Part shown: positions 1-64,000 of the stretch, one piece after another
Numbering within the stretch: the first letter of the stretch is position 1
Layout: the number at the start of each line of letters is the position of its first letter
Virus record (IMG/VR): IMGVR_UViG_3300009008_000026
Coordinates: 1 to 64,000 of that record
Source of the DNA: a virus
DNA: 64,000 bases
Strand: one strand, 5' to 3'
Translations under genes and position numbers: made by a program
Notes under the pieces: generated by a model
Databases searched by the model: none
Seen by the model: the letters and a program-made list of their open reading frames with translations, nothing else
What the model was told of the DNA's origin: nothing

Positions 1-12
1 GCCACGGATGCG

Positions 13-1038
13 ATGGCAAACAGAGGACAAGTAATAACGTTCTATCATGTTAATTCTGGTCAGAATATGGCGTTTAAAGCGTTCCTCACCACCTACACAG
101 ACACATTCAGACCGGAGTGGACTTCAGAAGCAGTATTCGGAAGAGCAGATCCGATCTATATGTACAAAAACACAGTAAGGTCGATTACCATCGCATTTAA
201 GGTTCCTGCAGCAACGCAGAGTGAGGCATGGCAAAACCTATCTAAAGTGCAGAAATTAACCACGTTTTTATACCCGAACTATAGTGGAGTTGGCGGGTCC
301 GGGCGAACTGCACCAGCACAAACCATCTCCGGCGCACCATTAGTGCGCATGGGGCTTATGAACATAATTCGTACCGCCAAGGATGATACCGGTCATTTAT
401 CACCCACAGACACCGGCGGCATTGTGCCAAATACTCCTGAGACTGGCTTGTTAGGGGTTATTCAAAATGTAACGATTAATCACAACTTAGATAATGGTAG
501 CTCTACTGGCGGTGGTTTCGAACAATCTCAGGATGGTTCTACATCCACATCGATACTGCCAAAGTTTATCGAGGTAAACTTAGACTTTGCAGTGATACAC
601 GAAACCCATCTGGGCTGGTTTGATGACGGCACATTCAGCAATAATGCGTTTCCTTATAATACCCACAATTCCCAGGCGACTTTTGCTGAAAGAGCGCTAT
701 TTGCTGCGATCGTGGATGACATCACAATAGCAGACCAAGAAGAACTCAACGCCGGCGCAGCCAACGCACCAACCGAAGAAGCTGACGCCGCACCACCCGA
801 TCCAGCAACCTCTACATCAGATCAAGCTGCAGTACTGTGGGGTCCCGAACATTCGGAATGGAACAACCGCCACGAACTTATGTGGGGACCTGAACATCCG
901 TTCCAGCTTGAGCTAGCAGCGAGCGATTATGGAATTGCCGAAACAAACCGACGAGAAGGAGAGATTAGAGCACAATCAGATGCATCTGATGCAGTAGACT
1001 TAGCGCAACGGCTGCTCCTATTGGCGGAGGCATTATAA
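13..1038 (+). CDS. Tail tube-like / baseplate protein of a contractile tail
   Basis: N-terminal 'YTDTFRPEW..EAVFGRADPIYMYKNTVRSITIAF' and 'IQNVTINH...LPKFIEVNLDFAVIH' resemble tube-fold baseplate proteins; lies directly before LysM and hub-like genes. Confidence 0.6.
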   Translation: MANRGQVITFYHVNSGQNMAFKAFLTTYTDTFRPEWTSEAVFGRADPIYMYKNTVRSITIAFKVPAATQSEAWQNLSKVQKLTTFLYPNYSGVGGSGRTAPAQTISGAPLVRMGLMNIIRTAKDDTGHLSPTDTGGIVPNTPETGLLGVIQNVTINHNLDNGSSTGGGFEQSQDGSTSTSILPKFIEVNLDFAVIHETHLGWFDDGTFSNNAFPYNTHNSQATFAERALFAAIVDDITIADQEELNAGAANAPTEEADAAPPDPATSTSDQAAVLWGPEHSEWNNRHELMWGPEHPFQLELAASDYGIAETNRREGEIRAQSDASDAVDLAQRLLLLAEAL

Positions 1039-1376
1039 TGCCCAAAAGATACGCAGCAACAAAAGTACTCACCAATTCAAGCGAATACTACGAACCCTTA
1101 AGAAAGCCGAGAGGGCTTAAAAAGTTGGTTCAATACGCAACACCCAAGTTATACCACCCAACAGCATCCGAGAGAAGAGCACTACAGACAACCCAGCATA
1201 TATACAAATATGGTGATCGCCTCTATACGCTTGCTTACAAGTTTTACGGAAAAGCAGAATATTGGTGGATCATCGCTTGGTTTAACGGATATCCCACGGA
1301 AGTTGATATTCCCAACGGAGCATCCCTGTCAATCCCAATTAACTTAGAAGCAGCTTTAAACGTGCTGCGTGTCTGA
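1038..1376 (+). CDS. LysM-like baseplate wedge protein (T4 gp53 / P2 gpX-like)
   Basis: 'HIYKYGDRLYTLAYKFYGKAEYWWIIAWFN...IPNGASLSIP' is the typical LysM/gp53 pattern. Confidence 0.8.
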   Translation: MPKRYAATKVLTNSSEYYEPLRKPRGLKKLVQYATPKLYHPTASERRALQTTQHIYKYGDRLYTLAYKFYGKAEYWWIIAWFNGYPTEVDIPNGASLSIPINLEAALNVLRV

Positions 1377-1390
1377 TGGGGTGGTGATAT

Positions 1391-4300
1391 ATGTCCGATG
1401 ATATTAAAGCGCCATCGATCATAAAGCTAAGAGAGACGCTAGATGCGATGACAGAAGAGGAGAAGGGTACTGCTGCCATTCCATCATATGATGAACTCGT
1501 AGCAGCTGCCCAGAATAATGAGTTTGCCGAGGGCGTGTGGCAATCCGACTTTACGGTTAATATGGATGATCCGAACCTATATTGGAATAACCAATCAATT
1601 ATTGCGATGAACGATGATAACCACAATTGGAAAGGACCTGAAATGCCGTTCCTCGATGGATCGCCCAATCAGCTGGATGTCTCGACCATATGGGATCTGA
1701 ACGCTGCACTGTCGGTCGTTGCTGCGCAACCCGGTGGCGAATACGGCGCCCGCAGACCCGTTATTCCGACTCGTCCCGGAAATTGGGACCAATTCATTAC
1801 GCATGGCGGTCCTACAACGGGCCCCGGGTCAGAGTGGTATTCTAAAGATGACACCCGCATCGGCAATCGTGCACGTGAAGCCATGGCAGGAACTCCCTAC
1901 TGGGGCGCCCTAATGGGAACCGGTTATGAGATACCCGAACACAACGGTCTTTTTCTTGGCGGCACCTACAAAGATGACACAAACTCGCCATCCGCCGTTA
2001 CCTCTGTCTACCGGGCAACCCGAAAGACGTACACCCCAATCGTTGTGGTCGACCGCATGGACGGCATGCACGCGCGCCCGCGGACAGTAGCTAGCGACGA
2101 TAAGACTACAAAATACAGCTTAAATTCACAACCAGCCACCGCCACCAGTGAAGATTCCGTTATCGCAGCTGCTCAGAGGACTTCCAAAATGTATATGCAG
2201 TTCGCTGCAAATTTAATCAACGGGCTAAGGATGAAACACCTAATGATTGGACCATTCGCGCCTGAAGATTCTTCGGTCGACCCGGGCGATATTTGGAGAG
2301 AGATGAATGGAAAATTTCAGGCATGCCCCGCTACTGTTGGCATGGGGGATTTTAAAGAAGACTGGCTCGAACAGATTGAAGCGTCCATGCCTGATCATCG
2401 CGCCGCATGGCAAGCCCGTATAATCGAGGCTGGTGCAATGAGTGCCGACTACGCGGACTCCGGCGAATCCAAGAAGACAATTGTGCGCTCCACTTTTACC
2501 CGCGGATTAGATAAACAGGGGATGAAAATATTGGAAGTTAGTGATGGCAACCAAGAACAGCGCACCGCGCTGTTCGGCCTAGTTGGCCGCGGCGCCGGCG
2601 ACGATTTTGGACCCTTGCGCTTTAACCAAGCGGGAGCGGTGAAAGCACCCAACCAAACACTAGGGGCTCCTATAATTGATAGCATATCGGATTCGATGTT
2701 CACCCCTGGATATATGGCTCATGCAACTTATATTCCTAGTATACCCACTGTTGCAGAGTCAGATATAAAGGAAAGGGATCATCCTCTATATGGTTACCGC
2801 GGCACAGGAGATGACGCCCCGGAAACAGAAAGGCGCTTCATAAACACCCCCGGCAATCCGGAGGTGTTTGGTGTGTTTCAATCTAAGCCTGTCGTCGCAC
2901 TTTTAGACGACAAAACTATGATAGATTTGGTCAACGAACTCTATAGAAAGTGGTTCCAGTATAGGAATATTGCTGGAGAGATGGCATTGCGTGCATGCGA
3001 CGAGGGCGATGAAAATGCATTGGGAGAAGTGGGCATAGGCGATGAGGAAACAACTGCCGAAGATCTTGAGGCGGCAAATGCAGCTGCAGCTGCAGCAATA
3101 GCTGAAGCAGACGTCATTCTCGCCCTTGCACAGACATCCCCCCTTGAAGCAACCTTTAGAGAGCAGTGCTATCTTCTGTCCGACATTTTCAATTTAGCCG
3201 GCAAACGCCCAACAGATTCAAAGCCACTGCCCTACATTCCACCAGACAATGGCAACGCGATCGCGACAAATGCATCAATCGAGGTTAATGGATCTCCGTT
3301 TGGCTTTATGAATATGCTAACGGGTGATCCAAAGATGTATCCGCTCATGCAAGCGCATCACTCTCAGCTATCCGCATTACAGCCCACAATTCGCCTGTTT
3401 AAGGTAACAGACGAAACTGATGAAGCCGGAAACAGGAGCCAACATGAACAAGAGTTCAATTTCGACTCTCACGAGAAGAACTATAAAGAAACGACTACGG
3501 CAACAATGCTACAGAACTCCCGGACACGCGGTCATGGCGCCGGTATTAAAAACTTTGAGTTCACCTACGATGGAAGCAACCCATTCGCTGCAAAAAAGAG
3601 CATCAAAGCTACACTAACCATTTTCGCCAACAGTTTCGACGAACTAATGAAATTGCGTGGATCCGACGCTGCTAGTCAATATAGGTATTTAGATCTCGCT
3701 CTTAAAACAGGTCGCCGAAACATACCGTCTGAGCAGGGTGATTGCACTGAACCAACTCACCAGCAAGGGTCAAACACCACCGGCAATACAGCACAACAAG
3801 ATGCAGAGTTGGCAAAGCTGCAGTTTAGGCTAAAGGCGGTTGTAGGATATGCCAAACCTCCACGCAACGAATCGGATCCCACTGGTGCCCAGTTCTGGAG
3901 CGTGAGGGATCGCGGCGATCGTATCGGTATTCTCCAAAGAGGAGACAAGGTGTATAATGATGTACACGAAGCGGTATCCCACAGTTTTGTAACCATCAAC
4001 CTGACGCCGACAGTGCATGATTTTGCTTTCGACGATATGGGTCGAGTTACAATGACCATCAAATACTTGGCATATGTAGAGGACTTTTTCGACAGCCCGA
4101 CTTTCAATATCTTCTCAGATCTTGACATTGGAAAAGAGGTGCTGCATCGCAAAATGCGCTTTACAAAGCTGGCGACGTTCTGTGAACAAGAGAAGATGTC
4201 CGAGATCAAAGAGTCCGAAAGCCAAAACATAGCCCAAAATAAGATTGATGCTCTCCAAGCGCTTTTTGCGCGTATGTATACAAGGGGAAAGATAAGAACG

Positions 4301-5944
4301 ATTAACCTGACGTATGATCAGCTAGCCTCTTGGCGGCGGCATGGCCCATATTCGGCTATAGCTTTCACCCCACAAGATGTTGGCACTGCCTCGGCAACCC
4401 TTACTGGCTCTATCGGAATTAATGCCGCCGCCATCTTTGCCGAAGCCATGGCAGACACCGATGCAGAAAGAGCCCGGGCAGCCACCCAGACTCGCCAAAC
4501 CATACTCAGCAATGGTCAAAGCCAGAACATTCAGTTCTTTTACGCCGGCGATCTTGTTGATGAGATACTCGCTGGCATAGAAGAATATTTGGCACCTGAT
4601 GGGATGCGCGCACTCCTTGACGAGAGTGATTATTTTAAGGTCTACCCCACTGACCAAGCCGCGCCCATCACTCAATGCGAAATCGATTTCGAAAAATACA
4701 AGATTGAAAAGTTCGCAGAACAATTTAAGAGGTTTAGGACAGTACTGGGCCCAATAGAGTTAGTAAACCAAGCAAACCTCTCAGACTCGCGGTTCACCAA
4801 TTTCGGCAACGTGCCGGTATCTGTTAAGTATTTTACTGAGTGGCTGACCAAGCAAATGCTCACTAAAGAACGCGCAGAATACCCCCTTCCGCATTTCTTG
4901 AACAACTTCTTTAACATGCTTATTCGAAACTTCCTCAACGACGATACTTGCTTCTCGACAAACATAAAACAAAAAATAAGAGTTAATCAAGCAGTGGTTA
5001 CTGATTACACATCACAAGAAGCATGGAACCGAAAGGCAGAATCTGAATACGAATCAATTGACACACTAACATACGAAACATTAAGATATACAGCTGCTCT
5101 CGGCTCTTACGCGCCCCTGCGTGTTGCCTCTGGGCGCCTCACCTATGGTCCCGATGGGAGAGTAGTCTCGCGCCAACTCGACGCTACGGGTGTAGAATTA
5201 CCACTCCCAGCCCTTAATATATCGGGCCCCGACGGTGATCGCCACAGCACAACGACCGGTCTTGATGGTGGGCTGGACAGAGAAACAAACTATTTGATTT
5301 ACTATGCCGGCAGAACCAAACCAACCGAACAAATGACAGGAGACCCCACAATCGACATCAACAACGGAATCCTTCATTATGGCATGGGGCTCCAGAACGG
5401 CATTGTGAGAGACATTTCTCTCAAAAAGACTGAAGCACCATACCTCCCAGAGGTCAGATTTGAACAAGAGGGGTATGATGGACTACAGCAGTTGAGAGTG
5501 ACCTACGACGCGGATATTAAGACCTTTCCACTGCCAAACGCATTCCCGGGACAATATCTCTATATCGACCCGACCACCTTCGCCCCCGGCGCAGCACTTT
5601 GGGAAGACCGAAATGCCGCCGGCGAGGTATACAACTTAACGCACTTTGGTATAGGTGGGTATTTCATGATAATCAGGTCTACCCACCGATTCGGACCCGG
5701 CGAAGCCACAACCACAATTCAGGCAAAATGGGTCGCAGAACACGAAGGACGCAGCCAAGAAGTTAACGCTGCCGGCGATGCTGTTGATACGGAAGACGGC
5801 GGATCGACCCTCGATCGAGGACGTTGCCACGAGGCACAAAACTTACGAGCATTGGGGTCGCTAGGCGACTATATAGACAGTCCCGAAGAGGAAGAAGCAG
5901 CCCGCGAAGCCCAGTTAAACCCCGAAGTCGCTGAGGGACCATAA
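1391..5944 (+). CDS. Large baseplate hub-like protein (1517 aa)
   Basis: Follows the LysM gene; C-terminal 'PGQYLYID...GIGGYFMIIRSTHRF...TTIQAKW' resembles the end of gpD/gp27-like hubs. Confidence 0.55.
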   Translation: MSDDIKAPSIIKLRETLDAMTEEEKGTAAIPSYDELVAAAQNNEFAEGVWQSDFTVNMDDPNLYWNNQSIIAMNDDNHNWKGPEMPFLDGSPNQLDVSTIWDLNAALSVVAAQPGGEYGARRPVIPTRPGNWDQFITHGGPTTGPGSEWYSKDDTRIGNRAREAMAGTPYWGALMGTGYEIPEHNGLFLGGTYKDDTNSPSAVTSVYRATRKTYTPIVVVDRMDGMHARPRTVASDDKTTKYSLNSQPATATSEDSVIAAAQRTSKMYMQFAANLINGLRMKHLMIGPFAPEDSSVDPGDIWREMNGKFQACPATVGMGDFKEDWLEQIEASMPDHRAAWQARIIEAGAMSADYADSGESKKTIVRSTFTRGLDKQGMKILEVSDGNQEQRTALFGLVGRGAGDDFGPLRFNQAGAVKAPNQTLGAPIIDSISDSMFTPGYMAHATYIPSIPTVAESDIKERDHPLYGYRGTGDDAPETERRFINTPGNPEVFGVFQSKPVVALLDDKTMIDLVNELYRKWFQYRNIAGEMALRACDEGDENALGEVGIGDEETTAEDLEAANAAAAAAIAEADVILALAQTSPLEATFREQCYLLSDIFNLAGKRPTDSKPLPYIPPDNGNAIATNASIEVNGSPFGFMNMLTGDPKMYPLMQAHHSQLSALQPTIRLFKVTDETDEAGNRSQHEQEFNFDSHEKNYKETTTATMLQNSRTRGHGAGIKNFEFTYDGSNPFAAKKSIKATLTIFANSFDELMKLRGSDAASQYRYLDLALKTGRRNIPSEQGDCTEPTHQQGSNTTGNTAQQDAELAKLQFRLKAVVGYAKPPRNESDPTGAQFWSVRDRGDRIGILQRGDKVYNDVHEAVSHSFVTINLTPTVHDFAFDDMGRVTMTIKYLAYVEDFFDSPTFNIFSDLDIGKEVLHRKMRFTKLATFCEQEKMSEIKESESQNIAQNKIDALQALFARMYTRGKIRTINLTYDQLASWRRHGPYSAIAFTPQDVGTASATLTGSIGINAAAIFAEAMADTDAERARAATQTRQTILSNGQSQNIQFFYAGDLVDEILAGIEEYLAPDGMRALLDESDYFKVYPTDQAAPITQCEIDFEKYKIEKFAEQFKRFRTVLGPIELVNQANLSDSRFTNFGNVPVSVKYFTEWLTKQMLTKERAEYPLPHFLNNFFNMLIRNFLNDDTCFSTNIKQKIRVNQAVVTDYTSQEAWNRKAESEYESIDTLTYETLRYTAALGSYAPLRVASGRLTYGPDGRVVSRQLDATGVELPLPALNISGPDGDRHSTTTGLDGGLDRETNYLIYYAGRTKPTEQMTGDPTIDINNGILHYGMGLQNGIVRDISLKKTEAPYLPEVRFEQEGYDGLQQLRVTYDADIKTFPLPNAFPGQYLYIDPTTFAPGAALWEDRNAAGEVYNLTHFGIGGYFMIIRSTHRFGPGEATTTIQAKWVAEHEGRSQEVNAAGDAVDTEDGGSTLDRGRCHEAQNLRALGSLGDYIDSPEEEEAAREAQLNPEVAEGP

Positions 5945-7158
5945 TGTCAACATTTTACGCAAAGAACAACAAGGAATCCACAAGAGCACTCTTCAACAAG
6001 AGGTTAATCTACAGAGTCGACTCAAATCCTGAGAATGTACGCCATCTCGTGAATTTCAATTTCGGAGAGAAGGCTCTCTTTGGCAGAGTAGATCGTCAAT
6101 ATATCCCCATTGTCCTTAACTACGACGGTATACTCACAGACCTTAAGGTGCCCCAATTCGCCCAATCGCGCAGCGTTCGTAGCCTGTCGTATGTTACTAA
6201 TGCCTTTAACGATATGGCGCGCGAATTCCGCCGAAAGATAATGCAAGGAGAGATCTCCGGAGATAGCAAGTATTTAGGCGCTATTTCGGCATACAAGGGT
6301 TTAGTTAGCCCAATAAAGGCGTATAACAGCCACATAGAAAATTATGCCCAAGCATTTCGGCAGATCTTTATTACTAGAGATATTAAGGTGAGAGATTTCG
6401 ATGAGTTTGTGGGCTATTTTATGGCGTATATAGAGCGTACCAGTCGAACCATTCCATTTACACAATCAGGCTTTATAAAAAGCCGGCATTCTACCGTAAT
6501 GAACACGGGGCTGGCGATTGAGATTGCTGATCTTGACGCTTCGGACGACGATACTAAAATTCAAGATTTCATTGACGATCCCAACTGGAAGTGTTATGTT
6601 AATATGTGCAATCGCTATGGGTTCATGATCGATAGCAATATACCATGGAGAATTGTGGCAGATATAGGATCAGAAGGAATGAGCACATATACCGCCGGAC
6701 TAGGGCTCGGCACTGCCACAGCCGTGATTGCTGCCCAGTTTAGAAAAGGCTATAGTATTGATAATCAACTACTGGTTAAGACGCTTCTGGGCATTTACGA
6801 CACTGTAAAAAAGCAATCTTTCCAAGAGTTGGAAGTTTGCAATGGGTCCACCATCAGCCACACGATTTATCCCGAAACCTACACAGTCGAGGGGCTAAAA
6901 GAAAAATACTCCCCGGAATATTTCATCGATCTATACTGTAGGATACGGTTCTTCGAGGAGGAGTCGCAGTTCGGACCAGACGAGCAGGCATCTCTTATTG
7001 ACGATTGCTTGGAGATGTCTCACCTTGAAACACCCATCGCCGCACTGAAGGTTTTTGAGATTGTTTTAAATAAACCATTTGACTATCGCGGCTCATTGAG
7101 TTATATTAGAGAAAGCAACAAAGCAAAACGCAAGCTCAAAGAGACGGAGAATGGGTGA
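5944..7158 (+). CDS. Hypothetical protein (404 aa)
   Basis: Long ORF translationally coupled to the hub gene; no recognised motif. Confidence 0.75.
   Translation: MSTFYAKNNKESTRALFNKRLIYRVDSNPENVRHLVNFNFGEKALFGRVDRQYIPIVLNYDGILTDLKVPQFAQSRSVRSLSYVTNAFNDMAREFRRKIMQGEISGDSKYLGAISAYKGLVSPIKAYNSHIENYAQAFRQIFITRDIKVRDFDEFVGYFMAYIERTSRTIPFTQSGFIKSRHSTVMNTGLAIEIADLDASDDDTKIQDFIDDPNWKCYVNMCNRYGFMIDSNIPWRIVADIGSEGMSTYTAGLGLGTATAVIAAQFRKGYSIDNQLLVKTLLGIYDTVKKQSFQELEVCNGSTISHTIYPETYTVEGLKEKYSPEYFIDLYCRIRFFEEESQFGPDEQASLIDDCLEMSHLETPIAALKVFEIVLNKPFDYRGSLSYIRESNKAKRKLKETENG
7079..7107 (+). promoter_or_regulatory. Sigma70-type promoter upstream of the polA-like gene
   Basis: TTGACT-N17-TATATT. Confidence 0.5.
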
Positions 7159-8339
7159 TATTCCAGACAATTGACGATAAATCGGAGTGCGTAGGGATCT
7201 ACGCTGACGGACGCCTTCACTACAATAACTTCCCAGAAGATCTGTCTAAGACGTGGAAGTATACGGGATCGCTCACTGATTCCGATGTTGAATATGCATG
7301 GCTTTATACCGGCGGCAAAACACTCGCAGAAGTGTGCCCCGAAGACCTTCTACCAAGGCTCCAAGCTTCCCAGCGGCGGTCCCGCGCATATATTCGGTCG
7401 TTCGAGATTGCTAAAATCGATCTTCGGGAGCACTGCATATTTGATCTCGTGCCGGAAGACTACCTTAAGGATTTCTGCGAGATTAAGAACAAGATAACAC
7501 AGCACGTATTTGAGACATACGAAAGACCAGAGGTCTATGAACACCAGAGTGAGATCCAAAAGCTTTTGTATAAGATCTCTTACCAAAGGCTAAATTTGAG
7601 TGTTTCGGGCTGCAGGAATCTTCACTATTCGTACCGAAATTCGCAGAAAGTTAAAGAGTTGGTAAATGGTTATCGTCATATTGAGTATAATCTGTTTGGA
7701 ACAGTAACTGGTCGCTTAACAACCACACAGAGTAGCTTTCCTATACTCACAGTTAAGAAAGACTTTCGAAAGCTCTTGAAACCGAACAATGATTGGTTTT
7801 TATCACTAGATTATAATGCCGCTGAAGTTCGAACGTTTATTGGATTAGCCGGCGAAGAGCAGCCTCAAGAAGATGTACATACGTGGCACATAAAGAATCT
7901 CATCGCCGACTCAATAAGCCGGTCTGACGCAAAGGTTAAGTTCTTCGCATGGCTTTACAATCCAGATTCAGCCGACAAGGAGTTTGATCGCTATCATCGA
8001 CAAAAAGTACTTGACAAATGGTATGATGGTGTTTATATTAAGACTATATTCAAACGACGAATTCCGGTTGATAGGAGAAAAGCGTTAAATTACCTTATTC
8101 AAAGCACCACTTCCGATCTTGTACTAGAGCGCGCTGTGGCGATTGATAAATTTTTAGAGGATAAGAAGTCGTTTATCTCTCATATCGTGCATGATGAGAT
8201 CGTAGTAGATCTCGCAGATAGTGAACGAGAGATAGCACCTCAAATAAGAGAAATATTTGCAAACAATAAGATAGGCAATTTTATGGTCAATCTTACCTGT
8301 GGCAAGAACTATTTGGAAATGGAAGAGTTAAAAATATGA
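7155..8339 (+). CDS. Minimal family A DNA polymerase (394 aa)
   Basis: 'GTVTGRLTT', motif A 'LDYNAAEVR', motif B 'RSDAKVKFFAWLY', 'ALNYLIQSTTSD', motif C 'IVHDEIV'. Confidence 0.8.
   Translation: MIFQTIDDKSECVGIYADGRLHYNNFPEDLSKTWKYTGSLTDSDVEYAWLYTGGKTLAEVCPEDLLPRLQASQRRSRAYIRSFEIAKIDLREHCIFDLVPEDYLKDFCEIKNKITQHVFETYERPEVYEHQSEIQKLLYKISYQRLNLSVSGCRNLHYSYRNSQKVKELVNGYRHIEYNLFGTVTGRLTTTQSSFPILTVKKDFRKLLKPNNDWFLSLDYNAAEVRTFIGLAGEEQPQEDVHTWHIKNLIADSISRSDAKVKFFAWLYNPDSADKEFDRYHRQKVLDKWYDGVYIKTIFKRRIPVDRRKALNYLIQSTTSDLVLERAVAIDKFLEDKKSFISHIVHDEIVVDLADSEREIAPQIREIFANNKIGNFMVNLTCGKNYLEMEELKI
8011..8039 (+). promoter_or_regulatory. Sigma70-type promoter inside the polA-like gene
   Basis: TTGACA-N17-TATATT. 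Confidence 0.45.
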
Positions 8340-9190
8340 TCTCAATAATTGGCATTGGCTCTGCTGGATCGGCTATCGCAGAGAGGTTCGCAACTACGGG
8401 TAATTACGACGTTTATATGTTAAATCATAGCGTAAAAGAGAACTCAGATCAAGAGTATAAGACAGAGAACTTTGACTCCCCAGAAGAGTACGAAAACAAC
8501 ATTCCAGACCTGTCAGAGTTTTTTGCGAATGTGCGTGATCGAGTGCAGGTATTCGTCATGGGCTCCTCAATGAGTTCAAACTATGTTTTGGGAATCCTCC
8601 AGCAAATAAGCCATAAACAGATAGACCTATTCTATATTAAGCCAGACACAGAACTTCTTACTGGGATGCCCCGTGTTGTGGAAAGGGTTGTTTTTGGAGT
8701 CTTGCAAGAATACGCGCGCTCTGGTATGTTTAGGTCGCTTACGTTGATCTCGAATCTAGATCTGGAAACAGCGCTTGGTGAAGTGCCGATTAAGACATAT
8801 TACGACACCCTGAATCAAAGCATATTCTCGACCGTTCACCACCTCAACTATTTCGAGTTCTCCGATCCGGAGATTGGACAAGTTTCCAAACCAGCCGCCA
8901 TGAATAGAATCCGAACAATAGGATTCCTCGATATCAAGAGGCTTAAAGAAAAGTTTCTTTTTCCCCTTGACACCCCTCGCGAGCTATGTTATTATATCTG
9001 TATAAACGATGAAAGGCTCGCTACTGAAGGCGGACTACACAAGAAACTGGTCGATATGCTAAAGAGTAAACCGAAGAATGCATTTCTAAAAATGTCATAT
9101 GCGATATATGGCACTCCACATGCAGATTTCGGATTTGTTGTGGCACATACAAATGTGATTCAGCAAGAAAAAGTGCTTGACAACGAATAA
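8336..9190 (+). CDS. Divergent tubulin/FtsZ-like protein
   Basis: N-terminal 'ISIIGIGSAGSAIAERF' matches the FtsZ/tubulin T1 loop; later 'LISNLDLE...YYDTLNQSI' fits the fold; the GGGTG(S/T)G signature is eroded ('GSSMSS'). Confidence 0.55.
   Translation: MISIIGIGSAGSAIAERFATTGNYDVYMLNHSVKENSDQEYKTENFDSPEEYENNIPDLSEFFANVRDRVQVFVMGSSMSSNYVLGILQQISHKQIDLFYIKPDTELLTGMPRVVERVVFGVLQEYARSGMFRSLTLISNLDLETALGEVPIKTYYDTLNQSIFSTVHHLNYFEFSDPEIGQVSKPAAMNRIRTIGFLDIKRLKEKFLFPLDTPRELCYYICINDERLATEGGLHKKLVDMLKSKPKNAFLKMSYAIYGTPHADFGFVVAHTNVIQQEKVLDNE
8967..8995 (+). promoter_or_regulatory. Sigma70-type promoter with extended -10
   Basis: TTGACA-N17-TATTAT with TG at -15/-14. Confidence 0.45.
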
Positions 9191-9205
9191 CAAAGATGTT
9201 ATATT
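9177..9205 (+). promoter_or_regulatory. Sigma70-type promoter for the ssb gene
   Basis: TTGACA-N17-TATATT with TG, at the gene boundary. Confidence 0.65.
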
Positions 9206-9289
9206 ATTAATACAAGCAACCGGTTTGCTATCGGTGCTTTAAAACCAAAGAGACAAGGAACGCTTGTCTCGAACCCACAAGGAGAAATT

Positions 9290-10057
9290 ATGGGTATTAA
9301 CATGGAGCTAATGCGCAACAAGCTCGCAAACTTGCGCGGAGAAAATAAACAAGATACGAACAGTGTTTGGTTCAAGCCAGACGCCGGAGACACTAGCATC
9401 CGAATGGTGCCGACGAATGATGGAGATCCTCTTAAGGAAATGTTCTTCCATTATAACGTTGGAGATCATCGTGGCGGCATTTTGTGTCCTAAGCGTAACT
9501 TTGGGGAGAAGTGTCCAATCTGCGACTTTGCTTCTACTCTATGGCGCGAAGGAACCGATAACAATGACGAAGCCAGCAAAGATTTAGCAAAGTCCCTGTT
9601 CGTTCGAACCCGATATTTCAGCCCCGTCGTAGTGCGTGGCAAAGAAGATGAGGGCATTAAGGTTTACGGGTACGGCAAGCAAGCTTACGGTCTGCTGCTT
9701 GGATATGTGCTCGATCCTGATTATGGAGACATCACAGATGCCACGGAAGGTACAGATATTGTGCTGACCTACACTAAAGCTACCGGTCCCGGCAGCTTCC
9801 CCAAGACCAACCTAAAAATGCGTCGTAAATCATCCCCCTTGCTTGAGGACACGGAAGCTATCCCCGCCCTCCTTGATGGCATGCCGAATTTTGACACTCT
9901 ATTTGAGCGTCTTACTCCGGAGCAAGTTGACGCTATTCTCGATGAGCAACTCGCCGGAGACGGATCCGCCGAAACGCGATCATCTGAGACTACCAAGTAC
10001 AATACTCGTGCAACGTCTGACGTAGATCGTGCGTTTAATGAACTAGTAGCTGGTTAG
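9290..10057 (+). CDS. Single-stranded DNA-binding protein, T4 gp32-like
   Basis: 'WFKP..G...IRMVP', Zn site 'H..CPKRNFGEKCPIC', 'YGDITDATEGTDI', acidic tail ending 'DVDRAFNELV'; good RBS. Confidence 0.85.
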   Translation: MGINMELMRNKLANLRGENKQDTNSVWFKPDAGDTSIRMVPTNDGDPLKEMFFHYNVGDHRGGILCPKRNFGEKCPICDFASTLWREGTDNNDEASKDLAKSLFVRTRYFSPVVVRGKEDEGIKVYGYGKQAYGLLLGYVLDPDYGDITDATEGTDIVLTYTKATGPGSFPKTNLKMRRKSSPLLEDTEAIPALLDGMPNFDTLFERLTPEQVDAILDEQLAGDGSAETRSSETTKYNTRATSDVDRAFNELVAG

Positions 10058-10071
10058 GTTGTGTCCGCCGC

Positions 10072-10101
10072 TGGCAGACCGGTCAAAGTCTGCCACCTTT
10101 T
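10072..10101 (+). terminator. Probable intrinsic terminator after ssb
   Basis: TGGCAGAC / GTCTGCCA 8-bp stem followed by CCTTTT. Confidence 0.6.
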
Positions 10102-10145
10102 AATTAGTCCCCAGAACAGAATAAGTTTCAAATAAGTAGGTTATT

Positions 10146-10952
10146 GTGAAGACACCATTACGATACCCCGGCGGCAAAACACGAGCAGTTAAGCACATTT
10201 TGCCACTCATTCCAGATGATGTTGAGCGGGTGTGTTCTCCGTTTTTCGGAGGTGGCTCCGTCGAGATGGCACTAGCCAACAAAGGCGTGAAGGTATTTGG
10301 TTATGACAAGATGAAGCAGCTTGTTTGGTTTTGGAACGCCTTATGTGGAGACAGTGAACGCTTGGCTGACGAGGTAGAAAGCCTCCGCGAAACCTTTGTT
10401 GATCGCAACGGCAACAGTGTTATCGGATGCTCCAAAGAGTCATTTCAGAGTTTTAGAGAGGATCTTAAGACTGATTCATTCATGTTCAGCTATGAGCGAG
10501 CAGCCAAGTTCTATGCTATCAATAGATCAAGCTTCTCGGGCGCAACGTTTAGCGGCGGCTGGTCAGAGAAAGCCGCCACAGCACGATTCACAGATAGTTC
10601 AGTTCAGCGCCTTCGAGATTTCAAAGCGGAGAACTTCCGAGTCGATTATGCAGACTTCGAGAATGCCATTCTAAGCCACCCTAAAGCCTTCCTCTACCTA
10701 GACCCCCCTTACATGCTTGAAACCAGTCAGAACTCATTATACGGCGTTAATGGCGACCTTCACAAAGGCTTTGAGCACGAGAAACTTCATTCCATCTTAT
10801 CAACACGAGATCGGTGGGTTATGTCATATAATGACTGTGAGGAGATCAGAGAAATGTATAAAGACTACGAGATCATCGCAGCAGAATGGTCTTATGGGAT
10901 GAACAAGAGCAAGAAATCGTCAGAGATTATTATAACAAATTATGGGAGATAA
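10146..10952 (+). CDS. DNA adenine methyltransferase (Dam/D12 class)
   Basis: 'LRYPGGK', 'SPFFGGGS', 'YLDPPY'. Confidence 0.9.
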   Translation: MKTPLRYPGGKTRAVKHILPLIPDDVERVCSPFFGGGSVEMALANKGVKVFGYDKMKQLVWFWNALCGDSERLADEVESLRETFVDRNGNSVIGCSKESFQSFREDLKTDSFMFSYERAAKFYAINRSSFSGATFSGGWSEKAATARFTDSSVQRLRDFKAENFRVDYADFENAILSHPKAFLYLDPPYMLETSQNSLYGVNGDLHKGFEHEKLHSILSTRDRWVMSYNDCEEIREMYKDYEIIAAEWSYGMNKSKKSSEIIITNYGR

Positions 10953-10954
10953 AC

Positions 10955-11440
10955 ATGGGTGCAAACGCACTATCAAATAGAGACAATTGGCAGGACTTGG
11001 CAGGAAAGACAGGTAAGAACGGAGAGACCACATTTGCGTCTGCGGTGCGCTTTCGGCTACCGCCGCACTATGAGGTGGTTGAGAACCCACCTAAGCTGAC
11101 GATTTATTCGGATGGCAAGGGCATTGTGCTGGACACCAAGATTACGAACACCAAGACAGGTAAGAGCCTTTATGTCGAAAAGAAGACGGGCAACAAGGGT
11201 GGTAACGCGCATGAACGTGTGTACAAATATCTTTCCGAGCCGTTAAAGCGACTCGTGCGCCACAACGATCCTTCCTTGGCAGATGAGCCCTTCTTTCTAG
11301 TCTTCTCAGGCACTACTTTTGAAGGACAGAAGTATCAAGACGAAATAAAACTCTTGCTTGAGGACGCAAACTATGCAATAATAGAACAAGGATTTGCGAA
11401 CATCGATCAAGTTGTGAATCAAATCATGGAGATTGTTTAA
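10955..11440 (+). CDS. MunI/EcoRI-family type II restriction endonuclease
   Basis: 'MGANALSNRDNWQDLAG' resembles the MunI N-terminus; LD...EKK catalytic motif; 'GNAHER' recognition segment; 'PFFLVFSG'. Start moved to ATG 10955 (RBS GGGAG). Confidence 0.75.
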   Translation: MGANALSNRDNWQDLAGKTGKNGETTFASAVRFRLPPHYEVVENPPKLTIYSDGKGIVLDTKITNTKTGKSLYVEKKTGNKGGNAHERVYKYLSEPLKRLVRHNDPSLADEPFFLVFSGTTFEGQKYQDEIKLLLEDANYAIIEQGFANIDQVVNQIMEIV

Positions 11441-12306
11441 TGAAACCGTTATTTATGTGGGCTGGTGGCAAGAACAAGATGCTCAAGAAGTATGCGAATT
11501 ATCTCCCTGAACAGTTCGATAGCTACATCGAGCCCTTCTTGGGAGGCGGTGCTATGTTTGTGTGGGCTTACAAGAAAAACCCCGAAGCGACATTCTTCCT
11601 AAATGATGTAAACGAAGACATCATGAGAATTTACCAGTCGATTCGCAATGACGTAGGCAATTTTCTTACCACACTGGACAAGTACCAAGAGGACTTCCTG
11701 CCACTCTCGAAGCCCGAGCGCAAAAAGTTCTATTATGCTCTGCGTCAAGAACACGCATACAACTATCAAAAGTGGACAGCCACAGAAGAAGCAGCAACCC
11801 TGTACTTTCTGATGAAGACGGGATTCAATGGAATCTGGCAGATCAACAAAAATACTAATGGTCGGTTCGGCACTCCGAGTGGCTTGTTAAATCAGAAAGA
11901 TAAGGTCTATGATTATGATAACGTGATGGAGTGGCACGAAGCGCTGCAAAAGTGCACGCTGATCTCTGGCGATTTTACTGATTGTCTTGAATACGCACAA
12001 CCTAATAGCTTTGTTTTTCTAGACCCTCCTTATCGAGGCTCCTTCACCCAGTACGGTGTTTTTTTTGATGACACGCTGCAGCTGAGGGTAATTAAACTAC
12101 TAAATGACTTGACATCCGCCGGCTGCCATGTTATGATGTCTAATAGAGATGTGGGAGATGGGTTCTTCGAATCTCGGCAGGGAGATAATGACCTTGTTTA
12201 TTTTGACGTAACGTACACTGCTGGTCGTCGAAAGAAAAACACGGATGGAACGCATAGCGCCAAAAAGGCTAGAGAAATTTTAATGATAGGAGAGCACAAT
12301 GGCTAG
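11440..12306 (+). CDS. DNA adenine methyltransferase (Dam/D12 class)
   Basis: 'FMWAGGK', 'EPFLGGGA', 'FLDPPY'. Confidence 0.9.
   Translation: MKPLFMWAGGKNKMLKKYANYLPEQFDSYIEPFLGGGAMFVWAYKKNPEATFFLNDVNEDIMRIYQSIRNDVGNFLTTLDKYQEDFLPLSKPERKKFYYALRQEHAYNYQKWTATEEAATLYFLMKTGFNGIWQINKNTNGRFGTPSGLLNQKDKVYDYDNVMEWHEALQKCTLISGDFTDCLEYAQPNSFVFLDPPYRGSFTQYGVFFDDTLQLRVIKLLNDLTSAGCHVMMSNRDVGDGFFESRQGDNDLVYFDVTYTAGRRKKNTDGTHSAKKAREILMIGEHNG
12109..12137 (+). promoter_or_regulatory. Sigma70-type promoter upstream of the recA-like gene
   Basis: TTGACA-N17-TATGAT with TG. Confidence 0.5.
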
Positions 12307-13450
12307 AAAAGCCAAAACTAAACCCGGAAAGGTTTCAATGCAAGACTTGAGAAAGCTTGTTAATCAAAAAGCCGGCAGAAATGTCGCACACAACTTAACG
12401 GAAGCAAATCCGACAGAGGTAAAAGATTGGATCCCAACAGGTTCTAGGTGGTTAGATAGTATTATTTGCAAAGGTCAGCTCGCTGGAATTCCCGTCGGTA
12501 AAATTACCGAGATTGCGGGGTTAACATCTACAGGCAAGTCTTACATGGCAGCACAAATTGCAGCCAACGCCCAGAAGCAAGGCAAATTGGTTGTATATTT
12601 CGATTCGGAGTCTGCGATTGATCCGACTTTCTTGGAGTCTGCAGGCTGTGTTTTGGATGACCTCATGTATGTACAGGCATCATCTGTCGAATTCGTATTA
12701 GAGATGATCGAGGAGCTTCTTGGTGCAACAGACGAGAAGATCTTGTTTGTGTGGGATTCGCTGGCTTTCACTCCCGCTATTTCCGATGTAGAGGGTGATT
12801 TCAACCCTCAATCATCTATGGCAGTGAAAGCACGTATTCTTGCTAAGGGAATGTCTAAGATTACTCTCCCGATTGCAGATAAGCAAGCAACTCTCCTCGT
12901 ATTGAACCAGCTTAAGGACAACATTACCAGCGGCCCTCTCGCCCGTATAACGGCGATGACTACGCCCTATATCACTCCGGGTGGTAAAGCTTTGGTCTAT
13001 TCATATAGTCTAAGGATCTGGCTCACAGGAAGAAAGGCCAAATCAGCTTTTGTGTTGGACGATAAGGGCTATCGAGTAGGATCGGAGGTTAAGGTCAGGA
13101 TTGAAAAATCTAGATTTGGAACTCAGGGTCGCAATTGTGCTTTTCGCATCATGTGGGGCTCAGTTGATATCGGCGTTCGAGACGAAGAAAGCTGGTTTGA
13201 TGCCATTAAAGGATCTGATAATCTCACTTCTGCGGGGGCGTGGTATACACTTAAAACAGACAATTATGAAAAGAAATTTCAACCATCTAAGTGGGTTGCA
13301 CTAATTAATAGCGATACCGAGTTCCGCGAGCATGTTGAAAAAATCATGGATGAAGAGATTATCTATAGATTCAGCAACCGATCCGGCAACGCAACAGACT
13401 TTTATGAAGAACCAGAAGATATTTCAATACCAGTAGGAAAAACAAAATGA
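12299..13450 (+). CDS. recA: RecA/UvsX recombinase
   Basis: 'IPTGS..LD', Walker A 'GLTSTGKS', 'YFDSE', 'VWDSLA', 'TPGGKAL', 'AGAWY'. Confidence 0.92.
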   Translation: MARKAKTKPGKVSMQDLRKLVNQKAGRNVAHNLTEANPTEVKDWIPTGSRWLDSIICKGQLAGIPVGKITEIAGLTSTGKSYMAAQIAANAQKQGKLVVYFDSESAIDPTFLESAGCVLDDLMYVQASSVEFVLEMIEELLGATDEKILFVWDSLAFTPAISDVEGDFNPQSSMAVKARILAKGMSKITLPIADKQATLLVLNQLKDNITSGPLARITAMTTPYITPGGKALVYSYSLRIWLTGRKAKSAFVLDDKGYRVGSEVKVRIEKSRFGTQGRNCAFRIMWGSVDIGVRDEESWFDAIKGSDNLTSAGAWYTLKTDNYEKKFQPSKWVALINSDTEFREHVEKIMDEEIIYRFSNRSGNATDFYEEPEDISIPVGKTK

Positions 13451-13746
13451 AAACTTTACTCACAGCAACATTGTTGCTCTTTGCAACTGGGTGTATTGCT
13501 TACGCTCACCCACAATCAGCACATCACCCTAATCATGTTTCACAACAAATGGTTCAAGCTTGGGTCTGGGTACCCGGTCACTACACTCCGACCGGATCTT
13601 GGCAGCATAACCACTGGGAACGTCGCAGTGTGCAGCGATATATGTTAAGTAGGTACCCCCGCACTCACATCAGATACGTTGACGGTCGCCCCCGCCCCAG
13701 CTCACCTCCCCGCGGACACAGGCATCGCAGGCCACACCGCCGATAA
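13447..13746 (+). CDS. Small putative lipoprotein with a YXWGXW-like segment
   Basis: Signal peptide with lipobox-like 'ATGC'; 'WVWVPGHY...W...HW'; Arg/Pro/His-rich tail. Confidence 0.5.
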   Translation: MKTLLTATLLLFATGCIAYAHPQSAHHPNHVSQQMVQAWVWVPGHYTPTGSWQHNHWERRSVQRYMLSRYPRTHIRYVDGRPRPSSPPRGHRHRRPHRR

Positions 13747-13760
13747 GACGAATAAGGAAG

Positions 13761-14030
13761 ATGATGACAACATTACCAATTACGCTACTTGATGTGCGAA
13801 GCGAAGAGGAAGTAGCCGAGAGCAACGTAGAGGGAAGTATAAACATTCCCCACTCAGAGGTTCTAAACCGCTTAGACGAGATCCCACTGGATGGCGAAAT
13901 CGCAGTTTTCTGTAGGTCTGGTCGTCGAAGCGCAATCATAGTAGAGGTATTGAAAAAGCTCGGCTATGAGGCACACGACATTAAATCTTTCGAGCTAGCA
14001 AAGAAAATTTACAAAAGTGCTACAAATTAA
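13761..14030 (+). CDS. Single-domain rhodanese
   Basis: 'LLDVRSEEE', 'GSINIP', active-site loop 'FCRSGRRS'. Confidence 0.85.
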   Translation: MMTTLPITLLDVRSEEEVAESNVEGSINIPHSEVLNRLDEIPLDGEIAVFCRSGRRSAIIVEVLKKLGYEAHDIKSFELAKKIYKSATN

Positions 14031-14033
14031 ATT

Positions 14034-14062
14034 TTGACTTTCACATCATAACGTGATAGAAT
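14034..14062 (+). promoter_or_regulatory. Sigma70-type promoter
   Basis: TTGACT-N17-TAGAAT with TG, intergenic. Confidence 0.55.
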
Positions 14063-14089
14063 ATATTATAACAACCAGAGGAGCACAAA

Positions 14090-14380
14090 ATGACAATTCA
14101 GCCGATTAACCAAATTCACCCCGAAGCCCTATTCTTAGAGCCTCGCGAACATTTTGATAAAGCCCTTGTAGGGGTAGTTGCCTCGCCAGAGGATCATTGG
14201 CCGAGAGTTGAATCTATGAATGTTGCAGCTTACGACACTTATCTCTGCATCGCTGCAATTCAGGTGTGGCTTGAGTGTTCAGATGAGGAAGCTGCCGAGT
14301 GGTTTGATTTTAATACTGCAGGGGCATGGCTTGGCGAGGGCACTCCCACATTCATCACGACAGAAGATGATGAGTACTAA
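14090..14380 (+). CDS. Phage hypothetical protein
   Basis: RBS GAGGAG; 'FDKALVG...AYD...EEAAEWFDFNTAGAWLGEGTP' resembles a common phage family. Confidence 0.7.
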   Translation: MTIQPINQIHPEALFLEPREHFDKALVGVVASPEDHWPRVESMNVAAYDTYLCIAAIQVWLECSDEEAAEWFDFNTAGAWLGEGTPTFITTEDDEY

Positions 14381-14603
14381 CTTTATTAGGACGAGCGATG
14401 GTAAAATCTACCTACCGCGCCCAAAGGGCTGGATGCATGGGATGGGCTTGCAGAGCCTGTTCAGAAAAGCGCTTAACGAGCAAATTCACATCGCCGCCCC
14501 GACATACTGGGAAGAACTAAAGAGAGATAACGAGATGCTTACCCTAGTAAAAGTAACAGAAGACAAATACACAGTACAACCAGCGGAGGAACAAAATGAT
14601 TGA
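14367..14603 (+). CDS. Hypothetical protein
   Basis: In-frame ATG at 14367 overlaps the previous gene end. Confidence 0.55.
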   Translation: MMSTNFIRTSDGKIYLPRPKGWMHGMGLQSLFRKALNEQIHIAAPTYWEELKRDNEMLTLVKVTEDKYTVQPAEEQND

Positions 14604-14814
14604 GTTTGCTTATTTAGTAATTGGATCTATTATCTTTTATAGCGTCTTTACCTTGGTGGTGGAGATACTCCATGACATCAGGAATAAAAAGTACGAACTC
14701 GCAGACGCCAGAGATACAGAAGAGCGACAAATCGCTGGTGAAGAGACGAGTGAAGTTGCTTTGGACTATTTACAATTAGCGAAAAGGTCAGGGAGCCCGC
14801 GTGAAACTCGTTAG
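14596..14814 (+). CDS. Small membrane-anchored hypothetical protein
   Basis: RBS GGAGG; N-terminal hydrophobic helix. Confidence 0.6.
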   Translation: MIEFAYLVIGSIIFYSVFTLVVEILHDIRNKKYELADARDTEERQIAGEETSEVALDYLQLAKRSGSPRETR

Positions 14815-15097
14815 AGATAAGATACCCCAAATAATCATAGAAGATGGAAAAACTCCGATTTATCATGTTGCCGATGTAGCAGAACATAAGCGCGAGTTAT
14901 TTAATAAGGTGGCAGAGGAGCTAGAAGAGTTTCGGGCAGATCCTTCACTCGTTGAGGCAGCCGACCTTGTTGAGGCAGTCTTTTCGCTTATCGAGATTCA
15001 CAGCCTTAAGATGGCTTCGGTTGCCAAGGCAGGACTTGCAAAGGCACAAGCTGCCGGAGGCTTTGGCCGCGGCATAATTCTTGAGAGAGTCGAATAA
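14801..15097 (+). CDS. MazG-like NTP pyrophosphohydrolase
   Basis: 'KLVRDKIPQII', 'KVAEELEEF', 'EAADLVE', 'GGFGRGIIL'. Confidence 0.8.
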   Translation: MKLVRDKIPQIIIEDGKTPIYHVADVAEHKRELFNKVAEELEEFRADPSLVEAADLVEAVFSLIEIHSLKMASVAKAGLAKAQAAGGFGRGIILERVE

Positions 15098-15335
15098 AGT
15101 GGTGAGAGCACAAATCAAATCTGGAGACTTGGTAAAACACAAGTCAACTTGGCACGACTATGGAGTTGGGCTTATTATTCGCAAAACTGGAAAGATCAAT
15201 ACGTGGGGAATGAGGCACGATCCAGACGAGCACATGAGATGGTGGGTTCACTGGACAAACTCACCCAGCGAACCAGAGTCTAACGGATTTTCTATAACTT
15301 ACGAAACGGACGTTACAATCGTTCATGCCGCATAA
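15081..15335 (+). CDS. Small SH3/KOW-like protein (GDLV family)
   Basis: 'IKSGDLVKH...GVGLII...WWVHW'; true start may be the GTG near 15099-15102. Confidence 0.55.
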   Translation: MRESNKVVRAQIKSGDLVKHKSTWHDYGVGLIIRKTGKINTWGMRHDPDEHMRWWVHWTNSPSEPESNGFSITYETDVTIVHAA

Positions 15336-15347
15336 AAGGAGAAATAC

Positions 15348-15464
15348 ATGTTTAAACATTTAACACAAGCAGACAACACAGTAGACTTCGAACCAGATCA
15401 CGTCCCAGAGGGCGGTTCAACTATCGACATACAATACACAATAATGGGCGATTGCCAACAATAA
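15348..15464 (+). CDS. 38-aa ORF (not in ORF track)
   Basis: RBS AAGGAG, ATG 15348, MFKHLTQADNTVDFEPDHVPEGGSTIDIQYTIMGDCQQ. Confidence 0.45.
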   Translation: MFKHLTQADNTVDFEPDHVPEGGSTIDIQYTIMGDCQQ

Positions 15465-15474
15465 AGGAAAGACA

Positions 15475-15648
15475 ATGAGAAAAGGACTAGAAGACAGAGA
15501 CAGACGCCGTGAAGCCGCAGAGGACAGGGCAGAGCAGCGTGAAAACCGCACAGCACAGCAGCAACTAGACAAACTAGACGCACTCCTCGGAGAAGGCGTA
15601 GGTGCAGTCAAAGAGCGTGCCCGCCTTGAGAAACAACTCCGAGATTAA
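15475..15648 (+). CDS. 57-aa helical hypothetical protein (not in ORF track)
   Basis: RBS AAGGA; MRKGLEDRDRRREAA...QQQLDKLDALLGEGVGAVKERARLEKQLRD. Confidence 0.65.
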   Translation: MRKGLEDRDRRREAAEDRAEQRENRTAQQQLDKLDALLGEGVGAVKERARLEKQLRD

Positions 15649-15658
15649 AGGAAATAAA

Positions 15659-16489
15659 ATGATAGTAATAAACAATGGCGAGAAGAACCCAAGAGCAGGC
15701 GAACTCAAAGAGTGGAAGGATGTCAGAAGAACAGCAAATGGTAGGATGGGATACGCAGGACATCCAGACGCCGAACCTTCTGTTTTAGACACATTGGCGA
15801 GAGATTCGCATCACCCAGTTCGCTACGCTGTTGCCTCAAACCCAAGCACTCGTCCTGACACTCTCAAATGGTTGTATACGAGCAAAGGAAAATCTAACAA
15901 TAAACACATGAAAGCAGCATTGGCGAGCAATCCCTCTATCCCTATTGAAATGCTGGAAGAGTTATTTCTTATAGTCTCCGAACACATAGATGAAAACCAG
16001 TGGGATACAACGAGAGAGGAGATAGAAAAAGCGGTTGCACTAAATCCAAGCACACCCGAAAGTATGCTCCTCCGCATCGTAGAAAACCCGACTCATCCAA
16101 AGCAACTCCAGTATGTGATGAAGAACGAAGGCGACGGACTAACAGAAGCAGTCATTCGCAAAGTGGCAGAGGACGACGGATGGGGAGTGAGTGTCGTAGC
16201 AAAGCACCCAAGACTGCCCCTTGACTTTATTGAGGACTACTCCAAATCAAAGAAATGGGGCGTTCGGAATAGCATAGCAGAGCATCCATCAACACCTGTT
16301 GAGATACTGCGAGAACTCGCCAATGATGAAGAACTCTCATTCGGTTTTTACACAGTGAGAAAAGCAGTGGAGAAGAACCCAAACACTCCCGAAGATGTTC
16401 TCGTAAACATCCAGACAAGAGAAGAGAAGTGGGCGGAAGAGTTAGGATTCAAAAACGCTTACGAACAAAAACAACTCCGAGACAAGTAA
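15659..16489 (+). CDS. Leucine-rich-repeat-variant / HEAT-like repeat protein
   Basis: Repeated 'VR.AVA.NP.TP..(V/I)L..LA' units. Confidence 0.8.
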   Translation: MIVINNGEKNPRAGELKEWKDVRRTANGRMGYAGHPDAEPSVLDTLARDSHHPVRYAVASNPSTRPDTLKWLYTSKGKSNNKHMKAALASNPSIPIEMLEELFLIVSEHIDENQWDTTREEIEKAVALNPSTPESMLLRIVENPTHPKQLQYVMKNEGDGLTEAVIRKVAEDDGWGVSVVAKHPRLPLDFIEDYSKSKKWGVRNSIAEHPSTPVEILRELANDEELSFGFYTVRKAVEKNPNTPEDVLVNIQTREEKWAEELGFKNAYEQKQLRDK

Positions 16490-16500
16490 AGGAAATAATA

Positions 16501-16818
16501 ATGAGCATCGCAACAAAAAGAAAAAAACTTAGAAACAAGCACATGCTTTCTAATGACGCTAATGAATATGTCCACTCAGAAGAGACTCGTTCCGCTGGAT
16601 TGGCTAAATCTGAAGACTTCATATTCAATGGAATCTCTTCAAGGAATAAAGACATAAGCGTTTATTTAGCGCAAGATGATAATAGTTATGTCATCGATCT
16701 TACCGCTGATAACATCTATGGACCATTTGATGATCTCGGTGACGCTATATTATTTTCCAACAAGGCGTTTGGAACTAAAAATCTTAAAACCCGACCTGTC
16801 TTCATAGACGCCGAATAA
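16501..16818 (+). CDS. Hypothetical protein
   Basis: RBS AAGGA before ATG 16501. Confidence 0.6.
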   Translation: MSIATKRKKLRNKHMLSNDANEYVHSEETRSAGLAKSEDFIFNGISSRNKDISVYLAQDDNSYVIDLTADNIYGPFDDLGDAILFSNKAFGTKNLKTRPVFIDAE

Positions 16819-16838
16819 AATACCTTTTAGGGATAGAG

Positions 16839-17078
16839 ATGAGACTTGGCGATCTGGTAAGGGTAAGATTTAGAAGACTTATGCCACACCAACGCTTCGG
16901 CCCGCCCGAATGGGAAGAGTGGTGGGAAGAGGGCGGAGTTGTTGCTGCAGAATATCACACTTGGGAAAAGATCGTGAGTGTTCTCCATAAGGGTGAGATA
17001 ATTAGAAAGGAAGCGAACGATGTGCAGCTGATCTCCAGGAGTAAAAACGCCGCGAAAACAGAAGAAACCGCCGATTAG
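16839..17078 (+). CDS. Small SH3/KOW-like protein (GDLV family)
   Basis: 'MRLGDLVRV...GGVV...VSVLHKGEI...DVQLIS'. Confidence 0.6.
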   Translation: MRLGDLVRVRFRRLMPHQRFGPPEWEEWWEEGGVVAAEYHTWEKIVSVLHKGEIIRKEANDVQLISRSKNAAKTEETAD

Positions 17079-17079
17079 G

Positions 17080-17088
17080 ACTATTTAT
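17080..17088 (+). promoter_or_regulatory. Putative late-promoter motif ACTATTTAT
   Basis: Sits 4 nt before the ATG at 17093; the same motif precedes 35562, 42679 and 49085. Confidence 0.5.
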
Positions 17089-17092
17089 TATC

Positions 17093-17998
17093 ATGAAACT
17101 TATAATGGAATCTTGGCGTGGATACTTAAATGAGTCAGCCCCGCAGGTGGCGGACGAGAAGACAGACCTACTCTTCGATAAACAGATCACAGCGATGCTC
17201 GAAAAAGCAGGATTGCTTGAAGAAGGACCCCAGTGGGATAAGATAAAAGCCTTCGCCAGGAGGAAAGGCATTCCAATCGCCACTGCGCTCGCCTTGCTTG
17301 GTGCCCCCGTTGCCGGCGTCAAAGCCGGACAATCTCTAGCATCCAAGCATAACACAGAGATAGCCACACAGCAAGCAGAAGAAGATGCTGCAGCACAACA
17401 AGCTCGCGATGCTCGCTTTGGCGCTGACTTTGGAGAGTTGCCGGCAGAGTATAATGATCTTTCAAATGATGAGTCCACCCGGCTCGCTTGGTCTCAATAC
17501 GACAATCGCACTCCCATAGCGGCACCCGTCAGTGGGTTGTTGACCGTCCTCTCCGGCGGAAACATAGAGAATCGCCCCTTTATGGCGTATGAGGTGCTTC
17601 CAGGCGATGTAATGCCCTTAAATCAGCTAACAGCCGAAGACTACAGGGCGCAGGTACAGGCCCAACTAGAAGACGATGGTCCTCAAGGAGTGGTGTACCT
17701 CCGAAATCAATTATTCGGCGACACCGGCAAGTGGCTTTCGGGCTCCGGCAACGAGACGTTCAGGATGGTTGATGGCAACCCAATTCTCCCACCTTCATGG
17801 TCTGTTGCCTATGACGTCTACGCTGAAGCGGTTGTGGAGAGAGTCGCGCAGATTAGAGATATCGCGTCTATCTCTCCGGAAAATACCTTGGAAGTCGCTC
17901 GCAGGTTTAATTTAGAATCTGCCGATGAGCTGGAAGCCTTCTTACAACATGAGTTATGGAAGGTTGGCGCCGGCACACCGAGCAATGATATAGAATAA
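17093..17998 (+). CDS. Putative head-packaged (internal virion) protein
   Basis: N-terminal 'MKLIMESWRGYLNE' leader with L-x-E sites; one hydrophobic helix. Confidence 0.5.
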   Translation: MKLIMESWRGYLNESAPQVADEKTDLLFDKQITAMLEKAGLLEEGPQWDKIKAFARRKGIPIATALALLGAPVAGVKAGQSLASKHNTEIATQQAEEDAAAQQARDARFGADFGELPAEYNDLSNDESTRLAWSQYDNRTPIAAPVSGLLTVLSGGNIENRPFMAYEVLPGDVMPLNQLTAEDYRAQVQAQLEDDGPQGVVYLRNQLFGDTGKWLSGSGNETFRMVDGNPILPPSWSVAYDVYAEAVVERVAQIRDIASISPENTLEVARRFNLESADELEAFLQHELWKVGAGTPSNDIE

Positions 17999-18003
17999 AC
18001 TCC

Positions 18004-18032
18004 TTGACAGCACCATTCGTTCATGCTATATT
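18004..18032 (+). promoter_or_regulatory. Sigma70-type promoter
   Basis: TTGACA-N17-TATATT with TG. Confidence 0.65.
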
Positions 18033-18048
18033 AATAATAGGAGGAAGA

Positions 18049-18243
18049 ATGAAAACAGTTTTACTGATAGTTATGGGTTTGTCTTTAGGTTGGGGTGTTG
18101 GTTATCTACCCGTCATGCTGATAGATGACTCGTCCGCTATTATGATGATCGACCAAGCGCAACTTGATGATGAGGGGAGCAATCTGTTATGGAGTGTGGA
18201 TTTAATGGATTTACAATTGGGGGTGTGCTATGACGAATACTAG
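18049..18243 (+). CDS. Small membrane protein
   Basis: RBS AGGAGG; N-terminal hydrophobic segment. Confidence 0.55.
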   Translation: MKTVLLIVMGLSLGWGVGYLPVMLIDDSSAIMMIDQAQLDDEGSNLLWSVDLMDLQLGVCYDEY

Positions 18244-19228
18244 TACAACTAAGAAACGAATATTAATTTTTGATGCTTTGAACGCATATTTGAGGGCATA
18301 CATAGTTGACCCGAGCCTTTCAACGAACGGAGATCCGATCGGCGGAATCAAGGGGTTCATTAAGATCTTGCAACGACACGTTCGCGAGACAAGCCCGGAT
18401 CAAATCGTTATCGTTTGGGACGGACCAAACGGCTCTCGCAAGCGCAAGAGCGTAGACAAGAACTACAAGGCAGGACGGAAACCCATTCGGCTAAACCGAG
18501 CTTTCCACAACCTCACAGACGACGAAGAACTGCAAAATAAGATGTGGCAACAAACACGCCTCATAGAATATTTTAACAATATGCCGATTATCCAGTTTAT
18601 GCTCCCAGAGGTAGAGGCTGATGATGTGATTGCTTTTATCACTCAGATGCCAGAGTATAAGGGTTGGCAAAAGATCGTCGTTTCAAATGACAAAGACTTT
18701 ATGCAGTTGTGCGACGACGAAACAATTCTCTGGCGCCCCACCCAGAACGAGATCCTCAATAAGAAAAGTATTATTGAGAAGACCGGCGTTCACCCTGTCA
18801 ATATGGCGCTAGCACGCGCAATTGTTGGCGACACTAGTGATAATCTTCCGGGTGTTAAAGGGGCTGGCTTTGCGACGGTGAGTAAACGCTTGAACTTTTT
18901 GTCAGATTCAAAGATTTACACAATTGATGATGTTATTGAATTCTGCGAGAAGACGAGTGCGAAACTTAAAATCTTTAACAATATCACAGAGAACCGAAAA
19001 CTCATTGAGCACAACTACAAGATGATGCAGCTATATGCACCCCAATTATCGGTGCAGGGTAAAGATCATGTACGATATTCTATTGAAAACTTTGAGTGCG
19101 ACTTTAACAGGACGGATGTTATTAGGATGATGAGAGAGGATGGCTTCGGCGAATTAAATTGGGAAGATCTCCGTGCCGGGTTGAATAAAGTTCGCAAGGG
19201 ATGCACTAATACAACTGGTGGAGTATAA
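18230..19228 (+). CDS. 5'-3' exonuclease / flap endonuclease (T4 RNase H-like)
   Basis: 'IFDALN', 'VWDG', 'YKAGR', 'EADDVI', 'SNDKDFMQL', 'GDTSDNLPGVKGAG'. Confidence 0.92.
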   Translation: MTNTSTTKKRILIFDALNAYLRAYIVDPSLSTNGDPIGGIKGFIKILQRHVRETSPDQIVIVWDGPNGSRKRKSVDKNYKAGRKPIRLNRAFHNLTDDEELQNKMWQQTRLIEYFNNMPIIQFMLPEVEADDVIAFITQMPEYKGWQKIVVSNDKDFMQLCDDETILWRPTQNEILNKKSIIEKTGVHPVNMALARAIVGDTSDNLPGVKGAGFATVSKRLNFLSDSKIYTIDDVIEFCEKTSAKLKIFNNITENRKLIEHNYKMMQLYAPQLSVQGKDHVRYSIENFECDFNRTDVIRMMREDGFGELNWEDLRAGLNKVRKGCTNTTGGV

Positions 19229-19242
19229 AACTTATTTTTTAC

Positions 19243-19271
19243 TTGACTTCGAGGAATTATTGAGTTATATA
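19243..19271 (+). promoter_or_regulatory. Sigma70-type promoter for the helicase gene
   Basis: TTGACT-N17-TATATA, intergenic. Confidence 0.45.
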
Positions 19272-19293
19272 TTATACAACAGTGAGGGAATAA

Positions 19294-20664
19294 ATGCGAG
19301 ACGATAGGGTTGATTTTAGCAGGTACGGAAAGGCATTTCAAGAAGGGCTCGTTCAGCTTATTTTTGAAGATCGGCCCTTTGCGGACCAGATCACAGAAGT
19401 GCTGGATATACAGTTTATAGAATTGGAATATTTACGCCTGTTTACGACCTTAATCGTTGACTATCGCGAGAAATATGAAACTCATCCCTCTGTCGATATC
19501 ATGCTGGTTTTGTTAAGAACAGAAATGGACAACGAAGATGAGGTTGTACAATCGCAAACTCGCGAATACTTTGCAAAAATTCATACCAAAGAATTAACTG
19601 ATATAAAGTACATTAAAGAAACTGCGCTTGATTTCTGTCGTAAACAAAACCTAAAAGAAGCGATGATGGAGTCGGTCGGACTTCTCCAGAAGTGCTCTTT
19701 CGATGAAATCTCTACAGTTATTAATAATGCGCTTAAGCTTGGCTCTGATACTAATTTTGGATACGATTATCTTAAAGACTTCGAAGCGAGATTTGTGCCC
19801 AAATATCGAAACCCCGTTACGACTGGTTGGCCAGAAATTGACTCAATAACGGGCGGTGGACTCGGCAAGAGTGAGCTAGGAGTGGTGATCGCTCCCACTG
19901 GTGCGGGCAAGAGCATGGTGCTCGTTCACTTGGGGACCCAAGCTATTAAGGAGGGGAAAACAGTTGTACACTATACTCTCGAATTACAAGACACTGTGGT
20001 TGCAAGCAGATATGATAGTTGTTTAACGGGGTATCCACTCAGCGATATCATAAACTTTAAAGAGGAGATTTACGAAGCCATCGGAGACATTGACGGCTCT
20101 TTAATTGTTAAGGAATATCCTACTAAATCAGCTACAACTAATACGATCCGCTCTCATTTATCTCGCCTAATAAAGCGCGGCATTAAGCCCGGGCTTGTTA
20201 TTGTAGATTATGCCGATCTTTTGAAGCCAGTTGTTGTAAGAAAAGAGAAAAGAAACGAACTCGAATCTATTTATGAAGACCTAAGAGGTTTGTCAACAGA
20301 GTTTAAATGTCCTATCTGGACAGCTTCACAAACCAATCGTTCAGGACTGAGCGCAGAGGTCATTACGATGGAACAGATTTCGGAAGCATTTAATAAATGT
20401 TTTGTAGCCGATTTTATCTTTTCTATTTCGAGAACAATCGAAGATAAACAAAACAATCAGGGTAAGATGTTCATTGCGAAAAACAGAAACGGACCAGATG
20501 GCATTATCTATCCGATTTTCATGGACACCTCGAATGTAAAAATAAAAATACTTCCACAGACCACAACTGCGGCTGTTGGGAGCATGCCTACACAAGCGCC
20601 ACTTGGGGTAAAGCAACAACAAACATTGTTGCGACAAAAATACACAAAACTAAGAAGGAAATAA
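19294..20664 (+). CDS. Replicative DnaB-like helicase (T4 gp41-like)
   Basis: Walker A 'APTGAGKS', 'YTLEL', 'VDYADLL', 'TASQTNR', 'AKNRNG'. Confidence 0.92.
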   Translation: MRDDRVDFSRYGKAFQEGLVQLIFEDRPFADQITEVLDIQFIELEYLRLFTTLIVDYREKYETHPSVDIMLVLLRTEMDNEDEVVQSQTREYFAKIHTKELTDIKYIKETALDFCRKQNLKEAMMESVGLLQKCSFDEISTVINNALKLGSDTNFGYDYLKDFEARFVPKYRNPVTTGWPEIDSITGGGLGKSELGVVIAPTGAGKSMVLVHLGTQAIKEGKTVVHYTLELQDTVVASRYDSCLTGYPLSDIINFKEEIYEAIGDIDGSLIVKEYPTKSATTNTIRSHLSRLIKRGIKPGLVIVDYADLLKPVVVRKEKRNELESIYEDLRGLSTEFKCPIWTASQTNRSGLSAEVITMEQISEAFNKCFVADFIFSISRTIEDKQNNQGKMFIAKNRNGPDGIIYPIFMDTSNVKIKILPQTTTAAVGSMPTQAPLGVKQQQTLLRQKYTKLRRK

Positions 20665-20668
20665 GAGA

Positions 20669-22633
20669 ATGAGAACACTAGCCAATACACGTAAATTCAG
20701 ATTATCCGATTCGTTTGTCGACCCCTACAAAGATAAAAATGTGCCTTGGGGCCCTGTTGGGTACGTTACCTACAAGCGCACTTACTCCCGCCGACTTAGT
20801 GAATTCGATCCAGATGCTACAGGCTCAGAAGAGTGGTACCAGACATGCCGGAGAGTTGTGGAGGGTATGTTTAACACTCAGAAAGAGCACGTTGTGCGTT
20901 TGGGGCTGGAATGGAACGACTCAAAGGCACAGCGCACAGCAAAAGACGCCTACGACAGACTATTTCACCTAAAATGGACACCACCTGGACGAGGGCTCTG
21001 GATGATGGGCACCAAGTTCGTCGAAGAGAAGACTGCTGCTGGATTGTTCAATTGTGCTTTTCGCTCTACTCGCGAATTATCAAAGAAGGGTGGTTACCTG
21101 TTTGCATGGATGATGGACGCCCTAATGCTTGGTATTGGTGTGGGCTTCGACACAGAAGGTGCCAACACACTAACGATCCAAGAGCCACAGTACACCGATG
21201 ATGTACACATCATTGCTGACTCACGCGAGGGCTGGGTAGACTCGGTTCACCTCCTCCTTGATGGTTTCTTTTTCGGAAGCAAGGTGCCAAAGTTCGATTA
21301 CTCAGCCATCAGACCTTTCGGTGCACTTATCAAGGGTTTCGGAGGCACATCGAGCGGTTCTGGTCCTCTAGAGGAGCTACATCGCAATCTGATCGAGCTA
21401 TACACTTCGAAAGTCGGAGAAGACATTACATCCGTAGACATTGTTGATACAGAGAACCTTATAGGCAGATGCGTTGTATCTGGAAACGTCCGACGTTCTG
21501 CCGCGCTAGCGATGGGCGCCCACGACGACAAGCAGTATCTCCAGATGAAGAACGATCAAGAAAAACTATACCATCACCGCTGGGGATCAAACAACTCCTT
21601 CAATGCTGTTGTCGGAATGGACTACACTTGGCACGCTAAGCAATCGCAAAAGAACGGCGAGCCCGGATACATCTGGATGAACAACGCCAGAACCAAAGGG
21701 CGGTTTAAAGATGGCACACGCCTAGACGATGTTAACGTTGCTGGTTTCAATCCTTGTGTTGAACAACAGTTGGAGGACGCAGAGTTGTGCTGTCTTTGTG
21801 AGACTTTTCCGGCTAAGCATGACGATCTAGAGGATTACCTAAAAACATTAAAGATTGCATACCTTTACGGTAAAACTATTACCTTGTCAAACACACACTG
21901 GCCAGAGACAAACGCTAAGATGCTCAAGAACAGGCGCATTGGACTCTCACAGTCTGGCGTAGTGCAGGCATTTAATAAGCACGGTCGCCGCACAATGTAC
22001 GAGTGGTGTGATAAGGCTTATGCATACGTTCAAGAGTTGGACGAAGAATACTCTAACTGGCTCTGTATCCCCAAGTCTGTGCGCATGACTTCTATTAAGC
22101 CGTCCGGCACTGTTTCATTACTCAATGGCTCAACTCCCGGGATTCACTTCCCAGAGAGCGAGTATTACATTCGACGTATCAGGTTCTCTAGGGACTCAAA
22201 AGTATTAGAGCGCCTCAAGGAGGCAGGATACAATGTGGAGGAAGACGCCTACACACCAAACACAGATGTAGTGGAGTTCCCTATTCATGAGCCCTATTTC
22301 ACAAAGGGCAAGAAGAGTGTCAGCATGTGGGAACAACTGGAGATTGCTGCACAATACCAGCACTACTGGGCAGACAATTCTGTATCAGTTACAGTCACCT
22401 TCAACGAAGAAGAAGCTGCCCAGATTAAAGATGCTTTAGAGATGTATGAAACACGACTCAAGGCAGTCTCTTTCCTGAAGTATGAGGAGACTGGCTATAA
22501 ACAAGCGCCCTATGAGCCGATCTCTCAAAAGCAATACGAAGAAATGAGTAAAAAGATCACACCGATTCAGCGAATCGATAGTGGTGAAGCACAGGGCACG
22601 AAGTTCTGTGATGGCGAAAGCTGCATAATTTAA
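20669..22633 (+). CDS. nrdJ: Class II (adenosylcobalamin-dependent) ribonucleotide reductase
   Basis: 'TYKRTYSR', 'PPGRGLW', 'NCAF', 'GNVRRSA', 'NPCVEQ', 'IKPSGTVS', C-terminal 'FCDGESC'. Confidence 0.92.
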   Translation: MRTLANTRKFRLSDSFVDPYKDKNVPWGPVGYVTYKRTYSRRLSEFDPDATGSEEWYQTCRRVVEGMFNTQKEHVVRLGLEWNDSKAQRTAKDAYDRLFHLKWTPPGRGLWMMGTKFVEEKTAAGLFNCAFRSTRELSKKGGYLFAWMMDALMLGIGVGFDTEGANTLTIQEPQYTDDVHIIADSREGWVDSVHLLLDGFFFGSKVPKFDYSAIRPFGALIKGFGGTSSGSGPLEELHRNLIELYTSKVGEDITSVDIVDTENLIGRCVVSGNVRRSAALAMGAHDDKQYLQMKNDQEKLYHHRWGSNNSFNAVVGMDYTWHAKQSQKNGEPGYIWMNNARTKGRFKDGTRLDDVNVAGFNPCVEQQLEDAELCCLCETFPAKHDDLEDYLKTLKIAYLYGKTITLSNTHWPETNAKMLKNRRIGLSQSGVVQAFNKHGRRTMYEWCDKAYAYVQELDEEYSNWLCIPKSVRMTSIKPSGTVSLLNGSTPGIHFPESEYYIRRIRFSRDSKVLERLKEAGYNVEEDAYTPNTDVVEFPIHEPYFTKGKKSVSMWEQLEIAAQYQHYWADNSVSVTVTFNEEEAAQIKDALEMYETRLKAVSFLKYEETGYKQAPYEPISQKQYEEMSKKITPIQRIDSGEAQGTKFCDGESCII

Positions 22634-22647
22634 TAAAAGGAGAAATA

Positions 22648-22929
22648 ATGGTCAAACCAGTTAACAGATATGTTCAAATAACCTCAATGAGAACAGAAAC
22701 AGAAGAAACCCCAGCAGGAATCCTCCTGCCAGCGGATTTTAAACCAAAAGAATCTCGCCACAGAACAGCCTCAGTTGTAAGTTGGGCAGATGATGTTAGG
22801 TTCGCAGAAACCCTGGCTGTAGGTGCTGAAATCGTCATTGACAATACAATGGTAGAACAAATCGACACAGCAAAAGGTACAATTAGTGTTATACAGGATA
22901 ATTACGTTATAGCAATTCTCAATGATTGA
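22648..22929 (+). CDS. groES: Co-chaperonin GroES-like protein
   Basis: 'KPVNRYV', mobile loop 'TPAGILLP', C-terminal 'IQDNYVIAIL'; 93 aa. Confidence 0.75.
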   Translation: MVKPVNRYVQITSMRTETEETPAGILLPADFKPKESRHRTASVVSWADDVRFAETLAVGAEIVIDNTMVEQIDTAKGTISVIQDNYVIAILND

Positions 22930-22949
22930 GAGTTTGGAGCAACCATGAT

Positions 22950-23897
22950 ATGCCAATTGATAAAGACTTTTATAATGAAGCTTCAGGGACTAAGCTAGGG
23001 TGGGATCCCTCTTGGTTCGGAGAGAAGTATTATGACGACAAGCTAGTTCGAGCGGTTAAGAAGTGGCAGAGGCAGCAGGGACTATCTGTTGACGGACTCG
23101 TGGGTCCGATGACTTTTCGTAGAATCTGGACCGAGAGGCAAGCGTCAATTTCTGAACACAAGCCAGAAAACGAGAAGTATTCAAATTACATTGTATATGC
23201 CGGCGACTTTATTCCAATTGAGTGGAAAAAGGTTGTATTGTGGTCTGAGGAGTCGGGACATAAAGCCACCCCCGGCACCTATTATGATTATAGTAGCCGC
23301 CCCAAGAGGAGCATTCGCTATTTCGTGAACCATTGGGATGTGTGTTTGAACTCACGCTCATGCCAGAGAGTCTTAGACAATAGAGGAATCTCAGTCCACT
23401 TTCTCATCGACAATGATGGAACAATCTACCAGACTGTTGATATGCAGCACGCATGTTGGCATGCCGGCTCTGAGCGCGCCAACAGAGCCTCGGTGGGAGT
23501 AGAGATCTCGAATGCCTATTATCCAAAATACCAAGATTGGTATGTTGAAAACGGTCACGGAGAAAGGCCGATTGTCTCCGGTGCGCGCTGTCAAGGAGAA
23601 GGGTTACCAGACTTCACAGATTTTTACCCAGTGCAGATAGAGGCGCTTAAAGCGCTTTGGAAAGCAATCCACAATGGATTAGAAATTCCTTACAACGCAC
23701 CACTAACTCAGTTTGGCAATACCTCAACAAAGTACGAACAGGATGTGAAATATGGAACGTTCGAGGGATTCGTTAGTCACTATCACGTTTCTAAGAACAA
23801 GATTGATTGCGCCGGTTTGGATATAAAAACTCTTTTAGAAGAGGTGGAGAATGAAAAAGAACCAGCAACCGCTCCCTCGTGCTGTTGCGATCCGTGA
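22950..23897 (+). CDS. N-acetylmuramoyl-L-alanine amidase with peptidoglycan-binding domain (endolysin)
   Basis: PG-binding 'AVKKWQRQQGLSVDGLVGPMT'; Amidase_2 'VNHW', 'VHFLID', 'WHAG..AN..SVGVEI', 'SH...K.DC'. Confidence 0.85.
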   Translation: MPIDKDFYNEASGTKLGWDPSWFGEKYYDDKLVRAVKKWQRQQGLSVDGLVGPMTFRRIWTERQASISEHKPENEKYSNYIVYAGDFIPIEWKKVVLWSEESGHKATPGTYYDYSSRPKRSIRYFVNHWDVCLNSRSCQRVLDNRGISVHFLIDNDGTIYQTVDMQHACWHAGSERANRASVGVEISNAYYPKYQDWYVENGHGERPIVSGARCQGEGLPDFTDFYPVQIEALKALWKAIHNGLEIPYNAPLTQFGNTSTKYEQDVKYGTFEGFVSHYHVSKNKIDCAGLDIKTLLEEVENEKEPATAPSCCCDP

Positions 23898-24768
23898 ACA
23901 CGAACAGATAGTAGTAGGCTCAAGCCTCGAAGCACTCCTGTACGCTTTTAAGCACCAGTTGCCAGTTTTCTATACTGGATTTGACGTGCCATTTCGGTTT
24001 GATCATCTGTTGCCGTCTTACGATTTGTCTTGTCTTGGATTAACTAACGAATCAACGGCGATAGCGACACACGATGAGTCTTTTGTGGTAGGTGCACCCC
24101 AGTCCCTTCTTTGGGATCGTCTATTGTTCATATTGTCTCTCGCAGGACTATCTCCTCTGAGTAATCTGTGCGAGAATATCAGGTGCGATGGCGACACTAT
24201 CGTCTGTTCAAATGAATATTCTAAAATCGCAGAGATTCGATTTGGTAAGATGCATTATTTTGGTGATGACAATTGTACCGGCATAATAGAGAAAGTTGTT
24301 GCGGAGCGCCATTATATATGTTATGATTGGATAGCGTTCAATCGTGGAGGTAAGCATGAAATCGACTATATCGAAACAGAAGATGAATTTGTCAAGCAAA
24401 TTTGGTTCTACTCATCAGATCGTATCGATGGTAAAACAGCCGTCAAAGATGCGTGCACGGTTTCACACTTATCGGAAACACAACTCAGGGAATTTGACTT
24501 CTCGGAGACGATGGCAAGATTTAAACTGATCAACGAAATGGAAACAAGGGGAATGAAGGGTCTTTTTAACGGATATTGCCCTAAATACGGTCATGCGAAG
24601 TACTATAAATTTAGAACAAGTAATCTTGGCCGCAAGAGAATTGAGAAACCACAGAACACACTCCCATCCTCCCCTAAGATTACGATTGCGCAAGAAGACA
24701 AAGGAACTCTTATTGAGAGCCTTCCAGAAAGTAGTCGAAACTATCAAAGAATAATAAGTTACCTATGA
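23851..24768 (+). CDS. Hypothetical protein with degenerate Rossmann-like N-terminus
   Basis: 'QIVVGSSLEALLYA' resembles a GxGxxG/A dinucleotide-binding start with glycines lost. Confidence 0.5.
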   Translation: MKKNQQPLPRAVAIREHEQIVVGSSLEALLYAFKHQLPVFYTGFDVPFRFDHLLPSYDLSCLGLTNESTAIATHDESFVVGAPQSLLWDRLLFILSLAGLSPLSNLCENIRCDGDTIVCSNEYSKIAEIRFGKMHYFGDDNCTGIIEKVVAERHYICYDWIAFNRGGKHEIDYIETEDEFVKQIWFYSSDRIDGKTAVKDACTVSHLSETQLREFDFSETMARFKLINEMETRGMKGLFNGYCPKYGHAKYYKFRTSNLGRKRIEKPQNTLPSSPKITIAQEDKGTLIESLPESSRNYQRIISYL

Positions 24769-25658
24769 CAGCACGCTCACATTTAGCCGGGATTATCCCC
24801 GTTGCCGGACTGAAGACAGATTACGACATAGCCACACCAGAGTACCTACTACCCGTTGATCCCGGATTCACCGCTATTCAGAAGGCGGTTTATGAGTGCG
24901 CACTAGCAGGTTGCCAGACGATCTGGATTGTTGCCAACGACGACACTGCACCAATAATCCGTACGATTATTGGTGAATGGATCTACGATCCTGTGTACTT
25001 TTCGAACCCACATATAAGATTTTCCAGTGAACACCGGCGAGAGATTCCAATATATTATGCCCCCATTCATCCGAAGGATCGTGATCGCCGCGACAGCTAT
25101 GGCTGGTCCATCCTGCACGGGATTAACAGTGCGTGGAGAACAGCTACTCGCATATCTAAATGGGTTGTGCCCGATAAGTATTACGTCTCTTTCCCCATGA
25201 ATGCTCATAATGTATATAACATCAGGCGCCAGCGTTTGAAGATCTCCGACACGACTAAGAACTGGTTCATGACGCACGAGGGGAAAACCGTAAAGGATAA
25301 TATCCCGCTCCCATTTACTATGTTTGGGCAGGATTATATCCATTGCCGCCGGCATGTCAACAAACAGACAACGAGGCAGTTTCTCAACCCGCCCCCCGGC
25401 GAGATGCCTACCGAGAAGCTCCCTCTCCATGAGAGGTGGTCGGCCCGCCACTTTGATTTCGAAGAGATTTTCGATGCTGTTTGCACCACTGATGCTCACA
25501 TGGAAAAAGCTGATTGGTTCTATGATATTACCAATTGGGAAGGCTATAAGAGTTTCCTTGGATCAGAGAATTTTATAAAAAAACCAATAAATGACTTGAT
25601 TAAACCTCACGGACATGTTAAGTTACCATATAGAGAGGGAGAAATAAATGACGATTAA
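24765..25658 (+). CDS. Sugar-phosphate nucleotidyltransferase-like protein (degenerate)
   Basis: 'GIIPVAG.KTD...PEYLLPV...AIQKAVYECALAGCQTIWIV' aligns to the NTP_transferase N-terminus. Confidence 0.6.
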   Translation: MTARSHLAGIIPVAGLKTDYDIATPEYLLPVDPGFTAIQKAVYECALAGCQTIWIVANDDTAPIIRTIIGEWIYDPVYFSNPHIRFSSEHRREIPIYYAPIHPKDRDRRDSYGWSILHGINSAWRTATRISKWVVPDKYYVSFPMNAHNVYNIRRQRLKISDTTKNWFMTHEGKTVKDNIPLPFTMFGQDYIHCRRHVNKQTTRQFLNPPPGEMPTEKLPLHERWSARHFDFEEIFDAVCTTDAHMEKADWFYDITNWEGYKSFLGSENFIKKPINDLIKPHGHVKLPYREGEINDD

Positions 25659-28600
25659 GTTCGTAGGGCTTCACGCCCATAGTGTAGCAGGTTCAATTTT
25701 TGATGCGATTGGGTACCCAGACGCCCACATGAATTATTGTTTTGAGAACGGTGGAGATGCGCTAGCACTCACGGATCACGGTAATATGAACGGACTAGCC
25801 GCTCAAGTACTGCATGCAAAGAAGATGCAGGCGGAAGGTAAGAACTTCAAGCCTATCTTTGGAGTTGAAGCATATTTCACCACATCGGTTAAGGAATGGA
25901 GAGAGGCTTATGACGAGGCTATGGCTGACAAGAAGAAAGCCCGGGCTACCAAAAAGACAGCCCAATCAGGTGCAACGACAGAGGATGAGGGAAACACAAA
26001 AGCTGCGCAGCCGATCCTTAAGCGCCGGCGCCACTTAATCCTCCTCGCACAGAATCAAACTGGACTGAACAACTTGTTCAAGCTAATCTCGAAGAGCTAC
26101 ACGGAAGAATACTTCTATAGATACCCACGAATGGACTACGGCCTCCTTAGAGAGCACTCGGAGGGCATTATCGCCGCGTCTGCATGCTTGGGAGGGGTGT
26201 ATGCCGGCAACTACTGGGAGAACCGAGAGGAAGGTTCTGAAGCCGTCCTAGAAGCTATGCGCGAAACCACACGTGAAATGGTGTCAATCTTCGGTGATCG
26301 CTGGTACGCAGAGTTACAATGGAATAACATCCCAGAACAGCACGAACTAAACAAATACATAATCCAGATCGCCAAAGAGTTTGATCTTAAGATGATCTCA
26401 ACAGCGGACAGTCACTATCCAGACCCTGACGCATGGAAAGATCGTGAGATGTATAAGCGCTTAGGCTGGCTTGGTCGCGGAACTCCATCATGGGGAGAAG
26501 GATCAGAGTTGCCGTCAGGTGTGGAAGAGATCGGATACGAGCTTTATCCCAAGAATGGCGAGCAAATGTGGGAAAGCTACAAGAGCTATTGCAAATCAAC
26601 AGGATTTGAATATGATGATGACTTGGTGATGGACAGCATTACCGAGACGTACGACATCGCACACAATCGCATTGAGGACTTCTTCCCTGACACAACCGTG
26701 CGCTTGCCCGATTTTGTTGTACCGGCTGATTCTACCGCCACACAGGCGCTAGTAAACTATGCTCTAGAGGGTTTGAGGCAGAGAAATCTACACAAGAACT
26801 CAGAATACATGGAGCGCCTCAAACACGAGCTTAATGTTATTGATGACCGTGGCTTCTCAAAGTACTTCCTAACGATGAAAGCAATCGCCGACGAAGCTAC
26901 TACGCAGATGCTGGCAGGTCCCGGTCGCGGGTCAGCAGCCGGCTCACTAGTGGCTTACTCTCTGGGGATTACACAAGTTGATCCGATTAAACATGGGCTC
27001 CTGTTCTCACGTTTCTTGCGCTCGGATGCTACTGACTATCCTGATATTGATTATGATGTGTCTGATAGTATGGCACTTAAGGAGCGCCTTGTCGAGATGT
27101 GGGGTGAAGATACAGTCGCCCCCATTTCCAACTGGAACACTCTCCAATTGAAATCTCTTATCAAGGACATCTCAAAGCTCCACGGCATTCCTTTCACAGA
27201 GGTCAACAGTGTTACTAGTACGATGATCCGCGAAGCGACACCAGCAGCGAAACAGAGACATGGCATTAAGGCAGGTGTTTACGTGCCGACTTGGGAAGAG
27301 GTAATAGAGTTTTCACCAACCCTACAATCGTTTCTCACAAGGCATCCCGAGGTGCATGCGCGTGTTGAGGGGCTTGTGGGACAAGTCCGGTCATGCTCGC
27401 GACATGCTGGTGGGGTGGTGGTCGCTGAGAACCTCGACCAGTACATGCCGCTAATCAACTCCGGCGGTGTACGACAATCTCCGTGGGCAGAAGGGCAGAA
27501 CGTTCGACACCTTGAGCCGATGGGCTTCATTAAGTTCGATTTGCTTGGGCTCTCTACTCTTAAGATGATGGAGGGTTGCATCGAACACATCTTGCGCCGC
27601 CATCACGGGGTAGCTGAACCAACCTTTGAACAGGTTCGAGAGTATTACAACGAGAAGTTACACCCAGACACTATCAACATGAGCGATAGCGAGGTCTATG
27701 AAAACGTCTTCCACGCTGGGAGATGGGCAGGTATTTTCCAGTTCACAGAGCAGGGTGCACAGGGTTTCTGCAAGAAAGCAAAGCCCGAAAGCATAGTTGA
27801 TATCTCAGCTGTAACCTCGATTTTCCGTCCAGGACCATTGTCCGCCGGCGTTGACACTGACTATGTGGAAGCGAAGACACACCCACAGTATGTGTCGTAT
27901 TTGTCAGAAGACGCTCGCGAGATCACCGAAGAGACTTTCGGGTTCCTCATCTTTCAGGAGCAGATTGCTCTACTGGCTCATAAGCTTGGTGGGCTGACGC
28001 TTGATGAGGGCAACATGCTCCGCAAGGTGTTGACCAAGAAGGGAACTGGTAAGGGTGGTATTAAAACCAAGCTTAGAGTTAAGTTCGTTGACGGCTGCAA
28101 GGCAAACGGTATCGACAGTGATGCTGCAAATAGCCTGTGGGATAAGTTCGAGTTCTTCTCCGGCTATGGCTTCAATAAATCACATGCCGTGTCCTACAGC
28201 ATCATCTCGTTCCAGTGTGCTTGGCTGTGGAACTACTATCCCGCAGAGTGGATGGCAGCGTTCCTCGACAAAGAGCCGGAGAGTAGAAAAGAGAAGGCGA
28301 TCAATATTGCAAAGAAGTATGGATTCGATATCGCACCGTTGGATATCAACAAGTCCGGTACCGTGTGGGAGATTAGCGACGATGGGAAGACCCTCATTCA
28401 ACCCTTGACCTCTATCAAGGGGCTCGGCATGAGCGCCATTGAGCAGATTCTAGACAACCGACCATTCACTAACGCAGAAGATCTGTTATTCCGCGAAGGA
28501 GTATCGTACAGCAAGTTCAACAAGAAAGCTCTCGATGCTCTCTGCAGAGGCGGAGCCCTAGACAACATTATCGATGATAGGTTTACGGGACGCAAGCACT

Positions 28601-29058
28601 TCTGGTCTGCATGTGTGGTCGAGAGGCCAAAGAATTTAAAGAAGCTAGCCGAGAATATGGAAACGTATAAGCCAGAAGGCGACTTCTCTGAAGAAGAGGT
28701 GATCCAGTTCAAGACAGACCTGACTGGTATCTTCCCAATCAACCTTGTGATCAACTTAGAGACGATTGAGAAGCTGAAAGAGAAGTTTGTCCCACCAATC
28801 TCGGAGTTCGATGAGGAGTTGCAGTTGTGCTGGTTCATCCCCCGCAAAGTAACCGAGAGAAAGACGAAGAACGGAAAGCTCTATTGGGTCTTGGAAGTCA
28901 TTGATAGCAATAACGAACTCACCCGGATTAGGTGCTGGGGTGTCAAGCCGCACGACTCGGTACAGGTTAACCGACCCTACATGAGCCGGCTGAACTACGA
29001 TCCAGATTGGGGCTTCTCAACGAGATCTATTCGACATAACTTTAGGTTGTTGGGGTAA
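25648..29058 (+). CDS. dnaE: DNA polymerase III alpha subunit (family C)
   Basis: PHP domain 'HAHS', 'TDHGN'; 'GPGRGSAAGSLV', 'PDIDYD', 'HAGGVV', 'KFDLLGL', 'YGFNKSHAVSY'. Confidence 0.95.
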   Translation: MTIKFVGLHAHSVAGSIFDAIGYPDAHMNYCFENGGDALALTDHGNMNGLAAQVLHAKKMQAEGKNFKPIFGVEAYFTTSVKEWREAYDEAMADKKKARATKKTAQSGATTEDEGNTKAAQPILKRRRHLILLAQNQTGLNNLFKLISKSYTEEYFYRYPRMDYGLLREHSEGIIAASACLGGVYAGNYWENREEGSEAVLEAMRETTREMVSIFGDRWYAELQWNNIPEQHELNKYIIQIAKEFDLKMISTADSHYPDPDAWKDREMYKRLGWLGRGTPSWGEGSELPSGVEEIGYELYPKNGEQMWESYKSYCKSTGFEYDDDLVMDSITETYDIAHNRIEDFFPDTTVRLPDFVVPADSTATQALVNYALEGLRQRNLHKNSEYMERLKHELNVIDDRGFSKYFLTMKAIADEATTQMLAGPGRGSAAGSLVAYSLGITQVDPIKHGLLFSRFLRSDATDYPDIDYDVSDSMALKERLVEMWGEDTVAPISNWNTLQLKSLIKDISKLHGIPFTEVNSVTSTMIREATPAAKQRHGIKAGVYVPTWEEVIEFSPTLQSFLTRHPEVHARVEGLVGQVRSCSRHAGGVVVAENLDQYMPLINSGGVRQSPWAEGQNVRHLEPMGFIKFDLLGLSTLKMMEGCIEHILRRHHGVAEPTFEQVREYYNEKLHPDTINMSDSEVYENVFHAGRWAGIFQFTEQGAQGFCKKAKPESIVDISAVTSIFRPGPLSAGVDTDYVEAKTHPQYVSYLSEDAREITEETFGFLIFQEQIALLAHKLGGLTLDEGNMLRKVLTKKGTGKGGIKTKLRVKFVDGCKANGIDSDAANSLWDKFEFFSGYGFNKSHAVSYSIISFQCAWLWNYYPAEWMAAFLDKEPESRKEKAINIAKKYGFDIAPLDINKSGTVWEISDDGKTLIQPLTSIKGLGMSAIEQILDNRPFTNAEDLLFREGVSYSKFNKKALDALCRGGALDNIIDDRFTGRKHFWSACVVERPKNLKKLAENMETYKPEGDFSEEEVIQFKTDLTGIFPINLVINLETIEKLKEKFVPPISEFDEELQLCWFIPRKVTERKTKNGKLYWVLEVIDSNNELTRIRCWGVKPHDSVQVNRPYMSRLNYDPDWGFSTRSIRHNFRLLG

Positions 29059-29060
29059 AT

Positions 29061-29573
29061 ATGAGAGAGATAAAACTATGGAAGAACAGAAATGAGCTTT
29101 CAGATAAAGTTGCCATTGTTGATGACGAAGATTATAATAGGGTTATGGAAGCTATTAGTTCGCGATCCAAGTGGTATGTTCACTCACCACCACCCAGCAA
29201 AAAATATTATGCCTTTGACGGCAGCCACCGACTTTCAATTCACAGAGTAGTGATGAGTGCCCCGAAAGGCTTCGATGTGGATCACGTCAACGGAGACCCT
29301 TTAGACAACAGAAAAGAGAATCTACGGATTTGTACTCGTTCTCAAAATTGTCAAAATAAGTCAGTAAGAGCCGATAGCAAATCAGGATTTAAGGGGGTCG
29401 ACCAGCGAGCGACCCGATTCCGAGCTTACATAGGGGATCCCAATCGAAAAAACCGCCATATAAACTTAGGCTCCTACTCCACCCCCGAAGAAGCAGCGAG
29501 AGCATACGACAAAAAAGCAACAGAACTCCACGGGGAGTTCGCAACGCTAAACTTCCCAAAGGTTAACACATGA
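29061..29573 (+). mobile_element. Free-standing HNH-AP2 homing endonuclease
   Basis: 'IHRVV...VDHVNGDPLDNRKENLR' plus AP2 'SGFKGV...LGSYSTPEEAARAYD..A..LHGEFA.LNF'. Confidence 0.88.
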
Positions 29574-30175
29574 ACATTATAAAAACATTCAGCCCATTAT
29601 TAAAAGAGCCTGAACTCAAAGACGGATTGCCAACAGTAATCAGAGTGAACAAGTTCACAGAGGCATCCGCGAAAGCCTTCACAGAAAACATGTCGAAGGC
29701 ACAGAACACAGGACAAACTGTAATCCCTGTGGTTATCGATAGCTACGGTGGCTCAGTGTATGCCCTCATGACAATGATTTCAGCAATCAAGCACTCGAAG
29801 ATTCCAGTAGCGACCATCGTCGAGGGCAAGGCTATGTCCTGTGGGGCAATCTTGTTCAGCTTTGGCGCTCAAGGTAAGCGGTTCATGGACCCAGATGCCA
29901 CAGTGATGATTCACGATGTCAGCAGTATGAGCTTTGGAAAGGCAGAAGAGATCAAGGCTTCCGCCGAAGAGACTGAGAGACTAAACCAGAAGATCTATCA
30001 CATGATGGCGACCAATTGTGGGCAGGATGCAGATTACTTTCTTGACATTGTGCACGAGAGGGGTCATGCCGATTGGTTCTTAGATGCGAAAGAGTCTAAG
30101 AAACACGGACTAGCCAACCACATACGAGTGCCTACTTTCAAGATCTCTACTACAGTAAAGTTTGAGTTCAAGTGA
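29570..30175 (+). CDS. clpP: ClpP protease subunit (triad intact)
   Basis: 'IDSYGGSV', Ser 'AMSCG', His 'MIHD', Asp 'DWFL'. Confidence 0.88.
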   Translation: MNIIKTFSPLLKEPELKDGLPTVIRVNKFTEASAKAFTENMSKAQNTGQTVIPVVIDSYGGSVYALMTMISAIKHSKIPVATIVEGKAMSCGAILFSFGAQGKRFMDPDATVMIHDVSSMSFGKAEEIKASAEETERLNQKIYHMMATNCGQDADYFLDIVHERGHADWFLDAKESKKHGLANHIRVPTFKISTTVKFEFK

Positions 30176-30209
30176 TGCCTTCGACTACTTATAGGCGGAG
30201 GTCCTTGAT

Positions 30210-30845
30210 GTGTCGACTATTGAGTTAAGATGGCGAAAAGTTGTCAACGAACTAAAATATTTATACAAGGAGTTAGAGCTATCAAAAGAGATAGGAAAGG
30301 AATCAGCTCAGTCGTTTCAGGAGTACTATGAGCAATTCTGCGCCTCCAACGAGATTGACCCTCACGACCTGTATGACAGGAACCAAGAAAGAGTTGACAA
30401 TTTATACACACCACCTCCGTTAGAAGAGCTAATAGAAGAGAACGAAGAACAGACACCAGAAGAAAAAGAAGAAGATGACGTTCACAAATCATTCTACAGG
30501 GTATACCGTAAGCTAGCGTTTCACCTTCACCCAGATCGTCAACCAGCTGATATAACAACAGAAGAAAAGGAAGAGATGAGCCGGATGTTCAGAGAGGCTA
30601 AGGATGCGCTAGACAATAAGCACTACTTTATCCTGCTTGACTTGGCGGAGCAGTTCGGAATCGAATCACCCACCAACTATAAAGAGCAGATTCGATGGAT
30701 GAGGAAGGAAGTAAAAGCAGTTGATCAAAAGATCGCCGATGAAAAAGGGACTTATAACTATCTTTTCGGTGAGACTGAGACTGACGAAGAGCGTGATAAG
30801 CTGATTAAGACGTTTTTAAAGCAAGTTTATGATTTTTCTTCTTGA
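30210..30845 (+). CDS. J-domain (DnaJ-like) protein
   Basis: 'YRKLAFHLHPDR...FREAKDA' HPD motif; preceded by ACTACTTAT at 30184. Confidence 0.75.
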   Translation: MSTIELRWRKVVNELKYLYKELELSKEIGKESAQSFQEYYEQFCASNEIDPHDLYDRNQERVDNLYTPPPLEELIEENEEQTPEEKEEDDVHKSFYRVYRKLAFHLHPDRQPADITTEEKEEMSRMFREAKDALDNKHYFILLDLAEQFGIESPTNYKEQIRWMRKEVKAVDQKIADEKGTYNYLFGETETDEERDKLIKTFLKQVYDFSS

Positions 30846-30870
30846 CAGCCCCTCCCCACTATGCTATATT
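30842..30870 (+). promoter_or_regulatory. Sigma70-type promoter
   Basis: TTGACA-N17-TATATT with TG. Confidence 0.65.
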
Positions 30871-30900
30871 AAAAGAGTAAGTAAACCACAGGAGGTACAA

Positions 30901-31146
30901 TTGGCAAGCTCACACACTGAAAAGCAAAGATACGTTAAGGAATACATTAGGTCGCTAGCAGCGATTGAAGAGGCTATGGAGCCATACAAGGAACAGCGCA
31001 GAGAACTGCGATCTGAGTATCGCGAAAACAGCTGGCTCGACACAGATGAGATTCGAGCAGCGGTAAAGGCTTACCGTTTGTTTAAGGGGAAGTTTAATAT
31101 TGATGAGGTCGTAGAAAACTTTGAACTACTCAGCGGGGGAGAATAA
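30901..31146 (+). CDS. GapR/DUF2312- or T4 DsbA-like dsDNA-binding protein
   Basis: 'YIRSLAAIEEAMEPYKEQRRELRSEY....LDTDEIRAAVKAYRL' coiled-coil pattern; TTG start after GGAGG. Confidence 0.5.
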   Translation: MASSHTEKQRYVKEYIRSLAAIEEAMEPYKEQRRELRSEYRENSWLDTDEIRAAVKAYRLFKGKFNIDEVVENFELLSGGE

Positions 31147-31214
31147 TAATGCAGACACTTAATGCACAACTACTATCATTTGCGCCGATGGAGCGCTAGG
31201 GAGCACCGACTAAC

Positions 31215-32624
31215 ATGGCAGCTAGACAACAACACGGATTTGACAACGAGAAAAACGTCATCTCCAGTAATGATCTTGTTGACGTTGGCGAGATAGAGGG
31301 TTATACTTCAAAATGGGACGCAAGGGCTCCAAAAGCTAACATACTAGAATTAAACAAGATTGTAGAAAATGTGCCGACACAGATTAAAACAATAAGATAC
31401 GGAGGAAGTGTGGATATGGGTGATGTGTTTCGGCATGCTGAGAACACAGAAAATTTCATCCTTCAAGTAGATTTCTATACAGGACCCAAGAAGGATCTAA
31501 ATATTGTTGAGAGCCACAAGGTTTATGTTGACGCAGACAAGTGGGCTGAATTGTTTGAGTTTGAAGATTATGGTTTCTTGAAAGAATGCTTAAAAGAAAT
31601 CACAAACGAATATTCCGATGATAGTAAGTGGAAAGGAATGATGGCTGAAATGCACAATCGCTGGGGTAAAGACCGTCGCGTAATTCACTTGGCGCCCAAG
31701 AGAGATCACAAGAAGCAAAAGAGGATTCAGTGCACGATCCCTAACGTTAAATTTTATGAAAAGTTCTTGCCACTATTCAACCGAGTAGAATATGTCAAAA
31801 AATCCCTAGATCAGTTTTACACGAAGCCTGCAATCGTAGAGAGTGTGCTTAAGATGGTCGATTTATCAAAGTATGATTTGATTGTCGAACCCTCGGCAGG
31901 TGCCGGAGATTTTTTGAAGAGACTGCCGCTAGATAAAAGTATCGGACTCGACATAGAGCCAGCCACAAGTGGAATACTGAGAAAAGATTTTTTTGATTTC
32001 GCGCCCGAGAGAGTGAAAAATACACTCACAATTGGAAACCCACCATTTGGCAAAAACTCAAGCACAGCAATAAAATTTTTTAATCATGCGGCTCAGTTTT
32101 CAGATTGTATCGCATTTATTGTGCCCAGAACTTTTAGAAAACCATCGGTCATTAATCGCTTGAATGAGAATTTTCACATTGTAAAGCAAAAGATCTTGCC
32201 GAGTGATTCGTTCTATACTCCGGAGGGTGAATCCCGCGCCGTCCCAACGGTATTTCAGATTTGGGAGCGCCAAGAAGCCCCGAGGACAAAAATTAAAACC
32301 TTTACTACCCACCCGGATTTTGATTTTGTGCGTATCCAGAACAACCCAACAAGACAACAGAAGGAGCTTCAGTGTAGAAATTCAGACTTCTGTGTACGCC
32401 GGGTTGGTGGAAGCGCCGGCAAAATATATAAAGATTATGATATTATATATAGAGACTGGAAAAGCCACTATTATATCAAGCAAAAAACAGAAGGGGTTGA
32501 AAGAATTATGTCGCTCATTAGGTGGGATGACAGAGAGAGTCCCAAATTTGACACTGCTGGAAACCCAAGCATATCAAAACACGAATTAATTAAACTTTAT
32601 AAGGAAACTAAGAAAAAACTATGA
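31215..32624 (+). CDS. Fused endonuclease-like + N6-adenine methyltransferase protein
   Basis: C-terminal half 'DQFYT', 'EPSAGAGDF', 'GNPPFG'; N-terminal half 'HGFDNE...KWD...QIK' is PD-(D/E)xK-like. Confidence 0.7.
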   Translation: MAARQQHGFDNEKNVISSNDLVDVGEIEGYTSKWDARAPKANILELNKIVENVPTQIKTIRYGGSVDMGDVFRHAENTENFILQVDFYTGPKKDLNIVESHKVYVDADKWAELFEFEDYGFLKECLKEITNEYSDDSKWKGMMAEMHNRWGKDRRVIHLAPKRDHKKQKRIQCTIPNVKFYEKFLPLFNRVEYVKKSLDQFYTKPAIVESVLKMVDLSKYDLIVEPSAGAGDFLKRLPLDKSIGLDIEPATSGILRKDFFDFAPERVKNTLTIGNPPFGKNSSTAIKFFNHAAQFSDCIAFIVPRTFRKPSVINRLNENFHIVKQKILPSDSFYTPEGESRAVPTVFQIWERQEAPRTKIKTFTTHPDFDFVRIQNNPTRQQKELQCRNSDFCVRRVGGSAGKIYKDYDIIYRDWKSHYYIKQKTEGVERIMSLIRWDDRESPKFDTAGNPSISKHELIKLYKETKKKL

Positions 32625-33112
32625 ATAAAGCAACGCAAAGGACAATGTTTAGCTCTGCCACTGGCAAATGGGCGACACCCCAAGAATTTTTCGACAAACT
32701 AAATTGGAGATTTGGTCCCTTTAGTCTTGATCCGTGCGCGTCAGAAGAAAACACAAAGTGTACAAAGTTCTTCACAGAAGCAGACGACGGGCTTACCAAG
32801 GATTGGACAGGGCACACAGCCTTTGTTAATCCCCCATACGGACGCGGTATCGATCAGTGGATTCAGAAGGCTTATGAATCAGCCGAAGCTGACGAGAACA
32901 CCAAGGTCGTTATGTTGATTCCGGCACGAACCGATACCAAGTATTGGCATGATTATGTGATGAAAGCAGAGTATATCTACTTTATCAAGGGGCGCCTTAA
33001 GTTTGGCGATAGCAAGAACTGTGCGCCATTCCCATCTGCCGTGGTGGTATTCCGCAAGCACCCCACGTGGGCAGCGGGTGCATTGCCGTCGATGGGGGTA
33101 TTAACACGATGA
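32621..33112 (+). CDS. Phage N6-adenine methyltransferase
   Basis: 'WATPQEFF', 'LDPCA', 'FVNPPYG', 'LIPARTDTKYWH', 'GRLKF', 'APFPS'. Confidence 0.9.
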   Translation: MNKATQRTMFSSATGKWATPQEFFDKLNWRFGPFSLDPCASEENTKCTKFFTEADDGLTKDWTGHTAFVNPPYGRGIDQWIQKAYESAEADENTKVVMLIPARTDTKYWHDYVMKAEYIYFIKGRLKFGDSKNCAPFPSAVVVFRKHPTWAAGALPSMGVLTR

Positions 33113-33357
33113 ACCGAAAACAACGGCGCGCCGCCGAGAAGAAAGAGAAAAGTCAATCTCCAGAGGAAAAAGCGCTTGCCCAGAAATTTTTCCTTTTTGA
33201 CCAGTTGCCGGACGAATGCAACACTTGCGATACTCCGTTTGATAAGAAAAGCAAGACTCAAGCGCTCAATTGGCAGGTCGTTGTGCATACCGAGCAAGAG
33301 AAAGTTAGACTCTTTTGTCCCACGTGCATCACAAGCGCAAAGAAGGCAGAGGAATGA
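33109..33357 (+). CDS. Small Zn-binding hypothetical protein
   Basis: 'MNRKQRRA' start, CxxC ... CxxC. Confidence 0.65.
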   Translation: MNRKQRRAAEKKEKSQSPEEKALAQKFFLFDQLPDECNTCDTPFDKKSKTQALNWQVVVHTEQEKVRLFCPTCITSAKKAEE

Positions 33358-33740
33358 AATCCGACCCAAAAGCTGTCATAAGGCTCTCGACTTCCGGATT
33401 CAAACAAATCTTGGACGGAGACACCCCCGAACCAATCACGAGCATTATAAAGGTATACTCGAATGACTGCCATTTGTGTCACAACCTTAAAGAATACTAT
33501 GAGGACCTCGCAAAGACGTACAACGGCGAACAGGGCATACACTTTTTTGCCTTTAATATTAACGACTCCCCCCGCATTAAGAAAGAGCTAGGGCTCAATG
33601 GCGTACCGACAATCCTAAAAGTATTACCTAGCACCAACAGCAAGCCAACAGTTGCCTCACTTGAGGACCCAGATAACCCCAACAAGCACACATGGTTCCG
33701 TGTGGGCGATATAAGAGACTTTATAGAAAAGGAGAGATAA
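33354..33740 (+). CDS. Thioredoxin-like protein
   Basis: 'CHLC' and cis-Pro 'GVPT'. Confidence 0.75.
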   Translation: MKSDPKAVIRLSTSGFKQILDGDTPEPITSIIKVYSNDCHLCHNLKEYYEDLAKTYNGEQGIHFFAFNINDSPRIKKELGLNGVPTILKVLPSTNSKPTVASLEDPDNPNKHTWFRVGDIRDFIEKER

Positions 33741-33743
33741 GAA

Positions 33744-34115
33744 ATGATAAAGAACAAAAGAGCATACGAAGCGATAATCTTGCGATTGCAAGCAGAAGGC
33801 ACAGCAGCCCTCGCCAACATTGAGTGCCAGTTCCGATCTGTGGACCCTGATATGGACGAGATAGTTCGACTGTCGGAGACCCTCACTAAGTGCGAAAACG
33901 CAATCACCATGCTCCAAGGATATATTGGACCAAAGATAAATCCTCCTGCCATACCGGCTCGACCTGCGCCTGTAGTACAGTCGCCCCAAGCACCAACACG
34001 CACAGAACCATTGGTCGTAACACCGGAGATGTCGGCAACAATGCGGCGCAACGAAGCCAAAGAAAAAATCAAGAAGACAGCATCAAAAGCAAAAACAAAG
34101 AAGGCAAAGAAATGA
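33744..34115 (+). CDS. Hypothetical protein
   Basis: RBS AAGGAG; Pro-rich linker and Lys-rich tail. Confidence 0.65.
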   Translation: MIKNKRAYEAIILRLQAEGTAALANIECQFRSVDPDMDEIVRLSETLTKCENAITMLQGYIGPKINPPAIPARPAPVVQSPQAPTRTEPLVVTPEMSATMRRNEAKEKIKKTASKAKTKKAKK

Positions 34116-35137
34116 CAACCCTATCATATGATGACGTACTACTGCAGCCGCAGTATTCCGATATCCGCTCTCGTTCAGAGATTGATATGACTACTGACTT
34201 GGGTCGAGGGCTTGTGTTGGCAACTCCCATCTTCTCTTCCCCCATGGATACGGTCACAGAGGGGAGGATGGCTGTTGCTCTTGGAGAGTCTGGTGGGTGC
34301 GGTATCATTCACCGATACAACACCACAGCCCGTCAGCAACGCTTTGTTGAGCGCGCTAAAACTTTGTCGAGGAATACTGGCATTAATGTCGGTGCTGCGA
34401 TTGGCATTACTGGTGATTATCTGGAAAGAGCAGAAGCACTAGTCAAATCGGGCGTGGCTTTCTTATGTGTCGATGTGGCCCATGGCCATCATATTCTTAT
34501 GAAGGAGGCGCTAGCCGCGCTAAGGGAAAAATATCCCGATCTACACTTGATGGCTGGCAACGTCGCAACCTTGGAAGCGGTTAACGACCTGTCTGATTGG
34601 GGTGCCGATAGTGTGCGCTGTAACATCGGCGGCGGCTCCATCTGTACAACGAGAATTCAGACTGGACATGGCGTTCCCGGACTGCACACAGTCCTTGAGT
34701 GCGCGAAGACTGACCGCAATGTTAAGATTATTGCTGATGGTGGGATCCGAAATAGCGGTGATATTGTAAAAGCTCTAGCGGCCGGCGCAGATGCCGTTAT
34801 GTGTGGTTCTTTGTTTGCCGGCTGCACTGAAGCGCCGGGAGAGGTCTTCCGTTCTTCTAGCGGAGAGACATGGAAAACATATCGCGGAATGGCATCTAAA
34901 GAAGCGCAGTCAGATTGGAAAGGAAATTACTCCAGCCTCGAAGGGGTTGCATCCAAAGTGCCTTATCGCGGCAGTGTATCTGTGGTGCTTAACGACCTTC
35001 GACGAGGTATTCGCTCCGGCTTTTCCTATACAGGTGCCCGCAACATAGAGGAACTGCATGCAAAAGCTCAGTTCATTGAGCAAACGACATCTGGACTAAC
35101 TGAAGGTCACCCGCACATCATGGGGAGAACTTGGTAA
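34112..35137 (+). CDS. guaB: IMP dehydrogenase / GMP reductase (no CBS domains)
   Basis: 'SYDDVLL.P', 'SPMDTVT', 'DVAHGH', catalytic 'GGGSICTTR', 'ADGGI', 'YRGMAS'. Confidence 0.88.
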   Translation: MTTLSYDDVLLQPQYSDIRSRSEIDMTTDLGRGLVLATPIFSSPMDTVTEGRMAVALGESGGCGIIHRYNTTARQQRFVERAKTLSRNTGINVGAAIGITGDYLERAEALVKSGVAFLCVDVAHGHHILMKEALAALREKYPDLHLMAGNVATLEAVNDLSDWGADSVRCNIGGGSICTTRIQTGHGVPGLHTVLECAKTDRNVKIIADGGIRNSGDIVKALAAGADAVMCGSLFAGCTEAPGEVFRSSSGETWKTYRGMASKEAQSDWKGNYSSLEGVASKVPYRGSVSVVLNDLRRGIRSGFSYTGARNIEELHAKAQFIEQTTSGLTEGHPHIMGRTW

Positions 35138-35478
35138 TGAGCGATAATGATAATGACGCATCAATCGACTATGGCAAGTTAACAAAAAAGATTACCTTTG
35201 TTGATAATGATCACCGTCAAGCAAAGATGCAGGTTAAACTCCAGTCAGCTAGTCTAACTCAGAGCGCCTTCTTTCGGGGGGTAATCACTGGGTTGATTGA
35301 GGGAGACACTAGAATCGTTAGCTTTGTTGAAGATATGTCGTCAATATCAAAGGGAAGAAAATCTAAAACTCGCAAGCTGTCCGAGCAGGGAAAAACAGCC
35401 GTTGAATCTCTTGGATTAAGCGAGCAACAAATGATTGATATCTTTGATATGATAGCAGAAGAGCACCCCGAACTATAA
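35137..35478 (+). CDS. Hypothetical protein, possibly a small DNA-binding protein
   Basis: Coupled ORF; 'KITF.D.D..QA...LTQSAFFR'. Confidence 0.6.
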   Translation: MSDNDNDASIDYGKLTKKITFVDNDHRQAKMQVKLQSASLTQSAFFRGVITGLIEGDTRIVSFVEDMSSISKGRKSKTRKLSEQGKTAVESLGLSEQQMIDIFDMIAEEHPEL

Positions 35479-35512
35479 AAGTGCACTTTTTTTGACTTTA
35501 ATGGAACACATT

Positions 35513-35521
35513 ACTATTTAT
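35513..35521 (+). promoter_or_regulatory. Putative late-promoter motif ACTATTTAT
   Basis: Intergenic, upstream of 35562. Confidence 0.5.
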
Positions 35522-35561
35522 TTTTGAGTTGAACGCATATATGTTCTAAGGAGAATACTAA

Positions 35562-36263
35562 ATGGCTCGTAAAAAACTATTATCTGAGGGCGAGGTTAGG
35601 CAATTCATGAAATTGGCCAATCTTGGTGCCCTTTCTGAAAACTACTTTTCAAGCACCCTAGAGGAAGAAGAGGAAGAAGTCGTTGTTGACGAACTTCCTG
35701 TTGAAGACGAAGAAATCGTCGACGAACTTCCCGGTGAAGAAGACATGGGACTCGAAGCACCAGACGAAGGCGCCGAAGGACTTGTAATGAGTCTTCTTCA
35801 ACGCGTTCAAGACTGGGCTGAAGAGAACGGTGTTGAAATGGACCTAGACGGCAGCGAAGGAGGTGAACTTGAAGATGCCGAGCTAGAAGACGAAGTACCC
35901 CTCCCCGATGAGGAAATGATGGACGTGGAAGCAGTGGAAGAGATTCCAATGCAAGAAGACGATCTTTATGAAGGCGATCTCGCCGAAGTTGGTCAGGTGG
36001 CGTCTATAAGACAACCAGAACGCCGGAAACCCGGAGTCCCCCGCAGTCAAACAAGGGATCCTAAGTCAGCATGCGCCCCAGGCGAACGCTGGAATGCCGA
36101 GCTTAAGCAATGCGATCCAGCGGCAGCTGGCGGCGAAGAAGCCATGGTTGCAGAAGTGGTACGCAGAGTTGCTGCACGCCTTAAGGGTGCAAAGCAAACA
36201 GCCACAGTAGCAGACCAGTTAGCCGAGCGCATTTTCGACCGACTGACATCAAAGTCCAAGTAA
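35562..36263 (+). CDS. Highly acidic putative prohead core / scaffold-like protein
   Basis: Glu/Asp-rich with many L-x-E sites; 'LLSEGEVRQFMKLA' start. Confidence 0.5.
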   Translation: MARKKLLSEGEVRQFMKLANLGALSENYFSSTLEEEEEEVVVDELPVEDEEIVDELPGEEDMGLEAPDEGAEGLVMSLLQRVQDWAEENGVEMDLDGSEGGELEDAELEDEVPLPDEEMMDVEAVEEIPMQEDDLYEGDLAEVGQVASIRQPERRKPGVPRSQTRDPKSACAPGERWNAELKQCDPAAAGGEEAMVAEVVRRVAARLKGAKQTATVADQLAERIFDRLTSKSK

Positions 36264-36291
36264 AAACAAAACACTATTTACGAGCAAACTT

Positions 36292-36334
36292 ATTAGCCGC
36301 TGAGGATAGCTCCTTTAGCGGCTAATTTGGTTTT
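36292..36334 (+). terminator. Probable intrinsic terminator
   Basis: ATTAGCCGCT / AGCGGCTAAT stem followed by TTGGTTTT. Confidence 0.6.
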
Positions 36335-36348
36335 AGAAAGGGAGCCCC

Positions 36349-36753
36349 ATGAGTTGGAGTCTATTTACAATCACATTTATCTTAGGATATCTTACCTGTA
36401 AAGCTTTATACTTTTTCAGAGCGGCACGACTGAGCTTATCTGTTCTACGAGCTACTCATCTTATGTCAACTGCCATATTGGCAAAATCAATGGAAGATCT
36501 TCATTACGCAAGAATGTTCCGCATGCGCCATATGGCTGAGTCTGGCGAAACAGAGCACAATATTGATGCCTTTTCAATTCGTACGAATCAAGAGATAGGC
36601 TACTTCAAAGAAAAATCAATTAAAAACATCATAGAGTTGCACCCTCAATTCTTTAAACATATTTTAGAATTTGAGGATTGGGACGGTGCGATGAAATACT
36701 TAAATAGGAATGAGTCGATTGTGATCCATTTTCTTAAGGGGGGCGAACAATGA
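36349..36753 (+). CDS. Membrane-anchored hypothetical protein
   Basis: N-terminal TM helix; RBS GGGAG. Confidence 0.65.
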   Translation: MSWSLFTITFILGYLTCKALYFFRAARLSLSVLRATHLMSTAILAKSMEDLHYARMFRMRHMAESGETEHNIDAFSIRTNQEIGYFKEKSIKNIIELHPQFFKHILEFEDWDGAMKYLNRNESIVIHFLKGGEQ

Positions 36754-37406
36754 TTAATCGCATTAAAGAGCTAATTGGTGCCGGAAGTGAAGGAGAGCCA
36801 GAAAAAACTGAAGAGAAGCCAAAAATAATTATTATGGATCCAAGCGCCCTGAAAGAGGCAGTCGAAGCTCCAGCAGCAGAGTCTTATCTTATAGGACTCT
36901 TTGCTACCGTTGAGGAAGAAAAGGTTTCTGAGTTGGTTCATGCATTATTGGCAGTTAGTGAAGAAAACAAGCGCCAACCAGAGGAGAAAAGAACTCCCGT
37001 TGATTTTTATATCTCCACATACGGCGGCTCGGCAGACGACATGTTTGGGCTCTATGATGTGATGCGCAGCACGAGAGAGACACAGCCAATCCGCACAGTT
37101 GGATTGGGCAAGGTAATGTCCGCAGGTGTCTTGTTGTTGGCTGCTGGCACCAAGGGACAGCGCAAGATCGCCAAGAACTGCCGCGTCATGATCCACTCAG
37201 TAGTCGGGGGCAACCACGGTGCCCTTCATAACATGCTAAATGAGATGGAAGCCATCGAGGATCTGCAACACATGTTTATAAATTGTTTGGTAGCAGAGAC
37301 AAAAATGTCGAAAACACAACTTAAAAAGATGTTGGATCGCAAGGTTAATGTCTATTTATCAGCAGAAGAAGCGGTCGAACTAGGGATCGCTGATATAATT
37401 GTTTAA
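36750..37406 (+). CDS. clpP: Second ClpP-family subunit (triad Asp appears replaced by Asn)
   Basis: 'ISTYGGS', 'VMSAG', 'MIHS', 'NVYLSAEEAVELGIAD'. Confidence 0.85.
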   Translation: MINRIKELIGAGSEGEPEKTEEKPKIIIMDPSALKEAVEAPAAESYLIGLFATVEEEKVSELVHALLAVSEENKRQPEEKRTPVDFYISTYGGSADDMFGLYDVMRSTRETQPIRTVGLGKVMSAGVLLLAAGTKGQRKIAKNCRVMIHSVVGGNHGALHNMLNEMEAIEDLQHMFINCLVAETKMSKTQLKKMLDRKVNVYLSAEEAVELGIADIIV

Positions 37407-37423
37407 ATAAGAGAGTCTATATA

Positions 37424-39052
37424 ATGAGCTTACAGAAAATACTCCAAGAAGAATACGAGAAGAAACTTATTCTCACCCCAAACCACCTACTTGAGATGAT
37501 TGAGGAGATAATGGCACAAGCCCCACTCACCGCAATGGACACTCTTGTTGAAGACGCAGCCACTGGCGGCCGGTTTAGTTTCAGTATTCCGATTCCCAAG
37601 CTTGTCCCCACAGAAGCCTGGGGTGATCCCGACAGCCAATCTCGCGGCGATATTGCAAGAATTTTTGATTCTATTACACGTGAGCCGGATATCCGCGCTA
37701 GAATTCAGCATGTTAATACTTTTTTGGATCCAGAGCAAGCCCTGAGAAAGGCTCCCGGCGGCAAGATTAACGCTGTTCTCAACATGATGCAGATTATCGA
37801 AGCACTTCAGGCTTGCCTTAATGACTACAATGAATCATCAGCCGGCTTTGTTTTTGAGGGCTTTATGGCTGCATTGACTGGTGGTAAGCAGATCGCCGGC
37901 AGAGTTGGGGGCACGCTCCCCATTGAAGATTTTGTTGCATTCTCCGAAACCGGGGACACGCCGGTGCCTACTAGTTTGAAGCTGTTGAGCCCTAATACAC
38001 CTATTCACGGCAGCTTTACAAACCTCGTTGATTACTTATTTATCCGCGGCGGACGAGGAGTACCAGAAATTCGATATTTGATCGCACTCAAAGACGTAGA
38101 AGCGGAAAACGTATCCAAACTTGCCTTCTTTGATTTTGTGATAAACAGAGACAATTTTATTGAGGTAATGCTTCAATCTAACAATGGAAGTTTGTTGGGT
38201 AAATCTGCAGCCGCCCTGAAGAAACATATTGCTACTTGGACTGACCCTAAATCGGATCCGGGCCCCGAATGGCGCCTTAAGATGCGCGACTTGCTTCGTT
38301 CGGCGCCGGGGTATACTGCAAACCGAGGCATGTTTTATGTAAACTTGGATAATGCCGGCACCTTCAGTGCAGACTCTGGACCAATTGCTGATCCTGATAA
38401 GAAGCGCAAACAGTATGGACTTGCCCGGGCGCAAGGTGAGACGACTGCTTTGCACAACGCAGCGCAACAGGCGGGTGCAGCTTCTTATCGAGGTGACGGT
38501 CCTCCTTTAGAGGACTGGATTAAAAACTTAGATTTAGATATGGAAGGGTATACCAAAAATAAGCGAATGAAGACCCTGCAAGCCATAGCAGATGCCTTTC
38601 AAGATGGCGTACGGCGCGCCGAAACAGAGCCGGAAGAGGAAACGGTTAAAGAGTCTTACTACGGTTTTGGTGCCTTTCACGAAAGAGAGAAACAACTAAT
38701 GAAAGAGGAGCTTCTTCTGGAGGCTGGCAAATCATCAGGGGGCAGTCAGTGGGGAATTAGTCGCGGAAATATGAACGCGATGCGCACACTGGTTTCCACT
38801 GAATACTATGGAGAGCTAGATCTGTCTCAGGCAAATATTGATGTACTCTCTAAAATTTATACTGACAAGCTGGGTGAAGACTTAATGAGTCTCTTGGAAA
38901 TTACAAAGAACTTTTCCGAGAACATCGGTCGCTACTTTAGTACGCCGGATCGTGCAGAAGCTATTGAAGCCAACCAAACGGCTATTGCGCAAGGTGGTCA
39001 AATTATTACGGGACTAGCTTCGGACCCCGCCGGCGCCAAGGAAGAAACCTAA
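37424..39052 (+). CDS. Putative head-packaged protein with possible PD-(D/E)xK-like domain
   Basis: 'LQEE', 'LVED', 'LLEA' sites; 'AGFVFEGFMAAL...IEDF...SLK'. Confidence 0.45.
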   Translation: MSLQKILQEEYEKKLILTPNHLLEMIEEIMAQAPLTAMDTLVEDAATGGRFSFSIPIPKLVPTEAWGDPDSQSRGDIARIFDSITREPDIRARIQHVNTFLDPEQALRKAPGGKINAVLNMMQIIEALQACLNDYNESSAGFVFEGFMAALTGGKQIAGRVGGTLPIEDFVAFSETGDTPVPTSLKLLSPNTPIHGSFTNLVDYLFIRGGRGVPEIRYLIALKDVEAENVSKLAFFDFVINRDNFIEVMLQSNNGSLLGKSAAALKKHIATWTDPKSDPGPEWRLKMRDLLRSAPGYTANRGMFYVNLDNAGTFSADSGPIADPDKKRKQYGLARAQGETTALHNAAQQAGAASYRGDGPPLEDWIKNLDLDMEGYTKNKRMKTLQAIADAFQDGVRRAETEPEEETVKESYYGFGAFHEREKQLMKEELLLEAGKSSGGSQWGISRGNMNAMRTLVSTEYYGELDLSQANIDVLSKIYTDKLGEDLMSLLEITKNFSENIGRYFSTPDRAEAIEANQTAIAQGGQIITGLASDPAGAKEET

Positions 39053-39061
39053 ATAAAGTTC

Positions 39062-39090
39062 TTGACACTAAGGACTCTGCCGGTTATAAT
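39062..39090 (+). promoter_or_regulatory. Consensus sigma70 promoter for groEL
   Basis: TTGACA-N17-TATAAT. Confidence 0.75.
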
Positions 39091-39122
39091 AAATAAGAAC
39101 GTTTAACACAAAGAGGTGAGAA

Positions 39123-40703
39123 TTGAGTAGCAGAGCATATAACAGTCAACAAGCACTACAGCAGAAGATAATGGATGGAGTTAATACGTTAGCCGATAAC
39201 GTGGCTTCAACACTTGGTCCCCGCGGCCGCAACGTCCTCCTACAAGAACAGGGAAAGAAACCCTTCATTACAAAAGATGGTGTTACTGTCGCAGCATTTG
39301 TTGCACTTGATGATCCCTTTGAAAACGCAGCAGCCCATATAATTAAGCAGGCTGCAGTGCAGACCAACTCGGATGCTGGCGATGGCACCACGACTGCCAC
39401 AGTGCTAGCACGTGCTATTCTGCGAGAAGCCCAAAGATACATTGCATCAGGAATCTCCCCAATAGAACTACAAAGAGGGATTGAAGTAGCAGCCAGAAGT
39501 ATTACAGCCAACCTTAAGAACATGGCAACCCCGATTACTAGCGTCGATGATATCACCCACATCGCAACCATCTCTGCCAACAATGATACTGCAATTGGAG
39601 AGCTTATCGCTCTCGCTGTGGATCGTGTTGGGCAAGATGGCTCTATTACAATAGAGGACTCTCGCTCGCTTGAGACTTCTATCGACATAACGGAAGGGTT
39701 TCGGTTGCCATCGGGGTATTGTGCTAGCGCGTTTGTTACAGATGAGCGCCGCGCCATGATGAAATACGACGAACCTCTCATCTTGGTAACTGACTACAAA
39801 ATCTCAGCAGTGGAGCCTATTCTTCCGTTGCTTGAGCTTGTTGCACGAGAGGGTCGACCGTTGATTGTGGTCGCCGAAGAGGTCGAAGGACAAGCACTGG
39901 CGGCGATGATTATGAATGCGGTGCGAGGCTCTCTCAAGGTTGCAGCGATTAAGGCTCCCTTCTATGGCGAAGAACGCCGCACCACGATGTCAGACTTGGC
40001 ACTCTCGGTGGGTGCTACCTTCGTAACGCGTGAATCAGGAGCCAAGCTCGCAGCAGTCAAACTGTCGGACTTAGGTAGCGCAAGTTCGATTGAGAGCAAT
40101 AAGCATAACACAACCATCATCGGTGGGACAGCAGACTACGAACAAATCGAACACCGCATTGAAAGCCTCAAAGAAGAAATCAAGGCAACAGAGTCGATAC
40201 AGGAAGGAGAGATTCTCCAGCGTCGAATCGTACGCTTGGCGTCTGGGGTTGGAGTTATCCGTGTTGGTGGAGCCACAGAGGTGGAGATGATTGAGAAGAA
40301 GCATCGTATTGAGGACGCCCTTGAAGCAGTTAAATCTGCCCAAGAAGAGGGCACTGTTCTTGGGGGCGGTAGTGCTCTGCTTCGAGCATCAAGAGAACTC
40401 GAACTGTCAGAGCTAGATAATAGTGATCAGGCACTCGGCATTGCAATAGTAAAAGAAGCGTGCAAGGAACCAATCCGGCAGATGGCTCTGAACGCTGGGC
40501 TCTCGCCTGACTTGATTCTTAAGCAAGTTTCTGAGGCAGATGAGACGCAGGGATGGGACTTTCGTCGTAATGAGTTAACAGACCTATATGAGAACGGAGT
40601 GATAGACCCCGTTAAAGTTACTTGTTGTGCACTGCAGAATGCAGCTAGTTGTGCGGGCACACTAATTACTACTAACTTCGGTATCATCCAGACAGGGATT
40701 TAA
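39123..40703 (+). CDS. groEL: Chaperonin GroEL (Cpn60)
   Basis: 'TLGPRGRNV', 'ITKDGVTVA', 'AGDGTTTATVLA', 'VGGATEVE', 'GVIDPVKV'. Confidence 0.95.
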   Translation: MSSRAYNSQQALQQKIMDGVNTLADNVASTLGPRGRNVLLQEQGKKPFITKDGVTVAAFVALDDPFENAAAHIIKQAAVQTNSDAGDGTTTATVLARAILREAQRYIASGISPIELQRGIEVAARSITANLKNMATPITSVDDITHIATISANNDTAIGELIALAVDRVGQDGSITIEDSRSLETSIDITEGFRLPSGYCASAFVTDERRAMMKYDEPLILVTDYKISAVEPILPLLELVAREGRPLIVVAEEVEGQALAAMIMNAVRGSLKVAAIKAPFYGEERRTTMSDLALSVGATFVTRESGAKLAAVKLSDLGSASSIESNKHNTTIIGGTADYEQIEHRIESLKEEIKATESIQEGEILQRRIVRLASGVGVIRVGGATEVEMIEKKHRIEDALEAVKSAQEEGTVLGGGSALLRASRELELSELDNSDQALGIAIVKEACKEPIRQMALNAGLSPDLILKQVSEADETQGWDFRRNELTDLYENGVIDPVKVTCCALQNAASCAGTLITTNFGIIQTGI

Positions 40704-40704
40704 T

Positions 40705-40911
40705 ATGCAAGTTGGGGATTTGTGCCACGTTCCGCAGGGAGTATATCTATATGATAACTTCCGCCTTTTTAGGAAGCGAACTGATATCCCCACCGTTGGA
40801 GTCTATATGGGCGAAGCCGGCTATGAAACACACGCTCTAATCTTCTTAGAGGGGCAGAAGTTCGCCGTTCGAAAAACAAACATTTATAAACTAAAGGACA
40901 AGACATGTTAG
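40705..40911 (+). CDS. Small SH3/KOW-like protein (GDLV family)
   Basis: 'MQVGDLCHV...VGVY'. Confidence 0.6.
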   Translation: MQVGDLCHVPQGVYLYDNFRLFRKRTDIPTVGVYMGEAGYETHALIFLEGQKFAVRKTNIYKLKDKTC

Positions 40912-41195
40912 TAAAACTTACAGAAGTCGTCAACAATGGCGCAGTCACAACTGGGGTGAAGTACACTCTAAGAGAAGTGATGATTAATCCCGAACACGTA
41001 ATCATGATTCGGGAAGATCATCGAATGAGTGTTCTAAATGAACAAGGGGCGATAGCAGACGGTCTAAGCGACGAACACACATTTTCCAAGCTCACGATTA
41101 ATAGGGGCCACAGCGGCAGCGATATCATTGTCATCGGCTCTCCTGCGATTGTTGAGAAGCAGCTTAATAAAACTCCTACGCTTTTAAGGGGATAA
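40905..41195 (+). CDS. FlbD-like small beta protein
   Basis: 'MLVKLTE...INPEHVIMIRE...IIVIGSPAIVEKQL'. Confidence 0.45.
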   Translation: MLVKLTEVVNNGAVTTGVKYTLREVMINPEHVIMIREDHRMSVLNEQGAIADGLSDEHTFSKLTINRGHSGSDIIVIGSPAIVEKQLNKTPTLLRG

Positions 41196-41196
41196 C

Positions 41197-41556
41197 GTGG
41201 GACAACGTGTAACAATACAATATTCGATAGACATTGATAACCTGCCGAACGAGGTCAAGCGCCTCGTGGATCGGGTCGACCACGAAATTAGTACCCTGCA
41301 AGGTGTCAAGTGGTCCGCTGATCCGTTCACTCCAACTACGGGAGAACTAATCGCAGAAACAAGAGAGTCCTTGTCTGCAATCGATCATATGTTACAAGAC
41401 ATTGATGTGATCATAGCGGGCTATTTACAGTATAAGGCGGGAACACGCGCAGCAGCAGAGCAAGCACCAGAGACGCTCCCTGCTGACGAGATTCAAGAAA
41501 GATTGTCGGAATTCCGCGCGAAGATGGGGCAGATCGATAATGAAGTCACCGATTAG
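41197..41556 (+). CDS. Hypothetical coiled-coil protein
   Basis: ORF with RBS AGGGG. Confidence 0.65.
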   Translation: MGQRVTIQYSIDIDNLPNEVKRLVDRVDHEISTLQGVKWSADPFTPTTGELIAETRESLSAIDHMLQDIDVIIAGYLQYKAGTRAAAEQAPETLPADEIQERLSEFRAKMGQIDNEVTD

Positions 41557-42304
41557 AGAGGCGATCAATAACTTTAAAGCCCTGTCTACTCTTCGCAAGA
41601 TGATTCCACGTGGAAGTGTGATTCACTCATTTGCATTGTTTGACGGAGGGCTGGAAGTTGGGTTAGCGCATGATGACCGATTCGTGGTCGCACACACCAC
41701 CAAATATCCAGTGTATGAGTTTTGGTCATGTGCCTTAAAAGATCCTGTGCGCATCGCAACTCTGTCGAACTTTCTACACCCCGTAGAAGAGAATACCCAC
41801 AAGGTACTGCAGGAAAATTGGGCAAGATATCAAGACCCATACCTGCGAGCGGCACTATTCTTCTTATTAAACCAATGTTCAGACTCTGGGTTGATCTCGT
41901 CGGGGGTTCTAGACAATGATAAATATAACTCCTTCGCTGTATCTCGCTTAACCAACTTTAAATCATCAAATATTCATATAGAGTTTGATAATGATAGTAC
42001 ATTATCCGAAGCAATTCAAGGAGCAAGCAACGGGGACGTAGATTACCTCCTTGTTCCCGCTGGGAACTATAGCTATGGGTTTCTACATCACGGAAAGATA
42101 CAAAGCTATGAGACAACTCCCATAAATCACAAAGAACTGTTCGCTACGATGAAGGCGATACAACACAAGTGGGTTCTTGTCTACAACTTCCATAAAGAAG
42201 TTAGAGATATCTATAAAGAGTTTAAACAAACGATGATTGATAAGTATGGGAACCCTACGCTTAACGAAGAATCTTGCAAGGAGCTTATAATTGCCAACTT
42301 CTAG
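41540..42304 (+). CDS. Degenerate Dam-like methyltransferase homologue
   Basis: 'VYEFW', 'RAALFFLLN', 'HKELF', 'KWVLVYN...VRDIYK', 'ELIIANF' mirror the Dam at 10146; DPPY absent. Confidence 0.65.
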   Translation: MKSPIREAINNFKALSTLRKMIPRGSVIHSFALFDGGLEVGLAHDDRFVVAHTTKYPVYEFWSCALKDPVRIATLSNFLHPVEENTHKVLQENWARYQDPYLRAALFFLLNQCSDSGLISSGVLDNDKYNSFAVSRLTNFKSSNIHIEFDNDSTLSEAIQGASNGDVDYLLVPAGNYSYGFLHHGKIQSYETTPINHKELFATMKAIQHKWVLVYNFHKEVRDIYKEFKQTMIDKYGNPTLNEESCKELIIANF

Positions 42305-42641
42305 TGTAATCGCAGGCTTCGGACTGTTCGTGATGGGGCACATCTTGGCATGGTTTCAGCTAAACTCGCAGTTTGTGTGGGAATGGTGGGAGAAACACCC
42401 CGTCTTCACAGTGGCGCTATACGCCATTCCTACGGGGCTTTGCTTCTTGATGGGGTCTAAGCTCATTGTGGATGCTACGGGCGCCCTGTGGACGTCTAGG
42501 TTCCTCGCATTCTCTGCCTCCTATCTTGCGTTCCCGCTGCTTACGTGGTATTTCATGGGCGAGACTATGCTAACAACCAAGACAATGGTCTGCGTGCTTC
42601 TCTCTTGCATGATTGTAGCGGTCCAACTCTTTTGGAAGTAA
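42291..42641 (+). CDS. Small 4-TM membrane protein (DMT/SMR-like)
   Basis: Four hydrophobic helices; 'FPLLTWYFMGE' resembles EamA/SMR loops. Confidence 0.6.
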   Translation: MPTSSVIAGFGLFVMGHILAWFQLNSQFVWEWWEKHPVFTVALYAIPTGLCFLMGSKLIVDATGALWTSRFLAFSASYLAFPLLTWYFMGETMLTTKTMVCVLLSCMIVAVQLFWK

Positions 42642-42654
42642 TGTAAAATAACCA

Positions 42655-42663
42655 ACTATTTAT
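42655..42663 (+). promoter_or_regulatory. Putative late-promoter motif ACTATTTAT
   Basis: Intergenic, upstream of 42679. Confidence 0.5.
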
Positions 42664-42678
42664 TGTATTGGAGGAAAT

Positions 42679-45600
42679 TTGATGAGTTATTCGACCGACA
42701 AGTGGTTTCGCTATCTACACGAAGGTGAGAAGCCGCAAGAGAAGAGAAAGGCTTCCACTGCGCCTAGTCCCCCCCGCCAGACTCAGCCATACTTTGATCA
42801 GGAGATTGAAGAGTCGACTAACAGAATGAACATGTTTCTGAGTCAGGTTGATCTCCTCAATGAGATCTCGCCCCAAGAAGCAGATAATGTTATGAACTGG
42901 TTCGGTGATGATTACGACATGCTTTCGTTTGACGATCTGTTTAAGGGTAAGCTACGCAGAGCGATACCACTGCAGTCCGAGGACGCAAAGAAGCTACTGG
43001 AAGTGGTTAACCGCCTCAAGAGCGAAGGTTGGAAAGTTGGTGTCGAGGTTCCATGGGACGGAGGAACACACAATTCAGGAAAGTTCCCAGTAAAGACTGT
43101 CAAGCAGAAAGAACGCCGCAGAGTAGGAGAGCTACCAGCAGGCTTTGGCGAAGTCGACCCAGAGACAAACCCCGATCCGCGACCCGTTGAGGAGTATGAG
43201 GTTGACACGGAGGTTGCCGACTTGCGCCTCACGAAGACTCGCACCATCACAATCCCCAAGGGGCCAAGGGCAGGCGAGACTGTTGAGAAGAAAGACGAGA
43301 CAACAATGTCTCGCGCGATCCTCAAGAATAAAAACATGCCAATAGAACTGCAGGATTGGTGGAGAAAGAAACAGGTCTACTATACTAAAGAAGACCAATG
43401 GAAACAGATCGAGCGATTCTTTAAGGAAGATGTTGACAAAGATGATTTAGGGATGATGGCAATCTTGTCTCGCCATCCTCTCGATGTTCTCCGCATGAGC
43501 GACATTGACAAAATCAGGTCTTGCCACAGTGAGGGAGCTTCGGAGTTTCATTGTGCTATAGCCGAAAGTCGAGGACATGGACCGATTGCTTATCTTGTGT
43601 CCCCACAGCAGTATGAGAAGCTTATGAGCGGAGATCTTGGAGTAGATCCTAGCGTAATAGAAGACATGGAGTTTAGGAAGAGCCTTATAGATACACTCGT
43701 AAAAGCTGAAGGGGCTAGCGTTCGGTGGACCTTTGAGCCTCCCGACGACATCAAACCCTTTTTAAATGATAACGGAGTCTTCTCTGGGAAACGATACGCG
43801 AGCGAGTATTTCATTCCGAAGTACGAAAAGAAGCTCGGAGATCAAAACCTAACACCAGAGAATGTATCAGCCGCCCTTGCCGTAATCTTCCGAGCCTCTA
43901 ACCCCTCCGAGCGTCAAGAGATGATGCCGCGATTTGGTTATAGCTATTTAACCTCTAAAGAACAGGCTGACGATTGGCGCTTTAGAATAACCATGGTGGA
44001 TAGGCTGACTCATAGCGAAAAGTTTGACCAGTATGGCGAGAAAGACTTTGATAATAAGTGGTCGCAAGCCGCACTTGACGGCGGAGAAATAGACTACGAA
44101 GAATACGCCAAAGAACACTTCATTCCAAAATACTCACACAGTCTGGGGAACATCTCTGGGTTTGGCCCAGAGTGGCTTACCGTGAAGAATGTCGCTGCAG
44201 CAGCCGAGGCAGTCCATCGACAGAGAGACACTTCAGCCTCGCCAGAACGTGCGATGGATAAGTACGGCTATAAGAGTCCACCCACTCAACCCGTAGGACT
44301 AGAGGCTGAATACGCAGACTACGAACGAAAGAAGAAAGAGTGGGATCAGAAAGAAGAAGCCACCACTTGGTTGAAACAGTATTATGAGAAGTTTCCCAAG
44401 GTCGCAGCCCGCATCGCATCCAGCAACAGGGCAAAGAAGCACGATGATGTTGATCAGGTGATTGATGGCATTCAGGATAGTGACAGTAGCGCCTTCACAT
44501 CGTTGCCCACATCTGTTCGCAAGCATCTGAATGACGAATGGTTCATCCGAGCAGCGACAGCAGCAGTTAATAAAGACAACTTCAGTCTCAACGGTTTAAA
44601 TCTGCAGCCGCCTCAACCGCCGAAAGCGCCAGAAAAGAAGAAGATTACAGACATTTCCGACTTCGATGATCAAGAGATCTTCAGGGATAAACATCGTGGT
44701 ATTGAGGGCATCGGCGCAAGAGCCCGCGTACGATTGCGTAAGTTTGTTGATGATGAAGAGGACATAGAGTTCGCAGTCCCAGAGCAACGCCTCTATGGTT
44801 TAAGTGTTCCTGGGTTTCTTGAGGCCGTACGTAAATGGACTTGGGATGAACAGAAAAACTTGTTCACAGGACCAAATGGAGAGGTCACCATCCCAAATTG
44901 GAACGCGCTTACTCGCCATGGTGGTAGCTACGAAGACTATAGGGACGGGACAATACTTAATAACTTCTTCGCCGAAGGCGGATTCCCTGATGAGTATAGA
45001 GATGGCGTCAACGTATCTCACGATTATGACGAAGCTGAATACGAAAATCGACAGGAAGAGATTTTTCAAGAGGCTGTTGACGAGGTTGAGAACATAGTCA
45101 GGGCGTGGAATGGGAACTTTGAAGCCTGTAGTCTAGACGCAGAAGTAGAGGAGTTTAACGACTATGACGATCAGAACATGGCGCCGTCTGTATCGGCTTG
45201 GGGCTCATGCCGCATAGCTGTTAGACTACCGAATGCAGTATCGGTCAAGGAAGAGAGCCAAGCAGACCTAGGAGACAGCAGTGTCCCCTACTTTGTCGTT
45301 CGATTCGAAGAGGATTACTTTGAAGACGGCACAGCATCCACAGTCTTCCCAGTATCCTATCACCACAAGTCACCCGGCTCACGCGAAATAGCGGACATGC
45401 TCGCTCGCGATGAAGGAGAAGAAGAGATCTCATGGGATTTAACAATGGATCACGCGTCCGGCGAAGTCTATTTCAATGTTGAATACAGTATACCAGCGGA
45501 TTACGATTATGGCAATGGCCCTGATGTGGCGGAAAATCTAGGTCAATGGCTTCATGACGAATGGGACTCCAAGATCGACGAAATACATGAACAGATTCGC

Positions 45601-47709
45601 AAGGGACTCGTTGAGTTAGAATACCTTGCGCCATCACATTTTGATAAGAAGGCTGAAGACGAGGACCACGAAAAGTGGGCAGAAGAACTGCGCTATTTCC
45701 GCTATCAGGGCCCCGACGATGACGGAGAGATGTGGTTCACACTCTTCCACGATTCGGGAACCGAGCGCTTCCAGACAACGGACGTTATCGTGCCCTTTGG
45801 CTTGGTCGCGACACGTGGTCAGACACAGATGGCTGCCACTGATGTTGTTGCCATAATTGGCGGCACCGTCGACCGTGATAGTGCCAGAACGCAACACGTA
45901 AAACACACAGGACAAGCCAAGAGAGCTTTGGCAGCCGAACTTCGCAGGCTCGAAGCAGAAGCAAACGCTTATGTTGCCCGCCAAATGAACTTTGACTTCG
46001 GAGATCCTAAATACGACAAACCTGAAGATGCGTTTGGAATCGACCTGGCGAAAACAGTGTTCTTTTCGACCTATCTCGTTGAGAACGACAGTCTGTTATC
46101 TCCCGAACAGCGCGCTCGATTAAAGAGCGACAAAGATCGCTACCTTGGCTTTGGTATGAGGATTACTGTCAAATCAGTTGACACAGAAAAAGAAATCGAG
46201 GGTGCTTTTAAGTTTGTTGAGTACATCGACAAGAACATGGATAGAGTAAAGCTAGCCTTTGAGACAATTTACAAGGAATCCATCGAAGAGTACGAGGAAC
46301 AGCGAAAGAAAGTCCTGCAAGCACGCTCGTCCAGAGGCACGATGAGCCAATACATTAACGCCCTCGACACTTACATTCGCAACGTAGGGCCCCCAGAATG
46401 GGACTCCAGAAACCACCACCGCTGGATCCAACGCCTAGCTTCGGCTATGGCGTTTGTTGAGTGGACAGATGATGCGTTCGATCACATGCGCGCATACGAA
46501 AAGCGCGCTTGGATAGAAAACTACCTAAGACCCCTTCAAGCCGGCAACGAAATGGCGTACGAGTTCGAGCCAGATCGTGAAGCGGGCACACCCCGAAACT
46601 TTGGGGAAGCGGCAAGGGCACAGCTAGCAGAAATGGGAGCATCACACAACCAAATAAACTCTTACACATGGGAGGGTCCAAAAACATACCCAGAGATTTA
46701 TGACAAGATAGTAAATCCCGCCCAGAAACCAGAAATAGAAGCACCCTCACCCGATGAGGTTGCACAAGCGAGGTCAATTATGGCACAAGGCGACAGAACA
46801 GATCCAGACGCACAACTTGAAGAACAGATCATGAGAGTTCAAAAGCTCACTGAGAAGAAAAGAGATCCATCCCACGACCTTCGCATCTATCGTATGCAGC
46901 TTAGTTGCGGTGTTGTTGATGGTGTCGGTGGAACAGATGCAGAGATCATGGCAGAAATGAGAGGGATCGAAGCGGTGACTACCGTCCGTCCCATTGCTGA
47001 TTCCAAACGACGTATTACCCCAACAGAGATGTTTACCATTTTTGAGGTGAAGTTCGAGCTTCTCGGCTCACAAAGTCGTGTTGATTACCGCGATCAGGTT
47101 TTGCTGCCAGCGGTTAGAAAGATCGCAGGGATTCAGGTTATTAACTGGTCGGCAATCCACAGGACTAACACGCAGGGAACCGTGCGAACTGTGCGCGAAG
47201 CCCTCGAAAAACTACATGAACAAGGCTTTGGTGCAAGCATGGGGTCTACAGTCGGTGGTAAAACTGGGTGGGCAGGCGATATTAGGTTCCCCAACACTCC
47301 ACCACGACCAACACCAACTCCCACACTCGATAGCATTAAAGATGACTGGGTGGATGGCGGTGTACAAGTTTATGATATGCCGACAAACACTAACGAAATG
47401 CAGTATCACACCATGATGCCTGTGAGCGAGTTGTGGCATCATTGCTCGCGTTACAGCAGGCACCCGCACGAGGTGTTCGATGTTAAACAAAGGCGCTTCG
47501 ACAGTGTTTATCAAAGACTAAAAGATAAGCTAGAAGACCCGACAGCCTACCAAGACTTCATTCAGAACGGAGCCAATGGGCCCGTTTATTTGGCTATAGG
47601 AAAAAATGGTAGAATTAAAATTACAGGGAATGAAGATTTAGTTTGGTTTGCTAAAAAAGCCGGACTCGAAGAGGTGCCAGTGTTCATTAGTTATCAAAGA
47701 CAGGTGTAG
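42679..47709 (+). CDS. Giant multidomain putative virion protein (1676 aa)
   Basis: 'DKWFRYLHE' leader, internal duplication, degenerate ParB-like C-terminus. Confidence 0.6.
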   Translation: MMSYSTDKWFRYLHEGEKPQEKRKASTAPSPPRQTQPYFDQEIEESTNRMNMFLSQVDLLNEISPQEADNVMNWFGDDYDMLSFDDLFKGKLRRAIPLQSEDAKKLLEVVNRLKSEGWKVGVEVPWDGGTHNSGKFPVKTVKQKERRRVGELPAGFGEVDPETNPDPRPVEEYEVDTEVADLRLTKTRTITIPKGPRAGETVEKKDETTMSRAILKNKNMPIELQDWWRKKQVYYTKEDQWKQIERFFKEDVDKDDLGMMAILSRHPLDVLRMSDIDKIRSCHSEGASEFHCAIAESRGHGPIAYLVSPQQYEKLMSGDLGVDPSVIEDMEFRKSLIDTLVKAEGASVRWTFEPPDDIKPFLNDNGVFSGKRYASEYFIPKYEKKLGDQNLTPENVSAALAVIFRASNPSERQEMMPRFGYSYLTSKEQADDWRFRITMVDRLTHSEKFDQYGEKDFDNKWSQAALDGGEIDYEEYAKEHFIPKYSHSLGNISGFGPEWLTVKNVAAAAEAVHRQRDTSASPERAMDKYGYKSPPTQPVGLEAEYADYERKKKEWDQKEEATTWLKQYYEKFPKVAARIASSNRAKKHDDVDQVIDGIQDSDSSAFTSLPTSVRKHLNDEWFIRAATAAVNKDNFSLNGLNLQPPQPPKAPEKKKITDISDFDDQEIFRDKHRGIEGIGARARVRLRKFVDDEEDIEFAVPEQRLYGLSVPGFLEAVRKWTWDEQKNLFTGPNGEVTIPNWNALTRHGGSYEDYRDGTILNNFFAEGGFPDEYRDGVNVSHDYDEAEYENRQEEIFQEAVDEVENIVRAWNGNFEACSLDAEVEEFNDYDDQNMAPSVSAWGSCRIAVRLPNAVSVKEESQADLGDSSVPYFVVRFEEDYFEDGTASTVFPVSYHHKSPGSREIADMLARDEGEEEISWDLTMDHASGEVYFNVEYSIPADYDYGNGPDVAENLGQWLHDEWDSKIDEIHEQIRKGLVELEYLAPSHFDKKAEDEDHEKWAEELRYFRYQGPDDDGEMWFTLFHDSGTERFQTTDVIVPFGLVATRGQTQMAATDVVAIIGGTVDRDSARTQHVKHTGQAKRALAAELRRLEAEANAYVARQMNFDFGDPKYDKPEDAFGIDLAKTVFFSTYLVENDSLLSPEQRARLKSDKDRYLGFGMRITVKSVDTEKEIEGAFKFVEYIDKNMDRVKLAFETIYKESIEEYEEQRKKVLQARSSRGTMSQYINALDTYIRNVGPPEWDSRNHHRWIQRLASAMAFVEWTDDAFDHMRAYEKRAWIENYLRPLQAGNEMAYEFEPDREAGTPRNFGEAARAQLAEMGASHNQINSYTWEGPKTYPEIYDKIVNPAQKPEIEAPSPDEVAQARSIMAQGDRTDPDAQLEEQIMRVQKLTEKKRDPSHDLRIYRMQLSCGVVDGVGGTDAEIMAEMRGIEAVTTVRPIADSKRRITPTEMFTIFEVKFELLGSQSRVDYRDQVLLPAVRKIAGIQVINWSAIHRTNTQGTVRTVREALEKLHEQGFGASMGSTVGGKTGWAGDIRFPNTPPRPTPTPTLDSIKDDWVDGGVQVYDMPTNTNEMQYHTMMPVSELWHHCSRYSRHPHEVFDVKQRRFDSVYQRLKDKLEDPTAYQDFIQNGANGPVYLAIGKNGRIKITGNEDLVWFAKKAGLEEVPVFISYQRQV

Positions 47710-47712
47710 GGC

Positions 47713-48492
47713 ATGCTACGTACGACATTAAAAAACATAATCGCCGGACTTTTAGGAGGACTCCTGATTGTCGGTACTGTGTATATGTCTTACAAGAGTT
47801 CAGAAAAGTCACTACAACCGCCGTCAGAAGGAGAGATAACAGCAATAGATAACGTAGGCACAGGCTTATCGGATGATGAGCGCGCCACCGTCGTATTATC
47901 TCGTGCGAGCGCTGTTCAAGTTATGTCACTGAAAGTGGCAACTGGGAGAATCGCCGCATCATCTGGCACATATGTGGAGTATGGTGGGAAATACTTTGTC
48001 CTCACCACTGCTCACGGTGTGGGAGGGCAGTGCTCAGCCACACATATTGCGGTTGATCGAGAGCTATATGACTGCGTAGCGATTACATTTAAAAACATTG
48101 TCGATGATTGGGCAGTTATTCAAGTTGATCCTCTTCCCAATCGCACTCCCGTCCGTATTCCCGATCAGATTCCTCGACCTCAAGAACTACAGGCTGACTT
48201 TGCAACACAAAATACAACCTACTACACGGGATACCCCAATCATGGAGGACCATATACCTTTGACGGTAGAATTGTAGCCTACAGCGAACGCGAGGGAATC
48301 TTTATTGACTCCTACGGCTGGTCCGGCTCTTCTGGATCGGGAGTTTTCTCAGCTAGCGGAAACCTCATTGGGATCGTTATGGGGCTGGAGATCGGGGAAA
48401 CAAACTTTGGGACTGCAGTTTTAGAAAATTTCATATGGGTAATCCCTATAACACGTGTCAACTGGACAGTTGTTGGCATTTTCGCGGAGTAA
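47713..48492 (+). CDS. Membrane-anchored trypsin-like serine protease
   Basis: 'LTTAHG', 'DWAVI', 'GSSGSGVF'; N-terminal TM. Confidence 0.85.
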   Translation: MLRTTLKNIIAGLLGGLLIVGTVYMSYKSSEKSLQPPSEGEITAIDNVGTGLSDDERATVVLSRASAVQVMSLKVATGRIAASSGTYVEYGGKYFVLTTAHGVGGQCSATHIAVDRELYDCVAITFKNIVDDWAVIQVDPLPNRTPVRIPDQIPRPQELQADFATQNTTYYTGYPNHGGPYTFDGRIVAYSEREGIFIDSYGWSGSSGSGVFSASGNLIGIVMGLEIGETNFGTAVLENFIWVIPITRVNWTVVGIFAE

Positions 48493-48499
48493 TATTAGA

Positions 48500-48742
48500 A
48501 TGGTCGATAAAAACGATAAACCTGATCGTTATCTTGGTATTTTTAACAAGATCGATCACATAGAGAGAAGGATAGTGGAGATAAAAGAGCACATAGCTCA
48601 GATTAGATCCGCTCATTCGAACATCACTGAAGAGGAGGAGATGTGTCTTGATGAGCTAGAATCTGAAAAAGCCCTCCTTGAAATGGTGAACGTGGTAGCG
48701 ATTGATACGATTGCAGATACTGAGCCACACGGAAGCGCATAG
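48500..48742 (+). CDS. Hypothetical coiled-coil protein
   Basis: In-frame ATG 48500; ends 'EPHGSA'. Confidence 0.55.
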   Translation: MVDKNDKPDRYLGIFNKIDHIERRIVEIKEHIAQIRSAHSNITEEEEMCLDELESEKALLEMVNVVAIDTIADTEPHGSA

Positions 48743-49095
48743 TGGTAGACAACGAGACAACGAGCGCGCCCCAGCAAACGGAACCAGAAGACTTGAAGCC
48801 CAAGAAGCCCAGCAACAGGGCTCCTGAAGGCATTAGGACATTTACGGTATGCCGTCGCAACGACGAGACAGGTATTAGTGGAGAGGGAGTAGTCATCGAG
48901 GGTGCGACTTTCGCGACAGGGCATACAATAATCCACTGGCTAACACCAGCGCCGCGCGGCTCGATTGCATTCTTTGATGCTTTTGATGATTTTATTAAGA
49001 TACATGTAACCTCACATCCAAAAAATGGAACAATCATCACGTTTGAAGACGGCGAACAAACTATTTATGATGGAGAGAAGATAGATGAGCTATAA
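48742..49095 (+). CDS. Phage hypothetical protein
   Basis: 'F.V.R..DETGISGEGVVIEG..F..G...IHWL' resembles a common phage family. Confidence 0.7.
   Translation: MVDNETTSAPQQTEPEDLKPKKPSNRAPEGIRTFTVCRRNDETGISGEGVVIEGATFATGHTIIHWLTPAPRGSIAFFDAFDDFIKIHVTSHPKNGTIITFEDGEQTIYDGEKIDEL
49060..49068 (+). promoter_or_regulatory. Putative late-promoter motif ACTATTTAT
   Basis: 16 nt before the ATG at 49085. Confidence 0.45.
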
Positions 49096-49612
49096 ATATA
49101 CTAGCGGGAGTGTTCGCAGAGGTGACCTCTATTACGAAGATGATCGTGTGGGTTCCCCCACCTATATTGATTTTGGTTACGATACTATTGCCTTGCGACC
49201 TAGCGGATCAGCTATTCTTTATGCTGAAGATGACGCCGTAGGCATCGGTACGACTACACCAAATTCTACTCTAACTGTTAATGGCTCACTTCAGTTTAAA
49301 GTTGGTCAGTTGAGTGGGAACGCCACCCTTGACGACACTGATCACGTTGCAAGTGTAGATTGCAATTCGGGTAATGTTGTTGTCACGCTGCCTAGCGTTT
49401 CGGAAGAGATGGCTGGGCGTGTATATATTATTAAGCGCGCCGATACTGGCGCCAGTGGTGGTGGAAACTCTCTTATTATTGCCCGCAATGGAGCCAATAT
49501 TGATGGAGCCGCCGCCAACCTTAGCGGGATTGCGAACGGCACATGTCACACCCTAATCTGTGTGGGTGGAGCAGGCTGGATCATAGTAAATAAATATGTC
49601 GGAGGATCTTGA
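49085..49612 (+). CDS. Short fibre/spike-like structural protein
   Basis: 'VGIGTTTPNSTLTVNGS' repeat unit and 'VTLP...GRVYIIK...IDG' fibre C-terminal domain. Confidence 0.55.
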   Translation: MSYKYTSGSVRRGDLYYEDDRVGSPTYIDFGYDTIALRPSGSAILYAEDDAVGIGTTTPNSTLTVNGSLQFKVGQLSGNATLDDTDHVASVDCNSGNVVVTLPSVSEEMAGRVYIIKRADTGASGGGNSLIIARNGANIDGAAANLSGIANGTCHTLICVGGAGWIIVNKYVGGS

Positions 49613-49613
49613 T

Positions 49614-50558
49614 ATGTTTCCTATTGATAAATGGTTTAGAATACTGAACGAGGATCGCAACAACCAGCAAGTTTCAAACGAACCTTATCAAAAGGAGGTA
49701 AGGAAGAATTATGTGAAGGACAGAAACACATACTTGAAGGGTGGACCCATACCAACAGACGCCGGCGGATCGGGGTATACTGAAAACCCCCCCAATAGCA
49801 GGGCCAAAAGCGCGCCTCCCATTGGCGAAGAGGTTGAGCCAGAATCATTTGAGATGAATCCTACACTCCAGCCAGACGTTTTTCAGGAGAACGCGATGCT
49901 CCCAGAAGTTCGTGAGCGCCTTGTAGAAATAGCCAAAGACTTCATCGATGGACTGGAAGTTGCAGTTACGATCCAAGATATAAGATTAACAGGCTCGTTA
50001 GCGAACTACAACTGGTCAAAATACAGCGATGTGGATCTCCATATCATCGTTGACTTTTCAAAAATCGACGAGGACACTCAGTTAGTGAAAGCGTTCTTTG
50101 ATGCGTCCAGAGCAAGGTGGAATGACACTCACGACATCTTACTGCATGGGTTTGAGGTAGAGATATATATTGAAAACATAGAAGAGGGTCATCAATCCAG
50201 TGGAATCTATTCTGTTCTACACAATAAATGGATCATAGAGCCTGCCCCTCAAGATGTTGATATTGATTTTGCGACAGCGCGGAAGAAGAGCGATGATATT
50301 GAGACACGCACAAACCTTATCGACCACATGATCAGTGCTGGGAAGTACGAATCTTCTCTAAGAAGTATCAAGAAAGTTAAAGAGAAGATAAGAAGAATGA
50401 GAAGAGCAGGACTATCCAGCGCACAAAAAGAATTCTCTGCGGAGAATATCGCTTTTAAAATCTTGCGGCGTAACGGTACACTCGCAAGGTTGTCCCAGAT
50501 GAACCACGACACTTATGATAAAACCATGTCTATGCTTGATGAAAAGGAAGAAGAATGA
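49614..50558 (+). CDS. Pol-beta superfamily nucleotidyltransferase with virion-type leader
   Basis: 'LTGSLANYNWSKYSDVDLHI', 'VEIYI'; leader 'DKWFRILNE'; start at ATG 49614 after GGAGG. Confidence 0.75.
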   Translation: MFPIDKWFRILNEDRNNQQVSNEPYQKEVRKNYVKDRNTYLKGGPIPTDAGGSGYTENPPNSRAKSAPPIGEEVEPESFEMNPTLQPDVFQENAMLPEVRERLVEIAKDFIDGLEVAVTIQDIRLTGSLANYNWSKYSDVDLHIIVDFSKIDEDTQLVKAFFDASRARWNDTHDILLHGFEVEIYIENIEEGHQSSGIYSVLHNKWIIEPAPQDVDIDFATARKKSDDIETRTNLIDHMISAGKYESSLRSIKKVKEKIRRMRRAGLSSAQKEFSAENIAFKILRRNGTLARLSQMNHDTYDKTMSMLDEKEEE

Positions 50559-50794
50559 AATTTCGTCCGATTGAGGAAGGGGAGAAGGTATATCCCGGCG
50601 AGTATTTGCTCCACAAGCCGTCGCAGCAGATTGTTATGTGCGGAGCCCTAAAGAGAGAAGAGGGTGTCATCAGAAGCCTTTCTCGCGGGAGACTGTTAGA
50701 AGATCGGATTGAGAACTTCCAAAAAATTCATCTATCCGCCGAAGAACGTAAGAAAAGGAAGTTTAGGAAATCATGTTCAGGCTGTAAGGGTTGA
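50555..50794 (+). CDS. Hypothetical protein
   Basis: Coupled ORF ending CxxC. Confidence 0.6.
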   Translation: MKFRPIEEGEKVYPGEYLLHKPSQQIVMCGALKREEGVIRSLSRGRLLEDRIENFQKIHLSAEERKKRKFRKSCSGCKG

Positions 50795-51018
50795 AAATGA
50801 ATGATCCAATTAACTCAATAAAGACTTTTTGTTTGATCCAAATAGAGATTCAGAAAGATCGCGAGCTTAGACTGAGAAGAGGAATAGAAGACAGCATGAT
50901 TCAAAGAGAGTTTCTTCAATCTCTCTTAAGGGACTTGGGGCATATTGATGTTTCTGACCCAAAACTTATCGGCAGCCTTCTAAGGGAGATTAAAAAAGAA
51001 ACCGAGGGGAGCAAGTGA
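50791..51018 (+). CDS. Hypothetical protein
   Basis: Coupled ORF. Confidence 0.5.
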   Translation: MKMNDPINSIKTFCLIQIEIQKDRELRLRRGIEDSMIQREFLQSLLRDLGHIDVSDPKLIGSLLREIKKETEGSK

Positions 51019-51287
51019 CAAAAATATATTGCTATTGTTTGTTTGACAGATCGGGCAACTTTAGGGGCGTATACAGTTCTGCGAACGCTGTTCACCGAGA
51101 TGCGCTTAAACTGTGTAATAAAGGGGGAGGAAAAGTTGTTATAGAGGGAACCCAAGGAGACAGCCCAGTCGAAGCTAGTGCCACTGCACTAAGGAATATT
51201 CTCAAAGGAGCCTTTGACGTACAGGTCATCTATACATCGGGCCCCGCGTATCGAGCACATATAATTAAAACAAAACTTAAGGAATAA
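51015..51287 (+). CDS. Hypothetical protein
   Basis: Coupled ORF, RBS GAGGGG. Confidence 0.6.
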   Translation: MTKIYCYCLFDRSGNFRGVYSSANAVHRDALKLCNKGGGKVVIEGTQGDSPVEASATALRNILKGAFDVQVIYTSGPAYRAHIIKTKLKE

Positions 51288-51288
51288 A

Positions 51289-51537
51289 ATGGAAACCTTT
51301 ATAGTATACGGCATCTCTGATTGCCCTTCCTGCCTTTATGCATGCGCAGACTTAATGGCAAAAGATTATCAATACGTTTTTGTCAATACGGACTTCTCAA
51401 AAGATTATCGAACTGCACTTTGCAAGAAATTTACTTGGCAAACATTTCCAATTGTGATAAGATCTATAGAGAATAATGAGGAATTTATTGGCGGATACGA
51501 TGAACTGAAGGAATGGATAGCGAAAAACACTCGATAA
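51289..51537 (+). CDS. Glutaredoxin
   Basis: 'CPSC', 'TFP', 'IGGYDEL'. Confidence 0.85.
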   Translation: METFIVYGISDCPSCLYACADLMAKDYQYVFVNTDFSKDYRTALCKKFTWQTFPIVIRSIENNEEFIGGYDELKEWIAKNTR

Positions 51538-51552
51538 AGTTCTATTTATTAT

Positions 51553-51789
51553 ATGATACTCAAGCGAGGGGATTTAATAAGATGGGTAGTAGATTGGGGA
51601 GTGTATGCGATATCTACCAAAGGAGAGGCTCACGGCAGATATCCCCAGTATTGTCATGGGATTGTGATAGAAGTGTCGCGAAAAGATCCCAAAGCTGTGG
51701 TGGTGTTTTGTTACGATTGCAAAAACGAGGGGGGCTACACTATTCTCCACTCCTCGCGCGACGAGTTTGAGCTTTTAAGTGAGGGATAG
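51553..51789 (+). CDS. Small SH3/KOW-like protein (GDLV family)
   Basis: 'LKRGDLIRW...GIVIEV...FELLSE'; preceded by TCTATTTAT at 51541. Confidence 0.6.
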   Translation: MILKRGDLIRWVVDWGVYAISTKGEAHGRYPQYCHGIVIEVSRKDPKAVVVFCYDCKNEGGYTILHSSRDEFELLSEG

Positions 51790-51794
51790 ATAAA

Positions 51795-52070
51795 ATGGAG
51801 AAAGCCCCAATACAAGATGTCATCGAGGCATTAAAGAAAGAGTTTAAAATATGGTATCCCCTTGATTTCCAGCCCAAGCAATCAACCGATGATGGAGGAA
51901 CTCATGTTGAAGTATTTATTGAAAGAGAAGTGCCCGACGAGAGACTAGATGGGTGGCTACTGGAGGTTATCCCTTCTGGTAAATATATGGGTTGGCGATT
52001 GATTATTACAAAAGTTCCATTGGGCTATATTGATTTATTTATAAGAAATGAGAAGAAAAAGGATTGGTAA
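51795..52070 (+). CDS. Hypothetical protein
   Basis: ORF with RBS. Confidence 0.6.
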   Translation: MEKAPIQDVIEALKKEFKIWYPLDFQPKQSTDDGGTHVEVFIEREVPDERLDGWLLEVIPSGKYMGWRLIITKVPLGYIDLFIRNEKKKDW

Positions 52071-52418
52071 GTGAAGGTAGGTGATCTAGTGGCACTCCCG
52101 CGCAGAAGAAACAAAGGCATGGGGATCATACTAAGATATAAGGAGAGTTCCGAACGACTGAATCTTCATTTTAAATCTTTGTCATCCCCGTCAGACTACT
52201 GGTCGGGTTCTCGGAACGACAATGGGATGTTTCTAGGTGAAAGTGTGGAGTTTGCTGATGCATTTTTTCTGTTTAATAATTGGACCAACCATCCCCCGCG
52301 CATTAAAACGAAGTTCGTGTACATAAAATGGTTTCAAAAACCTTCTGAATACCACGTTAAAAAGGTTCGACTCGATGAGGGATGGTATCCTTTAGAATGG
52401 GTTCAAAAAATTGAATAG
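52071..52418 (+). CDS. SH3/KOW-like protein (MKVGDLV family)
   Basis: 'MKVGDLV...GMGIIL...YIKWF...WY'. Confidence 0.65.
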   Translation: MKVGDLVALPRRRNKGMGIILRYKESSERLNLHFKSLSSPSDYWSGSRNDNGMFLGESVEFADAFFLFNNWTNHPPRIKTKFVYIKWFQKPSEYHVKKVRLDEGWYPLEWVQKIE

Positions 52419-52430
52419 TATACTTATAAT

Positions 52431-52697
52431 GTGGATAATAGTGAGGATATAGTTTTTGGTGTGGGGGATCTCGTACTTTGCACGTATGATTTATACGAAG
52501 GGTATGCCTATTTTTTCGAGTTGCCTCACGAAGACTATCCTTTTCGAGGAATTATAGTCGAGGTTCAAGAATACACTGAGTTTGCAGATCGTTTTGGCTA
52601 TGATGAGCTTTATATAGTTCGCTGCTTTGACGGAAATGAGCGTTTCTTTACCCATAGTGAGCTAAAACTTCTTTCTCATGCTAAAAAAGTTCCTTGA
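52431..52697 (+). CDS. SH3/KOW-like protein (GDLV family)
   Basis: 'VGDLV...GIIVEV...YIVRC...ELKLLS'. Confidence 0.65.
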   Translation: MDNSEDIVFGVGDLVLCTYDLYEGYAYFFELPHEDYPFRGIIVEVQEYTEFADRFGYDELYIVRCFDGNERFFTHSELKLLSHAKKVP

Positions 52698-52722
52698 CAA
52701 AGAACAGACAGCGTGATAAGTT
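52694..52722 (+). promoter_or_regulatory. Sigma70-type promoter
   Basis: TTGACA-N17-TAAGTT with TG. Confidence 0.5.
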
Positions 52723-52761
52723 AAATATACCATAGCAATAATGCTAATAAGGAGAGAGAGA

Positions 52762-52956
52762 ATGAGCAATAATATACCAAATACTTTGGACAATCTGATC
52801 ACGCTGTTGGAAAACACCCGCGATGATTACACTAAATTCTATGATAGCGGAAACGCTAGCGCAGGAACTCGTGTTCGCAAGGTGATGCAAGAGGTTAAGG
52901 CCCTCGCACAAGAAACTCGCTTGCATGTGCAAGAGACTAAAAATAACAATACTTAA
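52762..52956 (+). CDS. Histone H1-like Hc1-family nucleoid protein
   Basis: 'KFY..GNASAGTRVRK.MQEVK.LAQE.R' is the Hc1 core. Confidence 0.8.
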   Translation: MSNNIPNTLDNLITLLENTRDDYTKFYDSGNASAGTRVRKVMQEVKALAQETRLHVQETKNNNT

Positions 52957-52972
52957 TGACAGAATCCGCAGG

Positions 52973-53006
52973 GAGGCATGGGTTCACAGATGCCTCACAC
53001 ATTTTT
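52973..53006 (+). terminator. Hairpin, possible terminator
   Basis: GAGGCAT / ATGCCTC stem, T-run 5 nt downstream. Confidence 0.4.
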
Positions 53007-53028
53007 AAATAATTAAAAGGAAAAAGAA

Positions 53029-53289
53029 ATGGAAAAACTTAAATCACTTTGGTCGCGTTGGAAGGTACAGATTAGCTTTGTGGCAGGAGCCTTGGTCGTA
53101 TCAACGACGATGGGAACTTGTTCTTTCGAGCCAGCAGTATCCCCAGCAACGACTGGAACAACAACCACAGAAACCACCACTGGCACAACCACTGGCACGA
53201 CTGACGGGGCGATTGTGGGTGCGGTTGACGCGATTAATGACATCGCCACCGGCACAACCGACAACACTACGGACAATAACGGTCAGTAG
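53029..53289 (+). CDS. Thr-rich small membrane or secreted protein
   Basis: Hydrophobic N-terminal segment then TTTE/TTTG repeats. Confidence 0.6.
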   Translation: MEKLKSLWSRWKVQISFVAGALVVSTTMGTCSFEPAVSPATTGTTTTETTTGTTTGTTDGAIVGAVDAINDIATGTTDNTTDNNGQ

Positions 53290-53501
53290 AGAAGCGAAAG
53301 AAAAAATGTAGAGTGGCTGAGTGTTGCAAGGTAGGAGTCGGGTTCAATGCCTATACTGAACTCTGAGCGGTTGAAGAATGATCTTTAACGCGAAACCTTT
53401 AACCCTTCAAGGTCAAGTGTATAGCACAAAACACACGGGAATTGAAATTAGGCTAGCGAGATGCAGACGCGGCGAAAACAGCGAGCACGACACTTGGCCA
53501 C

Positions 53502-53556
53502 TTTACATTTGCTTTACAATTAACTTCTTGACATGTCATGCGCGGTGTGCTAAATT
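53502..53556 (+). promoter_or_regulatory. Triple-box promoter, variant copy
   Basis: TTTACA-N5-TTTACA-N9-TTGACA-N17-TAAATT. Confidence 0.55.
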
Positions 53557-53579
53557 GTAAAGAGATAAGAGAGAAAAAC

Positions 53580-53753
53580 ATGACATACACAGTAATCTTC
53601 GCAGACCGCAAAAATAATCTAAAAACCGAAGTCTTCTTCGGAGCAGCATGCCACAAGAGGGCATACACAGAGGCCAAGCAAGAGTTTGGGACAGTGGTTG
53701 CCCTTATCACGGGCAATCAGTTGGTCTACACCAGCGCGCCCAGTCGCGCGTAA
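53580..53753 (+). CDS. Small hypothetical protein
   Basis: ATG just downstream of the promoter. Confidence 0.55.
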   Translation: MTYTVIFADRKNNLKTEVFFGAACHKRAYTEAKQEFGTVVALITGNQLVYTSAPSRA

Positions 53754-53762
53754 TTAATAACG

Positions 53763-53837
53763 TGCCCTTAGCTCAGTTGGTAGAGCAATCGACTGTTAAT
53801 CGATGGGTCGCAAGTTCAAGTCTTGCAGGGGCAGCCA
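53763..53837 (+). tRNA. tRNA-Asn (GTT)
   Basis: D-arm GCTC/GAGC, anticodon arm ATCGA-CTGTTAA-TCGAT, T-arm GCAAG-TTCAAGT-CTTGC, encoded CCA; the acceptor/D-arm linker is one nt short. Confidence 0.88.
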
Positions 53838-53993
53838 TTTTTGTAGGATATGCCGCCCTACAGATACAAACAGAATCATTCAGATTCAAAATAATTAATC
53901 ATCATTGTCATTAGGCGCACAATGATTAGCGTTATAACAAGGAGTTTAAGATGCTACATAAAATGAGATGTACACGATTTTTTTCATTAAAAT

Positions 53994-54314
53994 ATGGTTA
54001 AAAAAAGTAAAACATGCAGAAATGCAAAACATGAATTTAAGAGTGAGTACGATAGCAGAGAAGAAGCACAACGATCAGCAGATTACGTCATGAAGAAGTT
54101 CGGTGGATTCGCTGAACCAGTGAAATGCTGGAATTGCAGAAAATGGCACTTAGGAATTGATTCCTGCGAGTGTTCCTATTGCACACCCAGATACGGACTC
54201 GGAACAAAGACACTATTTACTTCGTATGCCGCGGCCAAGTTCATGGCTAGTAAATTTGACCAGTCAGTTTATGAATGCCCGCATGATTTTGGTTATCACT
54301 TAACATCACATTAA
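53994..54314 (+). CDS. Cys/His-rich protein with two similar Zn-binding units
   Basis: 'Y.S.EEA...CWNCRKWHL' and 'F.S..AA...YECP...YHLT'. Confidence 0.65.
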   Translation: MVKKSKTCRNAKHEFKSEYDSREEAQRSADYVMKKFGGFAEPVKCWNCRKWHLGIDSCECSYCTPRYGLGTKTLFTSYAAAKFMASKFDQSVYECPHDFGYHLTSH

Positions 54315-54398
54315 CATATAGGGCATACCACTTGCATGGAGACAAGCACAGGACATAAATAGCAGTAGCTAGACGCTGAACACTAACCCCCTCAAACT

Positions 54399-54474
54399 GC
54401 GCCCGTAGCTCAGGGGTTAGAGCGTTGTTCTTATAAAGCAGATGTCATGGGTTCAAATCCCATCGGGCGCACCA
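54399..54474 (+). tRNA. tRNA-Ile (TAT anticodon)
   Basis: GCGCCCG/CGGGCGC acceptor, loop CTTATAA, T-arm ATGGG-TTCAAAT-CCCAT, discriminator A plus CCA. Confidence 0.88.
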
Positions 54475-54501
54475 CTTCACCACCAACAAAGAGAGAGAAA
54501 C

Positions 54502-54729
54502 ATGTCGCACCATTATGCAGAATTTCGGGAATCAGTCTGGTCAGCCATGACGGGAAAAGAGGAGGATTATACTATTTTGGAGTTTAATCATAACACGAAG
54601 GAATATAAAACGCTGACCACCATCTCGGCGGTTAGCCCTGATGTAGCTAAACTGAAATACATCAAAGAAAGCAAATGGAGTTCTTCACCAGAGACATGCT
54701 TGTTTGTTAAAACACCGATCTGTAGATAA
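54502..54729 (+). CDS. Hypothetical protein
   Basis: ATG after the tRNA; the longer ORF-track start overlaps the tRNA. Confidence 0.6.
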   Translation: MSHHYAEFRESVWSAMTGKEEDYTILEFNHNTKEYKTLTTISAVSPDVAKLKYIKESKWSSSPETCLFVKTPICR

Positions 54730-54741
54730 AAGGGAAAAAGA

Positions 54742-54930
54742 ATGGAAAAAGAAATAGGAACAGTTGTATGGAAATCATACCTTACTTATCTTTTGTTCGG
54801 CACTGTGCGCGAGGTTAAGATTGAAGACGGTTGGCGTTTGCTTCGGATCGAATGGGATCTGCCGCATGCTGCCTTTAAAGTTGATGAATGGCAACGTGCT
54901 GGAAATGTAGGGGTACGGCAAAGAGCATGA
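54742..54930 (+). CDS. Small SH3-like hypothetical protein
   Basis: 'IGTVV...FGTVREV...LRIEW'. Confidence 0.55.
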   Translation: MEKEIGTVVWKSYLTYLLFGTVREVKIEDGWRLLRIEWDLPHAAFKVDEWQRAGNVGVRQRA

Positions 54931-55151
54931 ATAAGATGAATGTAGGAGATGTGGTAAGGCTTAACGACAAGTTCGGACACATTAAAAATAAGAATAATTT
55001 GAACAACGGGGACGTTGGATTTATTATAGCAAACGAAGTTAAGACAGAAGTAAATCCTTTCGGATCATGCATAAAAGTTCTCTTTACAGATGGAACACTT
55101 ATAACTGCCCACTGGGATAACTTTGAACTTTATAAGAGATGTGCAACATGA
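54927..55151 (+). CDS. SH3/KOW-like protein (GDLV family)
   Basis: 'MNVGDVVRL...VGFII...KVLFTDG...FEL'. Confidence 0.65.
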   Translation: MNKMNVGDVVRLNDKFGHIKNKNNLNNGDVGFIIANEVKTEVNPFGSCIKVLFTDGTLITAHWDNFELYKRCAT

Positions 55152-55333
55152 CAGACTATGAAGCGATTGGGATGGCAGAGGGATTTGTGGAGTGCCCAGA
55201 TGAAAAAACTTACTTTGAGGCTTGGCAACACTTAATCAATACAGGACAATGCTGGACTCTTCAGGGATGGTTTGGACGCAGAGCGACAGAGTTAATCGAA
55301 GAGGGCGTTTGTCACCTTCCAACAGATAGTTAA
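55139..55333 (+). CDS. Phage hypothetical protein
   Basis: 'AWQHLINTGQCWTLQGWFGRRA..LIE.G' resembles a common phage family. Confidence 0.7.
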   Translation: MCNMTDYEAIGMAEGFVECPDEKTYFEAWQHLINTGQCWTLQGWFGRRATELIEEGVCHLPTDS

Positions 55334-55432
55334 CGAAGGTGGAAGGTAGGGATCTAAGTGCTACAATTGTATTTGGGTTGGCCGTGATCTTTGCCATAAT
55401 GTTACTGTCATCATTTTTTTGGAGATAACACA

Positions 55433-55654
55433 ATGAGAGCGATTAAAGTTGGCGATCTGGTTACATGGCGACATCCACGCGAGAGAGGCAGGAGCGAGCC
55501 CAAAGGGTGTGGTCTTGTTATCATGGCTGAGATGATGGGGGCACCCGACTACAAAAGGCCATGGCTTGTGGTAAAATGGTCTAATGGAAAAACACAATCT
55601 ATGCCAAAGTGGTTATTAGCTTCCAGAGTGGAGGTGATCAGTGAAAGTAGGTGA
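55433..55654 (+). CDS. MKVGDLV-family microprotein
   Basis: 'IKVGDLVTW...GLVI...VKWSNG...VEVISESR'. Confidence 0.7.
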   Translation: MRAIKVGDLVTWRHPRERGRSEPKGCGLVIMAEMMGAPDYKRPWLVVKWSNGKTQSMPKWLLASRVEVISESR

Positions 55655-55937
55655 TTTAGTAACACTCTCCTCAAGGGCACAAAGCCTATACTCCATGGCT
55701 CCTTGGTCGCCGTACAAAAGGCAAAAACAAGGCAAACATCCTGCGGTTATTGGGCTTGTTGTTGAAGTAAAAGAGAGTGATAATTTCTGGGATAAAGGCA
55801 GAGAACTTTTTTATGTAAAGTGGGTCAATCACGATGGCCCTCCAAGCCGAGAAGGAAGAGCGGGAAAAAACAGGAAACCAAAAGATAAATGTTTTTGGCG
55901 CACTGATTTAAAGTTTGTGTACAAAAAAACCTCATGA
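55641..55937 (+). CDS. MKVGDLV-family microprotein
   Basis: 14-nt overlap with the previous gene; paralogue of 61533. Confidence 0.7.
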   Translation: MKVGDLVTLSSRAQSLYSMAPWSPYKRQKQGKHPAVIGLVVEVKESDNFWDKGRELFYVKWVNHDGPPSREGRAGKNRKPKDKCFWRTDLKFVYKKTS

Positions 55938-56236
55938 GCAGCTTTTATTTATTTATTTTAGTTGCGCTCGCGCTGCTTTTATGTTATTCTAATTATAGAC
56001 GCTCACAACAAATAAAAAAAAGGAAAGAAATAATGAAAATCGGACAAGTAAAAACATGGCTAGACCAAGGGCCAGTAATCTTGTTAGGACAATGCAAGAT
56101 TCCAGATCCTGTATGGATTGGAGATAAGGAGGTTTATATGAACGACCCACATGCATGGCCATCTGAAATCGGCTGGACTGTGAAGCTCCTTGAAACTAAT
56201 GAGATTCTAGACGTTCACGAAGAAACACTTTCTTGA
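55934..56236 (+). CDS. Hypothetical protein
   Basis: N-terminal TM; second in-frame start with RBS at 56033. Confidence 0.55.
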   Translation: MSSFYLFILVALALLLCYSNYRRSQQIKKRKEIMKIGQVKTWLDQGPVILLGQCKIPDPVWIGDKEVYMNDPHAWPSEIGWTVKLLETNEILDVHEETLS

Positions 56237-56277
56237 CAACTTTCTTGTAGACACTCCTGTAAACCCTGTGGTATAAT
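56233..56277 (+). promoter_or_regulatory. Triple-box promoter (first box degenerate)
   Basis: TTGACA-N9-TAGACA-N18-TATAAT with TG. Confidence 0.7.
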
Positions 56278-56304
56278 ACAAACACTAATCAGAGAAGGCT
56301 AAAA

Positions 56305-56571
56305 ATGAATTGGAAATACGGATTAATTCTAGTGGAGGTAAGCGAGGACGGCGAGCAGTTGTGTGAACTGGTGGAGTTGTACAAGCTCGACGACAGTGAT
56401 ACATACGGGGCTTTTTGCCCCGCACGGATCATGTCGCCAGAAGAATTGAGCCGCGCCAACAAAGATGTCGAGCGCGATGGTGTTAACAAATACTTTTATG
56501 ATCACGGCACCTTCACCCGCCAGCCGCGCGAACTTCCGCAATACGAGTGGGATTGGCGACCCAAGGGATAA
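56305..56571 (+). CDS. Hypothetical protein
   Basis: First ORF after the promoter. Confidence 0.65.
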   Translation: MNWKYGLILVEVSEDGEQLCELVELYKLDDSDTYGAFCPARIMSPEELSRANKDVERDGVNKYFYDHGTFTRQPRELPQYEWDWRPKG

Positions 56572-56623
56572 ATAATGTTAAGAGAGTTCGAGCAAACAAA
56601 GAAAGCTATCGAAGATTCAGGGT

Positions 56624-56724
56624 GGAGCCGCCTGTTCGTTAGCTACTGAGAATAAATGCGATAACGAATGTGGTCTATAACCCGTAGCTGATCACTACAC
56701 TGGGATAGTCCACTTCCAAGCTCC
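56624..56724 (+). ncRNA. Candidate structured RNA (three-way junction)
   Basis: GGAGC/GCTCC closing stem encloses two hairpins. Confidence 0.35.
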
Positions 56725-56747
56725 GATTTATTCGTACCTCGTTCTCT

Positions 56748-56803
56748 CTGACATTCTCTTGACAATTTAGTTATAGACAACCCCACTGCACATGTGGTAT
56801 AAT
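56748..56803 (+). promoter_or_regulatory. Triple-box promoter
   Basis: CTGACA-N5-TTGACA-N9-TAGACA-N18-TATAAT. Confidence 0.75.
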
Positions 56804-56832
56804 GTGTGAACATTCAAACAAAGGAACAAAGA

Positions 56833-57078
56833 ATGATTAAAGAGTGTAAACACTGTGGCGATGTATTTCGCTTAGATGCGATTGCTAAGAAGAGTGCCGG
56901 CGGCAAGATTAACGAGTGTGCTGATTGCGTGGTCGAACTAAAGACCGAGACAGCAGTCAAGTACACAGGATTAGAACTAGAGGATACTGGTTCTTTTATG
57001 ATTAATAGGCATGCAACGGTTGAAGATCGAGAAAAGTATATGCATGAGCTTAAAAATGGTGTAGACCTTTCAAAATGA
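56833..57078 (+). CDS. Zn-ribbon hypothetical protein
   Basis: 'CKHC...CADC'. Confidence 0.65.
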   Translation: MIKECKHCGDVFRLDAIAKKSAGGKINECADCVVELKTETAVKYTGLELEDTGSFMINRHATVEDREKYMHELKNGVDLSK

Positions 57079-57317
57079 TTACTGTGTTTATTATATTGGT
57101 TTCGTTCTCTTTCGGGTTTGCAGCAGGATCATGGTTTAAAGCTACGATTTATGACAATCAGCCGTGGGAAGTCTTTCGTTGGGACTCTGGGGCACTGGGC
57201 TATCGCCGTGTCCCTATGGGCGCAATGTTAGGGCGCAATGACAACGTGCTGATGGGCTTGCGCCTGAACTCCGAACAGTTTCCAGCGGAAGGTATTCGAG
57301 TTGAAGGAGGGAAATAA
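57075..57317 (+). CDS. Membrane-anchored hypothetical protein
   Basis: N-terminal TM. Confidence 0.6.
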   Translation: MITVFIILVSFSFGFAAGSWFKATIYDNQPWEVFRWDSGALGYRRVPMGAMLGRNDNVLMGLRLNSEQFPAEGIRVEGGK

Positions 57318-57319
57318 AC

Positions 57320-57412
57320 ATGACGAAAATCGAGCTTATAGTTCTATTATCGGCTGGCGTGCTAATTGGTGCACCGCTGTCGGTAATTTTTAAACCCTTG
57401 ACATTCACTTAA
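57320..57412 (+). CDS. 30-aa hydrophobic peptide (not in ORF track)
   Basis: RBS AGGAGG; MTKIELIVLLSAGVLIGAPLSVIFKPLTFT, runs into the promoter repeat. Confidence 0.4.
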   Translation: MTKIELIVLLSAGVLIGAPLSVIFKPLTFT

Positions 57413-57453
57413 CAACTTTCCTATAGACAACCCCGATTAATCTGTGGTATAAT
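57398..57453 (+). promoter_or_regulatory. Triple-box promoter
   Basis: TTGACA-N5-TTAACA-N9-TAGACA-N18-TATAAT. Confidence 0.75.
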
Positions 57454-57485
57454 GTAGGCACAAATTAAAGAAGGAGTGAGAAGAA

Positions 57486-58103
57486 ATGCCAAACTGGTGC
57501 GACAACACATTAAACATTACAGGAACCTCGGAGAGTATCAAACAGATCGTCCAAGCCCTGCGCGCAAATAACTTCAACTGGAATGAAACATTTGTTCCAT
57601 ACGTAGATAGGAGTAGCTGGGGAACCAAATGGGAAGTGGATAACGGAACTCTTGAAGCCCTGATAGAACAGGACTATACCGAGGGAGATGACTTTTTAAA
57701 TGTTTGGTTTGATACTGCTTGGGGCCCGAATCTCCCTGTGAGCGAAGCCATAGCTAGTAAGCATGGTGTGGAGATCACACATAAATACGAAGAGGGCGGA
57801 AACGCATTAATGGGGATAGCCCACATCGACAGTTCTGGCGATTGTTATGATGAAGAGTTTGATACTTCTGACATCAAGCAAGTTGTAGAATTTCACGAGG
57901 GTATGATCCCAAGCCAGTATTTGGCCCTCACGAAGCCCGACGGAGCGAAAATTGCAGTAGGTGATCTCCTTTACCGCGATGATACTCCTTTTGGAGTCTT
58001 GTTAAGTGAGAGATCGCTTCTGCCTGTTGGCGCGCAAGTGCCCATCACGGTGGGAGAAATTGATGGAGTTATTTATTTTGATGAATACGGGTGTGATTTA
58101 TAA
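57486..58103 (+). CDS. DUF1281 / YubB ferredoxin-like domain protein
   Basis: 'MPNWCDN.L.I.G', 'WGTKW', 'FDTAW.P', 'YEE.G'. Confidence 0.75.
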   Translation: MPNWCDNTLNITGTSESIKQIVQALRANNFNWNETFVPYVDRSSWGTKWEVDNGTLEALIEQDYTEGDDFLNVWFDTAWGPNLPVSEAIASKHGVEITHKYEEGGNALMGIAHIDSSGDCYDEEFDTSDIKQVVEFHEGMIPSQYLALTKPDGAKIAVGDLLYRDDTPFGVLLSERSLLPVGAQVPITVGEIDGVIYFDEYGCDL

Positions 58104-58261
58104 TGAAAGTCGGTGACTTAGTTAAATGTGTTTCTGCTGACGGTGTTATTGGCTTGGTGGTTCGTATTAAACCCAACGCACATGGTACACCCATTTATGA
58201 GGTCTTAATCGGCTCAAACTGTTACCCCTTCCGCTCTAATATGCTGTGGAAGGTGGTGTAA
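58103..58261 (+). CDS. MKVGDLV-family microprotein (52 aa, not in ORF track)
   Basis: MKVGDLVKCVSADGVIGLVVRIK...YEVLIG...LWKVV. Confidence 0.7.
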   Translation: MKVGDLVKCVSADGVIGLVVRIKPNAHGTPIYEVLIGSNCYPFRSNMLWKVV

Positions 58262-58270
58262 AGTGAACAG

Positions 58271-58513
58271 TTGAGTGAAGAGTTACTATCACAAATTAGA
58301 TGGTTGGAGGATAAAATAAAGTCGCTCCAAGATCACATCTGCGAGATAGAATTTGAAAATCATCAACTTAAATTATCAATCGGCGGCGCTATCAAAACTC
58401 TCGAAAAACAGAACGAAGAGACAAAGAAAATAATTTGGGGCGCAACAGGGGGAACGATTACAGACTCCAAGAACTTCACCCCCTTGTCCGAGAAGAACAA
58501 GACAGGCGACTAA
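58271..58513 (+). CDS. Coiled-coil hypothetical protein
   Basis: Heptad pattern. Confidence 0.5.
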   Translation: MSEELLSQIRWLEDKIKSLQDHICEIEFENHQLKLSIGGAIKTLEKQNEETKKIIWGATGGTITDSKNFTPLSEKNKTGD

Positions 58514-58520
58514 TTTTCTC

Positions 58521-58576
58521 TTGACATTCACTTGACAACTTTCCTATAGACAGCCCCCATAATTCTATGGTATAAT
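58521..58576 (+). promoter_or_regulatory. Triple-box promoter
   Basis: TTGACA-N5-TTGACA-N9-TAGACA-N18-TATAAT. Confidence 0.78.
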
Positions 58577-58607
58577 GTAGGCACATTCAAACAAGGGAGA
58601 GTAATTT

Positions 58608-58979
58608 ATGGGATACCGTTCAGAAGTAGTTTTAGTCGTTGGCAAGGAGATCATACCACAGTTTATGGTCACTATGGCAAAGTCGCTAGCGGCGCGCGCC
58701 ATGTGTTTTGACGACGCCGATCGCGTAAAAGATTACGAGGAAGAGGGCACTATTCTCTTCCGTTGGGATAGCATTAAATGGTACGACTCCTTCGAGGAGG
58801 TGCAAGCCATCGAGGACTTTCTGGATTGGTGCGAGTGCGAAGAACTTGAGCTTGATGATGGAGTCCATTCGGCTATGGATTTCGTCCGCTTTGTTCGCAT
58901 CGGCGAAGATACGGACGATGTAGTTGAGCGCGGAATGGGATTCTGGAGCGTTGGCGTACGAAGGGCGATCTCATGGTAA
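58608..58979 (+). CDS. Phage hypothetical protein (MGYRS family)
   Basis: 'MGYRSEV', 'IKWY', 'FVRIGE..DD'. Confidence 0.7.
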   Translation: MGYRSEVVLVVGKEIIPQFMVTMAKSLAARAMCFDDADRVKDYEEEGTILFRWDSIKWYDSFEEVQAIEDFLDWCECEELELDDGVHSAMDFVRFVRIGEDTDDVVERGMGFWSVGVRRAISW

Positions 58980-59149
58980 TGAAAGTCGGTGATCTGGTAA
59001 ACAACCTTAACTCGGAGTGTGGACTGTTGGGGATTATTGTGGGCTGGCATGTCTCCACCCATGGGCGCTTTCCTCTTGTACACTGGAATGACGGGCGCAC
59101 AAGTTGGATTGTGGCGCATCGTGTGGAGGTGATAAGTGCGAGTAGGTGA
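58979..59149 (+). CDS. MKVGDLV-family microprotein (56 aa, not in ORF track)
   Basis: MKVGDLVNN...LGIIV...VHWNDG...VEVISASR. Confidence 0.7.
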   Translation: MKVGDLVNNLNSECGLLGIIVGWHVSTHGRFPLVHWNDGRTSWIVAHRVEVISASR

Positions 59150-59327
59150 TTTAGTAAAAGTCAAGGTGAAATACAACCGCGCCAAGATTGGCTTGGTAGT
59201 GGAAGTAGCGACTTACAACGGCAGCGGTGCCGTCTATGGATACATGGTCAAGCCTGTTGACGGAAGTCGCCCCATTATCATTATCGCGGAACCTCAAGAC
59301 ATGGAGATAGTAAGTGCAAGTCGGTGA
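59136..59327 (+). CDS. MKVGDLV-family microprotein
   Basis: 'MRVGDLVKV...IGLVVEV...MEIVSASR'. Confidence 0.7.
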   Translation: MRVGDLVKVKVKYNRAKIGLVVEVATYNGSGAVYGYMVKPVDGSRPIIIIAEPQDMEIVSASR

Positions 59328-59502
59328 TTTGGTTCAAAGAGGAGATGTTGTCGGACTGGTTGCGGAAGTCATGATTGCCAATGAAATCCAATGGATTAAG
59401 ATTATCGCCAACAATGGAAAATACGTTGGCGGCAATAATAGGTATTTTTCTCAAATAGGCTGGAAGGTAATAAACCCAGCCACAACAAAGGTAGAACAAT
59501 GA
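59314..59502 (+). CDS. MKVGDLV-family microprotein
   Basis: 'MQVGDLV...VGLVAEV'. Confidence 0.65.
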   Translation: MQVGDLVQRGDVVGLVAEVMIANEIQWIKIIANNGKYVGGNNRYFSQIGWKVINPATTKVEQ

Positions 59503-59834
59503 GAGTTTGGGTTATGAGCGGGATTCACGAGGGTGACATGTGGGCATCCACCCACTTAACAGAGAAAGGCGCTGTACTGGCGGCCATTGCCGATGTGCTG
59601 GAGTATTTGAACGTGAGCGATGCGGAGGGTGCCCTAGACGCTAGGAACCACTACGGGCGCTATAGCAACGAGGCAAATGGTGATCACACGGAGGCTATGC
59701 CATGGGATCCCAGCGAGCTAAGGAAGCTGAAATCGCCTGCTTTGTGGAGAATCTTTGCACAATGGTCAGAGCTTACGTGGGATAACTGCGTGGGCTATAG
59801 CGTTGAGGTCATGAAAACGACGATTGAAGCGTGA
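59499..59834 (+). CDS. Hypothetical protein
   Basis: Coupled ORF. Confidence 0.65.
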   Translation: MRVWVMSGIHEGDMWASTHLTEKGAVLAAIADVLEYLNVSDAEGALDARNHYGRYSNEANGDHTEAMPWDPSELRKLKSPALWRIFAQWSELTWDNCVGYSVEVMKTTIEA

Positions 59835-59844
59835 TAATCGTCCC

Positions 59845-59900
59845 TTGACACTCTCTTTACAACTTAACTATAGACAACCCCGATTAATCTGTGGTATAAT
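59845..59900 (+). promoter_or_regulatory. Triple-box promoter
   Basis: TTGACA-N5-TTTACA-N9-TAGACA-N18-TATAAT. Confidence 0.78.
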
Positions 59901-59929
59901 GCTAGCACATTCGGAACAGGAGTAATAGA

Positions 59930-60433
59930 ATGAAAGTACGGAACGCCCTCAAGAAAGTCAAGTCCCATTTCAAAAAACAAGGTATTGACATCGTTATCAA
60001 TCATCCAGAACAACACGGTTCTTACAAGTGGTCATTCGAGCATGATGGCTACGTCGGCTCGTTCTCTGTGAACGGCATGCATGGCTGGGATCCTGACGCC
60101 CTCGATGGCGAAGCTACCCTGTTTCACGTTCGCCGCGAGAACGACCACAGCGACCTGTACACAGACTACCACGCCGGCTCATTCCGCGATAACATCACAC
60201 AGGTATGTGAGAGCCTTCTGTCATCGCCTCCAAAGTATCCCGTTGGATCGCTGGTGCGAGGCAGACAGAACAAGCGCGCAAAGCGTTTCAACTTCAACGG
60301 TAAGGTGGGGCTCGTAACCTCTGCGGCTGATGGCTATTGCGAAATTCAATGGGTCGGCGACACACCTAAAGTCAACGCCTACTATTATGCCGTGCAACGG
60401 TACTCTTTCCGTGACCTTGAGGTGGCATCATGA
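59930..60433 (+). CDS. Two-domain protein with C-terminal SH3/KOW-like module
   Basis: C-terminal 'PVGSLVR...VGLV...IQW...DLEVAS'. Confidence 0.65.
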   Translation: MKVRNALKKVKSHFKKQGIDIVINHPEQHGSYKWSFEHDGYVGSFSVNGMHGWDPDALDGEATLFHVRRENDHSDLYTDYHAGSFRDNITQVCESLLSSPPKYPVGSLVRGRQNKRAKRFNFNGKVGLVTSAADGYCEIQWVGDTPKVNAYYYAVQRYSFRDLEVAS

Positions 60434-60642
60434 AAGTAGGTGATTTGGTACAGTTTACCTCCAGCGTTGGCGATTCTGACCAAAAGAAAGTTGGTCTTGT
60501 CTTTATGATTGATGAAACCATCGATCACGCAGACCCAGATGTTAAGTGGTGCGGCGTACGCTGGAATGATAGTCGATTATCGCCATTAGGATACACTGTA
60601 ACAGCTAGCCGTTATTTGGAGGTGATTAGTGAAAGTCGGTGA
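60430..60642 (+). CDS. MKVGDLV-family microprotein
   Basis: 'MKVGDLVQF...VGLV...VRWND...LEVISESR'. Confidence 0.7.
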   Translation: MKVGDLVQFTSSVGDSDQKKVGLVFMIDETIDHADPDVKWCGVRWNDSRLSPLGYTVTASRYLEVISESR

Positions 60643-60838
60643 TTTGGTTAAATGGCGCGGTTCTGTCGCAGTCGTTGTTAGGGAGAACCGCCACTATGTC
60701 AGGGATGGCTTCGTCGTCGATGAAGACAGCCTCACCGACGGCGCGCCGCTATTGCTGCGACATTTTAGCTGGGACATCCTTAGCGGGGATCGTGTGGTTC
60801 GTATCCTGCGTAAACTCCCAGTGGCTAATCCCTCTTGA
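60629..60838 (+). CDS. MKVGDLV-family microprotein
   Basis: 'MKVGDLVKW'; stop codon supplied by the promoter repeat. Confidence 0.65.
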   Translation: MKVGDLVKWRGSVAVVVRENRHYVRDGFVVDEDSLTDGAPLLLRHFSWDILSGDRVVRILRKLPVANPS

Positions 60839-60890
60839 CACTCACTTGACAACTTAACTATAGACAACCCGAATCAAACTGTGGTATAAT
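60835..60890 (+). promoter_or_regulatory. Triple-box promoter
   Basis: TTGACA-N5-TTGACA-N9-TAGACA-N18-TATAAT. Confidence 0.78.
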
Positions 60891-60921
60891 GTGCTCACTA
60901 GTTAGAGAAGGAGACAACAGC

Positions 60922-61152
60922 ATGACATTGACACCCTCGCGCAAAGCATCGAGTCGCACGAAGAACCGCATACGGGAACATGGGCCACACTTTGAAGTGG
61001 TTCGTGTTGACAACGCCATGTGTCTTCACGGGCGACAGGCGGCGTTTGTAGAGGCTCCCGATGGCTGGAGGGGCTGGTTGCCTCTTGATGAGCTACAAGA
61101 GACTGTAAGGGTAACAGAGCGCACCCTGACTAACGATCCGATTGATTGGTAA
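60922..61152 (+). CDS. Phage hypothetical protein
   Basis: RBS AAGGAG; 'S.RTKNRIREHG...WRGWLP'. Confidence 0.65.
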   Translation: MTLTPSRKASSRTKNRIREHGPHFEVVRVDNAMCLHGRQAAFVEAPDGWRGWLPLDELQETVRVTERTLTNDPIDW

Positions 61153-61161
61153 GGAGAGAAA

Positions 61162-61365
61162 ATGCAAGTAGGTGATCTGGTTAGATTTTATGAAAGCACC
61201 CACCCTGAATACAACGGGATTGTTATCTGGAGAGGTAGAATGGGCTCCCCAATAGAGACTGTGAAGATCCTCATGTTTGACGGATCCACCCAACTCAGAT
61301 CACCGAGCAGCATTGTGGAGATCCTATCACCAGCGCACAAAGAGGTGATACATGAAAGCCGGTGA
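61162..61365 (+). CDS. MKVGDLV-family microprotein
   Basis: 'MQVGDLVRF...GIVI...DG...KEVIHESR'. Confidence 0.7.
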   Translation: MQVGDLVRFYESTHPEYNGIVIWRGRMGSPIETVKILMFDGSTQLRSPSSIVEILSPAHKEVIHESR

Positions 61366-61546
61366 TTTGGTAAAATGGAGAAGCAAGACAAACCCAAACT
61401 ATTACGGGGAATACCGCGAGGCTGTTGGGGTTATTGTGAAAGTGTATCACATGGCTGATAAAACTATCGTCACTGACATCTTGATGGATGGTAAAATAAC
61501 CCGCTGGAGCAAAGCAAACTTTGAGGTGATCAGTGAAAGTCGGTGA
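61352..61546 (+). CDS. MKVGDLV-family microprotein
   Basis: 'MKAGDLVKW...VGVIV...DG...FEVISESR'. Confidence 0.7.
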   Translation: MKAGDLVKWRSKTNPNYYGEYREAVGVIVKVYHMADKTIVTDILMDGKITRWSKANFEVISESR

Positions 61547-61835
61547 TTTGGTCGCGCTCTCGTCTTATGCGGAGGGATTGATAGACCTTAAAGTGTATAG
61601 CTCCTTCTGGCGCGCCGAATACTTCAACAAGAAGCCACTGATGGGTATCATTGTGGAAGAGGTAAACTGGATCTGGATTGCCAAGCCATCACAGCAGCCC
61701 TTCCGTGTTCGCTGGCTCAATGAGCCTGACCCAAGGCTGATCCCCAATGGGCGCGGAGGGAGACACAGAGAGAACTACTTCACGCGCAAGGATCTGAAGC
61801 TAGTGAGAGCCCCCAAGAAGAAAAAGACCCCTTGA
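61533..61835 (+). CDS. MKVGDLV-family microprotein
   Basis: Paralogue of 55641 ('MKVGDLV.LSS.A..L', 'V.W.N', 'R.DLK.V'). Confidence 0.7.
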   Translation: MKVGDLVALSSYAEGLIDLKVYSSFWRAEYFNKKPLMGIIVEEVNWIWIAKPSQQPFRVRWLNEPDPRLIPNGRGGRHRENYFTRKDLKLVRAPKKKKTP

Positions 61836-61887
61836 CATTCACTTGACAACTTAGCTATAGACAACCCTACTTATTTTGTGGTATAAT
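61832..61887 (+). promoter_or_regulatory. Triple-box promoter
   Basis: TTGACA-N5-TTGACA-N9-TAGACA-N18-TATAAT. Confidence 0.78.
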
Positions 61888-61936
61888 ACTCTCGTATTCA
61901 CAAAGAACCACACACCCAATCCAAGGATAACATCAC

Positions 61937-63022
61937 ATGTCAGTCGATTTTAAAACATTCCTCTCCATTGCTCCTCACATTCTCGACCAGAAACTCCCCG
62001 TGTTAGTTCGCGGGCGTCACGGTGTCGGTAAATCTGAGGTGGTCTATCAGATTGCCGCAACGCGCAATCTTCCTATCGTTGAACGCCGCGCCTCACAAAT
62101 GACCGAGGGCGATCTTCTCGGCTTGCCAGATACGTGCGATACCGCTATCAGTGGTCGTAAGGCTACCACGTGGAACGCTCCAGATTGGCTTGTAACCGCT
62201 TGCGAGCAACCTGTTCTCCTGTTCCTCGATGAAGTAGACCGCGCGACCTTAGAAGTCCGTCAAGGGCTCTTCGAGCTTACTGACAGCCGCAAGATCAACG
62301 GGTGGAAACTTCACCCTGAGACTCTCATTGTTGCAGCCGTTAACGGTGGCGAGCACGGCGCGCAATACCAAGTTGGCGAGATGGATCCCGCCGAGCTTGA
62401 CCGCTGGACTGTGTTTGATGTCGAGCCTTCTGTTGAAGACTGGCTTGGTTGGGCGAAGGATAACGTCGATGAGGTTCTCTGGGACTTCATTAACCACAAC
62501 CGCGTCCACTTGGAGCATGCTGGTGAGTTCGAGCCTAACAAGGTTTACCCTTCACGCCGTAGCTGGAAGCGTTTCAATGACGTTGCAGTCCCTACGGGAG
62601 CCTTCACACAAGATGGTCAGAATGGTGAGCTTCTCTATAACCTCGCGACTGCGTTTGTTGGCTTCGAGGGCGCTGTAGCTCTCAAGGACTTCGTTGAACG
62701 CTACGAGTGGCAGGTGTCGGTTGAGGATCTCCTTGACGATGGTGACTTTGCGCGCACTGAAAACTGGGGTATTAACGACCACTGCGCTATGATCGAGAAG
62801 ATTGAGGCATGCGGACGCTTGTCTGAAGAGCTTACAGAGACTCAGGTTAGGAACGTAGCCACTTATTTCTGTAGCTTGCCATCTGAGGCGGCTATGAAGC
62901 TCTGGGCTGTGCTTGGAGAGGCTGACTGCATCGAGAACGTCATCGCGATTCACAAGGCAGAGTCAGCCAGTGGTCGCTCTGTGAGTGATGCGCTTGTCGA
63001 GATCCTTGAGGGGCAAGGATAA
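61937..63022 (+). CDS. MoxR-like AAA+ ATPase
   Basis: Walker A 'GRHGVGKS', 'GDLLGLP', Walker B 'LFLDEVDRA', 'MDPAELDRW', 'PSRRSW'. Confidence 0.85.
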   Translation: MSVDFKTFLSIAPHILDQKLPVLVRGRHGVGKSEVVYQIAATRNLPIVERRASQMTEGDLLGLPDTCDTAISGRKATTWNAPDWLVTACEQPVLLFLDEVDRATLEVRQGLFELTDSRKINGWKLHPETLIVAAVNGGEHGAQYQVGEMDPAELDRWTVFDVEPSVEDWLGWAKDNVDEVLWDFINHNRVHLEHAGEFEPNKVYPSRRSWKRFNDVAVPTGAFTQDGQNGELLYNLATAFVGFEGAVALKDFVERYEWQVSVEDLLDDGDFARTENWGINDHCAMIEKIEACGRLSEELTETQVRNVATYFCSLPSEAAMKLWAVLGEADCIENVIAIHKAESASGRSVSDALVEILEGQG

Positions 63023-63026
63023 GCCC

Positions 63027-63236
63027 GTGAGAGATCTAAGGGCTGGCGACCTCCTGATCAGGCATGGCGATAATCGCCCTGTGCTGGTCGCCGAGGTTCT
63101 GGTGAGCCGCAGACCCAAGTACGGCAATACGGTCGAATACAGGAAGGTCTACAGGCTCCTAGACGGTGCCAGCGATACCTCACGGTGGATCAAAGATACT
63201 GAGATCGCCGTAAAGTACAGACTCCCCACTCCTTGA
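63027..63236 (+). CDS. Small SH3/KOW-like protein (GDL family)
   Basis: 'LRAGDLL...LV.EV...YRLLDG'. Confidence 0.5.
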   Translation: MRDLRAGDLLIRHGDNRPVLVAEVLVSRRPKYGNTVEYRKVYRLLDGASDTSRWIKDTEIAVKYRLPTP

Positions 63237-63288
63237 CATTCACTTGACAACTTAACTATAGACAACCACACGATTTGTGTGGTATAAT
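63233..63288 (+). promoter_or_regulatory. Triple-box promoter
   Basis: TTGACA-N5-TTGACA-N9-TAGACA-N18-TATAAT. Confidence 0.78.
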
Positions 63289-63320
63289 ACCTTCGTATTC
63301 AGCACTTAGGAGCCCTCAAC

Positions 63321-64000
63321 ATGACCGACTCACCCAAAAAGACATATGACCTTAACGCCGACGTAGCGCGTCTTCTTATGCGTGAGCCGTTCTTCGCCTC
63401 TCTTTCGAGGAGGATCGACAAGACACGAACGACCACGATCCCAACGGCAGGTGTGAGGATCAATAAGGAGCGCGCACAATTCGAGCTTCTCTATAACCCT
63501 GAGTTTATGGGTGCGTTGAAAGACGAGCACAAGCTGGGTGTCCTTAAGCACGAGTTCTATCACATTATCTTCGAGCATGTAACTGGTCGTGCGCCGTCTG
63601 GTGGGATGAAGAAGATCGACAACATCGCGATGGATCTCGCGATCAACGGTCTACCAGACATGCGTAACATTCTACCACGTGAAGGCGATGAAGGCCCACT
63701 TGTAGATGGTCAGCCTATGCTAGCATGCATCCCTGAGATGAAACCATTCGAGGATCTCCCTTGCGAGAAGTCATACGAGTGGTATCTTGCCGCGTTGAGA
63801 GACAGACAACCAGAGGAAGAAGAGGGTGAAGGCGGCGAAGGCGGTGAAGGCGGCGACGGACTGCCTCGCGAGTTTGATGATCACAGTGCCTTCGGCGAGG
63901 GTGATGGATCTGACGCAAGTAATGAGATCGCCAAGGAGCGTCTCAAGAAAGCCGTTAAAGAAGCGGCTGAAGAAGCGATGAAGGCAAACAACTGGGGCAC
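63321..64000 (+). CDS. DUF2201-type HExxH metallopeptidase (probable VWA partner of MoxR), truncated by window end
   Basis: RBS AGGAG; 'EPFFASL', 'PTAGV', 'YNPEF', 'LKHEFYH', 'NIAMDLAIN', acidic Gly linker, 'DDH'; open to the window edge. Confidence 0.8.
   Translation, partial: MTDSPKKTYDLNADVARLLMREPFFASLSRRIDKTRTTTIPTAGVRINKERAQFELLYNPEFMGALKDEHKLGVLKHEFYHIIFEHVTGRAPSGGMKKIDNIAMDLAINGLPDMRNILPREGDEGPLVDGQPMLACIPEMKPFEDLPCEKSYEWYLAALRDRQPEEEEGEGGEGGEGGDGLPREFDDHSAFGEGDGSDASNEIAKERLKKAVKEAAEEAMKANNWG

What the first reader, a model, noticed from the sequence alone, without database searches (positions are those of the whole stretch)
55433..61835. Array of variable 'MKVGDLV' SH3/KOW-like microproteins joined by a conserved dual-coding DNA junction: candidate shufflable cassette system
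Seen: at least 11 genes of 52-100 aa start M(K/Q/R)(V/A)GDLV or nearly so (55433, 55641, 58103, 58979, 59136, 59314, 60430, 60629, 61162, 61352, 61533). Looser relatives lie at 15081, 16839, 40705, 51553, 52071, 52431, 54927, 63027 and in the C-terminus of 59930. They share only a skeleton (GDLV, G-hydrophobic x3, often V.W.DG, then EV(I/V)S); the interiors are unrelated. Six consecutive pairs overlap by exactly 14 nt (55641-55654, 59136-59149, 59314-59327, 60629-60642, 61352-61365, 61533-61546) through one ~30-bp sequence, roughly GAGGTGATnAGTGAAAGTmGGTGATTTrGT. One frame reads E-V-I-S-E-S-R-stop and the other M-K-V-G-D-L-V. Known: GDxV followed by a beta-meander is typical of KOW/SH3-type small beta-barrels. 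Inference: the junction is at once RBS, start, stop, conserved protein termini and a homology patch. Recombination between junctions could add, drop or swap whole genes with expression intact, giving an integrase-free library of small binding proteins, perhaps for host takeover or anti-defence.
Basis: partly seen in the sequence, partly recalled or inferred. Interest (0 to 1): 0.82.

Follow-up and report, generated by a model that had tools for sequence, protein, structure and literature searches.

The report
Swappable overlapping mini-gene cassettes in phage
An uncultured marine phage carries chains of tiny genes for one small barrel-shaped protein, joined by a short overlap that ends one gene and starts the next; related phages have gained, lost and replaced whole genes at that overlap, but what the proteins do is unknown.

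Summary
Eleven genes in 55433-61835 start M(K/Q/R)(V/A)GDLV, or nearly so in 55433 (MRAIKVGDLV). Six consecutive pairs overlap by exactly 14 nt through a ~30-bp junction. The junction is a Shine-Dalgarno site (GGAGGTGAT, read as E-V-I), a start codon, and AAAGTCGGTGAT, with the upstream TGA stop inside GGT-GAT.

The proteins form one family not in Pfam or PHROGs, with an SH3/KOW/Tudor-like five-strand barrel. They are under purifying selection (dN/dS 0.20).

The nearest relative (about 93% identical) has about 14 extra family genes. Four of the five content differences in the array have both edges in the junction or N-terminal patch, and the fifth sits at a repeated promoter module. Other relative pairs, and contigs from two independent marine studies, show the same pattern.

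Patch codons are more uniform than protein coding requires. The phage encodes RecA-like and gp32-like proteins.

My reading is in-register short-homology recombination or replication slippage at two kinds of repeat: the coding junction and 56-bp early promoter modules. Both shuffle early-gene cassettes. The closest known system is PeSL shuffling in T4-type phages.

Protein function is unknown; a host-binding role is a guess. This scan has already reported the same system on at least eight other genomes.

The parts
55433..55654 (+). Family gene, 73 aa (MRAIKVGDLV...EVISESR); overlaps the next gene by 14 nt
   Evidence: HMM E 1e-14
55641..55937 (+). Family gene, 98 aa, long subclass with a basic C-terminal tail; last gene of its chain
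58103..58261 (+). Family gene, 52 aa; its start overlaps the stop of the 205-aa lead gene by 1 nt. The relative REL has four extra family genes inserted exactly here
58979..59149 (+). Family gene, 56 aa (...VEVISASR)
59136..59327 (+). Family gene, 63 aa; present as two tandem diverged copies in REL
59314..59502 (+). Family gene, 62 aa; last family gene of its chain, with no EVIS tail
60430..60642 (+). Family gene, 70 aa, joined to 59930 by an ATGA overlap. Its body is only 78% identical to REL between flanks of 95% and 92%, and it is replaced by 122 other letters in a contig of run X7
60629..60838 (+). Family gene, 69 aa; end of its chain
61162..61365 (+). Family gene, 67 aa (...EVIHESR)
61352..61546 (+). 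Family gene, 64 aa; modelled as a five-strand SH3-like barrel (pLDDT 88.7)
61533..61835 (+). Family gene, 100 aa, long subclass: barrel with a helical insert in the first loop and a basic disordered loop and tail (pLDDT 78.8)
55631..55660 (+). Dual-coding junction (SD GAGGTGAT, GTG start, TGA stop inside GGT-GAT). A contig of run X8 has an extra ~260-bp cassette inserted here, with the junction duplicated
59126..59155 (+). Dual-coding junction
59304..59333 (+). Dual-coding junction, diverged SD half; edge of a homology block against REL (59299 and 59333)
60619..60648 (+). Dual-coding junction; block edge against REL (60614), and Logan contigs break here with several different continuations
61342..61371 (+). 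Dual-coding junction with an ATG start
61523..61552 (+). Dual-coding junction; block edges against REL (61511 and 61552). Contig L001 starts at 61534, and Logan contigs break here
56744..56804 (+). Repeated sigma-70-type promoter module (two TTGACA-like hexamers, then TAGACA, 18 nt, TGgTATAAT). One of 8 copies; the others are at 56248-56277, 57397-57473, 58518-58600, 59844-59910, 60831-60891, 61831-61908 and 63232-63301
   Evidence: Insertions in L001 and REL are bounded by copies of this module
59930..60433 (+). 167-aa lead gene whose C-terminal ~65 residues resemble the family (VGSLV...LEVAS). Its GAGGTG serves as the SD for 60430
51553..55151 (+). Span holding four looser family members (51553-51789, 52071-52418, 52431-52697, 54927-55151) among other genes and two tRNA genes. 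Two more members lie at about 15081-15332 and 16839-17075
12299..13450 (+). RecA/UvsX-like recombinase; candidate enzyme for the exchanges
   Evidence: (PF00154, E 2.5e-33)
9290..10057 (+). gp32-like single-strand DNA-binding protein
   Evidence: PF08804, E 1e-15

Best explanation
The stretch 55.4-61.9 kb is part of the early, hyperplastic region of an uncultured marine phage. Related contigs reach about 200 kb. Strong sigma-70-type promoter modules each drive a short operon: one non-family lead gene followed by one to three genes of a single, very diversified family of 50-100-residue SH3/KOW/Tudor-like barrel proteins. Family genes are chained by a standard joint. The last strand of gene n (L-E-V-I) is written with the codons TTG GAG GTG ATn, which are also an extended Shine-Dalgarno site for gene n+1. 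The start of gene n+1 follows. The TGA that ends gene n lies inside codons 4-5 (GGT GAT) of gene n+1, giving the 14-nt overlap. This layout implies translational coupling, so a family gene needs no promoter of its own (inferred). The joint is the only DNA shared by otherwise dissimilar gene bodies, and it always sits in the same register. Any exchange between two joints therefore yields intact, expressed genes. Such an exchange could be homologous recombination by the phage's RecA-like and gp32-like proteins, or replication slippage between these short direct repeats. The outcome is a deletion, a duplication, an insertion or an allele swap. Comparison with relatives shows that this has happened repeatedly (shown). 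The repeated promoter modules play the same role for promoter-led cassettes (shown for three indels). The proteins are real and constrained, but only the barrel core is conserved and the surface and first loop vary freely. I think the most likely role is a diversifying set of early-expressed binders of host or defence components (a guess; protein function is not shown).
For: Anatomy. Clade-wide: 715 family starts on the + strand and 0 on the - strand across 100 related loci and the contig. Of 576 unique genes, 262 are followed by a family gene with exactly 14 nt of overlap and 19 with 4 nt. Tail variants (SESR, NESR, SASR, NASR, SEGR) track the downstream start codon and codon 2. Breakpoints, W against contig IMGVR_UViG_3300025082_000009: blocks of 90-95% identity end 19 nt after a family start and begin 1-22 nt around one, in 8 of 10 edges, while only about 10% of positions qualify. 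The relative has 150-1500 bp extra at each of these sites. At 58103 and 60430 the W sequence is left flank plus right flank of the relative, joined within 11-19 identical bases. Pairs L087/L093, L044/L099 and L068/L072 show the same two-edged signature; L042/L045 and L014/L017 have one edge at a family start. Independent data: a 1961-bp contig of run X7 replaces the body of gene 60430 between 60449 and 60614, and a 3248-bp contig of run X8 has an extra cassette at junction 55629-55660. Contigs of X2 and X7 span 58103 in the W arrangement. Orthologous bodies have different family neighbours in 33 of 38 left-side and 27 of 33 right-side comparisons. Order differs in 3 of 8 locus pairs. Codon test: in 114 family genes with no open upstream frame, the patch codons are GGT 74%, GTC 49%, GAT 80%, AAA 85% and TTR 58%. 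The same codons are 30/21/63/51/35% in family interiors and 38/24/57/62/38% in codons 2-7 of 1248 other genes. Selection: dN/dS 0.20, against 0.25 in neighbouring genes. Synonymous differences per site run from 0.00 to 0.40 between adjacent genes, i.e. a mosaic history. Fold. Enzymes. Promoter modules and module-bounded indels.
Against: No exchange has been observed directly; everything is inferred from end states. In a chain of overlapping genes, selection for intact genes would by itself enrich indels at gene borders. Counting only gene borders, 4 of 5 events at family starts is not significantly above the 9 of 14 expected. Identical runs at the crossovers are short (10-19 nt), near or below what RecA-type enzymes use efficiently, so slippage or annealing may be the real mechanism. 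The biased patch codons could reflect shared ancestry or translation-initiation needs rather than selection for homology. All sequences are metagenomic assemblies. Logan contigs break at the two most similar junctions (60629 and 61533), so linkage across those two is not independently confirmed. No expression data were available. The protein function is a guess.
Confidence: 0.72

Rival explanations
1. The junction is conserved only because it has to be an SD, a start codon and the conserved first strand of the next protein. It plays no special part in recombination. Indels arise anywhere by illegitimate events, and only those that respect gene borders survive.
For: SD, start and the MKVGDLV strand explain most of the conserved bases. 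The tail is a passenger. With gene borders as the null, the W-versus-REL counts are not significant.
Against: Synonymous positions of the patch are far more uniform than in any control, even without an overlapping frame. Recombinant joints lie inside identical runs, with each flank matching a different copy. Borders that lack a repeat (59499, 58271, 60889-61162) show no events, while every event lies at one of the two repeat types. Allele replacement of 60430 with both ends in junctions needs two in-register exchanges.
Confidence: 0.15
2. The differences in gene content are assembly artefacts: metagenome assemblers jump between the ~30-bp repeats and create or drop cassettes.
For: Logan k=31 contigs break at junctions 60629 and 61533 and show many alternative continuations. 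Contig L001 starts exactly at a junction.
Against: The W arrangement at 58103, 58979, 59136, 59314 and 60430 is spanned by single contigs in another sample and in other studies (records 2, 4, 5, 6, 18). Variant arrangements are carried by contigs of 2-3 kb at depth 10-33 in independent studies (records 22, 24). The same pattern recurs in many IMG/VR assemblies. The extra genes in REL are distinct intact genes, not copies of neighbours.
Confidence: 0.05
3. It is a site-specific cassette system of the integron type, in which a dedicated recombinase recognises the junction.
For: Cassette-like units with a standard boundary. An HNH-AP2 endonuclease gene sits at 29061-29573.
Against: The junction has no inverted-repeat or hairpin potential (fold z-scores -0.55 to +0.77). 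No integrase was seen among the 40 ORFs scanned. Crossover points vary within the patch. Exchanges also use the unrelated promoter modules.
Confidence: 0.04
4. The overlap exists to allow occasional frameshifting that fuses neighbouring barrels into tandem-domain proteins. Shuffling is a side effect.
For: Natural in-frame two-domain fusions of this family exist (P0002, P0035). The upstream frame ends in the rare codon CGG followed by TGA.
Against: There is no slippery heptamer. The SD lies too far from the stop for a prfB-type shift. No data on protein products.
Confidence: 0.04

Closest known systems
PeSL (promoter-early stem-loop) cassettes in the hyperplastic regions of T4-type phages (Arbiol et al. 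2010, PMC2839356; Comeau et al. 2014, PMC4122927)
   Same: Short conserved expression signals are repeated between small non-essential early genes. Insertions, deletions and replacements between close relatives have their ends in these repeats. Exchange depends on general recombination, not an integrase. This window also has true promoter-module repeats that bound indels.
   Different: The main repeat here lies inside coding sequence and is translational (SD, start, stop, two protein ends), not a promoter plus terminator. It is about 33 bp with no hairpin. All cassettes encode one protein fold. The phage has a DnaE-type polymerase; no family B polymerase was seen in the 78 kb in hand. Mini-circles were not tested.
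KOW / Tudor / PsaE / NdhS small SH3-like barrels
   Same: Five-strand barrel of about 55-60 residues. VIA Z 8.6 to the Spt5 KOW domain (rmsd 1.4 over 54 residues), 8.5 to PsaE, 7.7-7.9 to NusG KOW, about 7 to Tudor domains. Weak profile hits to HERC2 Mib/Herc2, Spt5, uL24, Rv2302 and NusG.
   Different: No Pfam or PHROG family is matched at significance. Identity to solved barrels is 6-24%. These are stand-alone proteins with a fixed MKVGDLV N-terminus. No function can be carried over from the fold.
Translationally coupled overlapping genes (ATGA / TAATG type) in phage and bacterial operons
   Same: The SD lies inside the upstream gene and the stop and start overlap. Nineteen family pairs in the clade, and the pair 59930/60430 here, use the ordinary 4-nt ATGA form.
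   Different: The standard overlap here is 14 nt, with the stop downstream of the next start, and it is the same sequence at hundreds of junctions.
Mosaicism by relaxed or short-homology recombination in phages (De Paepe et al. 2014, PMC3945230; abstract only read here)
   Same: Phage-encoded recombination functions are proposed to exchange modules between diverged genomes.
   Different: That work concerns temperate phages, Rad52-like recombinases and longer diverged homology. Here the phage has a RecA-like protein, and a dedicated repeated patch sits at every gene border.

Membership tests
PeSL cassette system (T4-type phages) | Repeated sigma-70-like early promoter at cassette borders | tested here: met
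   Eight copies of a ~56-bp module with TAGACA, 18 nt, TGgTATAAT (11 of 12 consensus matches) and two upstream TTGACA-like hexamers. This feature belongs to the promoter modules, not to the coding junction.
PeSL cassette system (T4-type phages) | Stem-loop terminator joined to the promoter | tested here: inconclusive
   The simple terminator scan found none next to the modules (12 found against 11.7 expected, none adjacent). The coding junctions have no stable structure. No dedicated search was made just upstream of each module.
PeSL cassette system (T4-type phages) | Indel and replacement end points between close relatives fall in the repeat | tested here: met
   Promoter modules: a 504-bp insertion in L001, a 249-bp insertion in REL, and a 215-bp indel between L040 and L041. 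Coding junction.
PeSL cassette system (T4-type phages) | Mini-circles formed by exchange between neighbouring repeats | not testable with these tools
   Needs PCR or long reads from phage DNA.
KOW domain (NusG / Spt5 / uL24) | Significant match to the KOW sequence profile | tested here: not met
   No KOW hit among 10 members at E up to 1. Only sub-threshold profile hits to Spt5, uL24 and NusG chains, E 0.0035-0.19.
SH3-like small beta-barrel fold | Five-strand barrel superposable on solved SH3-like domains | tested here: met
   AF2 pLDDT 88.7 (64 aa) and 78.8 (100 aa). VIA Z 8.6, 8.5 and 8.1 with rmsd 1.3-2.3 over 51-59 residues. All top Foldseek matches are SH3-like barrels with TM 0.6-0.7, although every E is above 0.04.
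Integron gene cassettes | attC-type imperfect inverted repeat at the cassette border | tested here: not met
   Six junctions folded: z-scores -0.55 to +0.77, no shared hairpin.
Integron gene cassettes | Tyrosine integrase next to the array | tested here: inconclusive
   None among the 40 ORFs scanned against Pfam, but the contig is only part of the genome and not every ORF was scanned.
Translationally coupled gene pairs | SD within the upstream ORF, and a stop overlapping or adjacent to the next start | tested here: met
   Consensus tTGGAGGTGATcA followed by the start codon. An SD of 7 nt or more occurs in 25% of junction genes against 1% of long genes. The overlap is fixed at 14 nt. Actual coupling is not testable here.

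The most novel reading that the evidence does not exclude
The junction may be more than a by-product of translation signals. It could be an evolved adaptor that serves at once as expression signal and recombination site. Together with the promoter modules it would give these phages a two-tier, integrase-free cassette system that keeps a population-wide, rapidly reshuffled library of thousands of mini-barrel binders, used early in infection against host functions or defences.
Probability: 0.25. Interest if true: 0.85.

Novelty: new variant of a known kind. Interest (0 to 1): 0.62.

Why it matters
Phage early regions are full of small genes of unknown function, and how they turn over is known mainly for T4-type PeSLs. 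Here a coding overlap does the same job, so every exchange yields intact, translated genes. The family is large: 5579 clusters at 50% identity in public data. It is absent from Pfam and PHROGs and sits in abundant ocean phages. If the proteins are host or defence binders, they are a large natural library on a 60-residue scaffold with a built-in shuffling scheme. That would interest work on phage-host arms races and on protein engineering. It also warns that assemblies of such regions break or vary at the junctions.

Tried and rejected
- **Family libraries:** Pfam and PHROGs on 10 members gave nothing significant.
- **Named phage relatives:** blastn of the region and tblastn of a 542-aa protein and of a family member against 50,697 phage records gave no match. 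The DnaE and MoxR-like ATPase find only relatives below 32% identity. No cultured relative or host was identified.
- **ESM Atlas:** only unnamed viral clusters, then SH3-like families below 0.9.
- **Short joints in read laying:** those with 20-25 letters on one side come from other family genes that share the patches. I do not count them as recombinants.
- **RNA structure at the junction:** none.
- **Looser relatives:** 63027 rejected. 40705 unresolved.
- **Multi-domain hits:** P0003, P0006, P0009 and P0029 carry only weak SH3-superfamily matches (DUF1918, SH3_15, PsaE) and give no function.
- **Literature:** two searches found no paper describing this family or junction. This is a limited search, not proof of absence.

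Full report
**Observation.** They start M(K/Q/R)(V/A)GDLV; 55433 starts MRAIKVGDLV. It also shows the six 14-nt overlaps at the stated coordinates. The sixth junction (59304-59333) has a diverged SD half. The window is the first 64 kb of a single 77.9-kb contig of 46% G+C. The motif occurs 14 times in the contig, always on the + strand and in an open frame. A family HMM finds 20 members. These include six of the nine looser relatives (15081, 16839, 51553, 52071, 52431, 54927) and three beyond the window. The C-terminus of 59930 is supported by profile comparison only. 63027 is not supported. 40705 is unresolved.

**Anatomy of the junction.** The aligned starts, and 259 junctions from related contigs, give the consensus tTGGAGGTGATcA, then ATG or GTG, then AAAGTCGGTGATTTGGT.
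- GGAGGTGAT is an extended Shine-Dalgarno sequence. In the upstream frame it reads (L)-E-V-I.
- The upstream stop TGA lies inside GGT GAT, codons 4-5 of the downstream gene. That gives the 14-nt overlap.
- The tail variants SESR, NESR, SASR, NASR and SEGR are what the upstream frame reads when the downstream gene uses GTG or ATG, or K (AAA or AAG) or Q. The last four residues are therefore a passenger of the next gene's start.
- Genes not followed by a family gene lack the tail.
- The junction has no RNA structure beyond chance.

**Context.** All large ORFs are on the + strand. They include:
- DnaB-like helicase, class II ribonucleotide reductase, DnaE-type polymerase, GroEL-like chaperonin, and a MoxR/CobS-like ATPase with a DUF2201 partner;
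- a gp32-like SSB, two Dam-like methylases and a RecA-like protein;
- two ClpP-like proteases, an IMPDH/GMP-reductase-family protein and an HNH-AP2 endonuclease.

No deposited phage is close. IMG/VR holds 238 relatives of the ATPase, on marine contigs up to about 204 kb. The RecA-like protein has more than 4000 metagenomic relatives.

The region 56.2-63.3 kb carries eight copies of a ~56-bp sigma-70-type promoter module. Each is followed by a non-family lead gene and then one to three family genes.

**The protein family.** The members have no Pfam or PHROG family.
- In 100 related loci plus the contig there are 715 family starts on the + strand and none on the - strand, giving 576 unique genes with a median of 61 residues. 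They fall into 323 clusters at 45% identity.
- A profile of 136 members finds 5579 representatives at E of 0.001 or better among 1.84 billion clusters. Most are 50-70 residues.
- AlphaFold models of 61352 (pLDDT 88.7) and of the 100-residue 61533 (78.8) are five-strand barrels. The longer one has a helical insert in the first loop and a basic disordered loop.
- Structure searches return only SH3-like barrels: Spt5 KOW Z 8.6, PsaE 8.5, NdhS 8.1, NusG 7.7-7.9, Tudor about 7, and PetP at TM 0.67. Z values near 8 are at the tool's stated background for small domains, so this shows the fold, not kinship.
- Profile hits to HERC2 Mib/Herc2, Spt5, uL24, Rv2302 and NusG are weak.
- Only the first strand, the G-[IV]-V-V strand, one Val, a D-G turn and L-E-V-I are conserved. 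All other positions are near maximal entropy, and the first loop varies in length.
- Between this contig and its closest relative, dN/dS in gene interiors is 0.20, against 0.25 in neighbouring genes. These are real, constrained proteins.

**Test of the recombination idea.** The closest relative that covers the array is IMGVR_UViG_3300025082_000009 (REL), with 93% protein identity in the two non-family genes used as probes.
- The shared genes are collinear, but REL has about 14 additional family genes plus a few others.
- blastn blocks of 90-95% identity end at W 58122, 59333, 60449 and 61552, each 19 nt after a family start. They begin at 58104, 59299, 60614 and 61511, within 22 nt of one. REL holds 150-1500 extra bases at each place.
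- That is 8 of 10 block edges in 58.0-61.9 kb, while only about 10% of positions lie that close to a family start (my count).
- The fifth event (58267 | 58518) ends at a promoter module.
- At 58103 and 60430 the W sequence equals the left flank of one REL junction and the right flank of another. The switch lies inside 19 and 11 identical bases. At 60629 the switch lies in the SD half.
- Gene 60430 is only 78% identical to REL, between flanks of 95% and 92%. Synonymous differences per site range from 0.00 to 0.40 among adjacent genes. That is a mosaic history.
- Pairs L087/L093, L044/L099 and L068/L072 show the same two-edged signature; L042/L045 and L014/L017 have one edge at a family start.
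- Orthologous bodies have different family neighbours in most comparisons. Order differs in 3 of 8 locus pairs.
- REL also shows a recent tandem duplicate of 59136.

**Independent sequence data.** Logan contigs were laid from four runs of four different studies.
- They span the W arrangement at 58103, 58979, 59136, 59314 and 60430 (X2, X7).
- In X7, a 1961-bp contig has the body of 60430 (60449-60614) replaced by 122 other letters.
- In X8, a 3248-bp contig has an extra cassette at junction 55629-55660, with the junction present on both sides.
- Contigs break at 60648 and at 61523/61552 with several different continuations. Depth rises in the junction bins, as expected for a repeat shared by many genes and strains.
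- Joints with only 20-25 letters on one side were not counted.

**Does junction identity exceed what coding requires?** In 114 family genes with no open upstream frame, the patch codons are far more uniform than in two controls.

| Codon choice | Patch, no upstream frame | Family gene interiors | Codons 2-7 of 1248 other genes |
|---|---|---|---|
| GGT (Gly) | 74% | 30% | 38% |
| GTC (Val, position 3) | 49% | 21% | 24% |
| GAT (Asp) | 80% | 63% | 57% |
| AAA (Lys) | 85% | 51% | 62% |
| TTA/TTG (Leu) | 58% | 35% | 38% |

GTC is used for only 7% of Val at position 7 of the same patch. So the DNA is more conserved than the protein requires. This fits homogenisation by exchange or selection for homology, but it does not prove either.

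**Second recombination substrate.** L001 (98% identical in the ATPase) has 504 extra bases bounded by copies of the promoter module. REL has 249 extra bases at the module before 61937. L040 and L041, 99.8% identical, differ by a 215-bp unit holding a 38-codon ORF and a tRNA-like sequence. That unit is bounded by the start of a module. This is the PeSL pattern described for T4-type phages (PMC2839356, PMC4122927).

**Mechanism and its limits.**
- Shown: the layout of the junction, its spread through the clade, the position of content differences, and the presence of RecA-like and gp32-like genes.
- Inferred: translational coupling, early expression, and the nature of the exchange.

The identical runs are only 10-19 nt within about 33 nt of similarity. 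RecA-type recombination, single-strand annealing and replication slippage between direct repeats are therefore all possible for deletions and duplications. Allele replacement requires exchange between genomes. Selection for intact genes would also favour border-respecting events, and with gene borders as the null the counts in this one pair are not significant. The codon test, the flank-switch joints, and the absence of events at borders without a repeat argue that the repeats matter. The function of the proteins is unknown. 'Binder of host or defence components' rests only on early-region position, scaffold-like conservation and high turnover.

**Relation to earlier notes of this scan.** Eight earlier follow-ups on other genomes describe the same family, junction and junction-bounded turnover, and all name PeSLs as the closest known system. 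I reached the same reading from my own tests before I saw them. Two notes on this genome describe the promoter modules, which I confirmed. What this report adds:
- the codon-level test with two controls;
- contig-level variants from independent studies;
- dN/dS and the mosaic pattern of synonymous divergence;
- the flank-switch joints;
- the second structural model;
- the finding that promoter modules and coding junctions together form two tiers of cassette borders in one region.

Noticed in passing
window 53763-53837 and 54399-54474: Two phage tRNA genes, Asn(GTT) and Ile(TAT), lie just upstream of the arrays. L041 has an extra tRNA-like sequence inside a module-bounded 215-bp cassette.
   Followed up: partly
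window 55631-55660 and the other junctions: The junction contains GGTGAT twice, once in the SD and once as codons 4-5 (Gly-Asp) of the next gene, about 16 nt apart. The second copy is also complementary to the 16S 3' end. Whether it affects initiation or pausing is unknown.
   Followed up: no
REL (L100+L021 merged) 11461-11772: A 103-residue non-family gene with a Cys/His-rich C-terminus sits inside a family chain. It uses the same junction at both ends (tail ...TRNESR), so the junction can carry unrelated cargo.
   Followed up: partly
proteins P0002, P0035, P0004, P0057: Public metagenomes hold in-frame fusions of two family units (...LEVVKQVKVGDLV...). Arrays can therefore fuse into tandem-domain proteins. 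P0003 is a five-repeat protein of a related SH3-like type (DUF1918) with a Met at the start of each repeat.
   Followed up: partly
window 57486-58103: The 205-aa lead gene of one operon matches the ferredoxin-like DUF1281_C / Api92-like domain (E 1.8e-10). It is widespread in IMG/VR at about 30% identity.
   Followed up: no
window 58271-58513 versus REL 3277-3528: An 80-aa coiled-coil-like early gene has its only REL homologue at a different place relative to the conserved genes. This suggests transposition of a promoter-led cassette, or paralogy.
   Followed up: no
window 25648-29058, 39123-40703, 29570-30175, 36750-37406, 33890-35137: The phage encodes a DnaE-type polymerase with a PHP domain, a GroEL-like chaperonin, two ClpP-like proteases and an IMPDH/GMP-reductase-family protein. 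I found no named relative for this combination.
   Followed up: no
window 55641-55937 and 61533-61835: The long subclass (about 9 members in the loci) always ends a chain. It carries a Lys/Arg-rich disordered loop and tail on the barrel, which may point to nucleic-acid binding.
   Followed up: partly
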